From NCBI GenBank assembly GCA_943371245.1, contig CALRTY020000007.1, positions 46,977 through 110,976 of the forward strand: a stretch of 64,000 nt of DNA, given 5' to 3'. The translations under genes and the position numbers were made by a program. Of this stretch, positions 1-64,000 are shown piece after piece (positions within the stretch are counted from its first letter, which is position 1; every line of letters begins with the position of its first letter). The DNA is from Chitinophaga pinensis. Its GTDB lineage: Bacteria > Cyanobacteriota > Cyanobacteriia > PCC-6307 > Cyanobiaceae. The notes below the pieces were generated by a model, which saw nothing but the letters and a program-made list of their open reading frames with translations, ran no database searches and had not been told where the DNA came from.

Positions 1-35
1 AGCGAGGGGGGCCAGGCGCTGAACTACGAGATGAG

Positions 36-863
36 TTGAGGCGTGAAAACCATGACTCGATTTACGCTCATCCACCAGAAAACGAACTGCCAGAGGACTT
101 ATTAACCCCAGGCCTCAACCTAGGCAGCTTAGATAGAGCAGGCAACCCAGGCAGCTTAGGCAACCCAGCCATTTTAGCCGCGAGCGAGGCGGCAACTCCA
201 GAGAATCAGATAATTGCATCAACGATCACTACGGAAGATCGCCTGCAACAGATTGCCGACATGGCAGCCAGACTCTCCAAAAATACCGCGCCTGAAATAG
301 GTGATGAGTTAATAAAAATCACTCGGACTGGCTTTCGGCACCCGGAACTACATCGCCTACAAGGGCTTACAGCACTGCACCTGCAAGACAACAGCACCGC
401 CATGGAACACTTTCGAGAGGCCCTGGCCATGGATCCAATGCATTACAGCAGCCTAGTAAATCTGGGCGGACTGCTACTACCAGTAGGCCAATACGAAGAA
501 GCCATCACCCTCCTGAACAGGGCACTACAAAGCGTCGATCCAGAAAGCCCAGATGCACTGCCCGCCCTGGCAAATCTATCCCTAGCCCATCAAGCGACGG
601 GCAGAAAGATGGACGAAGCGCTGCTATTACTGCGCATTCATCGCCTAAAAGCTGGATACATAAGAAATGAAAGGCTACTAACGGCCGCCACCACCATGGA
701 GCAAATGGGCGAGGACACATCAGCCATTGAAATACTAACCTGGCTAAGCGAACAAGAGCCAAGCAACGAAATCCTCAGGCCCCTGGCGTCATTACTAGAG
801 CGCCGCGGCCAGTACAAAGAGGCCGCAATGATCTATCGACAACTTCTGCAGGGGCCCAAATAA
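36..863 (+). CDS. TPR-repeat protein (frame open to the left window edge, so the 5' end may be missing)
   Basis: ORF track 275 aa. Tandem ~34-aa helical repeats, e.g. ALHLQDNSTAMEHFREALAMDPMHYSSLVNLGGLL / PVGQYEEAITLLNRALQ. Track start is TTG and there is no in-frame stop upstream. Confidence 0.55.
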   Translation: MRRENHDSIYAHPPENELPEDLLTPGLNLGSLDRAGNPGSLGNPAILAASEAATPENQIIASTITTEDRLQQIADMAARLSKNTAPEIGDELIKITRTGFRHPELHRLQGLTALHLQDNSTAMEHFREALAMDPMHYSSLVNLGGLLLPVGQYEEAITLLNRALQSVDPESPDALPALANLSLAHQATGRKMDEALLLLRIHRLKAGYIRNERLLTAATTMEQMGEDTSAIEILTWLSEQEPSNEILRPLASLLERRGQYKEAAMIYRQLLQGPK

Positions 864-947
864 CACAGTACCCAGCTAATGTCACCAAAAAACGCCCAAC
901 GCTGCCGCCCAACCATGCCCAGTCACAGCGGAGCAAGGCTGAGGTAA

Positions 948-2165
948 TTGAGAGTTCTACTAATTCATCAGAACTTCCCTGGTCAGTTCCGACAGCTGGC
1001 ACCAGCCCTGATGGCCCAGGGCCATGAAGTGATCGGCCTCGGGGCAAGAGCAATCCCCTGGGCCGAGACTGGGGTGGCCTACCGCAGCTGTGGAGGCCAA
1101 CCCGATCAAGAGCAACGACAGACCTTGCCGGAAAGGCAGCTGATGGCCCAGTTGAGCCAAGGTCGTCGCGTTAAGCAGCAACTGCAGCAACTGGCCCGTG
1201 AAGGATGGCGACCAGATGTGATACTGGCCCACCCATTCTGGGGAGAAGTGCTTTTCCTCAATGATGTCTTTCCAGAGGTTCCGCTGATTGCTTTATTGGA
1301 GATTGATCTGCAGGGTTTAGATCTCGCTGGTTTTGATCCAGAACTTGCCAAGCTTTGCGGCCAAGACCTTGGCGCCAATCTGGGCTTGCGCCAATGGGCT
1401 GATCTTCAGGCAGTTCGACGCATGGCCATGGGCATGACGGCCACAACCTTTCAACGCAGCACATTCCCGAAATGGCTGCAGAATCGCATTGCCGTGATTC
1501 ATGAAGGGGTGGATGTACAAAAGTGTCGACCAGAGCCCCTGGCCATTTTTAGCGTCAATGGTCAGCGGTTCCAACGCGGCGATGCGGTGATCAGCTTTGG
1601 CAGCCGCAGCCTTGAACCGATGCGCGGCCTCACCAGCTTCCTGAGGGCATTGCCTGAGCTACAGCGCCAGCGAGCCGATCTACAGGTGGTAGTTGTGGGC
1701 CAGGACGGCCCCAGCTATGGCCCGCCGCCGCCGAATGGAGGCAGCTGGCGACAGCATCTGCTGCAGGAACTCGCTGGGGAGCTGGATTTAACCAGGGTCC
1801 ATTTTACTGGCCATCTCCCCCCCGCCGAGCTGATAAAGTTATTTCAGATAACCGCCGCACATGTTTACCTAACTGCTCCCTATGTTCTGAGCTGGAGCAT
1901 GCTCGAAGCCATGGCCTGCGGCGCTGTTGTAGTGGGCTCAGCCACGGCTCCCGTGGAAGAAATGATTAGTCACGGGGAAAATGGCTGGCTGGTTCCCTTT
2001 TTTGATCACGAAGAGCTCGCCCAAACACTGCTAGCGGTGCTAGAAAATCCAGCCGGTCAGGATCGACTGCGCCAGTCGGCACGGCGAAGCATCCTCAGCT
2101 CCTACACTCAGGAACAGTGCACAGCCCAGCAAATTGCCCTGATCAATCGAGTTGTATATTCATGA
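948..2165 (+). CDS. glycosyltransferase, GT-B fold (family 4-like)
   Basis: N-terminus MRVLLIHQNFPGQF. C-terminal SWSMLEAMACGAVVVGS...GENGWLV resembles the GT4 E-x7-E region. Confidence 0.8.
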   Translation: MRVLLIHQNFPGQFRQLAPALMAQGHEVIGLGARAIPWAETGVAYRSCGGQPDQEQRQTLPERQLMAQLSQGRRVKQQLQQLAREGWRPDVILAHPFWGEVLFLNDVFPEVPLIALLEIDLQGLDLAGFDPELAKLCGQDLGANLGLRQWADLQAVRRMAMGMTATTFQRSTFPKWLQNRIAVIHEGVDVQKCRPEPLAIFSVNGQRFQRGDAVISFGSRSLEPMRGLTSFLRALPELQRQRADLQVVVVGQDGPSYGPPPPNGGSWRQHLLQELAGELDLTRVHFTGHLPPAELIKLFQITAAHVYLTAPYVLSWSMLEAMACGAVVVGSATAPVEEMISHGENGWLVPFFDHEELAQTLLAVLENPAGQDRLRQSARRSILSSYTQEQCTAQQIALINRVVYS

Positions 2166-2815
2166 ATTCACAGGGATGGTGGGAGTTCGCCAAGGAGTCA
2201 TTCCAAGCTGAACAATGGCAGCTGGCCGAGGGTGCATTGCGACGGCTACTCGAATTACACCCGGCCAATCCAGAAATGCTGGATCTCCTAAGCCACACGC
2301 TTCTGATGCAGGGACGCTATGGCGAAGCTGAATCAGTTCTGATACTAGCTCTACAACAAGAAACCAACAACTTCTGGACACCCCACAAACTTGGAGACGC
2401 CCTGCGCGGTCAGCATCGCTTACCAGAAGCGGCAGAGGCCTATGAACAATCCCTTAACTGGGGCAGCAGCAGCCCCTTAACACCACGCAATCTCCTGCAG
2501 GTACTCGATCAACTTGATGTCAGTAAAGCGATCGATAAATTAGATCACTGGCACGGGCAAACAGAATTTTATCAATGGAAGGAGCCCCAACCCTGGCAAA
2601 CTGGTGCCTGCGACGCTGCCCTGCTGAGTGCTGGTCCGGAATTAGCCAACTGGCTGATTAATCATGGCTGCGATCATCCTGAGATACGCCAAATGGCAAT
2701 CAGGGAAGCTGCGGCAAATCTAAACATCGAAATCACCTTTAGCTTGGCGGAAGACACCCTAAAGGAACGCCTAGGCAAGTTGCTCCAATTGCCGCAGCTG
2801 ATGGTGCCTGGGTAG
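2162..2815 (+). CDS. TPR-like repeat protein
   Basis: ATG at 2162 overlaps the upstream stop (ATGA), suggesting coupling. Helical repeats such as AEGALRRLLELHPANPEMLDLLSHTLLMQGRYGEAESVL. Confidence 0.5.
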   Translation: MNSQGWWEFAKESFQAEQWQLAEGALRRLLELHPANPEMLDLLSHTLLMQGRYGEAESVLILALQQETNNFWTPHKLGDALRGQHRLPEAAEAYEQSLNWGSSSPLTPRNLLQVLDQLDVSKAIDKLDHWHGQTEFYQWKEPQPWQTGACDAALLSAGPELANWLINHGCDHPEIRQMAIREAAANLNIEITFSLAEDTLKERLGKLLQLPQLMVPG

Positions 2816-4027
2816 GGCGGCCAGGAGCTCGGCGCGCCCTGCCCTCAATAGCAGGCAGCCAAGCCGCTGGCTGACGATGCCCGCCAGACGCTGGGCAGCC
2901 AGCCGCTCTTGGACGGCCTTACGACCGGCCAAAGCCAGGCCTTGGCGGTAAGCGCGATCGGAGGCCAAGCGACGCAGGGCTGCTGCGGCAGCATCCAGGT
3001 CAGGATCAGCCCAAAGCCTACCGGCTCGATAATCGCCCTCGGCATGGGAAATTGGCACCAACTTAAAAGCAATCAATTCGGCACTTCCCAAGGGCATAAA
3101 ATCAAGATTACCGGAATAACCCGTGGCGATCACAGGTATCTCTGCAGCCATGGCTTCGGCCAAACCCAGGCCAAAACCCTCGGCCCTATGCAAGCTGATC
3201 AGCACATCAGCAGCCGCATAAAGATCGTCGACACCCTCTATGCTGAGGGACTCGGTAATCAAGCTAACACGCTGATCTACCGCACAACATCGACGCAATT
3301 CCTCAGTCGCTTCCGGAAAACACTTGGCGCTTGCCACCTTGAGCAGCAAGCGAGCGTCCGAGAGAGATGAATGCCCTGTGGTTTTAACTGGAAAAGCTCG
3401 CTGAAATGCCTCAATTACACCGTAAGGATTCTTGCGCCCCACAGTGCTCCACAAGTCGAAGGCGAACAGACAGGTAAAGCTTGAGCAGGGTCGCTTAGCT
3501 TGATTACGCCTAGCCCTGATCCGGTTGGCCCGGGACCAATCTGGCAGGTGGGGAAGTGGTGTGACAGGCACAGGACTGCGCAAGCCCAAACTGGTGGCCG
3601 TGAAACTAGATGGACACCAAAGTTGATCAAGCCCCACAAATCCAGGCTCCCAGCCATGGGGGAAAGCCTCCAGTTCCCAAGCCCAGTAACCAATGCGCAG
3701 TGGAGCGGTCAGTTCAATGGTATTTCTCAAACCATTGGTCTGAAACAAGATATTGGGATTGGTATGGATCAGATCAATTGCAGCTGGCTGGAAGTCGCTA
3801 GGCTCATCGCCCACCGAGATTGTTCTCTCAATCTCGGTGTCATTGGCATGGGTTGCCAGGGGCAGATCACGGCATTGGACCCTCACACCGGCAGCGGCTA
3901 GTGCACGGGCGGTGGCGCGGGCACCCTCACCGAGTCCAAAGCTGCCAGTGAGATGGCCCCATAGATTCACACATAGCCGGGGCATGTGATCCAGGAGAAT
4001 CAAAAAAACAATACACCTGGCGATCAT
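2771..4027 (-). CDS. glycosyltransferase family 4-like
   Basis: RAEGFGLGLAEAMAAEIPVIATGYSGNLDFM motif. An alternative ATG start at 3985 (MPRLCVNLWGH...) is at least as likely. Confidence 0.75.
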   Translation of the reverse strand: MIARCIVFLILLDHMPRLCVNLWGHLTGSFGLGEGARATARALAAAGVRVQCRDLPLATHANDTEIERTISVGDEPSDFQPAAIDLIHTNPNILFQTNGLRNTIELTAPLRIGYWAWELEAFPHGWEPGFVGLDQLWCPSSFTATSLGLRSPVPVTPLPHLPDWSRANRIRARRNQAKRPCSSFTCLFAFDLWSTVGRKNPYGVIEAFQRAFPVKTTGHSSLSDARLLLKVASAKCFPEATEELRRCCAVDQRVSLITESLSIEGVDDLYAAADVLISLHRAEGFGLGLAEAMAAEIPVIATGYSGNLDFMPLGSAELIAFKLVPISHAEGDYRAGRLWADPDLDAAAAALRRLASDRAYRQGLALAGRKAVQERLAAQRLAGIVSQRLGCLLLRAGRAELLAALPRHHQLRQLEQLA

Positions 4028-4032
4028 TATAC

Positions 4033-5925
4033 CTATCGATAATCATCGAACTCCAGGGGCCTGCCATCTGGCCATTTAAGCGAGCAGGCCTCTGGCCACC
4101 AAGGCCCGGAGTTGGTGAGGCGCAAGGGCCAACGCTCTTTCATCAGCTCCAGGGCAGCAGCGGCCGTGGTGCTGTCAGTGGCATTGCGACTCTGACTCTC
4201 CCGATGCAAAAGCACCGCCTCCGGCACGACCAGATGGCGAAATCCCTGCTCAGCCAAGCGCAGGCAAAAATCAACATCATTAAATTCCACGGGCAATTTC
4301 TCATCAAAACCAGCCACCAGCTCGAACAGCTCACGTCTCACCATCATGCAAGCACCGGTCACCGCCCCCCAATTAGTTAAATAACGGCTGCGGCCGCGAT
4401 GAACGCTATGCTCAGGCGAAAGATGTCGATAAGCATGGCCTGCACTGCCGTACATGCCCAAGACCATACCGGCATGCTGCAGGGTGCCATCGGGATAGAC
4501 CAGCAAAGCACCCACACAGCCAATAGCTGAGCGCAGACATTGAGCGGCCATAGCATCAAACCAGCCCGGGGCGGTGGCCGCCACATCATTGTTAATAAAC
4601 AGCAGTAACTCACTGCGCGTCAGCATCGCGGCAGCATTATTCATCCTACTCCAGTTAAAAGGCCGTTGATCCCGCAGCACGATTAAACGATCGCCAAGCC
4701 GCTGGCGCCAACCAAGCAAAAGCGCAGCTGTTTCCGGCTGCCGGGAATTGTTATCAACCACCACTATCCGCCGCAAGTTAGCAGTAGACTCCAAGCTATT
4801 CAGGCAGAGCTCTAATAGGTCAGCGCGGTCGCGCGTGGGAATGATCGCAGTGCAATCAGGCGTAGGGGGAACGGCCCAGCTGAGGCGAAAGCCATGATCC
4901 AGGCAAGGCTGCACTGAAACAATCGGCTCATCCTGGTCCTGCAGGTGGCGCAACAACTCCACTGCCCGCCGCTGATCGAGCTTGGCATCGGGCAACTGGA
5001 TCCTGGTGTGAGTAAGCAAGCGAGCCAGATGGCCCCCAGCGGGTTGGAGAGCCAAAGCGGCCAAAATCCAGCGCCAGCGACCAATGGGATCGTCAGGTGG
5101 CAGAGGCAATCCCTTACTACAAAGCCAGGGCACCTGCCAGACACTGAAATGTTCGAGCCAGGGGGTACTCCAAAAACTCTCAGAGCTCCAGCCTGGCTTG
5201 AACCAGGGCCGGCAGCGTTGGCCGCTGGCATCCAGCTGATCCTCATCTGCATAAATCAGCTCGGGCAAATCCCGGGGCCCAAACAGATCCAACCATTCCT
5301 CCAAAGCTCGCACAGCCCCCAATCTGAGCCCGGTACCTGCGCCAATTAGCAACAGCCAACCATCGACAGGATAGGGGGTTAAATTGTCAGGTTGATTATG
5401 ACTATGAGCAGCATCTTCATTGATCAAAGTTAGTGGAGAGCCAGGTTTCAACAACCACCAGCGATAACGAAGCGGCGTGCTGGACTGCGCTGGCAAAGCC
5501 GGCTCATGGTTAGCAATCCAATACTGATAACCGACATCCCCTAAACCTTTCTGCAGAGATTCTCCGCCAAGCAGAAGCTGCGACTTCACATCTCCCGCCA
5601 GGTCAACAATCCACTTCTCCTGGGGCAAGGCCTGGGTGGCCATATGAAAACAGTTCAAAGCAGATTGCAGGCGACCAGCATCCCGTAGCAATTCGGCTGC
5701 AGCAAACCAATTCCATCCCAGTTGTGAATGTAATTTACAACTCTTAATTTGATGTTCAAGGGCCTTATCGAGGTCCTTGCGATCGGCCAAGAGCTTGCCC
5801 AGCAGATGGTGGGCAGTACCGTGCTCGGGCTGAAGTGCCAAAAATTGCCGCAGCAGCTCTTCTGCCTCCAGAGCTCTTCCCTGGGCAAGCGCCAACTTGG
5901 CTGAGTGGTAAAGCTCGTTAATCAC
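4033..5925 (-). CDS. TPR domain + family 2 glycosyltransferase fusion
   Basis: N-terminal TPR helices (ALEAEELLRQFLALQPEHGTAHHLLGKLL). GT-A core IIPTRDRADLLELCLNSL...VVVDNNS...FINNDV...NDVDFCLR. Confidence 0.75.
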   Translation of the reverse strand: MINELYHSAKLALAQGRALEAEELLRQFLALQPEHGTAHHLLGKLLADRKDLDKALEHQIKSCKLHSQLGWNWFAAAELLRDAGRLQSALNCFHMATQALPQEKWIVDLAGDVKSQLLLGGESLQKGLGDVGYQYWIANHEPALPAQSSTPLRYRWWLLKPGSPLTLINEDAAHSHNQPDNLTPYPVDGWLLLIGAGTGLRLGAVRALEEWLDLFGPRDLPELIYADEDQLDASGQRCRPWFKPGWSSESFWSTPWLEHFSVWQVPWLCSKGLPLPPDDPIGRWRWILAALALQPAGGHLARLLTHTRIQLPDAKLDQRRAVELLRHLQDQDEPIVSVQPCLDHGFRLSWAVPPTPDCTAIIPTRDRADLLELCLNSLESTANLRRIVVVDNNSRQPETAALLLGWRQRLGDRLIVLRDQRPFNWSRMNNAAAMLTRSELLLFINNDVAATAPGWFDAMAAQCLRSAIGCVGALLVYPDGTLQHAGMVLGMYGSAGHAYRHLSPEHSVHRGRSRYLTNWGAVTGACMMVRRELFELVAGFDEKLPVEFNDVDFCLRLAEQGFRHLVVPEAVLLHRESQSRNATDSTTAAAALELMKERWPLRLTNSGPWWPEACSLKWPDGRPLEFDDYR

Positions 5926-6359
5926 ATCAATTCAAAGCCAAGAATCGTCCAGGGGCCATAAACTATAGGTCCTAGCCCCTGAATCGGCAAGCCGGCTAAG
6001 CCTGCCGATAACAGCGAGGAAATTCAAGAGCCACATAAGCATGGAAGCAACTGAAACCACAAACACAATCAATCAACAGCCAAGAGCAACCTTAGGGAGA
6101 TCCTGGGAAAGCGCGATTTGAGCAGCCCCACCAGCTGAGCAGCTATGGAACAGCGGGGCTTTAAGGGTCTTGGCTCGACAGCTTTAGAGCTTCTCCAGGG
6201 TAATTAGCGATTCAAAAAGACGAGATAAGCCGTAAAAAGCCATTATGGCCACCTCAAAAAATTACCCATCCAGTCCTGGTCGGCCAGAGAAAAACCCAAA
6301 TTCAGCCATGCTTTCAACTCACGGGAGCCGCGAAATCTAGATTTTTGGAGTGCCATTCA

Positions 6360-6782
6360 TTACCACCAAACCTGCTCGGGGAAATTGCGCGGTCTCGAAA
6401 TAAACCCAGCCAAGGCAAGCCAGTGGCGCAGCAAGATATGCAGACCTCCGGGCACATACACATCACCGGCATTCATGAACACAATCGCCTCCCCTAACAC
6501 GGCCTTGAGGGACTGATTCATGGCGTGGTACACCCCCCTTGGCGGCAGCAACAGGCGCCGCCGTCGCCAGCCAGGGGGCTGCTGCCAAGCCTCAAACATT
6601 TGCGCAGCAGTTCCATTGCTAGAGCCATCCACCAGCAATAGCTCAATATCGATAACCTCAGACCAGCCCATGGCCAAGTGCCAGGGGCCCGCTTGCAGCA
6701 GCGCAGCCAGGGTGTCGGAGAGCTGATCGGGATTATCTCGGCAGAGTACCACCACACTCAACAGAGGTTTAGGGTTAGCCAT
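6360..6782 (-). CDS. family 2 glycosyltransferase, N-terminal domain only (probably truncated)
   Basis: LSVVVLCRDNPDQLSDTLAALL...LLLVDGSS...VFMNAGDV is a GT2 N-terminal half. Only 140 aa, followed by ~430 bp with no credible ORF. Confidence 0.45.
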   Translation of the reverse strand: MANPKPLLSVVVLCRDNPDQLSDTLAALLQAGPWHLAMGWSEVIDIELLLVDGSSNGTAAQMFEAWQQPPGWRRRRLLLPPRGVYHAMNQSLKAVLGEAIVFMNAGDVYVPGGLHILLRHWLALAGFISRPRNFPEQVWW

Positions 6783-7698
6783 CTAGCGACATCGGCAGGA
6801 ACTGTTCACAGCGACGCCAAATTCTCAGGGACAACTTCGGTGCGTACAACCGCTCAAACAACTGGCGATCTGCTAATATATCATCAAACTTTGACGACGG
6901 GTGACGCAGGGGCCAGCTCAGGGTTGCTGGATGTGGCAGGGGTGAGCGCCCCCTCTGGCAGTGGGTGGCAAGAGTAGAACCAAAGCCCAAATTACGCACC
7001 AAATTCACCTGGGGAACTGCGGCGCAAAGCCCCTGCTGCCAGCAACTCAAAAACCAGTCATAATCCCAAGTATCGCAATCACCAGACAAAATTGAATCCA
7101 ATAGTGGAGCCATTCTCCTTTGCAAGCGTTGACCACCCCAGTCAGCCAGGGCATTGGAGCCCCGCCAAAGCAACCAACCGCTCAAGTCAGGGCGATGGAG
7201 CTGCCAGGCCCGCCGCCAGCTGGCCCACCCCCAAACCGGCTGGAAGCGAGAGAGGCGGTAGCTAGGCAAACCCAAGCTTTCACTTCTGCGACCAACACTA
7301 CATCCAGAAATTGCCCCAACAGTTGCATCATGTCGATAAAAATTCAGCAATTCGCAACAAAATCGAAAAAAATCTTCCCCAGGGAGTATATCATCTTCAA
7401 GGATAATCCCCTCCGGCTCGGCAGCAAAAAACCAGTCAAGCGCAGCCAATACGCCAGCTCGACAGCCAAGATTACGCGACTGCACTAGCCAATTGACCCT
7501 GCAGGGCCAACTCAGCCCTTCCCTCAGCAGCCTGCGGGTGGCCGCCACTGCCTGGGCTTCCTGATCATTGCCCTCCCGAGCCGCGTCTATGGCCAGGTAG
7601 AGCCGCTTGGGCCGCTGTCGCGCTATCGCCTGCAACACCCTGCCTGCCAAGTCAGGCCGCCGAAAGGCGATCAGCAGAATGGGCACCTCTTGGCTCAC
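6775..7698 (-). CDS. nucleotide-diphospho-sugar transferase (GT-A fold, GNT-I-like)
   Basis: [19 protein letters not shown]...[12 protein letters not shown]...[10 protein letters not shown]...[11 protein letters not shown]. 8-nt overlap with the downstream ORF. Confidence 0.55.
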
Positions 7699-7721
7699 AT
7701 CAACCCGTCACCCTGCAGTCA

Positions 7722-9284
7722 ATGGCCAAGATCCTAGGGCTGGGCATTGGAGAGGGCCCTCCCCTACGGTTTAATCAAACATCTTCACAGCTCACCCCAC
7801 CCGTGACCCTGAGGCTGACCAACACCTTGACCCGTCGCACTGAGCTGTTTGAGCCTCTGGAACCAGGCAGGGTGAGCATCTACTGCTGCGGGGTTACGGT
7901 CTATGACCTCTGCCATCTGGGCCATGCACGCAGCTATATCGCCTGGGATGTGTTGCGCCGCCATCTGATCTGGAGTGGCTACCAGGTGAAATTTGTGCAG
8001 AACTACACAGATATTGACGACAAGATACTAGGCCGTGCCGCCCGGGATGGCACCAGCATGGAAGCCGTCAGCGAGCGCAATATCGAGGCCTTCGTGGCGG
8101 ACATGGCAAGGCTGAACATCCTGCCCCCTGACCGCATGCCCCGGGCCACCAGGAGCCTTGATGCCATTCGTCGCCTGATCCAGGAATTAGAGGCAAAGGG
8201 AGCGGCCTATTCCGCCGACGGCGACGTTTACTTTGCCGTGACAAAGCATGCTAACTACGGCAAATTATCAGGTAGAGATCTCGCCGCCCAGCAGGACAAT
8301 GCCTCCGGCCGGGTGACCGATGCAGAGGAGGCGCGCAAACGTCACCCCTTCGATTTCGCCCTGTGGAAGGGGGCCAAACCGGCTGAGCCCAGTTTCCCCT
8401 CCCCCTGGGGGCCCGGTCGTCCCGGATGGCATATCGAGTGTTCTGCAATGGTGCGAGAAGAGCTAGGTGAAACCATCGATATTCACCTGGGTGGCGCCGA
8501 CCTTATCTTCCCCCACCACGAAAACGAAATCGCCCAGTCAGAGGCTGCTTCCGGCAAGCCCCTGGCCCGCACCTGGCTACATAACGGCATGGTCAATGTG
8601 GGCGGCGAAAAAATGAGCAAATCCCTAGGCAACTTCACCACGATTCGCGCCCTGCTGGAAAGCGGCACATCGCCCATGACCCTGCGGCTATTTGTGCTGC
8701 AGGCCCACTACCGAAAACCGCTGGACTTCACCGTGCCTGCGCTGGAGGCCGCTGCCAGCGGCTGGCGGGGCTTGAACGCCGCCCTGGTGCTAGCCACTCA
8801 CGTGGTGGCTAACCACCCCGCTGGGGCAGCTGGCCTCAGCCCCCAGCTGAGCAGCGCCCGCAGCCGCTTCGCCGCCGCCCTAGACGACGACCTGAACACC
8901 TCTGCTGCCCTGGCCGTGCTGTTTGAGCTGGCCAGGCCACTGCGGTCCCTGGCCAACCGGATTGAAAGGGGGGATCAAGGGGCCGCCAGCCAGGCAGCCC
9001 AGCTGGAGCAGGCCGACCAAGCCCGCCTGCTAATGGAGCTGGCCGACGTGCTCGGGCTCAAAGCTGAGACCGCTACCCCTGCCGCCACCGGGGGAGAAGC
9101 ATCCACAACCGCCGCCAGCAGCGGCCCCAGCGATGCCCAGATCCAAGCCCTGGTGGGCCAGAGGCTGGCCGCCAAGCAAGCCAAAGATTTCAGCAGCGCC
9201 GATCGGATCCGGGCCGAACTGAAAAGCCAGGGCATTGAGCTCGTCGATCAGCCCGGTGGCACTACCGAGTGGCTGCGTCACTGA
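7722..9284 (+). CDS. cysS: cysteine--tRNA ligase
   Basis: Class I motifs HLGHARSY and KMSKSLGN. Possible later GTG start at 7803 ([12 protein letters not shown]). Confidence 0.95.
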
Positions 9285-9423
9285 ATAACAGCAGCCCAAA
9301 TCAAGGGGCGAGGCAAGCTCCGATCAGCGATCAGCAGGCCAGGATCTGCCATTCGGTAAGGGCGGCCATTGGATGAAAGTGATTAGCCAGGGCCATGCAG
9401 TCATTCAGTCTTCAGCTAGATCT

Positions 9424-9768
9424 TCAAGCTTCGGGGCGCTGGCGATCGGCCATCATTGCCTCGATGCGACGAATTCGGAGCAGGGTGATCTCCCAGATTT
9501 CCAGCTGAAAAGCCCGTTCAGTCTCCCCTGCTGCCACCGCGCTGCGGCAGCCTGCCAACAGTGATTCCAGATCCTCACCCCGCTCGAAGCAATCCCAGAG
9601 CTGGCGCTCCAACCTGGCCCGTTCAATGAAGTTCCAGCGTTGAAACCAAGTGGCAAGGGGAAGCATCGACAGTTGAGCGGATATACCCAGCCTTGCAGGC
9701 CATCGCGCCAAAAAGCTCGAAACCTGCCAAACCGTATACCACCACTGACGACCAGGCACAGAAACCAC
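9424..9768 (-). CDS. hypothetical protein (start more likely ATG at 9666)
   Basis: ORF track only. The coding-like part is MLPLATWFQRWNFIERARLERQLWDCFERGEDLESLL... No family recognised. Confidence 0.35.
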   Translation of the reverse strand: MVSVPGRQWWYTVWQVSSFLARWPARLGISAQLSMLPLATWFQRWNFIERARLERQLWDCFERGEDLESLLAGCRSAVAAGETERAFQLEIWEITLLRIRRIEAMMADRQRPEA

Positions 9769-9850
9769 TTAACCGCCGCCGCACCGCCGACATTTAAAAT
9801 CACACTTTTTAGCAATTCAGCCCCAGCCAAAAGCCCGATCACACAATCAA

Positions 9851-9960
9851 TCTCCCTTATTCATATCACTATTCTCCCTTATTCATGTCACTATTCTCCC
9901 TTATTCATGTCAATACCCTCCCTTGGTCATATGCATATTCTCCTCTAATCATATCCATAT
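9851..9960. repeat. 5 x 22-bp degenerate tandem repeat (CTCCCTTATTCATrTCACTATT)
   Basis: Read directly. Units at 9851, 9873, 9895, 9917 and 9939 abut with no spacers. Confidence 0.9.
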
Positions 9961-10092
9961 TCTCGCCCGCGACGGGGCCCCAGCCAATCATCAGCGATGC
10001 GGATTGTATGCAAAACTGCTGATAGTCCCCACTGGATGCCATGCCACCCGAATAGACCCAGAATAGATGCCCTAATATGTGTGAAGCAATCA

Positions 10093-10155
10093 GAGGTGCA
10101 AACCGAGGTGCAAACCGAAGTGCAAACCGAGGTGCAAACTGAGGTGCAAACTGAG
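10093..10155. repeat. 5 x 12-bp tandem repeat (GAGGTGCAAACC)
   Basis: Read directly. Encodes (EVQT)5 in the track ORF 9997..10860. Confidence 0.9.
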
Positions 10156-10242
10156 AAGAGATCTGAGAAGCGACCCCAGGGGCAATCACAACGGCAATCG
10201 CAAAAGCAGCCACAAAAAAAATCACAGAAGCAATCAGAGTTA

Positions 10243-10860
10243 ATGGACTGCACCCTCTCACTGCCAGCAGAGGCTGCAGGATTAGTTATTGTGGTACCTG
10301 GCACAGAAGCAACCACCGGCAGCGTCCAAGATCTACTGCTCTCCAAACTGTTAGCGGAGGTGGGCATGGGCACCCTGTTGCTGCACCACATACTGGAACC
10401 CAGTAATCGCTCGTCTAAGCCCAACCACAACTGGTATGAAGGTAAAAGCACCAGTTACCATCTGATCGGCATGCTGGATTGGCTGGCCGCCCAGCCCTTT
10501 TTACGCGAGATTCCAATTGGCTTGCTGGGCAGCAAAGAAGGGGCCATAGCGGCCATGGAAGCTGCGGCGGCCAGACCTCAACACGTTAGGGCCGTGGTTT
10601 CCCAGGGAGGGAGGGTGGATCTGGCCTTTGATTCCCTGGCCTCAACGGTTAGTCCGGTGCTGATGGTAGTTGGCGACTTGGATGTGGACCTCTGCGAATT
10701 GAATGCCTGGGCAGCAAGTCACCTGCTGGCGCCCCACGCCACCGAGGTGATCCACGGGGCCGGGGCAGAATTTGTGGAACCCAGCGCCCTGGCCGAAGCC
10801 GCAAACCTTGCCAGGGATTGGTTTATGCGCTACCTCCCTCCCGTGGCAGCAGACGAATAA
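10243..10860 (+). CDS. dienelactone hydrolase-like alpha/beta hydrolase
   Basis: From ATG 10243: MDCTLSLPAEAAGLVIVVPG...PIGLLGSKEGAIAAMEAAA...VVSQGGRVDLA...VLMVVGDLD...EVIHGAGAEF. The upstream 82 codons of the track ORF are pure repeat sequence. Confidence 0.6.
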   Translation: MDCTLSLPAEAAGLVIVVPGTEATTGSVQDLLLSKLLAEVGMGTLLLHHILEPSNRSSKPNHNWYEGKSTSYHLIGMLDWLAAQPFLREIPIGLLGSKEGAIAAMEAAAARPQHVRAVVSQGGRVDLAFDSLASTVSPVLMVVGDLDVDLCELNAWAASHLLAPHATEVIHGAGAEFVEPSALAEAANLARDWFMRYLPPVAADE

Positions 10861-11126
10861 AGCCAAAAACCGGCAAAGGGAAGCTCAGAAACCAGCGAAG
10901 GGAAGCTAAAAAACATCAAATTTAACCGGTCTCACAATAGTATTAGCCATAGCTGAACTTGCCCAATTTCAAAGAGATGCTGAGAGACTCAGAGTCCTGT
11001 GACCCTGCTATTTAGCAAGCTCTTACGGCATCTTAGCTCGATTGGCGGTGATTGGATTTCCCAGAGCATTCCTGGCAAGCAGGCCAAGCGATCATTTTTG
11101 GCGCCCCTGGCATCGGATACATTCTC

Positions 11127-11178
11127 GCAAAAACAAACAGATTAAACCCATTTGGTCCGCAGACCAAATGGGTTTAAT
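11127..11178 (-). terminator. Rho-independent terminator downstream of the cyAbrB gene
   Basis: Perfect 17-bp stem (11141-11157 / 11162-11178) with a CGCA loop, followed on the minus strand by CTGTTTGTTTTTGCG. Confidence 0.7.
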
Positions 11179-11182
11179 GTCA

Positions 11183-11271
11183 AGCTCTAGGCTAAAGTCC
11201 AGCTCTAGACTAAAGTCCAGCCCTAGACTGGGGTTAATCAGTCGCGTTAATCAGTCAGGTTAATCGGTCAG
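11183..11271. repeat. two adjacent short tandem arrays (18-bp AGCTCTAGrCTAAAGTCC x~2.7; 13-bp GTTAATCAGTCnn x3)
   Basis: Read directly. They lie between the abrB stop and its terminator hairpin. Confidence 0.85.
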
Positions 11272-11286
11272 CCCTGCGGCTGACGA

Positions 11287-11655
11287 TCAATCCTCTTCTC
11301 CGTCCACGCCTGCACCCATCGGCACCAGCCTAATGTGCTTGCGGCCAAGCTTGATTTCGAACTCATCACCCGGCTTGAGATCTAGCATGGCCGTATAGGC
11401 CTTGCCGACAAGCAGGTTGCCATTGAACTGCACCTTAGCCATATAACCCAGCTTGCGACCAGGTTTGCCAGGCACGCTGCCATCGCCAAGGCTGACACCT
11501 TTGGCTTCCAGCAAGGCCTCATAGAAAGCTGTGAAATTCAGGCGCTCGCCACCATCCTTCTTGGTGCTCACGTAGCCACAGCTACGCACCAGATCGGATT
11601 TTGAGGCTTCGCCCATCTCCTTGACCTTGGTCAGGAGTTCTGGTCCAGTCAGCAT
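11287..11655 (-). CDS. cyanobacterial AbrB-family (cyAbrB) transcriptional regulator
   Basis: 122 aa with a C-terminal AbrB/SpoVT-like swapped-hairpin segment (NGNLLVGKAYTAMLDLKPGDEFEIKLGRKHIRLVP). The N-terminal MLTGPELLTKVKEMGEASKSDLVRSCGY is typical of cyAbrB proteins. Confidence 0.85.
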   Translation of the reverse strand: MLTGPELLTKVKEMGEASKSDLVRSCGYVSTKKDGGERLNFTAFYEALLEAKGVSLGDGSVPGKPGRKLGYMAKVQFNGNLLVGKAYTAMLDLKPGDEFEIKLGRKHIRLVPMGAGVDGEED

Positions 11656-11736
11656 GTGTGTTCCCCATCAGAACTCCAGAAGCTTACACAAGGACTGAGC
11701 ATCGAGCAACAGTGAATCGCCAGACATCTCCTGCCG

Positions 11737-11770
11737 TTAAAAACGTGAGGCCCGGCAGTCTGCCGGGCCT
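11737..11770 (-). terminator. terminator-like hairpin between the cupin gene and abrB
   Basis: 10-bp perfect stem AGGCCCGGCA/TGCCGGGCCT (11748-11770), followed on the minus strand by CACGTTTTTAAC. Confidence 0.55.
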
Positions 11771-12075
11771 GTTCCTCACCCTTGCCCCCCACTGGATGGG
11801 GACAAGGGTGATCCTGCTGAAAACTTGATTCAGACCCAGTGGATCTCTCTCCAGGCCCGAAGCTGTTTAGCGCCTGGTGACTTGGTGCCAATTCTGGGGG
11901 GCAAGACGATCACCCCTGAGATTCCCCGCTCAGAAGCATGTGCATGCTGTGAATGATCTCGGCCCTGCCGCCGCAACAGCTTGCCCCAGCTATGGGCAAG
12001 GGTTCAACCGATGCGCTGTTGGCGGAGGCTCTTAACTGTCCTGCGAATGGGGTACCGCCTGATTGGGACCTGGCA

Positions 12076-12504
12076 TCAGCCCACCAGTGCCTGCCACTGG
12101 GGCAGCAAAGCCGGCGGTATTCTGCGGGTGTGACCATCCAGGTGCTGGCTACCGCGATCGCCGCGATCGCCATGCAGCAGCACCGCATTGACCAGCACCG
12201 CTGGTAGACAACCCCGGTTGATCGAGGCATGGGGCACCCGCGGGGGGATCACCACCCAAGCCGCCTCATCCTCCCGCAGCGATATGCAACGAAAGCGTCG
12301 ATTTTGGAGGATCACCAGATCCACCGCTCCCCGCAGAACCCTCAGCTGGCTGGTCTGGTGTCGATGGCAGACCAGCTCCTCTCTGCAATGGGTACCAACC
12401 TCAGCAATTAGCGTCTGATCGCCCTGGGGGGCAGCTGACAGCAGGGTGTGTCCCCTGAGAATCGGTTCGATCGGCAGAATTTCGATACGGCTGCTGGTGG
12501 GCAT
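12076..12504 (-). CDS. cupin-fold protein (RmlC/WxcM-like)
   Basis: From ATG 12504: HRHQTSQLRVLRGAVDLVILQN...VVIPPRVPHASINRG...LVNAVLLH. Starts 35 nt after the upstream stop. Confidence 0.5.
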   Translation of the reverse strand: MPTSSRIEILPIEPILRGHTLLSAAPQGDQTLIAEVGTHCREELVCHRHQTSQLRVLRGAVDLVILQNRRFRCISLREDEAAWVVIPPRVPHASINRGCLPAVLVNAVLLHGDRGDRGSQHLDGHTRRIPPALLPQWQALVG

Positions 12505-12538
12505 GGCCTCTCGTTGGGGGTTAGGGATTGGAACTGGT

Positions 12539-13738
12539 TCAGAACCACTCGGCCACCGCGGCTTCGCGACTGTTGACTCGCGCTTCAGGGGTGGTGCGAC
12601 TGAAAACCATGGAGATGGATCGCTTCTGTTCGCCATCTGCTGCTACGGCATGGATTGGATAAACCTGTTGGCCGTCCTGGAAGGGCACCTGCAGGCGGAA
12701 ACTGCCATCGGCCTCCAGGGGCACAACCCGATCACCAATGCTCAAGCTGGCGGCTGGATCGGTGGCCCCATAGACGATCAATTCGGCATCGGCAATCAGC
12801 CAGAAACTGCGCTGGCGGGCAGCCAGGCCAGCGCCGGATTGATTGAGACCACTGGCCCAAGCTCCGACCCCGGAGAGCTGAGCCCCGGCTGCCGCTGAGG
12901 CACTGGTTTGTAATTCATGAAAAGCCTCTGAGCCGCGGGCAAGCACCCTTGCTCCACCAGCAACATTGGACTGCTGATAGAGACGCTCGTGCATACCAGC
13001 CACCATTAAGGAGGGGCTGGCTGGGGCTATCGAGGCGGGGGAGGCGGGCTCAAGGCTGAAAGCGACAAATTGATCGTCTATCCAGCTGCAGGGCTCCAGC
13101 TCTGGCATCCGCGCGATCGAGGAAAAGCCCAGCGAAATCCAGCCGCCTGTGGCCTTGCGGAATCCCAACTCCACGCGGTATTCGCGGCCGCTCAAGGGCA
13201 CCGGTAAAAACCATTCCCTGGCGGCGCTACCCACCACCACTTCTTGCAAGGCGTGGGGATGGGCTGAACCGGCTTGGCAGCCGGTCACGTCGGCCAACCT
13301 CAGGGCAAGCTCAGTGGCGCCGGCGAGCTGGGCCGCCTGGAGATCTAGTTCGCCTATCTCCCAGAACACATAAGCCCACTGGGGATCGCGGGGCACAAAC
13401 ACCACCCGGGTGGCTCCGGCGGGGCGGAAGGCCTTGGGCAACTGGGCCTCCAGGCTCTGGAGATCGGGCCAGGCGGCGTTTGCCTCCAGCTCAGCGGCCC
13501 CGCGGCCAGGGTCATTGATCACCGCCGGATTGATGGCATTGGAGATGCGGGATTGGATACCCAAGACCAACTGGCTCTTGAGCATGCCGCTGTAAGGCCC
13601 GATACCGAGACGGTTGGCCAACTGGCGGAGCCGGCGCAGGCTCAACTGAGCCAGTCCTTCGGCAGGGGTACCGGATGCGGCCATCGACTTATTGCGAAAG
13701 ATGAAGCCATCGTCCCCAGGGACGGCAGCCGCGTCCAC
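12539..13738 (-). CDS. Rho-N/SAP-like N-terminal domain + DUF4912-type protein
   Basis: LSLRRLRQLANRLGIGPYSGMLKSQLVLGIQSRI (Rho termination factor N-terminal-like helix pair). PRDPQWAYVFWEI... is typical of cyanobacterial DUF4912 proteins. Start may be ATG 13684. Confidence 0.6.
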   Translation of the reverse strand: MDAAAVPGDDGFIFRNKSMAASGTPAEGLAQLSLRRLRQLANRLGIGPYSGMLKSQLVLGIQSRISNAINPAVINDPGRGAAELEANAAWPDLQSLEAQLPKAFRPAGATRVVFVPRDPQWAYVFWEIGELDLQAAQLAGATELALRLADVTGCQAGSAHPHALQEVVVGSAAREWFLPVPLSGREYRVELGFRKATGGWISLGFSSIARMPELEPCSWIDDQFVAFSLEPASPASIAPASPSLMVAGMHERLYQQSNVAGGARVLARGSEAFHELQTSASAAAGAQLSGVGAWASGLNQSGAGLAARQRSFWLIADAELIVYGATDPAASLSIGDRVVPLEADGSFRLQVPFQDGQQVYPIHAVAADGEQKRSISMVFSRTTPEARVNSREAAVAEWF

Positions 13739-14256
13739 AACTGTGGGCAGATCAAGATCATCCTAGCGCGGCCGGGATCAAGGCAGCTGGGGCCAATTTT
13801 TGGCCGGATAACCAATCCAGGCTTGCTTTTAGATGTCAGGTCCGGCATCGGCGCCCCAAGCAGTGCAGCCAGCGAGTTGTGGACTGAAAACACTTTTGTG
13901 AGCGGGAGCAAACCGATGCGAACCAAGCGAGCCCCAGCCAGAGGAGGTGCACCATGGGTGACACCGCCACGTCGTCCCTGGCCCTTGAATACATCTCCCC
14001 TGGGAACAGAGGCCTGGCTGCTGACGCTCAGGCCCCATCGCCAATTGGCGACTCAAACTTGAGCATCTACAGCTGCATGGGACGCACCTGCTTGAAATGG
14101 GGAACTGATGGTGAGCTGTCCGCCGTAGATAAGCAGTGGATACTGCAGCGTCTGGCTCTCCAGGACAGCCCTGGCTGAGCAAGACAAGGCCCCACAGCCC
14201 CCCAACCGGAGCCGGGCAGCATTCCTAGACTTGTCTCAGTATGAGACGGAGTTGCG

Positions 14257-14583
14257 ATGGCCACCTGCGACCTAACCAACCAAGCCATGGTCAAGTCAAC
14301 CGCTGCCATGGCCAGCCCGCCGGACCTGGCCCCATCCAGGCAGGCAGCGACAGCCACTGCAGCAGCTGCTAGCCAAGCAGCTGCTTCTAGCCAAGATGCC
14401 CTGGATCAGCTCAAAGCTCTGGTGCATCAAGACCCCGCCTTCGCGGCGGCTTTAAGGACCAGCTCATCCACCCACGCTGCGGTGCAACTGGCCGCAACAG
14501 AGGGCATTGCCGTTACGCCAGAAGCCCTCTGGCGTAACCGGGGCACCCTGGTGAGCGGCGGCCTGCCGACTTGGCGCGGCTAA
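14257..14583 (+). CDS. Nif11-domain protein / Nif11-type leader peptide candidate
   Basis: QDALDQLKALVHQDPAFAAALRTSSSTHAAVQLAATEGIAVTPEAL matches the Nif11 helical domain pattern. Ends ...GTLVSGG-LPTWRG. Alternative starts at Met11/Met18. Confidence 0.55.
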   Translation: MATCDLTNQAMVKSTAAMASPPDLAPSRQAATATAAAASQAAASSQDALDQLKALVHQDPAFAAALRTSSSTHAAVQLAATEGIAVTPEALWRNRGTLVSGGLPTWRG

Positions 14584-14633
14584 AACCAAACAGGTTCGCT
14601 GCCCGCTGCCCTGGCTCCAGGCCCCTGGCCATC

Positions 14634-14668
14634 CTCAGGCCCCAGGCCCCAGGCCCCAGGCCCCAGGT
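14634..14668. repeat. 5 x 7-bp microsatellite (CCCAGGC)
   Basis: Read directly, just downstream of the Nif11 ORF. Confidence 0.9.
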
Positions 14669-14935
14669 ACTGCTCAGGACTAGGGCAGCTTTCTCCACCA
14701 AGGACGGCGCCATAGGGGAGCGGTTTACATATGAGCACCTCGAAAAATTCTCAATCTCACCGCTCTCATGAACTGAAAAGCATTGTGGCGACTGGCCGAT
14801 TTACGACTTGCAGGAGCCAAAGGGCATTTTTTCGAAGTGGCTATAAATGCCTGGGTCTCATGCGAACATCGCCGCTTGCAAATCCCAGCGAAAGCGGTTT
14901 CAGGGCCAGGGAATATTTCAAGGCTAGGGAATAAT

Positions 14936-15361
14936 TTAGGGCCAAGTAATGAAACGCAACGGTTCGTACTTGGCCAGGCTGATGCGCCAAGCCCGAATTA
15001 TCAGCGACTGAAGACTCGCTTCAAACCGTGAGCTGTCGCCACCCGCGAGCCAATTTGCCTTGAGGATCGGCAATTGCTCACTCATCACCTCCATCGGTAT
15101 CTCGACCAGAAGCAAACTGGCCTCGCCCGCCGCCCGCCGCACAGGTGCATCGTCGCTGCCCTGCCAGAGGCGCAGCAACAGCTCCAAAGCCAAGGTACGG
15201 CCGTCTTCCCCAGGATCTGCGGCGGCAGCGGCAGCGGCGGTCTGAGACTTACCCGTGATCGGCAGGCTGCGGCGACCATCTTTTTCCACCAGCGCCAGGG
15301 CGACCAGATAGGGGGCGTCAGCCAAGGGAACAGGGCGGGGGACTCCAGCCTGATTGATCAA
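14936..15361 (-). CDS. hypothetical protein
   Basis: ORF track 141 aa with coding-like composition. No family recognised. Confidence 0.4.
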   Translation of the reverse strand: MINQAGVPRPVPLADAPYLVALALVEKDGRRSLPITGKSQTAAAAAAADPGEDGRTLALELLLRLWQGSDDAPVRRAAGEASLLLVEIPMEVMSEQLPILKANWLAGGDSSRFEASLQSLIIRAWRISLAKYEPLRFITWP

Positions 15362-15457
15362 CAGACCAGCAGCAGAGCAGCGATCGCTAGATAAGCAAAA
15401 ATACTCAGGCTGGCATATAGATTATATTTCCGCATCCACTACAGATTTACAGGGAGG

Positions 15458-15685
15458 ATGAGTGCCATGACCACCATTGAAGACCAGCTCAAGGCCTACC
15501 GAGCGGCCCTCGCCGAATCCCAAGCCAAGGGCGACCAGGCGATTGCTCGCAAAATCGAGCAGCAGATCAAAGAACTGGAAGAATTTCAACAACGCCACCC
15601 CGAGGAGCCCAATGCCCCCTCTCCATTTGAGGTGTTCTGCGACCTGAATCCATCAGACATCAACTGCCGCGTCTACGATGATTGA
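15458..15685 (+). CDS. cp12: CP12-like protein (C-terminal Cys pair only)
   Basis: 75 aa with C-terminus FCDLNPSDINCRVYDD (canonical CP12 C-x(7-8)-C-R-x-YDD end). AGGGAGG Shine-Dalgarno just upstream of the ATG. No N-terminal Cys pair and no AWDAVEEL core. Confidence 0.7.
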   Translation: MSAMTTIEDQLKAYRAALAESQAKGDQAIARKIEQQIKELEEFQQRHPEEPNAPSPFEVFCDLNPSDINCRVYDD

Positions 15686-16236
15686 GCTAAAGCAAGCTTG
15701 ATTGACAACCCAAGGGCGATTCATTGTCGCTCTCACGCCAGACTGATCAATAGATTAATAAATAGATCAATAAATAGACCGGTCAACAGGCTAACTGATT
15801 GCATCCACCATTGCCAATAGTGGATAATTAGCTATAGAATCAGTGGCGGAATAGCCCTGATTGGGGCTTCCTGAAAAGCCAAATTCTTTGCTCTGCAACT
15901 GGACTGATTTACAAGCTGTCGCCTAGACGGATCCTGGGGCCCACAGCCACGTCTTTGTCCAAAGCTCTGGCCACGGTAACTGGATTGGCACTTCGACGCT
16001 GCCTCCGCAAGCTCACCAGGCTTCAGCGGCAGCTCTCTGGAGGTGACTCTTTGGCGGTCCCGGTGCAGCGCTACGCCATCCAACCGCCGCGGCCACGGCG
16101 GAGACGCATGAAGCCCGTGCTCAACTCGGCCAACCACCCGGAAAGGGCCTTGCCGCTGCCTGATGAAGCCGTGCTGGGATCTGAGCTCTGGCCGAGACCG
16201 GTGCAGAGCCCAGATTCCGCCTGGCTTTTGTCGTGA

Positions 16237-16308
<72 letters not shown>

Positions 16309-16373
16309 GTCTCGCCATTGTGCCGTCACACTCGCCCCTGGCACCACCCCTCCCATAGAGATCCCCCTTAGAA

Positions 16374-16937
16374 ATGGCCAGCGGCCGCCACCACGACAGG
16401 GCCACCTGGCTGCTGGCCCTGCCCTTCGGGGGGCTGTGGTGGCCTGCCCTGGGCCTGGGCGGCCTGGGGGTGGCCAGCTTGGCTTTTTTATGCGGCGGCC
16501 TGCTGCTGTCGCCGGATCTGGACACCCGCTCCAACCCCAGCCAGCGCTGGGGGCCGCTGCGGTGGCTTTGGTGGCCCTACCGCAAGCTGCTGCGGCACCG
16601 CTCGCTGCTCTCCCACAGTCCACTGCTGGGCACGGCGGTCAGGCTGGCCTACCTGGCCCTGCTCTGCCTGGGCCTCAGCCTGCTGCTGGCGCCCCTGGGG
16701 GGGCCGCCGCCGCCGCGGCTGCTGCAGATGGCGGCCGAATTGTGGCGGCAGCAGCGGCCCCTGCTGCTGGCGGCCCTGGTGGGGGTGGAGGCCAGCGCCT
16801 GGCTGCACCTGATCCAAGACGGCGATCCAATGCCACGCACTCCCAGGCTGCTGCGCCGCCGGGGTCGCAAACGCCAGGGCCAGGGGGGAAGCAGCCAAAG
16901 GGTCAGGCGCCAGGCGCGGAGCGGCCAGCGGCGATGA
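16374..16937 (+). CDS. membrane protein, DUF2227-like putative metal-binding family
   Basis: SPDLDTRSNPSQRWGPLRWLWWPYRKLLRHRSLLSHSPLLGTAVR pattern, hydrophobic segments and a basic tail. Confidence 0.5.
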   Translation: MASGRHHDRATWLLALPFGGLWWPALGLGGLGVASLAFLCGGLLLSPDLDTRSNPSQRWGPLRWLWWPYRKLLRHRSLLSHSPLLGTAVRLAYLALLCLGLSLLLAPLGGPPPPRLLQMAAELWRQQRPLLLAALVGVEASAWLHLIQDGDPMPRTPRLLRRRGRKRQGQGGSSQRVRRQARSGQRR

Positions 16938-16969
16938 CAGGGTGGAAGGCCCCGTGAGCCCTCGCCGCG

Positions 16970-18001
16970 ATGGACGCCCCGATCCAGGTCTTCCCACAGC
17001 CGCCCGCCAGACCAGGGGAAGGCGATCAGGCCAGCGGCGACCTGGCGGCATTGGCGGAGTTGGTGGCGGTGGTGGCGCAGCTGCGCGATCCAGAGCGGGG
17101 CTGCCCCTGGGATCTGCAGCAGACCCACAGCTCTCTTGTGCCTTATCTGCTGGAGGAAGCCCATGAGCTGGCCGATGCCATCCGCCACGGCGACGACCGT
17201 CAACTGGCGGAGGAACTGGGGGATCTGCTGCTGCAGGTGGTGCTCCACGCCCAACTGGCCCGTGAACAGGGCCGCTTTGATCTGGCCCAGATCGCCCAGG
17301 GCATCAGCGCCAAGCTGATCCGGCGGCATCCCCACGTATTCGGGGCCGACGACGATCCGGCCCGGCTGGATCGCGGCCAGGCCGGCAGCAGCGAGGCCGT
17401 GGCGCTGCGCTGGCAGCAGATCAAGGCCCAGGAAAGGCAACAGCTGGCCACCTCCCCAGCTGGCCAGGCCCCGGTTGAACAGTCACCAGATGACAAGTCG
17501 CCAGAGGTGGAGGACACCGCCAGCCCCCTCAGCGATCTGCTCAGGGCCAAGGTGCGCGGTCAGCCCGCCCTGGCCGGTGCCATGACCATCTCCCGCAAGG
17601 CCGCCGCGGCCGGCTTCGAATGGGACGACATCGAGGGCGTCTGGGCAAAGGTGCATGAGGAGCTCGACGAGCTCAAGGAGGCCGTGGCCGAACTCGATCA
17701 CCACAGCAGCCAAGGCCAAACCAACGATGCCCAAAACAGCGCCAGCCAAGCCCTGAACCATGCCCAGGAGGAATTGGGGGATGTGATCTTCACCCTGGTG
17801 AATGTGGCCCGCTGGTGCGGTCTCGACCCGGAGGCGGGCCTGGCCGGCACCAACCAGCGCTTTTTACAGCGCTTCTCCCGGGTGGAGGCCGCCCTCAGCG
17901 GCGAGCTGCAGGGGAAGAGCATCCGCGAACTGGAGGCCCACTGGCAGCGGGCCAAGGCCGCGATTCGGGCGGAAAAAGCCTCCAAAAATAGCGCGGAATA
18001 G
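16970..18001 (+). CDS. mazG: nucleoside triphosphate pyrophosphohydrolase MazG
   Basis: LRDPERGCPWDLQQTHSSLVPYLLEEAHELADAI and a second MazG repeat EELGDVIFTLVNVARW. Start uncertain. Confidence 0.85.
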   Translation: MDAPIQVFPQPPARPGEGDQASGDLAALAELVAVVAQLRDPERGCPWDLQQTHSSLVPYLLEEAHELADAIRHGDDRQLAEELGDLLLQVVLHAQLAREQGRFDLAQIAQGISAKLIRRHPHVFGADDDPARLDRGQAGSSEAVALRWQQIKAQERQQLATSPAGQAPVEQSPDDKSPEVEDTASPLSDLLRAKVRGQPALAGAMTISRKAAAAGFEWDDIEGVWAKVHEELDELKEAVAELDHHSSQGQTNDAQNSASQALNHAQEELGDVIFTLVNVARWCGLDPEAGLAGTNQRFLQRFSRVEAALSGELQGKSIRELEAHWQRAKAAIRAEKASKNSAE

Positions 18002-18067
18002 AATAAAAAGAATCAGAAACAAAAGAAATAAAGAATAACGATTGATTAGGGTGCGCCTCGGCCCTAT

Positions 18068-18502
18068 CTATCCCTCTTCGGACCTCTGTCGCCGCTGCTC
18101 CTTGATGCCGCCGCGGCGACGCTTGGCCGTGAGCCTTCGCTCCACCGAGCCCCTGGTGGGTTTGGTGGCGCGACGGGGTGGCGGCGGCGGTTTGATCGCG
18201 GCGCGCAGTAGCTGCACCAGCCGCTGCTGAGCCGCCTGGCGGTTCAACCACTGGGAGCGGTGCTCGGCGGCCACCACCACCAGCACCCCATCCACCAGCC
18301 GTTCGGCCAGCCGCGCCAGGGCCCGCTGCCGCAGGTGCTCGGGCAATGCCGCCGTGGCGCTCAGATCGAAGACCAGTTCCACCCGCGAATCGGTGGTGTT
18401 CACCCCCTGGCCGCCGGGGCCCGAGGCCCGCGAGAAGCGCCAGCCCAGCTCCCCGGCTGGAATCCACCAGCGCTCGTCGATCGGCAGGTCCGGGGCGGTC
18501 AT
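18068..18502 (-). CDS. arfB: alternative ribosome-rescue factor / peptidyl-tRNA hydrolase ArfB
   Basis: SGPGGQGVNTTDSRVEL GGQ motif plus a basic C-terminal tail, 144 aa. Confidence 0.85.
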   Translation of the reverse strand: MTAPDLPIDERWWIPAGELGWRFSRASGPGGQGVNTTDSRVELVFDLSATAALPEHLRQRALARLAERLVDGVLVVVAAEHRSQWLNRQAAQQRLVQLLRAAIKPPPPPRRATKPTRGSVERRLTAKRRRGGIKEQRRQRSEEG

Positions 18503-18511
18503 GGAAATCTC

Positions 18512-19321
18512 CTAGAGCAGGCTCACCAGGCCGCTGCCGATGTCCAGGTAGGCGGGCTGAATGCGCAGCCGGCCCTCAGCCAGCGCCTGGGCCAGCAGCT
18601 GGCTGCTCTGCGGCAGGGCGGCGGCGGCGGCGCGGGCATTGGCCTGCACCGCCCGTTCCAGCCCCTCAACCCCAGCCCAGGGGGCAGGCCAGGGGGCAGG
18701 GGGCAGGGACTGGCGGATTGGCAGCACCAGCTGCTCCAGCAGGGGCGTCAGCGGACCGTCGCCCAGGGCCGCCCGCACCGCCCCGCAGCCGCTATGGCCC
18801 AGCACCAGGATCAGCGGCACCCGCAACTCGGCCACGGCGTACTCCAATGAAGCCACACCAGCAGGGAAGGCGGTGTTGCCGGCGCTGCGCACCTGGAACA
18901 GTTCGCCGGCCCCGGCGGCAAACAGCCACTCCGGCGCCAGCCGCGAATCGGCGCAGCAGAGCAGCGCCGCCCAGGGCTGCTGGCCCAGGGCCAGATCCTC
19001 GGCCCCCACCTGACAGCGCAGCGGCGATTGCGCCAACAGCAGCGCCGCCCGCTGGCTCGGATCGCCGCTCGCCGCCGCCCGCTGCCAAACAGCGGCGAAC
19101 TCGCGGTTGCGACGCAGCAATTCCTGCAGCGGATCGGCCAGGGGCGCACAGACCCCCAGGCGGCGCTGCAGCAGCTGGTCGGGGCTCTCCGCCCAGGCCG
19201 GCGCCCCACCAGCCCCCAGGGCCAGCCCGCCCCCCAGCAGGGCCGCCAGCCGCAGCCAGGCCCGTCGTCCCAGGCGCGGCGACAAAGCTGTGGGCAACAA
19301 ATTGGCGGGCTTTGGTGCCAA
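18512..19321 (-). CDS. beta-class carbonic anhydrase with Tat-type signal peptide
   Basis: CADSRLAPEWLF and HSGCGAV zinc-ligand motifs. N-terminal RRAWLRLAALLGGGLALGAGGAPAWA. Confidence 0.8.
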   Translation of the reverse strand: MAPKPANLLPTALSPRLGRRAWLRLAALLGGGLALGAGGAPAWAESPDQLLQRRLGVCAPLADPLQELLRRNREFAAVWQRAAASGDPSQRAALLLAQSPLRCQVGAEDLALGQQPWAALLCCADSRLAPEWLFAAGAGELFQVRSAGNTAFPAGVASLEYAVAELRVPLILVLGHSGCGAVRAALGDGPLTPLLEQLVLPIRQSLPPAPWPAPWAGVEGLERAVQANARAAAAALPQSSQLLAQALAEGRLRIQPAYLDIGSGLVSLL

Positions 19322-19347
19322 GGATTCGTGACAGGAGGTGCTGTTGA

Positions 19348-20319
<972 letters not shown>

Positions 20320-20382
20320 GCCCAGCCCGCCAACTGAGACCAGCCCCCCAGCCAGCCCGGCTTTCTCCTACCGATCCAGCCC

Positions 20383-21252
20383 TTGAGCCAAGCCGATCTC
20401 TCCTGCTTCGAAACCGACGGTGCCATCTACATGGCCAGTCGCCGCGATCCCAGCGGCTGCCGGGTGGGCCTGTTTGGGGTGCCCTACGACGGCACCACCT
20501 CCTTTCGGCCCGGCACCCGCTTCGGGCCAGCGGCGATCCGGGAGGTGAGCGGCGGGCTGGAGAGCTACTGCCCCCAACTCGATGCCGACCTGGAGGAATT
20601 GGCCTTCGCCGATCTGGGGGCCGTGGCCATTCCCTTCGGCGCCCCCGAGCCGGTGGTGGCGGCGGTGCGCCAGGCCACCGACCAGGTGCTGGCCCTGGGG
20701 CTCAAGCCGCTGATGTTGGGCGGTGAACACTCGATCAGCTCCGGGGCCGTGGCCGCCGTGGCCGCCCGCCATCCAGAGCTGGTGCTGCTGCAGCTCGATG
20801 CCCACGCCGACCTGCGGCACGAGTGGCTGGGCAACCAGCACAGCCACGCCTGCGCCATGCGCCGCTGCCTGGAGGTGTTGCCCAGCGGCAAGCTGCTGCA
20901 ACTGGCGATTCGCAGCGGCACCCGCCAGGAATTCGCCGAGCTGCGCAGCCAGCAACGGCTGGTGACGATCGAGCGGCTCACGGAAACCCTGGCGCCCCTG
21001 CGCGGCCAACCGCTCTATCTCACCGTGGATCTGGACTGGTTCGATCCGGCCGTGCTGCCCGGCACCGGCACGCCAGAGCCGGGCGGCTTCCTCTGGAGCC
21101 ACTTCGCCGCCCTGGTGGAGGAACTGCGCCACCACCAGCTGGTGGCCGCCGACGTGGTGGAGCTGGCTCCGCAGCTGGACCCCAGCGGGGTGAGCAGCGT
21201 GCTGGCAGCCAAGGTGGTGCGCAGTCTGCTGCTGTTAATGGCCAGCTGCTAA
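20383..21252 (+). CDS. speB: agmatinase (ureohydrolase family)
   Basis: GVPYDGTTSFRPGTRFGP, GGEHSIS, LQLDAHADL, YLTVDLDWFDP Mn-ligand motifs. Track start is TTG, with an alternative ATG at 20431. Confidence 0.9.
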   Translation: MSQADLSCFETDGAIYMASRRDPSGCRVGLFGVPYDGTTSFRPGTRFGPAAIREVSGGLESYCPQLDADLEELAFADLGAVAIPFGAPEPVVAAVRQATDQVLALGLKPLMLGGEHSISSGAVAAVAARHPELVLLQLDAHADLRHEWLGNQHSHACAMRRCLEVLPSGKLLQLAIRSGTRQEFAELRSQQRLVTIERLTETLAPLRGQPLYLTVDLDWFDPAVLPGTGTPEPGGFLWSHFAALVEELRHHQLVAADVVELAPQLDPSGVSSVLAAKVVRSLLLLMASC

Positions 21253-21290
21253 TGGCCAGCTACGAATGACGAGCCGAGCTAGCCAGTTGG

Positions 21291-21731
21291 CTAATAGCAG
21301 CAGGTGCCACTGGTGCGCTGCTCCCGCAGGCGCTCGTGCTGCTGACTGATCAGCAGGATGGCCAGGGTGGGGTGATTGTGCAGCAGGTTGAGGAAGCGCA
21401 AGCGGTCTAGCCGAACTACCTCCACCGGGGTGCGGGCCACCGCCTCGGTACGGTAGACATCCTCTCGCCAGAGGATGTCCTGGTAGCTGAACAACTCTCC
21501 GGGCCTGTAGCAGAGCCGCTCGGAGCGCTCACCAATCACCTCGACGATGCCGCGCCGCACGGCATGGATGGCATCAGCAGCTCCGCCGCGACTGAATACC
21601 CTGGCGCCGGTGGGCAAGGTCATCACCTCGCAGTCCACCTGGGAGGCCATCAACTCAAGCGGGCTAAGACCGGCGATCGACTGGGCAGCCCTGGCTGTCA
21701 CAGCAGTGGCGTTTCTGAGCAATCCCCTCAC
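21291..21731 (-). CDS. cyclic-nucleotide-binding domain protein
   Basis: FSRGGAADAIHAVRRGIVEVIG...YRPGELFSYQDIL...TEAVARTPVEVVRL resembles a cNMP-binding beta-barrel. No DNA-binding domain. Confidence 0.6.
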   Translation of the reverse strand: MRGLLRNATAVTARAAQSIAGLSPLELMASQVDCEVMTLPTGARVFSRGGAADAIHAVRRGIVEVIGERSERLCYRPGELFSYQDILWREDVYRTEAVARTPVEVVRLDRLRFLNLLHNHPTLAILLISQQHERLREQRTSGTCCY

Positions 21732-21879
21732 CTCCCCTGAACTGGTAGATGAACCATTACAGCGCCTAGAGGGGCCTAGGGGAAGCTGTTTAGGTAAATC
21801 AAATCTGCACTCAAGGAAAGCAGCGGCCGTTATTGCGCTTTTCTGCCACCCAGCTCAGGCATCGAGGGCAAACAGCCAG

Positions 21880-21960
21880 CAAACTGGTCCATGGGGAAAG
21901 GCAAGCCGCCAAACTGATCCACGGGAAAAGGCAAGCCGTCAAAACCGGCCGGCAAAATCG
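21880..21960. repeat. ~30-bp degenerate tandem repeat x~2.7
   Basis: CAAACTGGTCCATGGGGAAAGGCAAGCCGC / CAAACTGATCCACGGGAAAAGGCAAGCCGT / partial third unit, read directly. Confidence 0.8.
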
Positions 21961-22412
21961 ACCACCAGAAGTGTCCGGCAAAATCGCTTACCAAACCATT
22001 GGCTGGTAAAGCGGTATCTGGAGCAACATTATCAAGACAAGCTCTGGAGGACTCCAGCCGCAGCAAATGCTGGCGGCAGGGTCGCAGCAGGAGAAGGTAA
22101 ATAGTGCAGTCAGAAGAGTGCAGTCAGCCCAGGGATCCTCAGCCCATCTAGCCAGCGCCCCAGATTCGGCGCCCCCTATTCAGCCAGCGGCAGTCCGGCG
22201 AGTGGCTCCAGCTCCATGGCTTCAAACATGCCGCTCAAGCTGAGTTGCTGGTCGAGCGGCACGCCTACACCAGCGGTTTTCGTGGTCTGGCTGGTGAGCG
22301 GTAGCCGCGGCGACCGGGCCGTCCAGTGGGGACACCAGAGCTCGCCGCTGAGCTCGGCAGGGATGGTCAGCTGACGCATCTGGCACCAGCCCGCCCGGCC
22401 GCCACAGCCAAC

Positions 22413-22500
22413 CTGGGCCCCGCTAGTAGGCAGGGCGCCGATTGGCTGGACCCCGCTCGGCAGGGCACCGATTGGCTGGGCCCCGCTCGGCAGGGCGCAA
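22413..22500. repeat. 30-bp tandem repeat x~2.9
   Basis: CAGGGCGCCGATTGGCTGGACCCCGCTCGG (22431) and CAGGGCACCGATTGGCTGGGCCCCGCTCGG (22461), with partial flanking copies. Confidence 0.85.
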
Positions 22501-22704
22501 TGGCGGCAACTGCGGCAGCTGGGGCGATGGGCCATTCGGCAGGTTCATGGGGGAGCCGCACATTAGGCAGGTCAACTGCTGTTTACCAGGTGGCTTACCT
22601 AATACTGCAGCTGTTTTGCTGCTAGTCACCCGGCCAGGGCAAAGCAGCACTTCCGGCTCAGAAGCGCTCTCCATAGGATCCGCCGATCCGCGGCGCCCTG
22701 CCCC

Positions 22705-23907
22705 ATGGCCGACCTGCCCAGCAAAGCCGTTTTGCGGCGCACCCCCCTGCATGGGGCAGCCCAGGCGGCTGGGGGGCGCATGGTGCCCTTCGCGGGCTGG
22801 GAGATGGCCCTGCAGTTCGCCGGTCTGGTGGCCGAACACAGGGCCGTGCGCCAGGACTGCGGCCTGTTCGATATCTCCCACATGGGGGTGATCAGCCTGC
22901 GCGGCGACGCGGTTAAAGATGCCCTCCAGGAGCTGGTGCCCAGCGACCTCCATCGCATCGGCCCCGGCGAGGCCTGCTACACGGTGCTGCTCAACGAGCA
23001 GGGCGGCGTCCGCGATGACCTGATCGTCTATGACCGCGGCTGGACTAGCTCATCTTTTAATAACAGCCAGTCTGCAAATAACAGCCAGTCTGCGAATAAC
23101 AGCTTGCCTGCCCATAACAGCCATGAGCTGCTGCTGGTGATCAATGCCGCCTGTGCCGAAGCGGACACGACCTGGATCCGCAGCCAGCTGGAGGCCAAGG
23201 GGATCACGGTGGCCGAGCGCAAGGGCGACGGCGTGCTGCTGGCCCTGCAGGGTCCCCAGGCGGCCACCCGGCTGGAGGCCCTGGCTGGAGTTTCCCTGGC
23301 GAATCTGCCCCGCTTTGGCCACCGGGAGCTGCGGCTGGCGGGCGGGGCGAGCGGAGCGGCGGCGGCGGCCCAGGTGTTTGTGGCCCGCACCGGTTACACC
23401 GGGGAAGACGGCTTTGAACTGCTGCTGGAGCGAGAGCCCGGCATCGCCCTCTGGCAGCAGCTGGTGGCGGATGGCGTGGCCCCCTGTGGCCTCGGCGCCC
23501 GCGACAGCCTGCGGCTGGAGGCGGCCATGCACCTCTACGGCCACGAACTGGATGCCAGCACCACCCCCCTGGAGGCGGGCCTGGGCTGGTTGGTGCACCT
23601 GGAGATGCCCAAGCCCTTCATCGGCCGCCAGGTGCTGGAGCGCCAGAGCGCCGAGGGCCCCAGCCGGCGGCTGGTGGGCCTGAAGCTGCGGGGTCGCGCC
23701 ATCGCCCGCCACGGCTATCCGGTGCTCGCCGATGGCCAACCGGTGGGGGTGATTACCAGCGGCAGCTGGTCGCCCAGCCTGGAGGAGGCGATTGCCCTGG
23801 CCTATGTGCCGGCCGGCCTCGCCAGGCTGGGCACTGAATTGGCGGTGGAGATCCGCGGCAAAGCGGAGCCGGCGGTGGTGGTGAAGCGGCCCTTCTATCG
23901 GCGCTGA
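22705..23907 (+). CDS. gcvT: glycine cleavage system aminomethyltransferase T
   Basis: TPLHGAAQAAGGRMVPFAGWEMALQF, FDISHMG, ARTGYTGEDGFE, GLGARDSLRLEA. Contains an in-frame repeat insertion (see 23059-23130). Confidence 0.95.
   Translation: MADLPSKAVLRRTPLHGAAQAAGGRMVPFAGWEMALQFAGLVAEHRAVRQDCGLFDISHMGVISLRGDAVKDALQELVPSDLHRIGPGEACYTVLLNEQGGVRDDLIVYDRGWTSSSFNNSQSANNSQSANNSLPAHNSHELLLVINAACAEADTTWIRSQLEAKGITVAERKGDGVLLALQGPQAATRLEALAGVSLANLPRFGHRELRLAGGASGAAAAAQVFVARTGYTGEDGFELLLEREPGIALWQQLVADGVAPCGLGARDSLRLEAAMHLYGHELDASTTPLEAGLGWLVHLEMPKPFIGRQVLERQSAEGPSRRLVGLKLRGRAIARHGYPVLADGQPVGVITSGSWSPSLEEAIALAYVPAGLARLGTELAVEIRGKAEPAVVVKRPFYRR
23059..23130. repeat. 4 x 18-bp in-frame tandem repeat inside gcvT
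   Basis: AATAACAGCCAGTCTGCA x2, then diverged copies. Encodes NNSQSANNSQSANNSLPAHNS and is visibly AT-richer than the flanks. Confidence 0.9.
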
Positions 23908-23997
23908 TCCGGGGAGGGCGCCGCCATGGCAAGTGCAGTGGAGGGTAGGCGCCTCGGAACGGCGTGGGAAAATCGCCGATTGATTTCGGGTTCCCCC

Positions 23998-25839
23998 ATG
24001 CGCAGCCACGGTTGCGGCGATCTGCGCGCCGATCAGGCCGGCCAGCAGGTGATGCTGTGCGGTTGGGTGGACCGGCGCCGCGACCACGGCGGGGTGATCT
24101 TCATCGACCTGCGCGACCGCAGCGGCACCGTGCAGATCACCGTGGATCCAGAACTCGGCGCCGGCGATGCCGAGTTCAGCGCCGCCTTCGAGGCCGCCGG
24201 CCACCTGCGCCACGAAACCGTGATCCAGGTGAGCGGCGCGGTGCGTAGCAGACCCTACGAATCGATCAACGACAACCTCAAAACCGGGGCGATTGAGGTG
24301 CTGGCCAGCAGCATCACCCTGCTCAATGCCGTTAAGGGCAACCTCCCCTTCCCGGTGTCGGTGCACGACGAGGAGAACACCCGCGAGGAGCTGCGCCTCA
24401 AATACCGCTATCTGGATCTGCGCCGCAAGCGCATGAACGAAAACCTGCGCCTGCGGGCGCTGACGATCCGCACCGCCCGCGCCAGCTTGGAGGCCGAGGG
24501 TTTCATCGAGGTGGAAACGCCGGTGCTCACCCGCTCCACCCCCGAGGGCGCCCGCGATTACCTGGTGCCCAGCCGGGTTTGCGGCGGCGAGTGGTTTGCT
24601 CTACCCCAGTCGCCCCAGCTGTTCAAGCAGCTGCTGATGGTGGGCGGCATCGAGCGCTACTACCAGGTGGCCCGCTGCTTCCGCGACGAGGACCTCAGGG
24701 CCGATCGCCAGCCGGAATTCACCCAGCTGGACATGGAGATGAGCTTCATGGACCAGGAGCAGATCCTGGGGCTGAACGAAAAGCTGATCTGCGCCATCTG
24801 GCAGGCGGTGAAGGGCATCGAGCTGCCCCGGCCCTTCCCCCGGCTCAGCTGGCATGAGGCGATGGAGCGCTACGGCAGCGACCGGCCCGACACCCGCTAC
24901 GGCCTGGAGCTGGTGAATGTGAGCGACCTGGTGGCCGACATGGGCTTCAAGGTGTTCAGCGGTGCGGTGAAGGCAGGCGGCGCTGTGAAGGTGATCGCCG
25001 TGCCCGGCGGCAACGAGGCGATCAGCAATGTGCGCATCAAGCCCGGCGGCGATGTGTTCAGCGAAGCCCAGAAAGCTGGCGCGGGTGGATTGGCTTTCAT
25101 CCGGGTGCGCGAGGGCGGCGAGATCGACAGCATTGGCGCCATCAAGGACAACCTCAGCGAGGCCAGCAAAGCCGAGCTGCTGGAGCGCACCGGCGCCCAG
25201 CCCGGCACCCTGCTGCTGTTCGGTGCCGGCGACACCGCCACCGTGAACAAGGCCCTGGACCGGGTGCGCCAATACCTGGCCAAGGAATTGGGGTTAGTGC
25301 CCAAGGACCGCGACAACGACAAGTGGAACTTCCTCTGGGTGGTGGACTTTCCGATGTTCGAGTTCAACAAGGATGAAAACCGCCTGGAGGCCCTGCACCA
25401 CCCCTTCTGCGCCCCCAACCCAGACGACCTGGGCAGCGATCCGGCCCAGTGGGCGGCAAATCTGCCCACCGCCCGCGCCCAGGCCTACGACCTGGTGCTC
25501 AACGGCCTGGAACTGGGGGGCGGCTCGCTGCGCATCCACGATTCGGCCCTGCAGCGCCAGGTGCTGCAGACGATCGGCCTGCCGCTGGAGGAGGCCAACC
25601 GCCAGTTCGGCTTCCTGATGGATGCCCTGGACATGGGCGCCCCACCCCACGGCGGCATCGCCTTTGGCCTCGACCGGATGGTGATGCTGCTGGCGGGCGA
25701 GGAATCGATCCGCGACACGATCGCCTTCCCAAAAACCCAGCAGGCCCGCTGTCTGCTCACCCAGGCCCCCGCCGATGTGGCCAGCAAGCAACTCGAGGAG
25801 CTGCACGTGGCCAGCACCTGGGTGGAGGAGGAGGAATAA
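23998..25839 (+). CDS. aspS: aspartate--tRNA ligase
   Basis: From ATG 23998 [10 protein letters not shown]..., with [57 protein letters not shown]. Confidence 0.95.
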
Positions 25840-25913
25840 CGCAAAGGGGCGATATCTGCCCAGGGGCGGCCCTGATTAAAGGCGGCGGTACTTAAGTGCG
25901 GCGGTTTTTGGGC

Positions 25914-26414
25914 TCAGTCAACCTGGTCGATGCGGCGATAGCCAAACCAGTCGGGGCGGAGCGGTGTCGCCGCCGCCCCTGGATCGGCGCTGAGGTGCAG
26001 CTGCCAGCCATCCACCTGCACAATTGGATGGATGTCGTCTAGGTGGCGCAGCCGGGCGCCGGGCAGCAGCCGGGCCCGGGCCTGGGCCCTGGCCGCCTGC
26101 CGGGAGCTGGCCACCAGCAGCGAAAAGCTATGCAGCTCCGCCAGGGCGGCGGGGTCATAGCCACCGCCATTGACGAACCAGAGGCGCTCCGGGCCGTTAT
26201 AGGGCTGGCGGTGCAGCTGCAGCCGCCAGCCCGCCACCACATCCAGGGCCAGCCAACTGTCGATGTGCAGGCCGCGGCGGCGGCCAAACCACTGCTCCCT
26301 CAGCTGGGGCAGGGTGTCGTCGATCGTGGCGCCGGCCACGAAGCGCACGTCGTGCAGTTCGATGTGGCAGCCGTCGACACGGCCGCCGAGCACCACCAGG
26401 AATAGCCGCACCAC
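25914..26414 (-). CDS. DUF1543-like protein
   Basis: LFLVVLGGRVDGCHIELHDVRFVAG...HIDSW pattern. Start assigned to GTG 26414; the track start at 26531 would cross the dps promoter region. Confidence 0.45.
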   Translation of the reverse strand: MVRLFLVVLGGRVDGCHIELHDVRFVAGATIDDTLPQLREQWFGRRRGLHIDSWLALDVVAGWRLQLHRQPYNGPERLWFVNGGGYDPAALAELHSFSLLVASSRQAARAQARARLLPGARLRHLDDIHPIVQVDGWQLHLSADPGAAATPLRPDWFGYRRIDQVD

Positions 26415-26599
26415 CAGCCACCAATCCCCAGGAACGCCGCATCCTGGCTTAACCCTCTGGTTAGCGGGCGCAAGCGCTCCACAGCAAGCCAAGCCGCAAA
26501 GCTGTTGGCCGGAGCAGATACGAACTCCCACGATCTGGCCGCCAACCGGCTACCGAGGCTGGGATCGGAGCTACAAAGAAATCACCGCGGCATATTGCG

Positions 26600-27085
26600 A
26601 TGACCATCGGCGCCCCCCCCATCGATATCGGCATCGCCACCGACCAAAGGGAACAGATCGCCGCGAGCCTGGCGCGGGTGCTGGCCGACAGCACGGTGCT
26701 CTACGCCAAAACCCATGGCTTCCACTGGAATGTCACCGGGCCGATGTTCAACACGCTGCACTTGATGTTCATGGAGCAGTACACCGAGCTCTGGAACTCC
26801 CTCGACGCGATCGCCGAGCGCATCCGCGCCCTCGGCTGCCGTGCCCCCTACGGCGGCCAGGCGATCGGCCAGCTGGCCTCGATCGCCGAAACGGAAGGCA
26901 GCCCCAATGCCCTGGCGATGGTGCGCGAACTGGTGGAGGGCCACGAGGCCGTGGCCCGCACGATCCGCAGCGGTTTCGCCGTCGCCAACGAGGCCAACGA
27001 CCAACCCACCGCAGACCTACTCACCCAACGCCTGCAAATCCACGAGAAAACCGCCTGGATGCTGCGCAGCCTGCTGGAGGCCTGA
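26600..27085 (+). CDS. dps: Dps-family DNA-binding ferritin-like protein
   Basis: [34 protein letters not shown]...[12 protein letters not shown]. Confidence 0.85.
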
Positions 27086-27206
27086 GTAGGGAAGCTCGAC
27101 CGGGCTGCTGGAAGCCCGAGCAGGCTGGATGCTCCCCAGTTGGCGGGCAGCCAGAACACCTGCTTAGGCCCCCAGCCCGCCGGCTGCCACTGGGGGGTTG
27201 ATGTAA

Positions 27207-28979
<1,773 letters not shown>

Positions 28980-28991
28980 GCTGCACTGCCC

Positions 28992-29747
28992 ATGTCCCCC
29001 ACCTGGCCCACCGCCGCCACACCGCCAGCGCTGCCAGCGCCAGCAGACGGGCCAGCCAGGGCCCCGGCTTCCCCAGCAGCAGTTAGCAGCGCCGTGTGCC
29101 CCGACCCCGTTCCCAGCCTGCCCGTAGTGGAAACCTTCCATTCACTGCAGGGGGAGGGTGTCCATGCCGGGCGCAGTGCCTTCTTCATCCGGCTGGCGGG
29201 CTGCCAGGTGGGTTGCAGCTGGTGCGACACCAAGCACTCCTGGCCCCTGGCGGCCCATCCGCAGCGGCCCCTGGCCGAGCTGGTGGCGGAGGCGCAGGCC
29301 GCCGCCGCCGCCGGGGCGGCCTTCCTGGTGATCACCGGCGGCGAACCGCTGCACCACCAGCTCGATCCCATCTGCAACGCCCTGCGGCAGCTATCGGCAC
29401 CGGGCGGCAAAGCACTGCCCCTGCACCTGGAAACCAGCGGCGTGGATCCCCTCAGCGGCCACTTTGACTGGATTGCCCTATCGCCCAAGCGCCACCGGCC
29501 GCCCAGGCCAGAACTGCTGGCCGCCTGCCACGAACTGAAGCTGGTGGTGCACTGCGGCGACGACCTCAGCTTCGCGGCGGCCATGGCCGCCGCCGCCGCC
29601 CGCCGGGGGCGGGATCAGGGACCGGTGCTGCTGCTGCAGCCGGGGGCCGACTGCGCCGCCGGCCAGCAACTGGCGATCGACTACGTGAAGGCCAATCCAA
29701 ATTGGCGTCTCAGCCTGCAGAGCCACAAGCTGCTGGGCCTGCGCTGA
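28992..29747 (+). CDS. queE: 7-carboxy-7-deazaguanine synthase (radical SAM)
   Basis: LPVVETFHSLQGEGVHAGRSAFFIRLAGCQVGCSWCDTKHSW. Start uncertain (GTG 29094 possible). Confidence 0.85.
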   Translation: MSPTWPTAATPPALPAPADGPARAPASPAAVSSAVCPDPVPSLPVVETFHSLQGEGVHAGRSAFFIRLAGCQVGCSWCDTKHSWPLAAHPQRPLAELVAEAQAAAAAGAAFLVITGGEPLHHQLDPICNALRQLSAPGGKALPLHLETSGVDPLSGHFDWIALSPKRHRPPRPELLAACHELKLVVHCGDDLSFAAAMAAAAARRGRDQGPVLLLQPGADCAAGQQLAIDYVKANPNWRLSLQSHKLLGLR

Positions 29748-30125
29748 GCTGTATGGCCAGTTGATTAGCGAGGCTTAAGAAAATTTTAACCACGATCAAT
29801 TGGGCCCTGATGCCCGCGATGGTCTCATCAAAGGCTTTCAGGAAGGGCCCTCAGTTGGCAGCACCGCCGGGAGGACCGCCGGCAGGATCGCCGGCAGGGC
29901 CGTTTCCCATGGTTTGCTTAGCAGTTGCCTGGCGGCCAATAGCCCCAGGGCGCCAATTCACTTGAATAGCAACGCCCTAAGGCCCCGGGAGACCTTGGCG
30001 GACTTTTCCTATTGGATTGCCCCTAGGCAGGCCACTGGCAGCACAGATTGTGCCCACAGAAAGTCAATAAAGACAAAACCATCTAGGGCTTCAGTCCGCG
30101 CGACCAACCGCACCGCCGTCAATGA

Positions 30126-30347
30126 CTATAGATAAAGAACACCAATGCTAATAAGCGAGTTTCCAGTACTGCCAATTCCAACCACATTATCGCCAGAAGC
30201 GGTAGACTGATTGAAGTTTGTCAACCCTCCCAACACGCTGGCACCGCCAAGACCGCCGAAACCGCCAAGCAAGGAGCCAAGCGACGGCCTGGCGCCGCCA
30301 GATAGCGCTTCACAGTTCCGATCCGCAAGCAAGCTGATTTGAGACAC
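30126..30347 (-). CDS. small glycine-rich peptide, paralog 2, double-glycine-type leader (start inferred GTG 30347)
   Basis: (M)SQISLLADRNCEALSGG-ARPSLGSLLGGFGGLGGASVLGGLTNFNQSTASGDNVVGIGSTGNSLISIGVLYL. Its C-terminal half aligns to the peptide at 30542..30709. The track ORF 30126..30497 runs through a terminator, so it must be shorter. Confidence 0.4.
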   Translation of the reverse strand: MSQISLLADRNCEALSGGARPSLGSLLGGFGGLGGASVLGGLTNFNQSTASGDNVVGIGSTGNSLISIGVLYL

Positions 30348-30453
30348 AAAGAAAACCGGAAGAAGACCGGATGAATGTTGGCTCTGATTTTCTAGACACG
30401 GCTTGAGTGAACATCCAAAGGCGCAGCGAATATGCAACGTCCAGATAACAAGC

Positions 30454-30484
30454 AATAAAAAAGCCGCTTGATATTTCAAGCGGC
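30454..30484 (-). terminator. Rho-independent terminator after small peptide gene 1
   Basis: Stem GCCGCTTGA/TCAAGCGGC (30463-30484) with loop TATT, followed on the minus strand by TTTTTTATT. Confidence 0.65.
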
Positions 30485-30541
30485 ATACACGAGTCAACGA
30501 TCAATAACCTGACTTTGTCAGGCCATGACTGGACTTCAAAA

Positions 30542-30709
30542 TCAGAACAGTTTGATCACGCCGGTGCTAACAAGGCTCAGGTCGCCACCAATGCCAACAA
30601 CGTTGTCGCGGGTGCCAAACTGGTTGAAGGACAGAGTAGAACCACCACCGTTGAAAGATTCGGCGCTCTTGTCGGCGATTTCTTGGATAGCAGTGTTGTT
30701 TGAGGTCAT
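30542..30709 (-). CDS. small secreted-peptide candidate, paralog 1, double-glycine-type leader (55 aa, below the ORF-track cutoff)
   Basis: My own translation: MTSNNTAIQEIADKSAESFNGGGSTLSFNQFGTRDNVVGIGGDLSLVSTGVIKLF*. ATG start and TGA stop, with a terminator 58 nt downstream. Synonymous-only divergence from paralog 2 in the DNVVGIG block. Confidence 0.55.
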   Translation of the reverse strand: MTSNNTAIQEIADKSAESFNGGGSTLSFNQFGTRDNVVGIGGDLSLVSTGVIKLF

Positions 30710-31006
30710 GGTAACAAAGCGAAGTGTGGATCAGCGGGGACAAGCCCCTCACCTTGTTTAGATCCACAAGGAACCTTTGGGCCCCATTTCAGCTAATGCG
30801 CTGAGCTTCAACAGCCAAATGAATGAAAAACATTCGGCTAAACCGGTATGCGCCAAAACTATTGTTGGCTTCGCCCTCTTCCTGGCAGAAATTCCTGGCC
30901 AGCGGGCCAGGAAGAAAATCCAGGCCGACTGGCCGATCGAGGCCAGCAAGGCTCCAGACCCGCCTTCCCCAGCCAAAAATCCCAGCCCACCGGCCCCCGC
31001 TCCACT

Positions 31007-31531
31007 TCAGGGCAGCGCCAGGGCCGGCTGGCTGTTGGTCTCCGCCTTCCACAGCCTCCACCGCAGCTGCAGCGGTCTGGGGGCATCCAACACGATCGGG
31101 GTACTGACGTTGTAAGAAACCACGAACGGCTTGCCGGCCATGGGCACAAAGCGCTCCCGGGGCGGCATGCCGGGGCAGGCCATGCGGGTGGCCACCAGGG
31201 GCCCCACCTCGCTCACCCGATACAAAATCGGCCCCTGGCCTGCCGCCAGCGGCTCGGGCCTGAGCCTGGCGCTGAAGCTGTACTGGTTGCAATCCACCAG
31301 GGTGGTTTGGCCCACGATCAACTCCACGCGCCAGTCGCGGGGGTTGGCCGAGATGCTGCCATCGGCGCTGGGGCGCAGCAGCCCAGGCAATTGGATCACC
31401 CAGCGGCGATCGCCGGCGGCAGGCGCTGGATAGCCGCTCAAATCCAACCGCGGGATGGCCCTGGCCGCCGGTGCCGCCGCCAGGGCCAAGCCGGTGAACG
31501 CCAGGGCGATCAGTGGACGAAGCATGGGCAT
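31007..31531 (-). CDS. eco: ecotin (periplasmic serine-protease inhibitor)
   Basis: Signal peptide [81 protein letters not shown] parallel E. coli ecotin blocks. Confidence 0.85.
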
Positions 31532-31642
31532 TGCCAGCGCACTGGCGACATTTTGACGAGCACCGGTGCCCCTGGCAGGTCAATGCCTAGAGCAGGTCAC
31601 TGCCCCTGGCAGGTAATGGCCTCCATCTGCCAGCCTCAGGCC

Positions 31643-32335
31643 ATGCCTGCTGACGCCCCCCCCCTGGCCATCGCCCTGCTCTCCGGCGGGCTCGATTCGG
31701 CCACCGCCGCCGCCCTGGCCATTGAAGCGGGCTACCGGGTGATCGGGCTCTCGTTCAACTACGGCCAGCGCCACCTGCGGGAACTGGAGGCCGCCGCCGC
31801 CCTGGCCGCCGGGCTGGGGCTGGTGGAGCACCATGTAATAGACGTGAACCTGGCCGCCTGGGGCGGCTCGGCGCTCACCGACAGCGCCATCGCCATCCCC
31901 ACCTCTGGCGTGGAAGCGAGCGGCATTCCCAACACCTATGTGCCGGGTCGCAACACGGTGTTCATCGCCCTGGGCCTGAGCCTGGCGGAGGCCCGCGGCG
32001 CAGAAGCCCTGGTGCTGGGGGTGAACGCCGTGGACTACTCCGGCTACCCCGACTGCCGGCCCGATTACCTGACCGCCTTCCAGACCCTGGCGGACCTGGC
32101 CAGCAGGGCGGGCCGCCAGGGCCGCGGCGCCCGCCTCTGGGCACCGCTGGTGAACTGGAGCAAGTTGGAGATTGTGCGGCAGGCCCTGCGCCTGGGGGTG
32201 CCGATCGCCGACACCTGGAGTTGCTACAGCGGCGGCCACCAGCCCTGCGGGCTCTGCGACAGCTGCCGGATTCGCGATGGGGCCCTGATCGAGGCGGGTC
32301 GAGCTGATCTGGCCAGTAGCCAGCGGGAGGCATGA
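31643..32335 (+). CDS. queC: 7-cyano-7-deazaguanine synthase
   Basis: From ATG 31643: [17 protein letters not shown]...[10 protein letters not shown]...[10 protein letters not shown]...C-x2-C-x2-C ([15 protein letters not shown]). Confidence 0.9.
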
Positions 32336-33663
32336 GCGGCCTTACCTGGCGGCGGCAGCCGCTGCCCTGGCGGCAGCCGCTGCTGGTGGTGCAGGCCCTG
32401 GCCCACCACTACGGCCCGGCCGGGCTGGTGTGGCTCGATGGCAACGAAAGTCCCTTGGCCGGCATCGGGCGGCTCGGCGTGGCCCCCCACCAGCAACTGG
32501 TTTGCCGCGGGCTGCCCGGCGAGGCGAACGCCAGTGATCCCTTCATCGCCCTGGAAACGATGGCCCGCAGTGGCGGCCACTGGATGGGCTGGTTGGCCTA
32601 CGAAGCGGGCGCCTGGGTGGAGCCGGCGGCCCACTGGCGCTCCTCGCCCATGGCCAGCCTCTGGGCGGCGCGCCACGATCCGGTGCTGGCGATCGATGCC
32701 CAAGGCCAGCAGCTCTGGCTAGAGGGCAGTGAACGGGGGTTGATGGCAGAGCTGACGGCCCTGATCGAGGCCCTGCCCCCCGGTGCTGCCGCTGCGCCGC
32801 TGACCAGCCCAGGACCGATCCCGCTGCATCGCTGGCAGTGGCACACAAGCCGCCAGAGCTACACCGAGCAGGTGGATCAGATCCGCGCTCGCATCGCCGC
32901 CGGCGACCTGTTCCAGGCCAATCTCACCGCCTGCTGCGAGCACCAGCTGCAGGCGGAGCCCGATCTGCTGGCCCTCTACGGCCGGCTGCGCCAGCGCTGC
33001 CCGGCTCCCTTCGGGGGGCTAGCGATCGCTGCGGGGGAAGCTGCTGGGGAAGCGGTGCTCTCCGCCTCCCCGGAACGCTTTTTGCAACTGGATGGCCAGG
33101 GCTGGGTGGAAACCAGGCCGATCAAGGGCACCCGGCCCCGCCATGGCGAGGCCAGCGCCGATGCCGAAGCCGCCGCAGACCTGATCACCAGCCCCAAGGA
33201 CCGGGCCGAAAACGTGATGATCGTGGATCTGCTGCGCAACGACCTGGGCCGGGTCTGCCGGCCGGGCAGCGTGGCGGTGCCCCAACTGGTGGCCCTCGAG
33301 AGCTACGCCCAGGTGCACCACCTCACCTCGGTGGTGCGGGGCCAGCTGCGGCCGAATACCAACCTGGTGCAGCTGCTGCGGGCCTGCTGGCCGGGGGGCT
33401 CGATCAGCGGAGCGCCCAAAATCCGGGCCTGTCAACGGCTGGGGGAGCTGGAGCCGGTGCCCCGAGGGCCCTACTGCGGCTCCCTGTTCCGGCTGACGCC
33501 CACCGGCGAATTCGACAGCAGCATTTTGATTCGCTCCCTGTTTGTGCGGGGCCGCAGCCTGCGGGCCCATGCCGGCTGCGGCATCGTGGCCGACTCCGAC
33601 CCGGCCGGCGAGGCGGAGGAACTGGGCTGGAAGCTGCAGCCCCTGCTCGACGCCCTGGCCTGA
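32332..33663 (+). CDS. pabB: aminodeoxychorismate synthase component I
   Basis: Chorismate-binding family: [47 protein letters not shown] overlap with queC and followed by pabC. Confidence 0.8.
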
Positions 33664-34520
33664 TGGCAGCCGCCATCGCCTGGATCGATAGCCCCGATGG
33701 GGCGGGCCGCTGGGGCGAGCCGGCGGCGCTGGGCCTACCGCTGCACGATCGCGGCCTGCTGCTGGCCGACGGCCTGTTCGAAACGCTGCTGGTGGAGCGG
33801 GGCCAGCCCCAGCTACTGAAGGAGCACCTGGAGCGCTGGCACGGCGGCGCCGCCCTGTTGGGCATGGCGCCGCCACCGGGGGCTGCACGGGTGCGCCAGT
33901 TGGCCGCCGAGGCGGTGGCCCGCAGTGGCATCGGCGGCGGTGCCCTGCGGCTCAACTGGAGCCGCGGCGGCGGCGGTCGCGGCATCGAGCTGCCGCCGGG
34001 TGCTGCCGAGGGCGGCCCTGGCCAGCGCTTTTGGCTACAGCTATCGGCGGCGACGCCCTGCTTTGCCCCCTTAACGGTGATCGTTAGCGCCACCGAGCGG
34101 CGCTGCAGCACCAGTCTGCTGAGCCGCTGCAAGAGCTTCGCCTACGGCTCCGCGATCCAGGCCCGCCGCCAAGCTCGCGCCGCCGGCGCCGACGAGGCCT
34201 TGCTGGCCAGCAGTGCCGGCGGCCTCTGCTGCGGCACCACCGCCAACCTGCTGGTGCTGCGGGCTGGCCAGTGGTGCACCCCGCCCCTGGCCAGCGGCTG
34301 CCTGCCGGGGGTGATGCGTCGCCGGGCCCTGGAATTGGGTCTGGCCCAGGAGGCCCAGCAGCCCATTGAGCTCAGTGAATTTGCCAGCGGCCAGATCCCC
34401 GCAGCCCTGCTAATCAACAGCCTCGGCTGCAGGCCGATCAGCGCCATCGAGGGGCTGGCCCTGGCCGAGGTTCAACCCGGGGCGGCGAAGCGATTTTGGC
34501 GTGGTCTGCTGCCGGCCTGA
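33663..34520 (+). CDS. pabC: aminodeoxychorismate lyase (class IV aminotransferase fold)
   Basis: From ATG 33663 (overlaps the pabB stop): DRGLLLADGLFETLLV...; context with pabB. Confidence 0.7.
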   Translation: MAAAIAWIDSPDGAGRWGEPAALGLPLHDRGLLLADGLFETLLVERGQPQLLKEHLERWHGGAALLGMAPPPGAARVRQLAAEAVARSGIGGGALRLNWSRGGGGRGIELPPGAAEGGPGQRFWLQLSAATPCFAPLTVIVSATERRCSTSLLSRCKSFAYGSAIQARRQARAAGADEALLASSAGGLCCGTTANLLVLRAGQWCTPPLASGCLPGVMRRRALELGLAQEAQQPIELSEFASGQIPAALLINSLGCRPISAIEGLALAEVQPGAAKRFWRGLLPA

Positions 34521-34639
34521 GCGGCGGCGCCCAGCAGTGCTCAATTGCAGGCCGGCTCCAGAGCAGAAGTGCTGAATTAGGCAGTGCTCAAGGCCGGGAG
34601 TAAAAAAGGTTCAGCATCGATCTGGGCAAGGAAAGCGCT

Positions 34640-35128
34640 ATGGCGAAGCCTGCTGGGGCATGGGCCGGCATCGGCGCGGTGGCGCTGGCCCTGGGCTTTG
34701 GGCTGCTGGGCTGCACTGGCAAAGGTGAACAGCCGGTGTCCACCGCCAAGCCCGGAGATCTGTTGGTGATCAGCGGCAAGCAGCGCCTGGAACTGGTGCA
34801 AGCCCCCCGCGGTGGCACTGTGCCCAACAGCCTGCTGGGGGGCGTGGTGCGGCTGCGGAGCGATGGCCAAGAGCAGCTTTACACGGTGAATGCGGTATGC
34901 AGCATGCCGAACCTGCCCGGCTGGCCCACCTATGACAACCTCTACGGCCGTGAGCTCAGCAAGGTGGCAGAAGCCAAAAACTCCCTGGGCAAAACCAGCT
35001 GGCAGATTTTGTTCCACTACGCCAAGAGCAAAGAGGAGAAAATGGGTCGCGATCCCGGCCCCTGGACAGCACGTTTAAGGGACAACATGTGCCGGCGCGG
35101 CGATTTTGACGATCGCCCTAAGCGCTAG
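34640..35128 (+). CDS. hypothetical lipoprotein
   Basis: Lipobox LGFGLLGC after a hydrophobic N-terminus. No family recognised. Confidence 0.5.
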   Translation: MAKPAGAWAGIGAVALALGFGLLGCTGKGEQPVSTAKPGDLLVISGKQRLELVQAPRGGTVPNSLLGGVVRLRSDGQEQLYTVNAVCSMPNLPGWPTYDNLYGRELSKVAEAKNSLGKTSWQILFHYAKSKEEKMGRDPGPWTARLRDNMCRRGDFDDRPKR

Positions 35129-35198
35129 ACCCCCAGCCAGCCAGCCAGCCAGGACCAACCGCTGGCAATGCTTAAACAGCTAACGCAAAGCATCCCGC

Positions 35199-35280
35199 CT
35201 TCTGCCTTTGCTAACGGCCTTCTGCCTTTGCCAACAGCCTTCTGCCTTTGCTAACGGGCATCTGCCTTTGCCAACGGCCG
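35199..35280. repeat. 4 x 20-bp tandem repeat (TCTGCCTTTGCyAACrGCCT), preceded by (CCAG)5 at 35131-35152
   Basis: Read directly. Confidence 0.9.
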
Positions 35281-35457
35281 GGGCCCCAAGGCGAAAGCCA
35301 GGACCCCAGCATTGCCACCCAGCAGTGGCCTGGAGCCATTGTTATGAGCAAATAGCCCTAGCGATTATGCCCAAGGGCAGTGCCCGGGAGTTTGGCCCAG
35401 GCCACTGGGCTCCTGGCTCTTGCCCAGGGCCCAGCCATGCCAGCGATCGCAGAGAAA

Positions 35458-35471
35458 GTATCAACAGTTAC
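35458..35471 (+). promoter_or_regulatory. candidate NtcA box GTATCAACAGTTAC upstream of fmdA
   Basis: Perfect GTA-N8-TAC 56 nt upstream of the fmdA ATG. No convincing TAN3T -10 box at the canonical ~22-nt spacing. Confidence 0.5.
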
Positions 35472-35526
35472 ACACTCTGCTGTTGGGGCTGTCGTTTGAT
35501 TTCGCCTGGAATGAAACCCTGGCCCC

Positions 35527-36732
35527 ATGCCGCAAACACTGTTCAAGGTTGATCTCACCAAGCCGATGGATCAACAGGAAATGCCAGGTCACAACCGCTG
35601 GCACCCAGACATCCCGGCAGTGGTTTCCGTCAATCCAGGCGACGTGTTCAGGATCGAATGCAAAGACTGGACGGACGGCCAGATTAAAAACAACGACGAC
35701 CCCAAAGATATTGCCGATGTAAACCTAGAAGTGGTTCACGTTCTCAGTGGCCCCATATGGGTTAATGGCGCTGAACCCGGCGACATTCTTGTTGTCGACA
35801 TTCTCGATGTTGGAGCCCTTCAGGGTGATGAATGGGGCTTTACTGGCATCTTCGCCAAGGAGAATGGTGGTGGCTTCCTCACCGACCACTACCCCAATGC
35901 CGCCAAGGCGATTTGGGACTTTGAAGGCATCTATACCAGCTCCCGCCACATTCCCGGCGTGCGCTTTGCCGGCATCACCCACCCCGGTCTGATTGGCTGC
36001 GCCCCCTCCCACGAGCTGCTCAAGGAGTGGAATCGGCGCGAAACAGAGCTAGTGAATACCGCCCCAGACATCCGCACCTATGGCGCCGGCCTATCGGGCA
36101 GCGAACCGGTGCTGGCCGCCCTGCCCAACCCCAATAGCGCCATCCTCGGCACCCTGGCCAGCTCCGAGTTTGAGCGGGTTGCCAACGAGGCGGCCCGCAC
36201 CGTGCCACCGCGGGAGCACGGTGGTAACTGCGACATCAAAAATCTCACCAAGGGCACCAGGATTTACTTCCCAGTTTACGTAGAAGGTGGCAAGCTATCC
36301 ATGGGAGACATCCACTTCTCCCAAGGCGACGGCGAGATCTCCTTCTGCGGCGCCATCGAGATGTCTGGCTATCTCGATCTCCACGTGGATATCATCAAGG
36401 GTGGCGTAGCCAAGTACGGCATGGTTAACCCCATGTTCAAGACCAGCCCCGTGGAGCCACATTTTACCGATTACCTGGTATTCGAAGGCATCTCAGTTGA
36501 TGAATTCACCGGCAAGCAGCACTACATGGATGTGCACATTGCCTACCGTCGCGCCTGCTTGAATGCCATCGAATATCTCAAGAAGTTTGGCTACACCGGC
36601 GAACAGGCTTATCTGCTATTAAGCTGTGCTCCCGTGGAAGGTCGCATCAGCGGCATCGTGGACATCCCCAACGCCTGCGCCACCCTGGCCATTCCCACAT
36701 CGATCTTCAATCAAGACATCTTGCCCCGTTAA
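35527..36732 (+). CDS. fmdA: formamidase (acetamidase/formamidase family)
   Basis: MPQTLFKVDLTKPMDQQEMPGHNRWHPDIP...GGNCDIKNL...GDIHFSQGDGEISFCGAIEM. Confidence 0.9.
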   Translation: MPQTLFKVDLTKPMDQQEMPGHNRWHPDIPAVVSVNPGDVFRIECKDWTDGQIKNNDDPKDIADVNLEVVHVLSGPIWVNGAEPGDILVVDILDVGALQGDEWGFTGIFAKENGGGFLTDHYPNAAKAIWDFEGIYTSSRHIPGVRFAGITHPGLIGCAPSHELLKEWNRRETELVNTAPDIRTYGAGLSGSEPVLAALPNPNSAILGTLASSEFERVANEAARTVPPREHGGNCDIKNLTKGTRIYFPVYVEGGKLSMGDIHFSQGDGEISFCGAIEMSGYLDLHVDIIKGGVAKYGMVNPMFKTSPVEPHFTDYLVFEGISVDEFTGKQHYMDVHIAYRRACLNAIEYLKKFGYTGEQAYLLLSCAPVEGRISGIVDIPNACATLAIPTSIFNQDILPR

Positions 36733-36752
36733 GCGCCAGCCTCTAGCATCTC

Positions 36753-36781
36753 AAGGGAGGGGATATATCCCCCTCCCTTTT
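36753..36781 (+). terminator. Rho-independent terminator after fmdA
   Basis: AAGGGAGGGGATATATCCCCCTCCCTTTT, a GC-rich stem with one bulge followed by a T run. Confidence 0.6.
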
Positions 36782-37015
36782 CCCGCCTCGCAACTCGACT
36801 TTCGGCCACAAGTTCACAAGGCCTAGCCGAGGCACCCCAAGTACCCAAGTTCTAACCGAGCCATTATCTTAACCTTATCTCAATCTTGCTGCGAAAATTT
36901 TGAATATTCATCTAGGTTTAATTTCATTTTGTTAAAGGCGGCCATCGCTCAAGCCCCGGCCCCTTTCCCCCTTCCAGTTCTCCACCACCCCACCCAGAAA
37001 GCGCCCAATCTCACC

Positions 37016-37291
37016 ATGCCAGTCTATGAGTTCAGCTGCCCCCAGGGCTGCGATAATTATGAAGTTTGGCGCTCAATTGATGCCCGTGACTCTAACACTG
37101 AATGCCCTGATTGCGGGATTAAAGGCAACCGCGTATTCAGCCCACCGATGGCGCTCTGCGGGCCTCTGCGCTTAAAAACCGAAAGCAAAGATCCCACTAT
37201 TGTGCGCAAAGAAACGGGCAGCGAAAACAAGCCACGACTTAAAAATGCCCAAGGCGCCAGGCCATGGATGCTCAACCGTGGCTGTTGCTAA
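37016..37291 (+). CDS. fmdB: FmdB-family zinc-ribbon putative regulatory protein
   Basis: MPVYEFSCPQGCDNYEVW...TECPDCG (CxxC...CxxC zinc ribbon of the FmdB type) next to fmdA. Confidence 0.75.
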   Translation: MPVYEFSCPQGCDNYEVWRSIDARDSNTECPDCGIKGNRVFSPPMALCGPLRLKTESKDPTIVRKETGSENKPRLKNAQGARPWMLNRGCC

Positions 37292-38368
37292 TGCTCCTGG
37301 CGATTGAGCGAATGTGCATGTCGGCCTGGCATCTGGCCATCCAGCTTGATTACTGTTCAACTGCCGCTGGATTCGGGGCATTTTTATGACAATAACCAAG
37401 GAGGGAAACAGCTATAAATATAGATAGAGTGCACGAGCCAGGCGAGCAAAACGAGCCAACCAAGGCAGATGAGTCAGATGAAGTAGATCAGCCAGAGTAG
37501 GCAGATAAGCAAAGAAGGCAGATAAGCAAGATGAGCAATACGAGAAGAATTAGCGCCCCCTCGGAAGCCAGATATAGCTCACCACAATTCACGGGAAAAC
37601 GACGAAAGGTGTGCGTGCTATATCCAAAGCCGACATATTTATCGCGAGATGGCCTTAAATAGAAAAAACGCGCCGTGGAATCGCAGAAAGAAGCTTTGCA
37701 ATCCTTCCATCATAGATTTATTTATTTTGATTAGCAAGGCCCAGGCAGGTTAATATGAAGCAAGCTTTGATGAAGTTACCAATCGCAAGGGAGATGCTGG
37801 AAAACCATAGCCATTATCAATGGAGCACTAATCTGGCAATTTCCCTTAGCTAACATATGTCGCCTAATCGGAGGTTTTCCAGAGTCTCCTTAGCCTCCAT
37901 TCCTTGATTTCATTCCCCCAAACACCTGGCTTGCAGATCGGGGCTGTATGCGTTCCCCAAGGCGCTCCCCAGGCCCCGGTGGGTACTTCCACCGTCCCCT
38001 GGTAACCCCTAGGAAGCCGGAGGTCATATGCGGGAAGTGGGGACCTGGGAGAAGCTCGGGGCAAGGGAACTAGCCATGGCCTGTTCACAGGCAATAACAA
38101 GCCCACAGGCGACAACAAGGCTAAAGGCATTAACAAGGCTTCGGATCCTAAACTAGAGACAATAGGCGATTACCCTAGTTAGCCATACCACGACAAAGTG
38201 GCCGGAAAAAAGCGAGACGAATTTGCCTCACTATCGAAAACCTAACGCCATGATGATCTCAAGAATATTTCAACGGCTGGTGATTTGACTACCTGGGCAA
38301 CTGGGGACAAAATTTCACAAGCAGCACGAAAAGCGGCATATTATTATATGCATAATATTATATAGCTA

Positions 38369-39118
38369 TTAGACGGTAAGAAATTCCTTGACGACATCCT
38401 CGGAGAGGGAGGCCGTGGGACCGCTGGAAACGATGCTGCCTCGCTGCATAGCATAATAATAGCTGGATTGACGAACAAAATGCAGATGCTGTTCAACTAG
38501 AAGCACACTAATGCCGGTTTCTTTCATAATTCTCTGCACGGCACGCTCGATATCGAAGATAATTGAGGGTTGAATTCCCTCTGTTGGCTCATCAAGGAGC
38601 AATAACTTAGGCTTGCCTAGCATGGCACGGGCAATGGCTAATTGCTGCTGCTGACCACCGCTGAGATCTCCACCCTTGCGGCCCAGGAATTTCTCTAGAA
38701 TCGGAAATAGGTCAAATACGATTGGATCGATGTGGCGGTTCTTGGCCAGACCTCCGGGCAGTGCTTCCATGCCCAGCAGAAGATTCTCGCGGACAGTTAG
38801 CTGGGGGATGATATCCCGCCCCTGGGAAACATAGCCAATGCCATGGCGAGCACGCTGGTAGGGGGGCTCAGAGAGTAGCTCACGCCCCTGATAGCCCAGC
38901 GAACCAGACTTCTGCTGAAGCAGGCCAATAATGGTTTTTAGCAGGGTGGTTTTGCCGACGCCATTACGGCCAATCAAGCAAATCATCTCACCTTCATTAA
39001 TGGACAAGTCCACATTACGGAGAATATGGCTTTCTCCATAGTAAACATTAAGGCCTGAGACAGTGAGAATCTTTTTGTCTGTAGCCGGTGAAGTGGGGGC
39101 TGGCGCGGTGCTGAGCAT
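38369..39118 (-). CDS. urtE: urea ABC transporter ATP-binding protein UrtE
   Basis: Walker A GRNGVGKTT, signature LSGGQQQ, Walker B LLLLDEP. Last gene of the urt operon. Confidence 0.9.
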   Translation of the reverse strand: MLSTAPAPTSPATDKKILTVSGLNVYYGESHILRNVDLSINEGEMICLIGRNGVGKTTLLKTIIGLLQQKSGSLGYQGRELLSEPPYQRARHGIGYVSQGRDIIPQLTVRENLLLGMEALPGGLAKNRHIDPIVFDLFPILEKFLGRKGGDLSGGQQQQLAIARAMLGKPKLLLLDEPTEGIQPSIIFDIERAVQRIMKETGISVLLVEQHLHFVRQSSYYYAMQRGSIVSSGPTASLSEDVVKEFLTV

Positions 39119-39152
39119 GGCGGGGGAAGAGCAGAGGAACTAGAAGAAAGTT

Positions 39153-39899
39153 TCAGTCTTGAGATTGGCCGAGATAGACTTCAATAACCTTGGGATCCTT
39201 CTTGACATCATCAATCAGCCCTTCCGTGAGAACACTGCCCTGATGCAGCACCGTTACTGGCGCCTTGAGATCACGAATAAATTCCATATCGTGCTCGATT
39301 ACAACAACAGTATGCTTGCCAGCCAGTGATTTGATCAATTCGGCTGTGCGAACAGTCTCCTCATCGGTAAGACCAGCCACTGGTTCATCCAGCAGTAACA
39401 GCTGGGGAGACTGGGCCACCAGGGAGGCAATGGCCAACCATTGCTTCTGGCCATGGGATAGGGCTCCGGCCTTGGTCTTGGCGAAGGGGGCCAAACCCAC
39501 GTAATGGAGTAAGCGCTGCACCTCGTCGCGAATGCTGGCAGGTATCCGATCGCTAAGCAGACCCAGGGGATTTTTCAACGGGGAGGCTGCCAACTCCAGG
39601 TTGCGAATCACATCTAGATTTTCAAAAACCCGAGGGGTCTGGAATTTACGACCAATACCCCTACGGGATATCTTCTGTTCACTCAAACCAACCAAAGACT
39701 CTCCCTTGAAGAAAACACTACCTTTGGTCGGGCGAACCTTGCCGGTGATCACATCGAGGAAAGTGGTCTTGCCAGCCCCGTTGGGGCCGATAATTGACCG
39801 CAATTCGCCAGGCTGAAGGCAAATGGAAAGGTCGGTAAGCGCATAAAAGCCATCAAAGCTTACGCTCACATCATTAATCTGAAGCAGTGGGACCGACAT
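39153..39899 (-). CDS. urtD: urea ABC transporter ATP-binding protein UrtD
   Basis: GPNGAGKTT, LSHGQKQ, LLLLDEP. Operon position. Confidence 0.9.
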   Translation of the reverse strand: MSVPLLQINDVSVSFDGFYALTDLSICLQPGELRSIIGPNGAGKTTFLDVITGKVRPTKGSVFFKGESLVGLSEQKISRRGIGRKFQTPRVFENLDVIRNLELAASPLKNPLGLLSDRIPASIRDEVQRLLHYVGLAPFAKTKAGALSHGQKQWLAIASLVAQSPQLLLLDEPVAGLTDEETVRTAELIKSLAGKHTVVVIEHDMEFIRDLKAPVTVLHQGSVLTEGLIDDVKKDPKVIEVYLGQSQD

Positions 39900-39939
39900 T
39901 AAAATGCCTCGCGGTGGGTAATCATGAGTGAGTCAAAAA

Positions 39940-41070
39940 TCACTTGTTTGCCACGGACTCTGCTTCTTCGAGCACGTTTGGATTTGTGTCTATAGAGGGA
40001 TAGGTGGCCGTTGTTGGTGCCTTGCCAAAGGCAGCCAGCATCGAGGCAAAGCCACCGCCTTTGAACCAGCCATAGATGCCATCAGGCATCAGCACAACCA
40101 CGAAGATGAACAGGGCACCCTGCACAAATAGCCACATCTCCGGAAGGGCTTCACTCACAAGGCTGCGCAGATAATTAACAACTACCGCACCAATAATAGG
40201 GCCAACCAGAGTGCCTCGACCGCCCACTGCCACCCAGATCACCATCTCAATAGACATGGAGATGCTCATGTACTGGGGCGAAACGATGCCCGACTGCACT
40301 GTATAGAGGGCGCCTGAGATGCCGCAAAGGGCGCCTGCCACAACAAATACAATGGTCTTAAATGGCACAGGATTGTAACCAGTGAAGCGGAAGCGTTGCT
40401 CGTCGTCACGAATGGCGATAAGTGCGTCGCCAAAGCGCCCAGTGGTAAGTCGCTTGCAAATAATAAATGCTACGGGCAGCAGTAGCACGGTGATGCGATA
40501 AAGCCAGAGTTGGGCCTCTGGCGAGCCCAAAAGCATTCCGAACACCTCTGTAGTGCTGGTCTTTAGGCCATTGGTGCCATTGATGAGCTTTTGCTGGCCA
40601 TTAAAGAAGTGATAAAAAACCATCAGCGCCGCCTGGGTGATGATGGAGAAATAAACCCCTTTAATTCGATTTCTAAAAATAAGGTATCCAACCAGGCCAG
40701 CGATTACCGCTGGAATCACCCAGATCGCGATCAGGGTGAAAGTGGGTGACCAGAATGGCTGCCAGAAGAACGGCAGTTTTTCCACACCATAGTTCTCAAA
40801 GAACTTGGGGATGCCATTGCCACCAGCTTCGCTCTTGGTGTTGAGCATCAAATACATAGCCGCGCCGTAGCCCCCCAAGGCAAAAAAGATGCCTTGACCC
40901 AGGCTGAGCAAGCCCGTATAGCCCCAAATCAAGTCAATTGCCAGGGCGGTAATGGCAAGAGCGAAGTAGCGGCCAAATAGATTAAGCCGGAAATTTTCAA
41001 GGACTGCCGGCAGGATGAACAGGGCAACCGCCAGCAAAATCCACGGAAGAAGGCGTTTGAAAAGTTTCAA
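39940..41070 (-). CDS. urtC: urea ABC transporter permease UrtC
   Basis: Branched-chain-type permease with multiple TM helices. Operon position. Confidence 0.9.
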   Translation of the reverse strand: MKLFKRLLPWILLAVALFILPAVLENFRLNLFGRYFALAITALAIDLIWGYTGLLSLGQGIFFALGGYGAAMYLMLNTKSEAGGNGIPKFFENYGVEKLPFFWQPFWSPTFTLIAIWVIPAVIAGLVGYLIFRNRIKGVYFSIITQAALMVFYHFFNGQQKLINGTNGLKTSTTEVFGMLLGSPEAQLWLYRITVLLLPVAFIICKRLTTGRFGDALIAIRDDEQRFRFTGYNPVPFKTIVFVVAGALCGISGALYTVQSGIVSPQYMSISMSIEMVIWVAVGGRGTLVGPIIGAVVVNYLRSLVSEALPEMWLFVQGALFIFVVVLMPDGIYGWFKGGGFASMLAAFGKAPTTATYPSIDTNPNVLEEAESVANK

Positions 41071-41124
41071 GGCTGATGCCTCAATGTGGATGGGCTTGCA
41101 AGGTGCGGAAAGAAGGCCGCGGAA

Positions 41125-42282
41125 TTAAGATTCAACAGATCTACCCTTTAGAGGGAACATGCCGTTGGGACGGAACTGAAGGAAGGCGATAATGAATATA
41201 AACACCAGCACCAAAGACATGCTAGTAGTTGCAAAGAATTCGATCACGGCCTTGGGGGCAGCAGGCAGATTCGGGAACATGATCAAAACTGAGCCGGAGC
41301 CAATCACCGATTGAATGATCCCCAGCAGCAGTGATGCCAACACAGTGCCCAGCAAATTGCCTACGCCACCTAAAACAATCACCATGAAGCAGGAGACGAT
41401 ATAGGCAGCGCCCAGGTTTGGGCCCACGGATCCCAGCAGGGTGATCGCACAGCCAGCCACCCCCGCCAGGCCAGAACCAATGCCAAAGGTGATGCTGTCC
41501 ACCCGGTCGGTGGGAATGCCCAGGCAATTACTCATCTGCCTGTTCTGGGTAACGGCCCGCATGCGCAGCCCCCAGACGCTCTTGGTGAGGAACCAGACCG
41601 TGGCCAGCAACAGCACCGCAGACAGCAGGATGATGAAGATGCGGATACCCGGAAGCTCAATCCCATCGATCTTGCCCCAGCTACCCTGCAGCCACTTGGG
41701 GGCGGTAACATCAATGTTTCGAGGTCCAAACCAAGCCGACGACAATGGGCGAACTGCCGATAAGATGTTGGCAGCTGCCAGGCCAACCCCAATAGACACC
41801 AGCCAGCCCAAACCAGTGACATAGGGCAAGAAAGGCTTTTCAGCCCAGGTTTTGCCGATTACCTTTGAGGCAAAGATTCCTAGGCCAATGGCCATCAGTA
41901 TACCCAGTACCATGGCGGTAGATACACTGCGCACTAACTGGATCAGAATTAAACTGACCCCCCAGGTAGCCAACAATGTTTCCAGGGGTCTTCCGTATAA
42001 CCGCCTGATCAAAGTGCGTTCGAGCAATACCCCCACCAGTGCTGTCACAAAAAATGACAGCACCAAGGCCACCGGGAAATAAAGCTCAAAGACAATGCCG
42101 CCCATGGGCTTGAAAACATTTTGGACCACGAAGGTCACATAGGCGCCAAGCATCATTAGCTCGCCGTGGGCGAGGTTAATGACACCCATCAAACCGAAAA
42201 CAATGGCGAGACCGGTTGCAGCAAGCAGCAGCACTGAACCGATACTCAGACCATCAAGAACCTGAGAAAAAAAGAGTTCCAC
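41125..42282 (-). CDS. urtB: urea ABC transporter permease UrtB
   Basis: LivH-like permease (VINLAHGELMMLGAY). Operon position. Confidence 0.9.
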   Translation of the reverse strand: MELFFSQVLDGLSIGSVLLLAATGLAIVFGLMGVINLAHGELMMLGAYVTFVVQNVFKPMGGIVFELYFPVALVLSFFVTALVGVLLERTLIRRLYGRPLETLLATWGVSLILIQLVRSVSTAMVLGILMAIGLGIFASKVIGKTWAEKPFLPYVTGLGWLVSIGVGLAAANILSAVRPLSSAWFGPRNIDVTAPKWLQGSWGKIDGIELPGIRIFIILLSAVLLLATVWFLTKSVWGLRMRAVTQNRQMSNCLGIPTDRVDSITFGIGSGLAGVAGCAITLLGSVGPNLGAAYIVSCFMVIVLGGVGNLLGTVLASLLLGIIQSVIGSGSVLIMFPNLPAAPKAVIEFFATTSMSLVLVFIFIIAFLQFRPNGMFPLKGRSVES

Positions 42283-42401
42283 CAGTGCAAATCCTTAGGA
42301 AGAAATAGGGCCTGGCTAAACCAGGCCCCTAGCTGATCAACAGGATGACGATCAAGCCATCAAGACAGGACCGGCGGGTAGAAAGACGCCAGGTCTAACT
42401 A

Positions 42402-43694
42402 TCACATCTTGAACTTGCCAGCATCTGGACGATTCTGGGTCCAGTCACAGGTATAGCCCTTGGTTTCAGGCACAAACTGGTTCCAAGGGATCGGTGGTAC
42501 TGCCGTCTTGGAATCAGAAATGATCTTGAATTGGCCGTCGGCCTGGGCTTCGCCAATCATCACACGCTCAGAGGTGTGGTGGTTGGGGAACATCTTGATT
42601 TCGCCCTGGGGAGCAGCGAAGGTGATGCCGATCATGGCAGTACGCACCTTGTCAAGATCGTCAAAAGTGCCGGCCTTCTCAACGGCATTCTTCCAGAGAT
42701 ATACCATATTGTAGGCGGATTCAGCCGGGTCACCAGTCACCCGATCCGTGCCATAGGCGGCCTGGAAGTCAGCGGTGAACTTCTTGGAGGCCGGGGTGTC
42801 CAGGCTCATGAAGAAGTTCCAGGCAGCAAAAGTACCCTTGGTGTACTCGGGGCCGATCTGGCGAATTTCCTCCTCGGCGATTGAGAAGGACATGATCGGA
42901 TACTTGGACGGATCAATACCAGCGGCCTTGAACTGCTTGAACAGGGCGACGTTGGAGTCACCGTTCAAGGTGTTGATGATGATGCCACCATCAGGGAATG
43001 CCTTCTTGATTTTGGCGATGATCGGGGCCACCTCGGTATTGCCGAGGGGGATGTAGTCTTCGCCAACCGTTTCGCCGCCCAAGGCCTTCATTTGCTCCTT
43101 GATGATGGTATTCGCGGTACGCGGATACACATAGTCAGAGCCAACTAGGTAAACCTTCTTGCCATACTTAGGAGCGTACTCCTTCATTAGCCATTCCACC
43201 GCAGGCTCAGCCTGCTGGTTTGGAACAGCACCGGTGTAGAAGATGTTCTTGGAACACTCCTGACCCTCATATTGAATGGGGTAGAACAGGATGTGATTCT
43301 TTGACTCATAAACCGGCATCATTGCCTTGCGGCTGGCGGATGTCCAACCGCCAAACACGATGGCGACCTTGTCGGAGTCGATCAGCTTCTGGGATTTCTC
43401 GGCGAAGGTGGGCCAGTCAGAGGCGCCATCTTCGGAAATCGCAGTAATCTTGTAGCTTTTGCCAGCAACCTTTACGCCGCCGGCATCATTAATCTCTTTA
43501 ATCGCCATCTCTTCCACCTCCTTGAGGGTGGTTTCGGAGATGGCCATGGTGCCACTCAGAGAGTGGAGGATGCCAACTTTGATCTCCCCGTCAAAGTTGC
43601 CGCCGCCGCCACCGCCACCGCAGGCGACCAGGGAGAGACAAACTGTGGCTGCCGCTGCCCCCGAGGCAACACGTCTGGAAATACTGGGAATCAT
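42402..43694 (-). CDS. urtA: urea ABC transporter substrate-binding protein UrtA
   Basis: From ATG 43694: MIPSISRRVASGAAAATVCLSLVACGGGGGG (lipobox), then a type-I periplasmic binding fold (IKVGILHSLSGTMAISE). The track start at 43760 would lie inside the predicted promoter. Confidence 0.9.
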   Translation of the reverse strand: MIPSISRRVASGAAAATVCLSLVACGGGGGGGNFDGEIKVGILHSLSGTMAISETTLKEVEEMAIKEINDAGGVKVAGKSYKITAISEDGASDWPTFAEKSQKLIDSDKVAIVFGGWTSASRKAMMPVYESKNHILFYPIQYEGQECSKNIFYTGAVPNQQAEPAVEWLMKEYAPKYGKKVYLVGSDYVYPRTANTIIKEQMKALGGETVGEDYIPLGNTEVAPIIAKIKKAFPDGGIIINTLNGDSNVALFKQFKAAGIDPSKYPIMSFSIAEEEIRQIGPEYTKGTFAAWNFFMSLDTPASKKFTADFQAAYGTDRVTGDPAESAYNMVYLWKNAVEKAGTFDDLDKVRTAMIGITFAAPQGEIKMFPNHHTSERVMIGEAQADGQFKIISDSKTAVPPIPWNQFVPETKGYTCDWTQNRPDAGKFKM

Positions 43695-43743
43695 GTTCGA
43701 CGTTTTCAAGAGGAAAATGTGCCGAAGGACGAACGGCCACTGG

Positions 43744-43785
43744 AAGTTACGGATCACCACCCGGCGAGTGTGTATTGGTTGCTAC
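43744..43785 (-). promoter_or_regulatory. canonical NtcA-activated promoter of urtA (GTA-N8-TAC, 22 nt, TAN3T)
   Basis: GTATTGGTTGCTAC at 43772-43785. Exactly 22 nt downstream on the minus strand is TAACTT (43749-43744), ~50 nt upstream of the urtA ATG. Confidence 0.7.
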
Positions 43786-43861
43786 AGAAGCGGGCAGCAG
43801 GTCGGCTAACGCACAACAACAGTGGCTTTACAGGCGGTGAAAGTCTGGTCCCAACCTCATG

Positions 43862-44060
43862 CCAAACCCTCTGCCAACCTGCTGCCTAAACCTCTGAAAC
43901 GTCTTTTGCCAAGGGTTTTGGCAAGACTTTTGCAAGTGCTTTATCAAGTCTTTTGCCAAGGCTTTTCCAAATCATCTGGCGAATCGCTTTGGCAACCAGT
44001 TGCACAACCCCCTTGCCCCTGGCGAACCCTCGAGGGCCCCTGGCGAATCTCCCGAGGGCC
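43862..44060. repeat. repeat-rich spacer between ureG and the urtA promoter
   Basis: GTCTTTTGCCAAGG occurs at 43901 and 43948, with its near-complement GTTTTGGCAAGAC at 43915. Tandem CCTGGCGAAyC(T)CyCGAGGGCC x2 at 44018-44060. Confidence 0.8.
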
Positions 44061-44072
44061 ATTGGTAAACCG

Positions 44073-44672
44073 TTAACCTGGTAATTGTTGCAACAGAAAA
44101 TTTTCCACCGCCTCTACCCCCTGGCCGCTGCGGATGTTGGTGAAGCACCAGGGCCGGCCGCCCCGCATGCGCTCGGTGTCGGCCTGCATCACTGCCAGGC
44201 TGGCGCCCACCATCGGCGCCAGATCGATTTTGTTGATTACCAGAAAGTCTGAGCGGGTGATCCCGGGTCCCCCCTTGCGCGGGATTTTGTCCCCCGCCGC
44301 CACGTCGATCACGTAGATGCACAGGTCTACCAGTTCTGGGCTGAAGCTGGCCGCCAGGTTGTCGCCGCCGCTCTCCACCAGCACCAGATCCAGCTGGGGG
44401 AAGGCCTGTTCCAGCTCCTGCACCGCCGCCCGGTTGATCGAGCAGTCCTCGCGAATGGCGGTGTGGGGACAGCCACCGGTTTCCACGCCGCGAATCCGCT
44501 CCGGCTGCAGCGCCCCGGCCCGGGTGAGGAATTGGGCATCCTCCTGGGTGTAGATGTCATTGGTAACCACGGCCAGCTCCAGGCGATCCCGCAGCCGCAG
44601 GCAGAGGGCCTCCACCAGGGCGGTCTTGCCGGAACCCACCGGTCCGGCCACCCCCACCCGCAACTTGCTCAT
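44073..44672 (-). CDS. ureG: urease accessory GTPase UreG
   Basis: From ATG 44672: [19 protein letters not shown] (P-loop), [20 protein letters not shown]. Confidence 0.92.
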
Positions 44673-44743
44673 CCAGCGGTGCAGCGCAGTGCTGCCATCC
44701 TGCCCACCAGCGGGCAAAGTTGGGTTTCGCCACCGGCTTTTAC

Positions 44744-44810
44744 CAAAAACCGCTGTTGGCCAAAACGGCTGTTACTCAAAACCGCTGCAGCCCAAAATCA
44801 GCTGCGGAAC
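44744..44810. repeat. 4 x ~17-bp degenerate tandem repeat (CAAAACCGCTGnnnnnC) in the ureF-ureG spacer
   Basis: Read directly. The last unit overlaps the ureF stop codon. Confidence 0.8.
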
Positions 44811-45817
44811 AAGCGGGAATAGAGCTCAGCCTGGCCCAGTTGAGCCAATCCAGCGCCTACGCCACCACTCCACAGCTGCTCCGGCTCGCTGCCCAACAGC
44901 TGGGCGGCCTGCTCGGCCAGCAACGGGGCGAGCTGCAGCTGCAGGCGTTGGGCCTGGGTGGGGCCCAGGGGGACCAGGCGCAGGGCGGCGCTGAGCTGGT
45001 TGGCCACCCAGCCGTAGAGATAGGCCTCCACCAATTCAAGCGGCGCAATCTGGAGACACAGGCCAGCCCAGGCAAAGGCCGCCGGCCAGGCCAGCGGGGT
45101 GGCCTGCGGCAGGGGCCAGCCCAGGTCGGCCAGCAACTGCAGCAAAGAGCCCCCCATCTGGCGCTGCTGGGCCCGCAGTTCGGGGGCGTCCCGCTGGGCC
45201 AGCAGCCAGCCGTCGCGATCCAGCAGGGCTTCCCGGGCCGCAGCAGCCCCAGTGGGCGTCGCGGCAAAGGGCGCAGCCACAGGTGCAACTCCTGAGATAT
45301 CCTTAATCTGAGCAATAAACTTAAATCCAGTATCAGCTACCTGCCCAGCATCGGCCATATGCCCAGTAACAGCCATTTGCTCAACTGGGGCCAAACGCCC
45401 GCCAGCATTTACTGGAGGCTCCGCTATATTCCCACGCTCAGCAACGGCTGATTTACCCGCATCGGCTAATTGCCCCACATCGGCAAATGTATCTACCTCA
45501 GCCAACTTCTCTGCTTCTGCCAGTTTCTCGGCGACGGCCATTTTCTCTGCGACGGCCAATTGTTGCCACTGGCGCAATTGCAAGGTCAAGCCCGGCAGGG
45601 CCGCCGCCTCCAGCCGCACCGCACCCCGCCGTAACTCGGCCTCCAGCCAATTTTGCACCGCGCCGACATCGGCCAGCCGTCCGGACTGCGCCAGCACCTC
45701 CAGGCCCTCGGCATAGCTAAACGCCCCCACGGGCAAGGCTGGACTGACCAGCTGATACAGCCTTAGCCGTGCCGCAGCAGCCCTGGCCGGATCAGCGGTT
45801 TCGGTTTCAGGTGTCAT
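44798..45817 (-). CDS. ureF: urease accessory protein UreF carrying a ~100-aa in-frame insertion
   Basis: LYQLVSPALPVGAFSYAEGLE at the N-terminus, and the C-terminal half RAQQRQMGGSLLQLL...LYGWVANQLSAALRLVPLGPTQAQ. Start taken as ATG 45817 (track 45895). Length greatly exceeds typical UreF. Confidence 0.75.
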   Translation of the reverse strand: MTPETETADPARAAAARLRLYQLVSPALPVGAFSYAEGLEVLAQSGRLADVGAVQNWLEAELRRGAVRLEAAALPGLTLQLRQWQQLAVAEKMAVAEKLAEAEKLAEVDTFADVGQLADAGKSAVAERGNIAEPPVNAGGRLAPVEQMAVTGHMADAGQVADTGFKFIAQIKDISGVAPVAAPFAATPTGAAAAREALLDRDGWLLAQRDAPELRAQQRQMGGSLLQLLADLGWPLPQATPLAWPAAFAWAGLCLQIAPLELVEAYLYGWVANQLSAALRLVPLGPTQAQRLQLQLAPLLAEQAAQLLGSEPEQLWSGGVGAGLAQLGQAELYSRLFRS

Positions 45818-46014
45818 TGGCCTTAGCAGTGGCTGGGCTGGACGGTTCACGGGCACTAAATGGCTGTCTGGCATTAACTGGTTGGCTGGCCACAAACGCT
45901 TCTCTGACAGGAGTTAGCTGGCAGAAGTTCATTGGCAGAAGTTCATTGGCAGGCTGGTGATCGCCAGTAAGTTAACGATCGCTGCCCCTTAACTGACTAC
46001 TCTCAAACCTGGGG

Positions 46015-46094
46015 GCTGTGGCCAAGCCGGTGGGCGAGGCAGGCATCCGCCAATTCAGCCGGCGCAATCTGCAGACATAGGCCAGCCCAGGCAA
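46015..46094 (-). pseudogene. relic copy of a ureF internal segment in the ureE-ureF spacer
   Basis: 46041-46094 matches ureF 45022-45075 with about 6 mismatches in ~54 nt. In frame it reads AWAGLCLQIAPAELADACL versus ureF AWAGLCLQIAPLELVEAYL. Confidence 0.5.
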
Positions 46095-46320
46095 CCGAGG
46101 TGGGTGCCTTTTATTGGATAGTCTGGGCACTGATTTAGCAGAGGGCGCTGATTGGCAGAAGCCACTGTTTGACAGAGGGAACTGATTCGCAAAAGCGACT
46201 GATCGCCTAAATGCATTTATTGGCAAAAGGCACTGATCGGTAAAAGCGCTGATTAACTAAAGGGTCTGATCAGCAGGATCACCGATCGCCATGCTGATCT
46301 CTGCAATGACTATGACCGCC

Positions 46321-46995
46321 TTACCCATCATTGGCATGGCTATTAATGGCATGGCTATGGCCGGCGTGCTGATGGTCTCCATGCTGATGGTCTCCATGGT
46401 GATGCTCGGTGTGCCCATGGCTGGCCGGCTGATCACTGACCGGTTGATCACTTGCGGGGTGATCACTGGTGGATTTATCGCTGCCAGGGGAGTGGGAGTG
46501 GGAGTGGGAGTGGGAGTGGGAGTGGCCGTAAGCCCCGCCCTCGGGATAAAAGGGCGCCACCATGGCCTCCACCGCCAGACCCCGGTGCTCCAACATTTGC
46601 GCCAATACCGAATCCCGCAACAGCCGCAACTCGTTGGTGTGGATCTCCATCGCCACGTGGCGATTGCCCAGGTGATAGGCCGCCTGCAGCAGGGCCAGGG
46701 GGCGGTGGGCCCGCACCCGCAGCAGCGCCTCCGGAGCGGCCTCCACCTGCACCAGTTGCTCCCCCTCGGCCGGAGCCAGCAGCTCGCCGGGCACCAGGGC
46801 CTCCCCCCGGGGCAACTGCAGCAGCAGCGCCCGGCCGCAGCTGCTATGGCGCAGGCCCCGCAGTCCCGTGCGCTCCTCCGCCCCCAGGGCCAGCCGCAGC
46901 GCTCCCGCCACGGGCTCGCTCAGCGGCAGGCGCCGACAGAGCAGCAGCGGGTTGGAGTTGGTGGCTTGCGGGCTAGCTGCGTAGGACATGGGCAA
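46321..46995 (-). CDS. ureE: urease accessory metallochaperone UreE with long His-rich tail
   Basis: LALLQAAYHLGNRHVAMEI core. The tail GHSHSHSHSHSHS...HGHTEHHHGDHQHGDHQHAGHSH is partly encoded by a (GGAGTG)6 microsatellite at 46489-46524. Confidence 0.8.
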   Translation of the reverse strand: MPMSYAASPQATNSNPLLLCRRLPLSEPVAGALRLALGAEERTGLRGLRHSSCGRALLLQLPRGEALVPGELLAPAEGEQLVQVEAAPEALLRVRAHRPLALLQAAYHLGNRHVAMEIHTNELRLLRDSVLAQMLEHRGLAVEAMVAPFYPEGGAYGHSHSHSHSHSHSPGSDKSTSDHPASDQPVSDQPASHGHTEHHHGDHQHGDHQHAGHSHAINSHANDG

Positions 46996-47006
46996 CAGGT
47001 GCTGTC

Positions 47007-48041
47007 ATGAGTATCCCCAGCCCCAGCCTCCCAGTGGATACCCAGCTCGCAACAGGGATAGCCGCCCCTGACGACCCCGGGCGGGGGGAATGGCAGGGCG
47101 GCTGGCATGGGGCCGTGCGGCTGCGATTCCAGCAGGGGTCGCAGGGCCACACCATCCACCAGGGATCGGCCCTGGCGCCGATGAAGCTGCCCCGGGCGAT
47201 TCAGCAGGGCGATGGACGCTGCGAACTGCCGCTGTTGCATACCGCCGGCGGCCTGGTGGGGGGCGATCAGATCACCATTGCGGCCGAACTGGCGGCCGGC
47301 AGTGCCGCCCTGCTCACCAGCGTGGCGGCCCAGAAGGTGTATGGCAGCGTGGGACGCTCGCGGCTGAGGCCCGCCGGCGCCTGGGCCCGCCAACAGCTCA
47401 ACTTTGAGTTGCTTGCCGGAGCCGACCTGGAGTGGCTGCCCCAGGAGCTGGTGCTGTTCTCCAACGGCCTGGTGGAGCAGCGCTGCCGGGTGGAACTGGC
47501 CGAGACGGCCTCCTTTCTGGGGGCGGAAGTGGTGCGGCTGGGCCGCAGCGCCGCCGGGGAGGCACTAGATGCCGGCCGCTGGCGCTCCCAATTGGAGATT
47601 CGCCGCCAGCTCAGCCAGGGTTGGCGCTGGGAGCTGGTGGACCGACTGGAATTGGCCGGCGATGCCCTGGCAAACGAACACGGCATGGCCGGGGAGGCTG
47701 TGCATGGCTCCCTGGTGTGGGCAGCGCCCAGCCCCTTGGCCGGCCCAACCCTGACCCAACTGCTGGCCGATTGCCGCAGCGACCGGCTGGGGTTGGCGGG
47801 CACCATGGCCTGTGGTCCCCTGGAACAGGGGCTGGTGGCCCGCTATCGGGGCCCCTCGTCCCAGGCGGCGCGCCACTGGTTCACGCGCATCTGGGCGCGC
47901 ATCCGGGCGGTGCGGGGGCTGGCCGCACCGCAACTGCCGCGGGTGTGGCCATTCCAGGAAACGCCCCTCTCAAAAACGCCCCTCTCATTGGCCGAGCAGC
48001 GCCAAACCGCCTGCGCCCAGGCTGGATTCGCGGCGCCATGA
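47007..48041 (+). CDS. ureD: urease accessory protein UreD
   Basis: LPLLHTAGGLVGGDQITI motif. Divergent from ureE with only 11 bp between the annotated starts. Confidence 0.8.
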   Translation: MSIPSPSLPVDTQLATGIAAPDDPGRGEWQGGWHGAVRLRFQQGSQGHTIHQGSALAPMKLPRAIQQGDGRCELPLLHTAGGLVGGDQITIAAELAAGSAALLTSVAAQKVYGSVGRSRLRPAGAWARQQLNFELLAGADLEWLPQELVLFSNGLVEQRCRVELAETASFLGAEVVRLGRSAAGEALDAGRWRSQLEIRRQLSQGWRWELVDRLELAGDALANEHGMAGEAVHGSLVWAAPSPLAGPTLTQLLADCRSDRLGLAGTMACGPLEQGLVARYRGPSSQAARHWFTRIWARIRAVRGLAAPQLPRVWPFQETPLSKTPLSLAEQRQTACAQAGFAAP

Positions 48042-48949
48042 GCGCGCCGCTGCTGCGGCTGCTGCTGGAGGTGCTGCCCTGCCTGCTGCTGGGGGTGTTG
48101 CTGGAGTGGCGCTGGCCGAAACTGTCGCGTCAACTGTCTCCGCCCCTGATCCGCTACGGCGTTCCCCTGAGCGTTTTGGGGATGCTGCTGCGTTCAGGGC
48201 TGGAGCGCTCGATGCTCTGGGCCGGCTTGCTGGCCCTGGTGGGCATCGGCGCTGGCTTGGCGCTGCTGCGCTGGCTGCCAGGCCTGCGGCAGCTGCTGCC
48301 GCTACCGGCCCTGCGGTTGGGGGCGGTGGCGGGCAACACCGCCTACTTCGGCTTCCCGGTGGTGATGGCCCTGCTGCCGCCGGCCGCGATGGGCACGGCG
48401 GTGGCCTACGACCTGGCGGCGACACTGCTGATCTGGGGCCTGGGGCCGGCCCTGTTGACCGGCGAGCGCCTGCAGGGGCGGCCCCTGCTCCGCGCCCTGG
48501 CCCATAGCCCCGCCTGTCGGGCCCTGCTGTTGGCTTTGCTGGTGGGGCTCACCCCCTGGAGCCAGCAATTGGGGGCGCTGCTAATGGTGCCAGCGCGGCT
48601 GGTGCTGCTGTTGGCGCTAACGATCCTGGGCATCCATCTGGGCCCGTTGCTGCGCCAACCGCCAGGCGAGCGGCTCAACCCCTGGCGCCTATGGCCGGCC
48701 TTGACGATCAAGCTGCTGCTATTTCCAGCGGCGATGTTGGCGCTCAGCCTGCTCACCCCCCTGCCCCCCCTGGCCCGTCAGGCGGTGGTGCTGCAGGCCG
48801 CCGCACCCACGGCCTTGGCGGTACTGCTGCTGAGCGAGGCCAGCCCCGCCAGCAACGACGGCTCCAGCGCCAGGGCGGCGACCCTGGTGCTGTGGAGCAC
48901 GGCCATCGCCCTGGGGAGCGTTCCCCTATGGCGTCTGCTGTTGGGTTGA
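48038..48949 (+). CDS. AEC-family (auxin efflux carrier-like) membrane transporter
   Basis: From ATG 48038 (ATGA overlap with the ureD stop): multi-TM protein with GNTAYFGFPV, characteristic of the Mem_trans/AEC family. Confidence 0.7.
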   Translation: MSAPLLRLLLEVLPCLLLGVLLEWRWPKLSRQLSPPLIRYGVPLSVLGMLLRSGLERSMLWAGLLALVGIGAGLALLRWLPGLRQLLPLPALRLGAVAGNTAYFGFPVVMALLPPAAMGTAVAYDLAATLLIWGLGPALLTGERLQGRPLLRALAHSPACRALLLALLVGLTPWSQQLGALLMVPARLVLLLALTILGIHLGPLLRQPPGERLNPWRLWPALTIKLLLFPAAMLALSLLTPLPPLARQAVVLQAAAPTALAVLLLSEASPASNDGSSARAATLVLWSTAIALGSVPLWRLLLG

Positions 48950-48979
48950 GCCAGGCAATTGGCCCAGCCAATTACAGAG

Positions 48980-49264
48980 CTAGGGCTGAATTGAGGCCAG
49001 GGCGCGGCGGCTCTGGGCCAACACCGGTGCCGGCAAGGCCAGGAAGCCGAGGGCCTGGGCCATTTCCTAGGCCCAGGTGAGGGCGGCGGCCTGCAGGGGC
49101 TGCTTCACATAGGCGGCCTCCGCATAGCCGATGGCGCCGCGCAGCTGGGTGCGTTGAGCCGCCACGCCCTCGTTGCCCTTAGCGCCGCTGCCGTTGGGCC
49201 ATTTAACGTTTTTACCCACTCCCAAGCCGCTGCTAGCGATCAGGAACCCAGCAGGGCGGTGCAC
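48980..49264 (-). pseudogene. remnant of a PstS-family phosphate-binding protein gene
   Basis: Reads ...GKNVKWPNGSGAKGNEGVAAQRTQLRGAIGYAEAAYVKQ...TWA*EMAQALGFLALPAPVLAQSRRALASIQP*, compare E. coli PstS [36 protein letters not shown]. In-frame TAG; the N-terminal two thirds and an internal block are missing. Confidence 0.55.
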
Positions 49265-50646
49265 TCCAGCCGCTCCTGGCTGGCATCGCGGCGTTGCAGG
49301 CGTAGGCGGATGATTTCGGCCAGATAGGCGGCATCGTCACCGACGCCGCAGAAGCGGGCCGATCCCCAGGTTTGCAGCCAGGGCAGGCCAATGAAATAGA
49401 GGCCGCTGCTGGGGGTGACGCCTCGCTCATGGCTGGGGTAGCCGGCACCATCGAACACGGGCACGTCAATCCAACTGAAATCGGCGCCGTAACCGGTACA
49501 CCAGATCACCGCCGCCAGGGGCTCATCGGTTAAATCCAAGCTGCAGGGATGGCCGGGCATGGGCTGCCAGCAGGGTTGATAGGCGGGCTGCTCTGGCGCC
49601 TCGATCGACTCGCGGGCGATATAGGCATCGATGCTGGAACAGATGCGGCTGTAGACGGCATCGGCCTGGTCGAGATTGGCGGCTAGATCGTTGGCGAAGC
49701 GAATCTCGCCAGGCGCCAGTTGCTGCAGGCGGCCATAGAGTTGCATGCCCTCGATGGCGCGGCGACGCAGATCGATCTCGCGGCCGCCATCGCGCCCGGT
49801 GAGGTAGTGGTTGGTTTTGGCGCGCACCAGCTTGGGATCGGCGTGCTGGTGGATCGGCATTGAGTAATAGCCCATCCGATCCAGCCAATCCACCACATCC
49901 CGGCCGCGATAGCGCCGGGGTGAGCGGGGCGCCGAGCCGACGCTGAGGTGAACGCGGCGGCCGGCCAGAAATAGATCTTCCGCGATCTGACAGCCCGACT
50001 GGCCACTGCCCACCACCAGCACCGGCCCGGGCGGCAGCCGCTCTGGATTGCGATAGTCGCGGGCGTCGAGCTGCAACACCCCGGCCGGCAACCGTTCGGC
50101 TTGGCCATGGCGCCGGGGCCGGTGGTAGCCGCCGGTGGCTACCACCACCTGGCTGGCTTCCAGTTCCCCTTCTGAGGTGAGCAGCCGATAGCCCTGGCCC
50201 TGCCGCTGCAGGCTCAAAACACTCACCCCTTCCCGCACATCGGCCTGGATCCGGGCCGCGAAACGGCGCAGGTAGGCGACGATCTGCTCCCGGCCCATGA
50301 AACCCTCGGGATCGTCGCCGTCGTAGGCGAAATCGGGCAGGCGGCACTGCCAATTGGGAGTTACCAGGCAGAAGGAATCCCAGCGCTGCTGCTCCCAGGC
50401 GTAGCCAATCCGGTGGCGCTCCAGCACTAGCGGTCTGATGCCGCGCCGCTGCAGGCAGCTGGCCAACGAAAGTCCGGCTTGGCCGCCCCCCACGATCACC
50501 ACCGACTGGCGGCGGGCCTGCCGGCCAGCAGCAGCGGCGGCACTGGCCAGGGAACTATCCAAGGAATCGACCAAGGATCCGTCTGGGGAACCATCCCAGG
50601 AACCGCCCAGAGAACCGCCCGGTGAACCGCCTAGGGAAGGATCCAA
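49240..50646 (-). CDS. flavin-dependent monooxygenase/oxidoreductase, MSMEG_0569-like (Nit1C cluster member)
   Basis: Two dinucleotide-binding motifs VVIVGGGQAGLSLA and VVGSGQSGCQIAEDL. Track start is TTG, and the first ~30 codons are a tandem repeat (GGSPGGSLGGSWDGSPDGSL), so the true start is uncertain. Confidence 0.8.
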   Translation of the reverse strand: MDPSLGGSPGGSLGGSWDGSPDGSLVDSLDSSLASAAAAAGRQARRQSVVIVGGGQAGLSLASCLQRRGIRPLVLERHRIGYAWEQQRWDSFCLVTPNWQCRLPDFAYDGDDPEGFMGREQIVAYLRRFAARIQADVREGVSVLSLQRQGQGYRLLTSEGELEASQVVVATGGYHRPRRHGQAERLPAGVLQLDARDYRNPERLPPGPVLVVGSGQSGCQIAEDLFLAGRRVHLSVGSAPRSPRRYRGRDVVDWLDRMGYYSMPIHQHADPKLVRAKTNHYLTGRDGGREIDLRRRAIEGMQLYGRLQQLAPGEIRFANDLAANLDQADAVYSRICSSIDAYIARESIEAPEQPAYQPCWQPMPGHPCSLDLTDEPLAAVIWCTGYGADFSWIDVPVFDGAGYPSHERGVTPSSGLYFIGLPWLQTWGSARFCGVGDDAAYLAEIIRLRLQRRDASQERLECTALLGS

Positions 50647-50835
50647 GGGATAAGCCGCTAATTAGAAGGCAAGTCTCAGCGCCATTGATCATCCATTTGG
50701 TAGCGATAGTCACCATGTCAGCCAGCGGCAGGCCAGCCAAGGGGCGCGCCGGTCTTGGTGGTAACAACGGCGACATTCCGACCATAAAAGCCATGCAAAC
50801 TTCAGCTCGCTGTTTCTGTTTCAGGCCCGGCTTCG

Positions 50836-51318
50836 ATGCCTCAAGTCACGCGTCCCGCCAACCAGCCGGGAGATTTTTTGGTTGACTACGAGGAGAAAGT
50901 ATTTCCAGATATCAAAGCTGAGCCAGGCGAGAAAGCCCTGGTAACTTTTCACACCGTGGCCTTCGAAGGTTCGATCGGCCTGGTGAACCTATTGCAGGCC
51001 AGTCGGCTGATCAACAAGGGATTTGAAACCTCGATTTTGCTCTACGGTCCTGGCGTGACCCTGGGGGTACAGCGGGGTTTCCCAAAACTGGGCGATGCCG
51101 CCTTTGACGGCCATCTCAATTTTAATGCCCGCATCCAGAAGTTCATGGATCAAGGGGGGAAAGTGTATGCCTGTCGCTTTGCACTTCAGGCCCTCTACGG
51201 CCACGGGGAAGGGGCGCTAATCCCTGGCATTACACCAATTAATCCCCTGGATGTAATGGATCTAATTTTGATGCATCGCAAGGAGGGCTCCTTCATCCTC
51301 GACACCTGGACCCTTTGA
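50836..51318 (+). CDS. Sll0783/MSMEG_0572-like nitrogen-starvation-response protein (DsrE-like fold)
   Basis: 160 aa with [20 protein letters not shown]...LLYGPGV...[11 protein letters not shown]. Position upstream of the Nit1C nitrilase. Confidence 0.7.
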
Positions 51319-51321
51319 GTT

Positions 51322-51600
51322 AATGCCATTTGGCATAGCTCTATTTGCCAGGGCTTCATTTGACATGGTTTCATTTGGCAAGGCCCTATTTGCCTTGAGG
51401 GCATTTAAATTGAATGTATTTGACTTGAAACTATTTATCTTGGAGTGATTTAATTTGAGAGTTTTTGAGATCCCATTATTTACATCGAGGTGAATTTATC
51501 TAAATCGATTTGATCGAGGATGATTTGGCCAGAGGAGATTGGTTGTGGCACTGGTTGAGTTGGTGGAGTTCGGCGTGGAGGTCGCTGATTGGGATTGCTT
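51322..51600. repeat. ~18 units of a ~15-16-bp degenerate tandem array (core yATTTGnC)
   Basis: Read directly: GCCATTTGGCATAGCT CTATTTGCCAGGGCTT CATTTGACATGGTT TCATTTGGCAAGGCC CTATTTGCCTTGAGGG ... Confidence 0.85.
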
Positions 51601-52018
51601 GTTAAACAGGTTTCCCTTCTAGCCCTTGGGCCAAGCGCCCTGACAACTGGGGTTTCGCTAGCGGGAACCCCGGCAAATGAGGAAAAGGCGAGCCACCAGC
51701 CAACCAGGTATTTAAATCAAATTAAATTCCAGTCTGTTCGCTTGCATCAAATTCATCCGAGTCTAATTCGGCCGAGCCCAGGCAAGCGAGTCTAGTTCAC
51801 TTGAACCCTATTTGCCTGGACCCAATGCAGCAGCGCAAAATTTGCTGGCATCGCCCAGGTCAATCAAATCACCTCATCCAATAACCATCCAGTAGCCACC
51901 AACCATTTACAGGCTCAATGGTCATCACGCAACCGCCAACGGATTCCATGCCCCGTGGCCATAATCTAGACAGCAACCACTAACACCCGCTCATTTTCTC
52001 TCCGTTTGATCCCTTTAC

Positions 52019-53050
52019 ATGGCGTCCACAATCAAAGTGGCGGCCGCACAGATTCGGCCGGTACTACATAGCCTTCAGGGTTCCCTGGCCCGATTGCTGG
52101 AGGCGATGGCGGCAGCCGCCAAGGCGGGGGTAGAGCTGATCGTGTTCCCCGAAACCTTTCTGCCCTACTACCCCTACTTCTCCTTTGTGGAGCCAGCGTT
52201 GCTGATGGGGCCTTCCCATCTGCGCCTCTACGACCAAGCGATGGAGGTACCCGGTGCGGAGCTGAGTGAGATCGCCGCCGCCGCCCGCCAATACGGCATG
52301 CATGTGCTGCTGGGCATCAACGAGCGCGATGGCGGCAGCCTCTACAACAGCCAACTGCTGATCGATGCCAGCGGCGAGCTGGTGTTGAAGCGACGCAAAC
52401 TCACCCCCACCTACCACGAGCGGATGCTGTGGGGCCAAGGGGACGGCTCTGGCCTGAAAGTGGTGACCACAGAGCTGGGGCGCATCGGTGCCCTGGCCTG
52501 CTGGGAGCACTACAACCCACTGGCGAGATTTGCGCTGATGGCCCAGGGGGAGGAGATCCACTGCGCCCAATTCCCCGGCTCGCTGGTGGGGCCGATCTTC
52601 AGCGAACAAACCGCCGTCACCATGCGCCACCACGCCCTGGAGGCCGGCTGTTTTGTGGTCTGTTCCACCGCCTGGTTGGATCCGAGCGACTACTCCCAGA
52701 TCACAGCCGACACCAGCCTGCACCGGGCCTTTCAAGGGGGTTGCCACACGGCGGTGATCAGTCCGGAAGGCCGCTACCTGGCCGGCCCCCTGCCGGAGGG
52801 GGAGGGGCTGGCGATCGCTGAATTGGACCGCTCCTTAATCACCAAACGCAAGCGAATGATGGACAGCGTTGGGCACTACAGCAGGCCAGACCTGCTCAGC
52901 CTGCAAATCAACCGCAGGGCCAACAGTCAAATGCAGGATTTAGCAATTGGCCTTGATCAAGCAATGCCAATTGGGCCAGAGTCCATAAGCGCTGGCCTAA
53001 CTGGCTGTGGTGGCCCGGCCGCCCCTGGGGCGGAGCTGCACCATGGCTGA
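52019..53050 (+). CDS. nitrilase (Nit1C / Nit6803-type)
   Basis: Catalytic E-K-C contexts [31 protein letters not shown]. Confidence 0.9.
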
Positions 53051-54137
53051 CCTGGCCCGACTGGTGACCGAACTGCAGGTGCAGGGGGTGGTGGATGGCG
53101 CCGTAGCGGGCAACCAGGGACGGCGGGGCGGCGCTGGCCCCTCCGATCACCGGGCGCTCACAATCGAAGGCACCACGGTGATGGTGCCCGTCTACAACGC
53201 CCTATCACGGCAGTCGCCTTACAGCATTGACCAGGGGGCCGATGGGCAGGTGCGATTGGCGGCGGACGCCGGGGCGCCATTAGCCCGGGTGGAGACTCCG
53301 GCGGAGCCGCGCTTCTACGGGCTGACTACGGCGGAGGGCATTCCTTACCGCTCGATTGCGCTAATGCATGGCAAATCGGTGCTGGCCACCACCCTGTTGC
53401 AAACCTGTATCCGCTTTCGCGATCGCAGCCAGTCGTGCCAGTTCTGCGCCATTGAGCAGTCGCTGGAGGCTGGCCGCACCCTGGTGCGCAAAACCCCGGA
53501 GCAGGTGGCGGAGGTGGCTGAGGCGGCGGTGCGGCTAGATGGCATCAGCCAACTGGTGATGACAACTGGTACGCCCAACAGCGAAGACCGGGGGGCCAGG
53601 CTGATGGCCGAAACTGCGGCGGCTGTGAAGGCGAGGGTGGCGATCCCGATCCAGGGGCAGTGTGAGCCGCCGGAGGATCCGATCTGGTATCGGCGCATGA
53701 AAGAGGCCGGCATCGACAGCCTCGGCATGCATCTGGAGGTGGTGGAAGAGGAGGTGCGGCGGCGGATTTTGCCAGGTAAATCAGAACTGACCCTGGAGCG
53801 CTACGAACAGGCTTTTGCCGAGGCGGTGGCGGTATTTGGCCGGGGCCAGGTTTCCACCTATTTGTTGGCGGGTTTAGGTGACAGTGCCGCCAGCTTGATC
53901 GCCTGCAGTGGCCGCTTGATAGAAATTGGTGTCTACCCATTTGTGGTGCCATTTGTGCCGATTGCCGGCACGCCACTGGCGGACCATCCCGCCCCCTCCA
54001 CTGCATTCATGATCGAGGTATATACGGAGGTTGCTAAATTGCTGAAGGCGTCAAATATGCGCTCCGACCAGATGGCAGCTGGCTGCGCCAAGTGCGGCGC
54101 CTGCTCGGCCCTTTCTCTATTTGAACAGGAGGGCTGA
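53043..54137 (+). CDS. radical-SAM-family protein, MSMEG_0568-like
   Basis: ATG 53043 overlaps the nitrilase stop by 8 nt. Cys cluster [16 protein letters not shown] (C-x9-C-x2-C, not the canonical C-x3-C-x2-C). Assignment rests on length and context. Confidence 0.7.
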
Positions 54138-54142
54138 TCGCG

Positions 54143-54814
54143 ATGTTTTTTATCGATCCCAGCAGTCACGAGATCGGCCGCAGTCCTAGTTCAGCCCCGG
54201 CGGCATTTACGCCATCGGTACGCTGGGGCATCGGCATAGATGCCGATGACTTTCGCCTCTCCCCCACCGCCAGCTCCGAGCGGTTTTCCTTTCATCTGCT
54301 GCGGTCTAGCTCGCCGCTATTGGCCGGTTACTGGCAATTACGTAGCGATATATTTTGCCAAGAACAGCATTTGTTTGAAGCGTCAGACCGTGATGAGCTA
54401 GATAAAATTGCCTATCCGATTGTGGCGATCAACCACGCTCTGGCCCCGGAACAGGTAAAGGGGCAAGCCCTGGGGCAGGTTCAGGCACAGGGGCAAGCAG
54501 TGGGGGTGGTAAGGATTTTGGAGCAGAGTCCCAGGGTATGGTATGGCGGCAGATTGGGGGTTGATATCAACTTCCGGCGCCACAACCAAATTGGCAAGGG
54601 CCTGATCTGGAAGGCGGTTACCACGGCGAATGGCTGGGGGTGCGATCAATTTTTAGCAACAGTGCAACAGCAAAATGTGCGCTTCTTTCAGCGGCTGCAT
54701 TGGCAGTCAATAGAGCAATTAGAAATTCGCGGCGTGGCCCATCAGCTGATGCAAGCGGATTTGAGCTATTACCAGCCCGCCCGCGAATGCCGCCCCGCCC
54801 TGGTGGCGGCATGA
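54143..54814 (+). CDS. GNAT N-acetyltransferase, Sll0786/MSMEG_0567-like
   Basis: YWQLRSDIFCQEQHLF...GVVRI...GRLGVDINFRRHNQIGKGLI...VQQQNVRFFQRLHW resembles an acyl-CoA N-acyltransferase fold. Has a small Q/G-rich repeat insertion. Confidence 0.7.
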   Translation: MFFIDPSSHEIGRSPSSAPAAFTPSVRWGIGIDADDFRLSPTASSERFSFHLLRSSSPLLAGYWQLRSDIFCQEQHLFEASDRDELDKIAYPIVAINHALAPEQVKGQALGQVQAQGQAVGVVRILEQSPRVWYGGRLGVDINFRRHNQIGKGLIWKAVTTANGWGCDQFLATVQQQNVRFFQRLHWQSIEQLEIRGVAHQLMQADLSYYQPARECRPALVAA

Positions 54815-55800
54815 CGGCCCCGGCCCTGGAGGCGATCTGCCAGCGGCTGAAGGCCCAGGCTGGCCTGCGCAGCAAGGCCGACATCCGGTCGGCAGCCCGC
54901 AGTTTTGAGCATCTGCCCTTTCCAGAACTGGGGGCAGCGGCGGCCCTGGGCGACGATGCGGCACTGCTGCCGGCGGTGGGGGGCCAGTTGCTGCTGGCCT
55001 GTGAAGGGCTGCATCCGGAGCTGGTGGAGGAGGACCCCTGGTTTGCCGGTTGGAGTGGCGTATTGGTGAATCTGAGCGATATCGCCGCCATGGGCGGTAG
55101 ACCTCTGGCGGTGGTGAATAGCCTCTGGTGCAAAGACCACCACCAGGCCGAACAGCTGCTGGCGGGCATGCGCCGCGCCTCCGACTGCTTCCAGGTGCCG
55201 GTGGTGGGGGGCCACAGCAATTTGCGCAGTCCGTATAACGCGCTATCGGTGGCGGTGCTGGGCAGCAGTGGCCCCCGGGTGCTGTCAGCGAGGGCGGCAA
55301 GACCGGGCCAATTGTGTTGCCTATTGATCAACACCAACGGCGAATTTTATCGCCACTATCCGTTTTGGGATGCGGCCACCAAGGCCGAACCAAAGCTGCT
55401 GCGAGAGCACCTGGAATTGATGGCCCAGCTGGCGGCCCAGGGCCTGGTGCTAGCCGCCAAGGACATCAGCATGGGGGGGCTGGTGGGCACCGGAGCGATG
55501 TTCGCCGAGGCGGCCGGTTGCCGGCTGAGCCTGGAGCTGGAGGCGATCCTGCCGCCCGCTGGCGTGGCGCTGGAGGCCTGGCTGAGCTGTTTTCCCAGCT
55601 ATGGCTACCTGCTGGCTGTGGAGCCGCCCCAATTAGAGCGATTACACAAATTGCTGCGCAACTACCCAGACCTGCACTGCGGCACCATCGGCCACTTCAA
55701 GCCAGGCGACAGCGAACTGGAACTGCGCCAGGGGGGCCACAGCTACAGCCTATGGAGCGGCCGCGAGCCGCTCACCGGCTTTGGCGCCCTGACCACCTGA
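54811..55800 (+). CDS. AIR-synthase-related protein, Sll0787-like
   Basis: ATGA overlap with the GNAT stop. LGDDAALLPA and SDIAAMGGRP motifs of the PurM/ThiL/HypE/SelD superfamily. Confidence 0.8.
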   Translation: MTAPALEAICQRLKAQAGLRSKADIRSAARSFEHLPFPELGAAAALGDDAALLPAVGGQLLLACEGLHPELVEEDPWFAGWSGVLVNLSDIAAMGGRPLAVVNSLWCKDHHQAEQLLAGMRRASDCFQVPVVGGHSNLRSPYNALSVAVLGSSGPRVLSARAARPGQLCCLLINTNGEFYRHYPFWDAATKAEPKLLREHLELMAQLAAQGLVLAAKDISMGGLVGTGAMFAEAAGCRLSLELEAILPPAGVALEAWLSCFPSYGYLLAVEPPQLERLHKLLRNYPDLHCGTIGHFKPGDSELELRQGGHSYSLWSGREPLTGFGALTT

Positions 55801-55821
55801 ACACTTTTGCGCAATCACAAT

Positions 55822-56060
55822 CCATTCACTTATGCTTAATTTACCCATGACTAATTTGCCCATGCTCAATTAGCCTATGGTCCATTCACTTGAAGCGCAT
55901 TCACCCATGACCTAATCGACCGCACCCTGCTCGCTTACCGTCTATTTGCCTGGAGTCTATTCGCCTCCGACTTGCTCGCTTACGGCCTATCCGCCTGCAG
56001 GATGCTCACTTACGGTATATTCACTTAAGATTTGCTCACCCCACTTTATTTGCGCAATCC
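55822..56060. repeat. ~16 units of a ~15-bp degenerate tandem array
   Basis: CCATTCACTTATGCT TAATTTACCCATGAC TAATTTGCCCATGCT CAATTAGCCTATGGT CCATTCACTTGAAGCG ... read directly. Confidence 0.8.
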
Positions 56061-56067
56061 CACTCCC

Positions 56068-56346
56068 ATGCCAGAAGTAATACTGCAACTGCAATGGCCT
56101 GACGGCCGCAGCAGTGAGCTCTATTCCCCTTCCACCAGTATCCTCCACCACCTGCAACCAGGCCAAACCCTAAGCGTAGCCGAACTGCAAACCAGGGCGA
56201 TGCTTGGCCTGGAACAGGCCAGTGAAAGGGTGCGCGCCCGCTACGGCTTTGCCTGCACCCGCACCAACGAAGAATGGCGCAAGCTACAGATCAGCGCCGC
56301 CAGCTACAGCCCAGATCAAAGCGTAATGATTACTGGCCAGCGCTGA
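56068..56346 (+). CDS. small MSMEG_0570-like protein (Nit1C cluster member)
   Basis: 92 aa from ATG 56068: MPEVILQLQWPDGRSSELYSPS...RVRARYGFACTRT. Assigned mainly by size and neighbourhood. Confidence 0.55.
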   Translation: MPEVILQLQWPDGRSSELYSPSTSILHHLQPGQTLSVAELQTRAMLGLEQASERVRARYGFACTRTNEEWRKLQISAASYSPDQSVMITGQR

Positions 56347-56349
56347 ACC

Positions 56350-56560
56350 GACTAGAGCTGAAGTAACTAGAGTTAAATTGGCTAGAGCTTAATTTGCCAG
56401 AGTTAAACTGGCTATAGCTATAATGGCTATAGTTGTAATGGCTAGTCAAAGCGGCTAGAATTGAGACTGCCAGAACTGAAGTAGATATATCTAAAGTGAC
56501 TAGAACTGAGGCGCCTAGGACTAAAGTATCTAGAACTAAAGCATCTAGAGTTGAAATACA
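56350..56560. repeat. ~14 units of a ~15-bp degenerate tandem array (core CTAGAr)
   Basis: CTAGAGTTAAATTGG CTAGAGCTTAATTTGC CAGAGTTAAACTGG CTATAGCTATAATGG CTATAGTTGTAATGG ... read directly. Confidence 0.85.
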
Positions 56561-56742
56561 GGGGATTTCGCACAATCGCACTCAATATACATATGGCAAT
56601 CATCCTGGCCTTACAAGCTACATCTTTCAGATCTTGGCAGCCATTCAAGTGGCCTCTTGACAGCCCATGTCGAAGCCCTGATTTACTGCGGCAGTTCTCC
56701 GATTTACCGCGGTTAAGTTCAAGAGCTGGTCCTAGATTGTCA

Positions 56743-57426
56743 TCACTCCTTGGCAGGGTCGGTAAACCTAGACACCGGGTTGGTGCAGCGATGCAGCGTG
56801 GCGGCCCGAATCAGTTCGGCTCCGCTCAGCGACAACTTGGCGCTGATGTGTTTGCGGTAGGTCTCCACCGTGTGCACGCTCAGGCCCAGGGCCTGGGCGA
56901 TCTCTTTATTGAGCAAACCCCGACCCAGCGCCTGAAACACCCGCAACTCGCGAGGAGCGAGCTGATCCACCTGCAGGCGCCATTGCGGGTTGCTCATGTG
57001 CGATCGGCGCGGACTGGCCTCCTGCATGCGGGTCACCATCCGCACCAGGTCATCCCAGTCGTGGTGCTTATCCACAATTCCCAGCAGGATTGGCTGAAAT
57101 TCGGGCGGGGACAGAAACTGCTCGCTCACATCAGTGATCACGATCAGCCGACCATCTGGATTCCGTTGGCGCAGCGCCGCCGCCGCATCCTGCCAAGTCT
57201 GCCCCTGCTCGCTTTCACAATGGACATCCAGGAGCAGCAGATCAGGCGGCGAGTGGTCGATGAAGGCAATCGCCTGGGCCACGGAGGAAAACACCCCCAC
57301 CAACTCCAGAGAGCAGTGCTCGGCCAGCAAACCGCCCACGGCCTGCCCCACCAAACGCTGACGATCGAGCACGAGACAGGTTAAGGCCGGCAGACCCTCG
57401 TTGTGTAAATCCCATGGCAGTGACAT
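56743..57426 (-). CDS. NarL/FixJ-type response regulator (receiver + LuxR HTH)
   Basis: From ATG 57426: receiver with DLLLLDV (acceptor Asp), IVITD, GIVDK. C-terminal LAPRELRVFQALGRGLLNKEIAQALGLSVHTVETYRKHI. Confidence 0.8.
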   Translation of the reverse strand: MSLPWDLHNEGLPALTCLVLDRQRLVGQAVGGLLAEHCSLELVGVFSSVAQAIAFIDHSPPDLLLLDVHCESEQGQTWQDAAAALRQRNPDGRLIVITDVSEQFLSPPEFQPILLGIVDKHHDWDDLVRMVTRMQEASPRRSHMSNPQWRLQVDQLAPRELRVFQALGRGLLNKEIAQALGLSVHTVETYRKHISAKLSLSGAELIRAATLHRCTNPVSRFTDPAKE

Positions 57427-57455
57427 CTGGTTGGGCGGGTCGGCGGGTGGACGAG

Positions 57456-57493
57456 TGGGTGGGTGGGTGGGTGGGTGGGTGGGTGGGTGGGGG
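57456..57493. repeat. (TGGG)9 microsatellite, G-quadruplex-capable
   Basis: Read directly, 30-67 nt upstream of the response-regulator ATG. G-rich on the plus strand, CCCA-rich on the coding strand. Confidence 0.9.
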
Positions 57494-57628
57494 TGAGGTT
57501 GCGGCTGAGGGGCCTCATACATTCATGGCAACTTCCAGGACTCACCAATGTGGGAAGCTAAAAATAGGGACCTTTACTACAGCAATCCCGTGGCACGACA
57601 CTGACTGTTGTCCTCCGATCCGGTCAAG

Positions 57629-57802
57629 ATGGCTGCATATTCTTCCCAAACGGCATTGGCTTTTCGCGCTCCACGCCGAATCACAATCACACTGCCTCAC
57701 AACGCTTTCTGTGATTTGCAGCAGCGCTGTGACGACGAGGGGCGCTCCCTCAGCAACCTGGCAGCCTATCTGTTGGAGACCGCGTTAAAAACGCTGGTTT
57801 AA
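57629..57802 (+). CDS. ribbon-helix-helix (CopG/Arc-like) small protein
   Basis: RRITITLPHNAFCDLQQRCDDEGRSLSNLAAYLLETAL shows a beta-strand/helix/helix pattern. ATG 57629. Confidence 0.5.
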   Translation: MAAYSSQTALAFRAPRRITITLPHNAFCDLQQRCDDEGRSLSNLAAYLLETALKTLV

Positions 57803-58352
57803 CCAACGCTTTTGTGGCGGGATGGTTGCTTTGGTTGAATGGTTAAACTTCGCCCCCCGTTTCGGCTGCGCCGAACCGGAGGGTATGAGGGTCTACGTCC
57901 TTTTTTTAAGCTTGCCAGATTGCTGCTGGCAAGCATTCCACTGCCGCCCAGGCCGCAGGCCAGTTGCTGGCAGCCACGCTGGTGCCGATCGGCGATGGCG
58001 ACATTGTTCAGGTCAAAGCCCCAGGCCTGAGGCAGTTAATAGCATCAAACTCCATCGATTCCGCCAATCATATAATTGCCAATCGAGCCCCTGGCACCAA
58101 GAGCCGCCGCTCCAATCTAGATCTGTGGATCCGCATGCCGGATCAATGGCAAACAAAGTAGTTGCAGTTCAAGAAAACCGACTGCCCGGGCTAGAAGCTG
58201 GCCGATCACTGACGACCCGTAAATCCGTAGATTCACAGCCAAAGCGAGCTGTAGTTCAGGCGCCATGGCCGACAGAATGCGACCATCCAGTCTTCCACTA
58301 TTGAGATATCTTGTATCGTAATCGCCTGGGCGGCCCTAGTTCGGTAAAACCG

Positions 58353-59513
58353 ATGAAAATTGTACTGGCGCCGGATTCCTTCAAAGGTTCGATGACAGCC
58401 ATGGAGGTGTGCGAAGCCTTCCGCGAGGGCATCTCGCGGGTGCTGCCCAATGCTGAGGTGATCTCCCTACCCATGGCCGACGGCGGTGAGGGCACTGCGG
58501 AGGCCCTGGTTGCCGCTACAGGCGGTGATATGCGTTCATTCGAGGCTACCGGCCCGCTGCCGAGCGACCGCCTGAAGGTGCCTGGCCAAATCGGCCTGAT
58601 CAATGGGGGGGGCACGGCGGTGCTTGACATGGCCTCTGTCTCCGGCCTGCCCCTCGTGCCCGATGCCAAGCGCAATCCAATGCATACCACCAGCTACGGC
58701 ACGGGGGAGCTGCTCAGCGCCGCCTTGGCCATGGGGGCGAGGCATTTGATCCTGGGGATCGGCGGCTCGGCCACGAACGACCTGGGCGCTGGCATGGCCC
58801 AGGCGCTGGGCATCAAGTTTCTGCGCGCTGATGGCAGTGAGATCCGCGAACCGATCACTGGCGGCCTATTGGCCGAGCTAGCCAGCATCGACTTATCGCA
58901 GCTCCATCCGGCCGTTAAGAGCAGTCGGATTGAGGTGGCATGCGATGTGGACAACCCCCTACTGGGCCCGCGGGGCTGCACTGCCATGTTCGGCCCGCAG
59001 AAGGGGGCGACGCCCCAGATTATCGACGAGCTAGAGGCAAACCTGGCCAGGGCGATTGACGTGATCGAGAAAGCAATTGGCCGAGAAGTACGCCATCAAC
59101 CGGGCGCCGGCGCCGCCGGAGGCTTGGGTGCCGGGCTTTTGGCTTTCCTGGGCGCCGAATTGCGGCCGGGTATTCGAATCATGCTCGATGCCTGCGGCTT
59201 TGCCAAAAAAGTAGACGGCGCCGATCTTGTGCTCACCGGTGAAGGGCGGATTGACCACCAAACTGCCTGCGGTAAAACCATTAGTGGCGTGGCCCTTGCG
59301 TCCCAGCGCTACGGCGTACCGGTGGTGGCAATTGTCGGCAGTATTGGTCTTGGCGTAGACAACCTATATCCGCTTGGCGTAACGAGTATGTTTACTTTGG
59401 TTCCTGGGCCAGTGAGCCTGGATGAAGCGATGGGGCAGGGTAAGCGAATGCTCGCCGATACAACCGAGCGAGTGTTGCGATTGCTGGTCTCCGCCCACCC
59501 AAAAGCCATTTAG
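58353..59513 (+). CDS. glxK: glycerate kinase
   Basis: MKIVLAPDSFKGSMTAMEVCEAF...PMADGGEGT...GIGGSATND...LVLTGEGRID. Confidence 0.9.
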   Translation: MKIVLAPDSFKGSMTAMEVCEAFREGISRVLPNAEVISLPMADGGEGTAEALVAATGGDMRSFEATGPLPSDRLKVPGQIGLINGGGTAVLDMASVSGLPLVPDAKRNPMHTTSYGTGELLSAALAMGARHLILGIGGSATNDLGAGMAQALGIKFLRADGSEIREPITGGLLAELASIDLSQLHPAVKSSRIEVACDVDNPLLGPRGCTAMFGPQKGATPQIIDELEANLARAIDVIEKAIGREVRHQPGAGAAGGLGAGLLAFLGAELRPGIRIMLDACGFAKKVDGADLVLTGEGRIDHQTACGKTISGVALASQRYGVPVVAIVGSIGLGVDNLYPLGVTSMFTLVPGPVSLDEAMGQGKRMLADTTERVLRLLVSAHPKAI

Positions 59514-59819
59514 CTAGCCACAAATCTCCGCCACAACTCCAGCCCCGACCCTGGAGTTGCCAACAGCCTCCAACGGCACTTTCCGGCCATTTAATGCAAG
59601 CGCAAGCTTAACTTGCGATCCATTAACGCAGTAAAATTCACGGCGCAAACAGCGCTTGTACGCCAACAGGGGCGAAGCAAGCGATGTTCCGACATGGGCC
59701 TGCACACCAATTCATCCGCCAGCCAGCCAGCCCATAAGTGCGTAAGTTTTCAAGTTTATCAATTTGTCAATTGATTTGATGATTTATATTGCCATTGGCG
59801 CTTGTTAGCTGACTGTGCT

Positions 59820-60956
59820 CTAGACTTTCTTAGTTGGCTGGGCCCTAGACTTTAATGGATATCCCATGCGCTCGCACAGGTGCCGCAGGGCACGCCGGGT
59901 GACTGCATCGCTTAGCTCGCCCTGGATTTCGTTGGGGATCGGTCGCCTTGATCGTGGCGCTATTGCATTATCTTTTCTGCCGCTATCTCCGCTTAGCTGA
60001 ATTTCCGCGAAATTATCGATAATCCTGGGATCGTAACCTAGGCGCAGTTCTTCACCAATCAGCTCTAGGAACCAGGCCGGTTCCCGACAGAAATCCTCGT
60101 AATAAAGCCAGGATTTATGCTCATAATGATTAAGAAATTGATCGTATCGTTGGCAATAGCTCAGCAGGCTGGGGGGGTGCAGTTGGCTCTGCCAGCCGGC
60201 ATGGCAGAGGCCCAGCCACGAATCTAGCGGGTGACGTAGAGTTACCACCGAGAAAACCCTAGATGATTGCGGTAGTTGACTAAGCAGAGTGGGCTGCTTT
60301 ACCCAGCTCGTCCCAACGCAGTAGTCACTATGGCTGTGGTCTCTTAGTAGTAGATCGCAGTGTGTTTCTCGACACCAATCGATCAACAGTGATAATTGAT
60401 CGTCAAACTCTCTGCGCCGCCACGGTTCTGGCAAGGGTGTTGAGCAGCGTTGCTCCAATAGAGCTACAGGATGACTAGGGTTGAATTTTTGGGAGTTGCG
60501 ATTTATTGGGTTAATTTCGCTGATCAGCATCACCTGCGGTAGTGCCGCCAGGCATTTACTGATTACGGTGCCGCCAGTGCAGGCAAAGTGATGAATCGTG
60601 CGAAGTGTTGGTCCGTACCCGGCCGCTGCTTCCTGCAGGCTCAATTGGTGTAGGTGGGCTCGTCTTTGGAGCTGGATAGCTGCCCTTTCTAGGCCAGCTG
60701 CCTGTAGTTCTTGCAGTAGTAAATCCAGCCAGCCCAGGACAGTACTGCCCCGCTGGCGACTGGCTGTCTTTGGCTGGAGCGTGGCCAGTTCCAGTTGTTC
60801 CTGGCGGGCCTGCATCAGGCTGGGGCCAAGCTGGTCGGCGCCCGGGAGGCATTCCAGATCGCAGTCTGGGGCCATGGCTGACAGCAGCAGTTGCAGCGAT
60901 TGTTTTGCCTGAAATGGCCAGCCCAGTAACCAGGAGCTGCGGGAGTCTGTGATCAC
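59820..60956 (-). CDS. sulfotransferase-fold protein (tentative)
   Basis: HHFACTGGTVISKCL (PAPS 5'-phosphosulfate-loop-like) and VVTLRHPLDSWLGL (3'-phosphate-motif-like RxPxDxxxS). Confidence 0.4.
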   Translation of the reverse strand: MITDSRSSWLLGWPFQAKQSLQLLLSAMAPDCDLECLPGADQLGPSLMQARQEQLELATLQPKTASRQRGSTVLGWLDLLLQELQAAGLERAAIQLQRRAHLHQLSLQEAAAGYGPTLRTIHHFACTGGTVISKCLAALPQVMLISEINPINRNSQKFNPSHPVALLEQRCSTPLPEPWRRREFDDQLSLLIDWCRETHCDLLLRDHSHSDYCVGTSWVKQPTLLSQLPQSSRVFSVVTLRHPLDSWLGLCHAGWQSQLHPPSLLSYCQRYDQFLNHYEHKSWLYYEDFCREPAWFLELIGEELRLGYDPRIIDNFAEIQLSGDSGRKDNAIAPRSRRPIPNEIQGELSDAVTRRALRHLCERMGYPLKSRAQPTKKV

Positions 60957-60969
60957 GGCAAAGGCTGCA

Positions 60970-62232
60970 TCAGAAGGACAGACTATCGATGGGAATCCCC
61001 TGCTGAATCTGTTCTATGAAGCGATGAAATGGAGGGCGATCGACGGCCATGCAGGTGGTCATTAATTTAGCGAATAGGCTTGGCACCGGCACTGGCTCAG
61101 TCCGCAGACTAGGATAAAGCAGAAAGGGAGGTCGTTCGTCGTCGTGACTAACCTTAGAAAGATAACGCTCGGCATTTTGGCTGATCACTAGTTGAGGCCT
61201 AAAACCTAACACAATTTCATCATGGACATAGCGACTACGACAGAATAGCACCATTCCAAAGATGCGCGTCATCATGGGAACCAGGCCCCGGGCAAGGCTA
61301 TCGCCAAAGACCAAAGCTCTAGGGCTATTGCCGACAAGACTGGGATTGACGAAAATATCGCAAATACCATCATTGGCAGTAACTAATTGATTGTTGAAGC
61401 GCGTGATTGGCCGAGGTGGCAAAAACGAGATCCTTGTCTCTTTGCGAGGCGGATCCAGCTTGGAGCCCAAATCACCACTCCAAACCCCCTGCTTGATGAT
61501 ATTCTTCATTACCCATGGGCGTAACACAGCTAGATCGATCGACGAGCTTAGCGCTTGACTGGGGCAATTGCCCCCAATACCAGCGCTCCCAGGGCTGGTT
61601 GAATTAACAGAACTTACCGCGACAGCTTCTAGATTATTTCCAGCTTTTGAGGGGTTACCCCTACCGGAAACACCTCCAAGTACCTGACATGCTTTGTTTG
61701 CATTACCGGCAAAAGGCTCCTGTCTTATCGCTAATTCAAGGATGGCTTCCAGGCAGCAAAGAAAGCCCAGCGGCGTGCAGTGACTGTCAACCCGCGAATA
61801 CACTTGTTGGGGTTCACACCTCAGGGCATCTAGCGGATAACTGAAGTGGGGGGAAATATTCTTGTATACGGCCAGGCCAATGGCCTGCTTATAGCGCTTT
61901 AGAATGGGAGTTCCGATGGCAATAGGGAAATTTTCTCTTAGTACGAAGGCCTTATCAGGCGACACTAGGTGCACGTAGGCCGCCCCAATTTGCCGGCAGA
62001 GTGCCTGGCGCCGCTGCAGGTTTCCCCAGAAATTGTCAATAGAGCTGGCGTCTGGTTCGATCTCTCCCTTGAGAAAGGCCAGGGGTCGATGGGGGCCACC
62101 AGTGAGGAAAAGGTAATCATCGCTACCTTCGGTTACCATTGGATGATCGCTCACTTCTGAAGTTGAGGTGGATGCCTTTTGCCAGACAGATTGGACTATC
62201 CTACCGTCATCACCAACCCGGGCGGGAGGCAC
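60970..62232 (-). CDS. AlgX/AlgJ-like SGNH-domain protein (putative polysaccharide O-acyltransferase, tentative)
   Basis: GSDDYLFLTGG, LVSPDKAFVLRENFP and LVFGDSLARGL resemble AlgJ/AlgX signature blocks. Confidence 0.4.
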   Translation of the reverse strand: MPPARVGDDGRIVQSVWQKASTSTSEVSDHPMVTEGSDDYLFLTGGPHRPLAFLKGEIEPDASSIDNFWGNLQRRQALCRQIGAAYVHLVSPDKAFVLRENFPIAIGTPILKRYKQAIGLAVYKNISPHFSYPLDALRCEPQQVYSRVDSHCTPLGFLCCLEAILELAIRQEPFAGNANKACQVLGGVSGRGNPSKAGNNLEAVAVSSVNSTSPGSAGIGGNCPSQALSSSIDLAVLRPWVMKNIIKQGVWSGDLGSKLDPPRKETRISFLPPRPITRFNNQLVTANDGICDIFVNPSLVGNSPRALVFGDSLARGLVPMMTRIFGMVLFCRSRYVHDEIVLGFRPQLVISQNAERYLSKVSHDDERPPFLLYPSLRTEPVPVPSLFAKLMTTCMAVDRPPFHRFIEQIQQGIPIDSLSF

Positions 62233-62796
62233 TGGTCTGGATTTTAGCGTTGATTATATGGGTAATTTGCCTCCCAGGGCACTGTAGGGACTACATGGCA
62301 ATACCTGCCGAGCAGGCAGCCCAGGCTGATTTCCGCCTACCTGCCATCGCCGTTGGCACGCGGCTGCAGCGCTTCTCAAAATTCGCCGAGAAGTCTGCGG
62401 CTGCATATTTGACCGTCTGCCATATCCCCACGAGAATACAGCCCTAGGAGAATATAGTCATAGAAGAACTTTCGGCCAGACCAGCCAATCCTGATCTCCT
62501 CTTGCATAAATCGAGCCACAAAACCAGCTGAGATGCATTGGCATTCATGATCCGAGCAGCCGAGAATTTATACGAACCGCACCAGCTGCATCTGGAACTT
62601 GCCGGGGCCGCCAGGCTTCTGCATAGCAGTACTGCTGGCACAGCTCCAGCTTGGCTTGGCCCTAGTCCAGCTGCTACTGCTTCCACTGGCTCACCTGGAT
62701 CGGCTCGCAATGCAAGCTGGGCGGCATTGGGCAAGCCCACCTGCGTGATCAACCTCAGTTTTTACCTAGCTAAGTTTTTCGGATTGTTGGGGCCTT

Positions 62797-63969
62797 TCAG
62801 GCTTCGCGAAGTTGTTTCATGGCCTGGATTCGTTGGTTGGCGTTGAAGAATAGGCGCGCTGCTGTGGGCGCTTTATAGCCGGGAAGCTCCAGATTTTGTC
62901 CTAGCCAGTGGGGTAGGTCTTGGGCCCTAACCAAGCGCATGCCGGCGGGGGCGGGCTGGTCGGCTAACTGGGGCGCCAGCCAGTTGGCGATTGCCTGGCT
63001 TAGGGGCACTTCCCGGGTGGCGTCCCAGCGGCTATAAGCCTCCCCTCGCAGCACGGTGCGACATGCCTGCTCCAGGGCGGCTCCGATCGCCGGGTGGCGC
63101 GGGCGGGCCGCCAGCAGGGGCAGCTGCAGTTGACCGAGTGCGTCTGATACCACCACCAAGCCGGCTCCACCGCCCAGCAGCAGATCAAGGGGCTGGAGAG
63201 TCAAGCTGCGAGGTTCCAGCACCACGCCGCCATAGCGCCAGATCAGGGCCATGGCCATCAGGTCGCCACGGCTGATGTGATCGTTGATGCAGGAGGCTGC
63301 TGCCTGCACCAATTTGGGTAGATCAGCCCACTGATTGTCGGCGGTGGTGGCGGTGGCCTGGCGCGTATCAAATAGCCAACCTGGATTGATTAGCCGGCAG
63401 TGCTGCTGGAGATCCTGTTCGCTGCTGGGGCGGCTGTCGCCTGGTGCCTTGAGCAGCCACAGGCGCCGGGGAATCAGCCCTTCCGGATCTGGTTGATTGG
63501 GCTTTGTGATCGGCCCTAGGGGCTTGGCCAGGGCCCGGATCAGGGCGAAGGAGGTGACCGTGGGACCGCCATTGCTGAGGTGCAACTTCGCCAAGCTGGC
63601 TGCACTGGCCTCCTCTCCCAGCTTGACCAGCTCCTCGGCTAGGGCGGCGTCGGACCCCAGCTCCAGGCGCCATTGCCGCAGCGGTTCGGCGCCGACACGC
63701 TTTAGCTGATCTTTATCTTCGCTGGCTGCCAATAGCTCGCGTATGCGCTTGAGGTGCGTTTCGGCACCGCGCAGGTCGGCCGTGGCTAGGGCAATCCGAT
63801 GGGCCAAGGTTAGGGACTGTTCGCGGCGGCTAACCAGCTCTAGGCCTGGGCTATCGGCATCGATCGTCGAGGCCAATTGCCGCGCCTTTTGCAGTTGGCC
63901 GCGCCCTAATGCCAGGCGCATGGCGGTATAACTGCGCTCGCGTCGGGCTGGGGCATTGCTGGCGTCCAT
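62797..63969 (-). CDS. TPR-like N-terminus + GT32/Caps_synth-like sugar-transferase domain lacking the DXD motif (tentative)
   Basis: IPRRLWLL...INPGWLF...ISRGDLMAMALIWRYGGVVLEP parallels IPKxIHQxW...NPxW...SDxxRxxxLxxxGGxYxDxD, but the final acidic pair is replaced by EP. Confidence 0.4.
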   Translation of the reverse strand: MDASNAPARRERSYTAMRLALGRGQLQKARQLASTIDADSPGLELVSRREQSLTLAHRIALATADLRGAETHLKRIRELLAASEDKDQLKRVGAEPLRQWRLELGSDAALAEELVKLGEEASAASLAKLHLSNGGPTVTSFALIRALAKPLGPITKPNQPDPEGLIPRRLWLLKAPGDSRPSSEQDLQQHCRLINPGWLFDTRQATATTADNQWADLPKLVQAAASCINDHISRGDLMAMALIWRYGGVVLEPRSLTLQPLDLLLGGGAGLVVVSDALGQLQLPLLAARPRHPAIGAALEQACRTVLRGEAYSRWDATREVPLSQAIANWLAPQLADQPAPAGMRLVRAQDLPHWLGQNLELPGYKAPTAARLFFNANQRIQAMKQLREA

Positions 63970-64000
63970 GGCGGAGACGGCCTGATCCGCCTCGGCTGCC

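Follow-up and report, generated by a model that had tools for sequence, protein, structure and literature searches.

The genes for ecotin and queE of a picocyanobacterium are separated by 1.26 kb of lower GC content, which raises the question of what this islet encodes and whether its products leave the cell. An earlier reading made from the sequence alone (the sequence-only reading) had placed two small genes, here ORF-A and ORF-B, on the minus strand of the islet. We examined them within the 64-kb stretch of DNA that was analysed (the window), and both were found with the same coordinates and translations as had been quoted. Peptides with double-glycine (GG) leaders are common in cyanobacteria, with a function known for hardly any of them, and for most of the widespread group I exporters no substrate is known. 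The ORF-A/ORF-B pair, from an abundant lake picocyanobacterial lineage, is a clean test case backed by comparative sequence evidence. Only with proof of export and activity would its practical value be more than modest.

Place and distribution of the islet

The features discussed below are the following.

31007..31531, minus strand: ecotin (Pfam PF03974, E=3.5e-29)
29748..31006, minus strand: lower-GC islet, from the ecotin stop to the queE stop, lineage-specific
30726..30767, minus strand: inverted repeat GTGGATC...GATCCAC, conserved, enclosing a GGGG/CCCC hairpin, 17 nt 5' of the ORF-A ATG
30542..30709, minus strand: ORF-A, gene for a 55-aa precursor, ATG start, stop included
30644..30709, minus strand: ORF-A leader, residues 1-22 (MTSNNTAIQEIADKSAESFNGG), GG at its end
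30545..30643, minus strand: ORF-A core, residues 23-55 (GSTLSFNQFGTRDNVVGIGGDLSLVSTGVIKLF), predicted mature peptide
30453..30484, minus strand: intrinsic terminator 3' of ORF-A (GCCGCTTGAAATATCAAGCGGC, then a T-run), hairpin 30484..30463
30311..30377, minus strand: most conserved block of the islet, with hairpin CCGG-TCTTCTT-CCGG, U-run, GTG start and first 12 codons of ORF-B
30126..30347, minus strand: ORF-B, gene for a 73-aa precursor, GTG start at 30347, stop included
30294..30347, minus strand: ORF-B leader, residues 1-18 (MSQISLLADRNCEALSGG), GG at its end
30219..30293, minus strand: Gly-rich linker of ORF-B, residues 19-43 (ARPSLGSLLGGFGGLGGASVLGGLT)
30129..30218, minus strand: conserved C-terminal module of ORF-B, residues 44-73 (NFNQSTASGDNVVGIGSTGNSLISIGVLYL)
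29851..29910: ORF-C (MGNGPAGDPAGG...), inside a 12-nt tandem repeat
28992..29747, plus strand: queE, flanking the islet

The flanking genes are ecotin, queC (directly past ecotin), pabB, queE, pyrG, a ferritin-family (Dps-like) gene and aspS. The GC content is 0.48-0.58 over 29750..30950 versus 0.69-0.73 for the flanking genes, in agreement with the AT-richer islet described earlier. The window as a whole is a GC mosaic (60.7% overall, with many stretches at 51-55%), and the low GC content of the islet is thus not unusual by itself. The islet was present at 18 syntenic loci with a nucleotide identity of about 86-100%, and DNA scans of genomes and metagenomes contributed only three loci, all from the same lineage. 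At more distant Cyanobium loci, the spacer between ecotin and queE was 4, 14, 102 or 362 nt long and had no homology to the islet. This distribution supports the view that the islet is an insertion between the two genes that is specific to one narrow freshwater Cyanobium-like picocyanobacterial lineage.

No boundary or flanking repeats were found around the islet. An origin from a phage or mobile element is unsupported, as neither viral or phage matches nor flanking repeats were detected. An Rfam search of the islet (at gathering thresholds and also at E<=1) returned nothing relevant, and the remaining ~380 nt contained no further ORF with a coding signature. ORF-C was considered as a third peptide or as an immunity gene; this is unsupported, because its 12-nt repeat varies in copy number and its changes fall mostly at second codon positions.

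Coding status and paralogy of ORF-A and ORF-B

Codon-level comparisons were made with about 12 distinct syntenic relatives. The orthologs of ORF-A form six protein clusters, all syntenic, with amino acid identities of 78-100%, and the frame is maintained among them, including across a 3-nt in-frame indel (KLF/KF). In the leader, 19 of 22 residues are invariant across all six clusters, the variable columns at the three codon positions number 1, 1 and 6, and six of the seven comparisons put dN/dS at 0.05-0.26; the seventh, the window against locus L016, gave 0.79, a value that derives from four substitutions. By these measures the ORF-A leader is under purifying selection. The core has 9, 10 and 11 variable columns and a dN/dS of 0.6-3.1; its frame and stop codon are retained, and invariant residues form a scaffold within it. 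As judged from these values, the ORF-A core evolves fast yet in frame.

The frame of ORF-B is open across 30126..30497 on the minus strand. At loci L007 and L018, an upstream stop makes the GTG the first start available, and the orthologs of the resulting protein are 84-96% identical. We rejected the 111-123-aa version of ORF-B called by some gene callers, as the stop closes it at these two loci, the additional part has no codon periodicity and it crosses the ORF-A terminator. In the whole ORF-B core, the variable columns number 4, 4 and 18, a third-position bias (binomial p=2e-4), and the last 30 codons (residues 44-73) had a dN/dS of 0-0.05 at a dS of 0.2-0.67. On this codon-level evidence, ORF-B is under strict purifying selection. 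The linker gave a dN/dS of 0.26-1.05 (five comparisons with synonymous changes) and contains a 9-nt (LGG) tandem repeat at 30243..30269 (TRF: period 9, 3 copies). In-frame deletions of 3 aa and 6 aa occur in the linkers of proteins P0010 and P0011; they are little evidence of coding, because slippage in a 9-nt repeat preserves the frame automatically.

The ORF-B leader is nearly invariant in nucleotides (1 of 54 columns is variable) and its few changes are all nonsynonymous, so that this extreme conservation may reflect a constraint other than on the protein. The block around the ORF-B start contains two invariant runs (26 and 38 nt). Between 30376 and 30287, only 3 columns in 90 nt vary versus typically 5-10 per 30 nt elsewhere. 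The RNA fold of the block upstream of ORF-B was not significant (z=+1.3).

We also compared the two genes with each other. The proteins align from end to end by BLASTP (E=3e-5), and ORF-B differs by a 21-aa insertion that begins exactly past the GG. Common to both are the N-terminal motif I-x2-[IL]-A-D-[KR]-x2-E-x-[FL]-x-G-G and the core module FNQ...DNVVGIG...SL(I/V)S.GV, in which the ORF-A core aligns with the C-terminus of ORF-B. The DNVVGIG block occurs exactly twice in the window and in none of 100 shuffles. Its codons are GAC AAC GTT GTT GGC ATT GGT in one gene and GAT AAT GTG GTT GGA ATT GGC in the other; five of seven differ and all differences are synonymous, just as the sequence-only reading had claimed. 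These results support paralogy of ORF-A and ORF-B over leader and core, which had been proposed for the C-terminal halves.

Comparison of relatives by codon-position bias, dN/dS and in-frame indels shows that ORF-A and ORF-B are real translated genes, and the frames and stops of both are retained in the 18 syntenic loci. The earlier suggestion of selection on translated peptides thus held when homologous loci were compared. The clean terminator that had been noted after ORF-A was found as well: it lies 58 nt past the ORF-A stop and consists of a 9-bp stem (6 G-C pairs), a 4-nt loop and a T-run, and the stem is conserved in all relatives. The inverted repeat upstream of ORF-A could serve for protein binding or act as an element of the 5' UTR. 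Substitutions at L011, L015 and L016 break pairs of this repeat and none is compensatory; the RNA fold of the ORF-A 5' region was not significant (z=-1.6).

Predicted leaders and the search for an exporter

Both products consist of two parts, a short hydrophilic N-terminal leader that extends to a Gly-Gly (22 aa in ORF-A, 18 aa in ORF-B) and an uncharged core (33 and 55 aa, respectively) in which Gly, Ser and hydrophobic residues abound. The leaders are probably helical; AF2 modelled residues 3-16 of the ORF-B leader as a helix at low confidence (model pLDDT 47.7). As read from the sequence, the N-termini are acidic and hydrophilic and therefore not Sec-type signal peptides. The GG (residues 21-22 and 17-18) falls within the span expected for such a cleavage motif, about 15-30 residues from the N-terminus, and is invariant in all orthologs. 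Cleavage past it would yield an ORF-A core beginning with GSTLSFNQFGTR... (GSTLSF...) and an ORF-B core beginning with ARPSLGSLLGG...

The sequence-only reading had assigned both N-termini to the double-glycine leaders, and the spacing on which it relied fits. At -4/-7/-12/-15, ORF-A has F, A, I, I and ORF-B has L, C, L, I; the small residue at -7 (Ala/Cys) is a weak fit to the rule, which asks for hydrophobic residues along one face of a helix. Only 3 of the 1998 small start-to-stop ORFs in the window follow the rule together with the GG, and two of these are ORF-A and ORF-B; residue-shuffled leaders did so in 0.01% (ORF-A) and 0.3% (ORF-B) of trials. The assignment fared less well against curated knowledge. 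The refined consensus M(R/K)ELx3E(I/L)x2(I/V)xG(G/A) (Dirix 2004, as quoted in PMC3140520) is matched only in part by either leader: in ORF-A, E-I at -13/-12 fits, with S-A at -8/-7 and F at -4 instead of I/V, and ORF-B has L-L at -13/-12 and N-C at -8/-7. A Glu is found at -6 in both leaders and at -8 in neither. Curated GG-leader, NHLP, Nif11 and bacteriocin models (NCBIfam, Pfam) did not match either peptide at E<=10.

When the profile was searched against 1.84 billion representative proteins, only the own lineage and two low-complexity matches were returned. Pfam, NCBIfam, PADLOC, PDB-sequence and viral searches with the peptides or the profile found nothing of relevance; the only match, to BamA at E=1, is ascribed to chance. 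Taken together, ORF-A and ORF-B look like a new orphan family that belongs to a familiar type, GG-leader-like peptides; their leader is conserved, and of the two cores one evolves fast and the other is strongly constrained. Leader-guided peptides typically combine conservation of the leader with variation in the core (PMC3140520).

No exporter, adaptor or immunity gene was detected in the 64-kb window, in line with the earlier remark that neither an exporter nor an immunity gene is recognisable there. The longest ORF of the window does not exceed 640 aa, and tblastn of HlyB-type ABC, SurA and HlyD proteins against it was negative, the HlyB-type query giving only generic ABC ATPase similarity. 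At the sister loci L019 and L020, a group I cluster absent from the window adjoins queE (a SurA-like PPIase, a long-type cNMP-binding/C39/ABC transporter of HlyB type and HlyD). The ABC protein of L019 had no Pfam Peptidase_C39 match at E<=0.01. In Wang et al. 2011 (PMC3140520, Table 1), each of the listed picocyanobacterial genomes has one or more group I C39-ABC/HlyD/SurA clusters. The mean number of adjacent precursors is 0.35 for such a cluster. Since group I clusters usually stand without an adjacent precursor, the unlinked ORF-A and ORF-B are candidate cargo; the link between the cluster and these peptides is purely inferential.

We therefore asked which reading best fits the locus as a whole. 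The one that we favour, by a little over even chances, is that the islet holds two independently transcribed paralogous small genes whose products are predicted GG-leader precursors, cleaved and exported by a C39-type ABC exporter encoded elsewhere. It draws on the rarity of the leader pattern, the insertion past the GG, the contrast of conserved leader and variable core and the group I clusters in relatives. It is weakened by the missing match to curated models, the partial fit to the Dirix consensus and the lack of exporter, adaptor and immunity genes in the 64-kb window, and also by the absence of a C39 match in the sister-locus ABC protein, the low AF2 confidence and the possible nucleotide-level constraint on the ORF-B leader. 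Secretion of the two cores is plausible. An ABC exporter (PCAT or HlyB-like, with an HlyD adaptor), encoded elsewhere in the genome, would recognise the leader through its C39-type peptidase domain, cut past the GG and set the core free outside the cell. There the cores might be membrane-active in the manner of microcins, or they might self-assemble as peptides of the surface or matrix. A fast-evolving core behind an invariant leader suggests that the partner of ORF-A may itself vary; a receptor, a competitor or signalling of a pherotype-like kind would be examples. We consider it unlikely that all parts of a more specific proposal hold, in which both peptides are cargo of the group I long-type exporter that is near-universal in picocyanobacteria, the hypervariable ORF-A core behind its invariant leader belongs to a strain-specific pherotype- or bacteriocin-like system of lake picocyanobacteria, and the queE neighbourhood, site of the exporter cluster in sister lineages, is a remnant of that linkage.

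Related systems and rival explanations

ORF-A and ORF-B share several properties with GG-leader peptides exported by PCAT/AMS systems (class II bacteriocins, microcins and the cyanobacterial precursors of Wang et al. 2011, PMC3140520). The precursors are small (55 and 73 aa), the GG completes a leader of 18-22 residues that has hydrophobic residues at -4/-7/-12/-15, the core is Gly/Ser-rich, and the leader is conserved while the core varies. PCAT-substrate genes can also sit far from their exporter and are often missed by annotation, which would apply here too. Unlike described precursors, ORF-A and ORF-B have no homology to NHLP, Nif11, HetP, DUF37 or bacteriocin_sig models, and Glu is placed at -6 and -13 instead of at -8 as in the PCAT consensus. 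Unlike typical PCAT substrates, they have no linked exporter, modification enzyme or immunity gene, and cleavage and export are predictions. Class IIa/IIb microcins of Enterobacteriaceae (colicin V, MccH47, MccE492; PMC10233263) likewise have leaders of 15-20 aa to GG/GA and uncharged or anionic, Gly/Ser-rich, hydrophobic cores of 30-90 aa. However, microcin genes form compact clusters with immunity, PCAT and MFP genes, none of which is found beside ORF-A and ORF-B, and the latter come from a different host phylum and show no homology.

A further precedent is provided by EbfG1-4 of Synechococcus elongatus PCC 7942, small GG-motif proteins that are secreted via the C39-ABC protein PteB and enable biofilm formation, and of which EbfG1-3 form amyloids (PMC4997328, PMC9981879). 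Like these, ORF-A and ORF-B are paralogous small GG-motif cyanobacterial proteins without homologs beyond their own lineage; a non-antibiotic role is conceivable and the mature parts may self-assemble. The ebfG1-4 genes form a single operon beside pteB, whereas ORF-A and ORF-B are two transcription units with no exporter nearby. No sequence similarity between EbfG1-4 and ORF-A/ORF-B was detected, and the resemblance is functional and architectural only, as EbfG proteins have no homologs outside their lineage. The function of ORF-A and ORF-B could equally be non-antibiotic, as with the EbfG matrix proteins (PMC4997328, PMC9981879).

Four other explanations were weighed against predicted export from an unlinked site. 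One is that the ORFs arose by chance in a conserved stretch that is non-coding or acts as a regulatory RNA. This would agree with the conservation of the entire islet among relatives (about 86%, non-ORF parts included) and with the nucleotide-level conservation around the ORF-B start; it is effectively refuted by the codon-level statistics, namely third-position bias and a dN/dS of 0-0.05, by the synonymous divergence between the paralogs and by the lack of an Rfam match or significant fold. It is also improbable, in our judgement, that the products are small cytoplasmic or membrane-associated proteins that are neither cleaved nor exported, with an incidental GG and an N-terminus that serves as a structural helix. 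The window without an exporter, the missing leader-family HMM match, the departure from the strict GG-leader consensus and the nucleotide-level rather than clearly protein-level conservation of the ORF-B leader all suit such proteins. Yet the -4/-7/-12/-15 pattern with GG is common to both paralogs and rare by chance, the large ORF-B insertion sits exactly at the predicted cleavage site, the contrast of leader and core in ORF-A is typical of leader-guided peptides, and the cores are too short and too Gly-rich for a transmembrane helix.

Structural peptides resembling EbfG, exported in a PteB-like manner, would have beta-prone cores that self-assemble (amyloid-like) on the surface or in the matrix, with aggregation rather than killing as their role. 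This agrees with the S. elongatus precedent, does not require an immunity gene and fits the strong purifying selection on ORF-B. The cores also contain alternating hydrophobic/polar stretches and Gly/Asn/Gln/Ser-rich segments (S-x-L-x-F-x-Q-x-G, G-N-S-L), which recall curli repeats and are a lead only. We rate this explanation as rather unlikely: homology ends at the own lineage, the genes are not beside an exporter as ebfG is beside pteB, they do not form one operon and the host is a planktonic lake picocyanobacterium. The sequence-only reading had suggested a pair of GxxxG-like peptides, possibly a two-peptide bacteriocin. In such a class IIb-like bacteriocin or microcin, both peptides would be cleaved and exported together and would jointly form an antibacterial pore. 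The GG-type leaders, the fast-evolving ORF-A core and a composition of small uncharged Gly-rich hydrophobic cores without Cys, which resembles that of class II microcins, are compatible with it. As read from the sequence, GxxxG motifs are present in the ORF-B linker (GSLLG, GGFGG, GGLGG) but absent from the ORF-A core, so the description as a GxxxG-like pair did not hold. A strong conserved intrinsic terminator between the genes argues against one operon (read-through is possible), the two peptides are under very different selection and are paralogs rather than complementary partners, and there is no immunity gene in the islet and no exporter nearby. Thus weakened, a two-peptide bacteriocin seems quite improbable to us.

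The locus also bears on annotation. ORF-B is either uncalled or called 38-50 codons too long, across the terminator of its neighbour, and surveys of called proteins miss such peptides for this reason.

Position and distribution of the islet

Read on the minus strand, 1,259 nt separate the stop of ecotin (31007) from that of queE (29747). The sequence-only reading had named the flanking genes correctly: ecotin (PF03974), queE (a radical SAM gene whose top matches are QueE models) and queC. The gene order queC-ecotin-A-B-queE-pyrG was identical on every readable contig of relatives, and the islet aligned among about 12 distinct relatives at ~86% nucleotide identity overall. Its GC content is 48-58% versus 69-73% in the flanking genes. 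The composition alone is unremarkable, because the whole window has 60.7% GC with many stretches of 51-55%. The window is in fact a mosaic, with several 1-2 kb stretches at 51-55% GC adjoining genes of 70% GC, and ~51% GC over 5 kb at 36201-41420, from just past a formamidase gene into a urea/branched-chain-type ABC transporter region.

Using ecotin as anchor, we read four more distant Cyanobium loci. The ecotin-queE spacing was 4 nt in L022, 14 nt in L021, 102 nt in L020 and 362 nt in L019, and none of these spacers had homology to the islet. The islet is thus a lineage-specific insertion between ecotin and queE; an insertion at this place had been proposed. No flanking repeats hinting at a mobile element were found around it, and viral and phage collections contained no match to A or B. 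A profile of A plus B searched against 1.84 billion representative proteins recovered only its own family and two low-complexity matches. Among genomes of 185,579 species, the only carriers were two Lake Mendota 'Prochlorococcaceae' MAGs, and a metagenome DNA scan added one locus. Judged by these searches, A and B form an orphan family.

Variable-number repeats cluster in a small hot spot at the queE-side intergenic end of the islet. Close to the queE stop, on its downstream side, an 8-nt unit GCATCAGK occurs in 1 to 4 copies (~29808-29816, minus strand, and aligned sites in L006, L007-L013 and L016), and some relatives carry a 23-nt insertion beside the stop. The called length of QueE (28992-29747, plus strand) ranges from 216 to 269 aa among near-identical loci (L001, L003, L007, L017), owing to alternative upstream starts and, in some relatives, a C-terminal indel-rich low-complexity segment of Ala/Gln/Arg/Ser.

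Coding status and selection

The islet contains the following features:

30542..30709, minus strand: ORF-A, 55 codons, ATG start
30484..30463, minus strand: intrinsic terminator of textbook form with T-run, between ORF-A and ORF-B
30347 to 30126, minus strand: ORF-B, second ORF of the islet, 73-codon form, GTG start
30311-30377, minus strand: most conserved block of the islet, with two invariant stretches (26 and 38 nt)
29851-29910, minus strand: ORF-C, a tiny Gly/Pro-rich ATG ORF (MGNGPAGDPAGGPPGGAAN), present in all relatives

The claim that both ORFs are coding was borne out, and their quoted translations were correct. Codon-position bias, dN/dS, and frames and stops kept among relatives indicate that ORF-A and ORF-B are translated genes; the codon-position and dN/dS evidence excludes a purely non-coding islet. 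ORF-B has orthologs in five 90%-identity clusters. Variable columns in its core fall at codon positions 1, 2 and 3 in the numbers 4, 4 and 18 (binomial p 2e-4), versus an about even distribution in the non-coding spacers of the islet. For residues 44-73, dN/dS is 0-0.05 at dS 0.2-0.67 (Nei-Gojobori). The leader is nearly invariant in nucleotides, and all changes seen are nonsynonymous (Q3K, A8V, R10Q, E13A, A14S), so that the constraint may not act on the protein alone. Synonymous sites are frozen in the 30311-30377 block, in contrast to their divergence farther along ORF-B, which suggests extra nucleotide-level constraint, e.g. translation control or a binding site. A hairpin (CCGG-TCTTCTT-CCGG) and a U-run lie in this block, which also takes in the GTG start of ORF-B and its first 12 codons. 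GTG is the earliest usable start in L007 and L018; a TTG/ATG-initiated form of 111-123 aa, given by some gene callers, was rejected, since a stop closes its frame in both loci, it is without codon periodicity and it runs through the ORF-A terminator.

Orthologs of ORF-A fall into just six clusters at 90% identity; all are metagenomic and 78-100% identical. In its leader, variable columns by codon position number 1, 1 and 6 (binomial p 0.02), and dN/dS is 0.05-0.26 in six of seven comparisons (Nei-Gojobori); the seventh, between the window and L016, gave 0.79 from only four substitutions. The core gave 9, 10 and 11 (p 0.42) and a dN/dS of 0.6-3.1, calculated from small counts. Frame and stop of the core are still intact, the KLF/KF indel of 3 nt is in frame, and a set of residues forms an invariant scaffold. 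Upstream of ORF-A, 17 nt before its start, the inverted repeat GTGGATC...GATCCAC (30726-30767, minus strand) is conserved and encloses a GGGG/CCCC hairpin. Its fold was not significant and substitutions in L011, L015 and L016 disrupt pairs; it may be an operator rather than a structured RNA element.

The paralogy proposed for the two peptides was confirmed by an end-to-end BLASTP alignment (E=3e-5, 34% identity). Both N-termini share I-x2-[IL]-A-D-[KR]-x2-E-x-[FL]-x-G-G, and the C-terminal modules align at FNQ, DNVVGIG and SL[IV]S.GV. The window holds two copies of the DNVVGIG block and 100 shuffles yielded none; the two copies differ synonymously at five of seven codons, as reported. Relative to A, B has an insertion of 21 Gly-rich residues that begins exactly after GG; a 9-nt (LGG) tandem repeat within it accounts for in-frame deletions of 3 and 6 aa in the related proteins P0010 and P0011.

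Putative leader peptides and export genes

Hydrophobic residues at -4/-7/-12/-15 before GG are an established rule for C39-peptidase substrates. The residues noted earlier, F,A,I,I in A and L,C,L,I in B, were found at these positions, so that both peptides fit the rule in spacing and in the position of GG. Among all 1,998 start-to-stop small ORFs (30-130 aa) of the window only three obeyed it, two of them being A and B, and residue-shuffled leaders did so in 0.01% (A) and 0.3% (B) of trials. We also counted in favour of a GG leader the classic pattern of invariant leader and variable core in A, and the location of the B insertion at the predicted cleavage site. Both N-termini are acidic and hydrophilic, unlike Sec signal peptides. 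However, curated leader and precursor HMMs matched neither peptide, and the refined consensus M(R/K)ELx3E(I/L)x2(I/V)xG(G/A), quoted in PMC3140520, is followed in part only (Glu at -6 and -13; Ala or Cys at -7). We also counted against it the near-invariance of the ORF-B leader in nucleotides, with its nonsynonymous changes. The leader claim is supported by the spacing and its rarity in the window, and not by these models. AF2 on a shallow alignment gave only a low-confidence helix (B residues 3-16, pLDDT 47.7), to which we gave no weight.

Neither an immunity gene nor a linked exporter is present in the window, in agreement with the sequence-only reading, because no ORF exceeds 640 aa (the large ones are housekeeping genes), tblastn with HlyB-type ABC protein, SurA-like protein and HlyD returned generic ATPase similarity only, and the islet holds no further ORF with a coding signature. 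ORF-C overlaps a tandem repeat with a 12-nt unit (29857-29902; 3.8 copies, 24 nt more in some relatives) and has substitutions at second codon positions; it is probably no gene but a by-product of this copy-number-variable repeat.

In the sister metagenome contigs L019 (7558-12496) and L020 (7421-12260), an export cluster lies between queE and pyrG, which are just 12 nt apart in the window. It corresponds to the group I 'bacteriocin' cluster described by Wang et al. 2011. Its genes encode HlyD, a SurA-like PPIase and an ABC protein of 986 aa, which combines HlyB-type architecture (TIGR01846, 711 bits) with a cNMP-binding domain at the N-terminus; no precursor gene is adjacent. For this ABC protein, Pfam gave no Peptidase_C39 match at E<=0.01, and its C39 domain may be degenerate (C39-like). 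Each picocyanobacterial genome in Table 1 of that study has one or more group I clusters, with 0.35 adjacent precursors per cluster on average (Wang et al. 2011, PMC3140520), so that an exporter encoded elsewhere in the source genome is likely a priori.

Possible roles of A and B

We slightly favour the reading that A and B are independently transcribed precursors with GG leaders, exported by a C39/HlyB-type ABC transporter encoded elsewhere, whose processing would free uncharged Gly-rich cores of 33 aa (A) and 55 aa (B). That the proteins are never exported is improbable. The two-peptide bacteriocin first proposed fared poorly, because the genes are split by a terminator, only B has GxxxG and the two are selected differently. 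Microcin-like cores are a candidate in view of their composition and the fast evolution of the A core, but an immunity gene is missing. Self-assembling surface or matrix peptides like EbfG (PMC4997328, PMC9981879) would be another candidate, and signalling peptides a third. The finding would gain importance if A and B were the cargo of a substrate-orphan group I exporter or mediated strain-specific interactions.

Small proteins with GG leaders are already known from cyanobacteria; the A/B family is new, narrowly distributed and mostly unannotated. Gene callers either missed ORF-B or extended it 38-50 codons too far upstream, across the ORF-A terminator, and also called a 98-aa ORF without codon periodicity antisense to the ecotin 3' end. 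All are annotation artefacts near small genes of a high-GC genome (30126-30497, minus strand; ORF-B-related called proteins P0007-P0011; L001:9595-9891).

Follow-up and report, generated by a model that had tools for sequence, protein, structure and literature searches.

Gene content and layout of the locus

In the window (the whole 64,000-nucleotide stretch of DNA analysed here), positions 49240-56346 are occupied by seven genes, with nitH on the minus strand and nitBCDEFG on the plus strand. These genes and the features between and beside them are as follows.

49240..50574, minus strand: nitH, MSMEG_0569-family FAD/NAD(P)H monooxygenase (TIGR04046, 644 bits; cut-off 498)
50550..50635, no strand: tandem array of 12/36-nt period (Tandem Repeats Finder and periodicity scan)
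50700..50713, no strand: distal NtcA-like box GTAGCGATAGTCAC (GTA-N8-CAC), 136 nt before the nitB ATG
50761..50774, no strand: proximal NtcA-like box GTAACAACGGCGAC (GT-N10-AC), 75 nt before the nitB ATG
50836..51318, plus strand: nitB, Sll0783/MSMEG_0572-family (TIGR04044, 275 bits; cut-off 110)
51319..51600, no strand: degenerate tandem array of 15-nt period, ~19 units (~YATTTGNC plus 7 variable bases)
51527..51700, plus strand: conserved non-coding core (173 nt) with hairpins GGGCCAAGCGCCC and GGGGTTTCGCTAGCGGGAACCCC
51701..52018, no strand: remainder of the nitB-nitC spacer, non-repetitive, without an NtcA-like box
52019..53050, plus strand: nitC, Nit6803-family nitrilase (TIGR04048, 549 bits; cut-off 503)
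53043..54137, plus strand: nitD, MSMEG_0568-family variant radical-SAM enzyme (TIGR04043, 578 bits; cut-off 304)
54143..54814, plus strand: nitE, Sll0786-family GNAT acyltransferase (TIGR04045, 208 bits; cut-off 68)
54811..55800, plus strand: nitF, sll0787-family PurM/AIR-synthase-like ATP-dependent enzyme (TIGR04049, 407 bits; cut-off 321)
55801..56067, no strand: nitF-nitG spacer, almost wholly ~17 degenerate 15-nt units (~ATTYRCYYANG plus variable bases)
56068..56346, plus strand: nitG, 92-aa MSMEG_0570-family protein (TIGR04042, 100 bits; cut-off 80)
56350..56555, no strand: array of 15/30/45-nt period downstream of nitG (units ~CTAGARYTRAA plus variable bases)

An earlier sequence-only reading had placed seven ORFs here and assigned them to a Nit1C-type cluster of undefined product, proposing family-HMM searches as a check. 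All seven ORFs are present at the coordinates it gave, and the check, run against the Nit1C family models of NCBIfam at their curated cut-offs, was passed by 7/7 products with matches spanning nearly whole models, which bears out the Nit1C identity. The gene junctions it had described were likewise confirmed at base level: the 8-nt overlap between nitC and nitD runs from ATG 53043 to TGA 53050, and nitE and nitF share ATGA (54811-54814). nitD and nitE are separated by 5 nt.

The host belongs to the freshwater picocyanobacteria, within the Cyanobium/Synechococcus group. The same nitH(-)|nitBCDEFG(+) arrangement was found in 61/61 complete picocyanobacterial loci, with internal gaps all no longer than 703 bp. 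Against three relatives, dN/dS was 0.00-0.25 for all seven genes, which are thus under purifying selection, and the catalytic and cluster-binding motifs of the products are intact. The NitD protein is identical on the 17 contigs read, and of six places fetched, which come from different samples, five also have the 700-nt spacer upstream of nitC at 100% identity.

Properties of the encoded proteins

NitH matches the Pfam models Pyr_redox_3 and FMO-like, and in the PDB it comes closest to the type II flavin monooxygenases 4USQ and 4A9W. Its start position is uncertain: the gene has no ATG, and in-frame candidates are TTG 50646, TTG 50574, TTG 50562 and GTG 50502, with the contig gene call giving a product of 444 aa. 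The array at 50550..50635 lies within the 5'-terminal part of the longest nitH ORF, in which the TIGR04046 match begins only at residue 48; the array is probably a non-coding leader or spacer.

NitB shares 83-84% identity with its Synechocystis homologues (83% with Sll0783) and at least 79% with those of proteobacteria, and its gene shows a dN of ~0 against a dS of 0.23-0.40. With an AlphaFold2 model of pLDDT 83 as query, the top 14 Foldseek matches comprised nothing but DsrE/DsrF/YchN/TusBCD-fold structures and a designed cage based on that fold, and NitB is accordingly assigned a DsrE/YchN-type fold. Its single cysteine, Cys113, is essentially invariant. NitC aligns to Nit6803 (PDB 3WUY) with E = 8e-140, conserves the FPETF, RRKxTPT and ACWEH motifs, and retains the Glu-Lys-Cys triad. 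The nearest solved relatives of NitF are ThiL and PurL. The AlphaFold2 model of NitG has a pLDDT of 92.8, and a Foldseek search with it against the PDB returned no solved relative (best match E = 0.54, TM < 0.4).

NitD, which also matches NF045502 'variant_rSAM', carries its cysteines as C122-x9-C132-x2-C135, followed by a second conserved triad, C348-x2-C351-x2-C354; a sequence search for a solved relative found none. The first motif had been flagged as unusual for a radical-SAM protein. The motif is present, but its long spacing is a trait of the family: in an alignment of the window's NitD with 91 diverse homologues, C-x9-C-x2-C occurs in 16/92 sequences and C-x8-C-x2-C in 61/92, and each kind includes members that pass the TIGR04043 cut-off. 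C-x8/9-C-x2-C is a hallmark of this whole radical-SAM family.

Gene neighbourhood and the absent glycosyltransferase

No MSMEG_0565-type glycosyltransferase adjoins the cluster, as the sequence-only reading had observed, and a tblastn search with the Acetobacter glycosyltransferase as query gave as its sole match a generic one, 23% identical, at 1587-1997. What did not hold is that this absence is unusual, since it is the cyanobacterial norm. Podar 2005 described the glycosyltransferase as an insertion confined to betaproteobacteria, and placed the cyanobacterial flavin oxidoreductase upstream on the opposite strand. The glycosyltransferase is also absent from the Synechocystis PCC 6714 pSYLB and Klebsiella plasmid clusters.

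The nitrogen-scavenging neighbours named earlier are indeed there, with ureD, ureE, ureF and ureG directly upstream of the cluster, urtABCDE 5.5-11 kb upstream and a formamidase gene 12.5 kb upstream. The claim that this setting is unusual was not upheld, and the ure/urt neighbourhood is common only to the nearest MAGs, L010 and L012. Canonical GTA-N8-TAC boxes occur in the window before fmdA (35458) and urtA (43772).

Conserved NtcA-like boxes in the divergent promoter region

The two imperfect NtcA-like boxes reported between nitH and nitB turned out to be better supported than had been assumed. Among 59 non-redundant picocyanobacterial nitB upstream regions, the distal pattern GTA-N9-AC lies at -185 to -100 in 56 (shuffle control: mean 3.7, maximum 10), and the proximal pattern GT-N10-AC lies at -90 to -55 in all 59 (mean 7, maximum 16), with the consensus ATTYGGT-GGCATCGGCGAC-A. 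Both boxes are conserved elements of the divergent promoter region. Both depart from GTA-N8-TAC, and 0/56 loci have a TA-N3-T -10 box where the canonical 22-nt spacing from the distal box would place it. In Synechocystis, NtcA ChIP-seq showed two overlapping peaks within the sll0783 bidirectional promoter. On the strength of these predicted sites, nitrogen limitation would act through NtcA, or a related CRP-family factor, which probably activates the divergent nitH and nitB promoters.

Repeat-swollen spacers and the integrity of the cluster

The cluster had been described as split by 700 bp of non-coding repeat array. The gap (51319-52018) is real and lineage-specific, its length in near relatives being 60, 248 and about 700 nt, but clear array structure is confined to its first ~280 nt. 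Across the clade, intergenic DNA is swollen by degenerate tandem arrays with periods of 12-45 nt, and this inflation is restricted to the clade. The 700-bp spacer and the 267-bp nitF-nitG spacer result from it; the former is thus one case of clade-wide inflation and no special property of the Nit1C cluster.

Embedded in the gap, the core at 51527..51700 differs from that of the relative L011 by ~3.5%, compared with a synonymous divergence of 0.12-0.35, making it ~5x more conserved than synonymous sites, and 49 nt of it are common to L010. A 68-aa ORF across the core is frameshifted in L011. Conservation of this kind would fit a spacer that uncouples nitB from nitCDEFG, with nitB alone expressed from the NtcA-type promoter and the downstream genes from a spacer promoter or RNA element corresponding to the core. 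Folding of the sense strand is somewhat better than that of shuffles (z-score -1.8, compared with 0.1 for the minus strand), and G+C-rich hairpins directly 3' of nitB recur in many freshwater relatives, in keeping with differential expression of nitB and the genes behind it. Two small hairpins stand directly behind nitB in the present cluster. However, the plus strand of the spacer holds neither an NtcA-like box nor a sigma-70-like promoter, an Rfam search of the core gave no match, the core is carried by three sequences only, and a z-score of -1.8 is weak. We consider such uncoupling unlikely. A broader view is that of an atypical, split and reduced variant that lacks its glycosyltransferase, has a deviant radical-SAM motif and may work differently from other Nit1C clusters. 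The 700-bp and 267-bp gaps do far exceed the medians of the other loci compared (23 and 72 bp), and the hairpins behind nitB resemble terminators. By contrast, terminator-like sites are no commoner than in shuffles (3 vs 1.8), unrelated intergenic regions across the window show the same repeat inflation, every gene is full length and under purifying selection, and the missing glycosyltransferase, divergent nitH and long cysteine spacing are common to all relatives. This comparison has largely refuted the idea of a variant already, and we regard it as highly improbable. The features flagged as odd are either the family norm or the result of repeat-swollen intergenic gaps in this lineage. The best explanation of the whole, with a probability of about 0.85, is an intact cyanobacterial-type Nit1C cluster, with nitH divergent from nitBCDEFG, that works under nitrogen stress as proposed below.

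Comparison with known Nit1C systems

Synechocystis PCC 6803 (sll0783-sll0787 plus the divergent flavin oxidoreductase) and PCC 6714 pSYLB share all seven families and their order with the present cluster, likewise with nitH divergent upstream and no glycosyltransferase, and with NtcA bound to the sll0783 bidirectional promoter. Identity to the Synechocystis proteins is 64% for NitC and 60% for NitD. The spacers there are short, unlike those described here (161 nt for nitB-nitC, 3 nt for nitF-nitG, no tandem arrays), and the flanking genes differ. Content, order and orientation are identical in the nitHBCDEFG clusters that Dore et al. (2023, ISME J) reported from marine Synechococcus and Prochlorococcus, and Panwar et al. 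(2022, Microbiome) from Ca. Regnicoccus frigidus. Their NitD proteins are 67-79% identical to the window's and they share the conserved proximal GT-N10-AC box, but nitB and nitC are 18-28 nt apart in these compact copies, which have no repeat arrays and lie in other genomic neighbourhoods.

Other systems share the families while differing in layout and control. The Pseudomonas cluster has the same seven enzyme families and is induced under nitrogen limitation, but nitH comes last on the same strand, and a sigma-54 activator, NitA, stands in place of NtcA-type control. The Klebsiella plasmid cluster has an extra AMP-binding enzyme and a MocR-type regulator. The Mycobacterium smegmatis gpr cluster (MSMEG_0565-0572), the source of the NCBIfam model names, comprises the same families and is GlnR-induced >500-fold under nitrogen starvation; unlike the present cluster it has the MSMEG_0565 glycosyltransferase and an amidase, and, judging by model names, MSMEG_0567 combines the GNAT and PurM-like parts in one protein.

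Proposed role: salvage or biosynthesis

No substrate or product of a Nit1C cluster was defined in the literature searched, as the sequence-only reading had maintained. One step is biochemically anchored: NitC would convert a nitrile to a carboxylate and ammonium, and the ammonium would enter nitrogen assimilation. Judging from Nit6803 and Nit11764, that nitrile is probably a planar, alpha,beta-unsaturated one. NitD, with two Fe-S clusters, the GNAT NitE and the ATP-dependent, PurM-like NitF may form a functional unit that works on a single small molecule, because their genes are translationally coupled in the cluster and natural NitD-NitE fusions occur elsewhere. NitB, with its DsrE fold and invariant cysteine, the flavin monooxygenase NitH and NitG would assist this unit.

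Whether the net role is nitrogen salvage or detoxification of cyanide- or nitrile-type compounds is, in our estimate, an even bet. In Pseudomonas, growth on cyanide and nitriles requires nitB and nitC, and nitA, nitB and nitC mutants do not grow on either. However, nitrilase homologues are poor on cyanide and of modest efficiency on the best known nitriles, and simple nitrile salvage leaves six accessory proteins unexplained. The alternative is that nitrogen stress leads to synthesis of a small molecule, possibly redox-active or sulfur-containing, with the nitrilase as a tailoring or amide-forming enzyme or a scaffold. The enzyme set is typical of biosynthesis (a radical SAM enzyme with a probable auxiliary cluster, a GNAT, a PurM-like ATP-dependent enzyme and a flavin monooxygenase), with a glycosyltransferase or AMP-binding enzyme added in other taxa; the nearest named relatives of NitD are LipS2, BioB, HmdB and PylB; and the DsrE-fold NitB with its invariant cysteine points the same way. 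RefSeq annotation by NCBI curators gives the GO term 'biosynthetic process', the gpr cluster of M. smegmatis increases both peroxide resistance and the NADPH/NADP ratio, and Jones et al. propose a biosynthetic metabolon with a filament-forming nitrilase at its core. Against this stand ~20 years of literature without a detected product, the Pseudomonas genetics, an oceanic distribution of the cluster that follows low-nitrogen waters, and the position of the present cluster among nitrogen-scavenging genes with canonical NtcA boxes. A biosynthetic role is therefore a tentative alternative that we would not favour.

The nitHBCDEFG cluster was previously known from marine and Antarctic picocyanobacteria, and the present one is another ordinary copy. 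In this freshwater host it most likely serves as a nitrogen-stress module, with NtcA as its probable regulator and the nitrilase as the source of released ammonium.

Identity and integrity of the cluster

Membership in Nit1C was judged by the curated NCBIfam cut-offs of TIGR04042-TIGR04049. The seven ORFs that the sequence-only reading had assigned to a Nit1C cluster at 49240-56346 all scored above these cut-offs, with near full-length model coverage for every product.

Nit1C genes in the window, with bit scores and family cut-offs
49240-50574, minus strand, nitH: TIGR04046, 644 bits (cut-off 498)
50836-51318, plus strand, nitB: TIGR04044, 275 bits (cut-off 110)
52019-53050, plus strand, nitC: TIGR04048, 549 bits (cut-off 503)
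53043-54137, plus strand, nitD: TIGR04043, 578 bits (cut-off 304)
54143-54814, plus strand, nitE: TIGR04045, 208 bits (cut-off 68)
54811-55800, plus strand, nitF: TIGR04049, 407 bits (cut-off 321)
56068-56346, plus strand, nitG: TIGR04042, 100 bits (cut-off 80)

The Nit1C nitrilase is accompanied by six partner families (Sll0783/MSMEG_0572, MSMEG_0568 radical SAM, Sll0786 GNAT, sll0787 AIRS-like, MSMEG_0570 and MSMEG_0569 flavin oxidoreductase), and Pfam was in agreement for the nit products wherever it has models. The published Nit1C description has B-C-D-E-F-G on one strand, "separated by few or no intergenic nucleotides" (Podar 2005). The same order and single strand were found here, with the predicted 8-nt overlap of nitC and nitD and ATGA overlap of nitE and nitF both present and a 5-nt gap between nitD and nitE, while 700 bp separate nitB from nitC and 267 bp separate nitF from nitG. 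The nitC/nitD and nitE/nitF pairs are translationally coupled in the window. The nitH gene has no ATG start, the in-frame candidates being TTG 50646, TTG 50574, TTG 50562 and GTG 50502.

Comparison with three close relatives gave dN/dS values of 0.00-0.25 across the seven nit genes, and dN of nitB was about 0 at a dS of 0.23-0.40, indicating that all seven are under purifying selection. NitD of identical sequence occurs on 17 contigs read, one of which, 139 kb long and from MAG GCA_943370855.1, matches the window. Closest to it are MAGs of freshwater "Prochlorococcaceae" and Cyanobium recovered from Lake Mendota (NitD identity 93-97%), followed by Cyanobium and Synechococcus strains (74-82%), and the host organism is a freshwater picocyanobacterium. 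The window cluster is a further, intact Nit1C member in the canonical cyanobacterial form, a type already well described.

Layout and neighbourhood among relatives

Eighty picocyanobacterial loci were fetched and the seven Nit proteins mapped onto each, 61 of them covering the whole cluster. Every complete locus (61/61) showed nitH on the minus strand divergent from nitBCDEFG on the plus strand. Because the largest internal gap in these 61 loci is at most 703 bp, none could hold a 1.2-kb glycosyltransferase. A tblastn search with the Acetobacter MSMEG_0565 protein found no homologue in any fetched picocyanobacterial locus, and the same query gave just one 23%-identical generic match in the window, 50 kb away. 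The reported absence of the glycosyltransferase therefore stands, but it is not unusual, as none of the 61 complete loci has one. Podar et al. (2005) had placed the cyanobacterial ORF7 (flavin oxidoreductase, nitH) upstream on the opposite strand and described the glycosyltransferase as an insertion in betaproteobacteria; in the window, nitH likewise lies upstream on the opposite strand and the insertion is absent, as expected of the cyanobacterial subtype. Plasmid pSYLB of Synechocystis PCC 6714 has the same layout, and Klebsiella virulence plasmids are likewise without a glycosyltransferase, whereas an Acetobacter plasmid carries one between nitF and nitG. The nitHBCDEFG set has already been reported in marine Synechococcus, Prochlorococcus and Ca. 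Regnicoccus frigidus.

Directly upstream of the nit cluster lie ureG, ureF, ureE and ureD, and beyond them urtABCDE and formamidase. These urease, urea-transport and formamidase neighbours had been noted correctly, and the neighbourhood is shared only by L010 and L012, two of the nit loci of the closest relatives. Kinship of the adjoining LuxR-type regulator with the nitH neighbour of Synechocystis PCC 6714 was considered and rejected, the likeness being limited to a generic helix-turn-helix.

As a side observation, Nit1C was found on many Klebsiella pneumoniae plasmid records, with 373 Klebsiella records matched (L002 and 372 others), and consists there of nitBCDEFGH plus an AMP-binding enzyme and a divergent MocR-type regulator. 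The one record opened, L002 (CP069366.1), is an IncHI1B/IncFIB plasmid labelled as a virulence plasmid, with a NitD 58.6% identical to that of the window.

Nit proteins

NitC aligns to the Nit6803 crystal structure 3WUY (E = 8e-140) with FPETF, RRKLTPT and ACWEH aligned, leaving the motifs of the proposed Glu-Lys-Cys triad intact.

The C-x9-C-x2-C motif read from NitD is present, and its cysteine spacing was compared in 92 aligned sequences, namely the window protein plus 91 diverse representatives, all full-length, taken from a 1.84-billion-protein search. The results showed x8 spacing in 61/92 and x9 in 16/92; the few sequences that lack the motif resemble frameshifted fragments. Members of either spacing pass the TIGR04043 cut-off, and window NitD matches the NCBIfam "variant_rSAM" domain model. 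C-x8/9-C-x2-C in place of C-x3-C-x2-C is a hallmark of the MSMEG_0568, or "variant radical SAM", family, so that the spacing is family-wide and not a peculiarity of the window protein. A second cysteine triad, C348-x2-C351-x2-C354, lies at the C-terminus (window 54084-54104) and is shared by 81-82 of the 92 aligned sequences, which suggests an auxiliary Fe-S cluster across the MSMEG_0568 family. The nearest named relatives of NitD are LipS2, BioB, HmdB and PylB; a sequence search returned no meaningful PDB relative. Natural NitD-NitE fusions of 503-543 aa exist in other organisms (P0123, P0132, P0134, P0137 and P0140, among the NitD homologues). These fusions and the translational coupling argue that NitD, NitE and NitF probably act together. 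For NitF, the closest solved structures are ThiL and PurL, and for NitH they are the type II flavin monooxygenases.

NitB stands out for its conservation, which is exceptional: it shares 83% identity with Sll0783 and no less than 79% with homologues from alpha- and betaproteobacteria. Sequence methods (profiles and PDB sequence searches) gave no relative. However, its AlphaFold2 model (pLDDT 83.3) had a DsrE/DsrF/YchN/TusBCD fold in all of its top 14 Foldseek PDB matches (probability 1.00; target-normalised TM reaching 0.83). The predicted structure thereby supports a DsrE-type alpha/beta fold, in line with the original assignment. Cys113, the sole NitB cysteine, is essentially invariant and is placed at a strand-to-helix junction in the predicted model. 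NitG also gave a confident AlphaFold2 model (pLDDT 92.8), for which neither Foldseek nor sequence search found a structural relative in the PDB.

Spacers and repeat arrays

The nitB-nitC gap is 60 nt in L012, 248 nt in L010 and 699-700 nt in L011 (the third of the closest relatives' loci) and the window, against a median of 23 nt in other loci, and its expansion is recent and lineage-specific. Degenerate arrays of 15-nt period take up the nitF-nitG spacer (267 nt) almost entirely and the nitB-nitC spacer over its initial ~280 nt, and they recur for ~200 nt beyond the end of nitG; an array with a 12/36-nt period stands in front of nitH. Such degenerate tandem arrays make up most of the low-GC intergenic DNA of this genome. 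The unit differs from array to array, and the period is 9-23 nt in general and 15 nt near the nit genes.

Low-GC array stretches in the window
Before the nit genes: 9781-10260, 35101-35420, 37381-37580, 43801-44040, 45241-45640, 46081-46600
Among and after the nit genes: 50481-50700, 51241-51540, 55761-56060, 56281-56600, 57361-57580

With a strict threshold, array coverage in this clade's nit loci (L004-L012) is 49-103 bases per kb. They are rarer or weaker in a few other freshwater lineages, and their count was zero in 58 of 89 loci scanned (all but two picocyanobacterial; every marine one included). The array load elsewhere in the window and across the clade therefore marks a trait of intergenic DNA in this lineage and not one peculiar to the nit genes. 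The nitB-nitC spacer is 100% identical in all fetched contigs of the population that span it, and its length is kept in L011 at 89% identity. Because length is unchanged between the window and L011, the arrays are old and not hypervariable. No description of such arrays was found in the literature searched. A multi-copy mobile element was rejected, the 700-bp spacer being single-copy in the window by BLAST, and enrichment of 7-mers (TTTGCCA-type words) in low-GC segments was set aside because counts were small and the arrays themselves were the source.

Hence the 700-bp gap is real but not special to this cluster, since arrays fill intergenic DNA elsewhere too. Three of the four features singled out as unusual are family or clade norms, and the fourth, the nitB-nitC gap, is a by-product of repeat inflation in intergenic DNA throughout the lineage, which may merit separate study in this freshwater clade.

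Some gene calls run into arrays. The 5' ends of long ORFs at 44798-45895 (minus) and 56743-57522 (minus) are probably over-called. In one 365-aa ORF the UreF domain is confined to residues 202-323, and the N-terminal part coincides with 18-nt arrays (45241-45640). The ORF of the LuxR-type response regulator opens within an array, (TGGG)16 at 57428-57491, whose translation would give PTHP repeats, and calls of this gene range from 227 to 255 aa between contigs.

A conserved core within the nitB-nitC spacer

Within the spacer, a 173-nt core (51527-51700) shows 6 substitutions and one indel against L011 (~3.5%); with synonymous-site divergence of the nit genes at 0.12-0.35, the core is about five times more conserved in this comparison. 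In L010, 49 nt of it are kept, including two hairpins. A 68-aa ORF across the core is frameshifted in L011, so the core is non-coding. Relative to shuffles, the fold z-score is -1.8 on the sense strand, a slight advantage, and 0.1 on the antisense strand. No Rfam match was obtained (50400-52200 scanned, E up to 1), BLAST found no second copy in the window, and exact-pattern scans of metagenome contigs did not recover the hairpin. Neither an NtcA-like box nor a plus-strand sigma-70-like promoter was found in the nitB-nitC spacer, and sigma-70 promoter and terminator scans gave no excess over shuffles. For the whole window, Rfam at gathering thresholds returned a single tRNA only, tRNA-Val (anticodon TAC) at 16237-16308 (minus), which was the sole Rfam/ARAGORN match.

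Conserved promoter elements and probable nitrogen regulation

Two imperfect NtcA-like boxes had been proposed in the nitH-nitB divergent promoter region, and both were found, non-canonical and widely conserved. The distal box, GTAGCGATAGTCAC, lies at 50700-50713, at -136 from the nitB ATG, and the proximal box, GTAACAACGGCGAC, at 50761-50774, at -75. A strict GTA-N8-TAC search hit just 5/74 loci in the nitH-nitB regions; relaxed searches then showed conservation. Counted with no correction for relatedness between the sequences, a distal counterpart GTA-N9-AC was present between -185 and -100 in 56 of the 59 non-redundant upstream regions (shuffles: mean 3.7, maximum 10), and a proximal one, GT-N10-AC, between -90 and -55 in all 59, Prochlorococcus included (shuffles: mean 7, maximum 16). 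The proximal consensus is ATTYGGT-GGCATCGGCGAC-A, and in the conserved boxes the flanks are fixed and the inner positions variable. In none of the 56 loci is the distal box followed at the canonical spacing by a TA-N3-T -10 box; this, together with the non-canonical form of both boxes, argues against a textbook class II NtcA promoter. In Synechocystis, NtcA ChIP-seq has shown two overlapping peaks in the sll0783 bidirectional promoter. We infer that NtcA control of the nit cluster is likely.

Perfect GTA-N8-TAC boxes were observed at 35458-35471 (GTATCAACAGTTAC), 55 nt upstream of the formamidase (fmdA) ATG, and at 43772-43785 (GTATTGGTTGCTAC), upstream of urtA. The fmdA and urtA boxes, the nit cluster and the urease accessory genes suggest a ~20-kb nitrogen-scavenging stretch that may be under NtcA control. 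G+C is very uneven in the window (0.50-0.72 in 2-kb windows), being 0.50-0.53 in the urtABCDE operon and 0.64-0.72 in neighbouring genes (36000-44000 versus 16000-34000 and 44000-50000); codon usage of highly expressed genes, horizontal transfer and array-rich spacers are possible causes.

In many lineages (L025, L047, L060, L061, L063, L064 and other loci), the proximal box is followed 3' by AAAACTTCA and then a short palindrome, CCGTGSMACGG, at about -50 to -30 from the nitB ATG. The window's clade has a rearranged version, CATAAAAGCCATGCAAACTTCAG. A role as second binding site or as leader element is possible.

Proposed function

No Nit1C substrate or product is defined in the literature searched, in keeping with the sequence-only reading. 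The best known substrates of the nitrilases Nit6803 and Nit11764 are fumaronitrile and cinnamonitrile, nitA, nitB and nitC mutants of P. pseudoalcaligenes are unable to use cyanide or nitriles, and in M. smegmatis the cluster is induced through GlnR and increases the NADPH/NADP ratio. In the scheme we propose, the cluster would be induced under nitrogen stress, probably via NtcA, and NitC would hydrolyse a nitrile to an acid and ammonium, the sole anchored step. The NitD/E/F unit, NitB, NitH and NitG would make or process NitC's nitrile or a co-substrate.

We give nitrogen salvage or detoxification as the net role a probability of about one half. A net role in small-molecule biosynthesis is a tentative alternative that we hold to be possible. 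An unlikely reading makes Nit1C a sulfur-inserting pathway, in which DsrE-fold NitB would hold a persulfide on its single invariant cysteine and pass it to NitD, a variant radical-SAM enzyme that resembles BioB and LipS2 and has another conserved cluster site, C-x2-C-x2-C. In that case a thio-compound would be the Nit1C metabolite, NitE and NitF, fused or coupled, would take part in its making or processing, and the nitrilase would free ammonium from its nitrile group; if this were true, the 173-nt spacer core could be a leader sensing that metabolite.

Nit1C is widespread, occurring in marine and freshwater picocyanobacteria, cyanide-growing pseudomonads, mycobacteria and Klebsiella virulence plasmids. 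Its biochemical question dates from 2005; the window copy raises it in no new way and makes the role no more testable than cultured models already do. The comparison does yield testable family-wide handles, namely two promoter elements conserved across picocyanobacteria, the NitD-NitE fusions, a probable second Fe-S site in NitD, a predicted DsrE fold with one invariant cysteine in NitB, and a confident predicted NitG fold without a solved relative.
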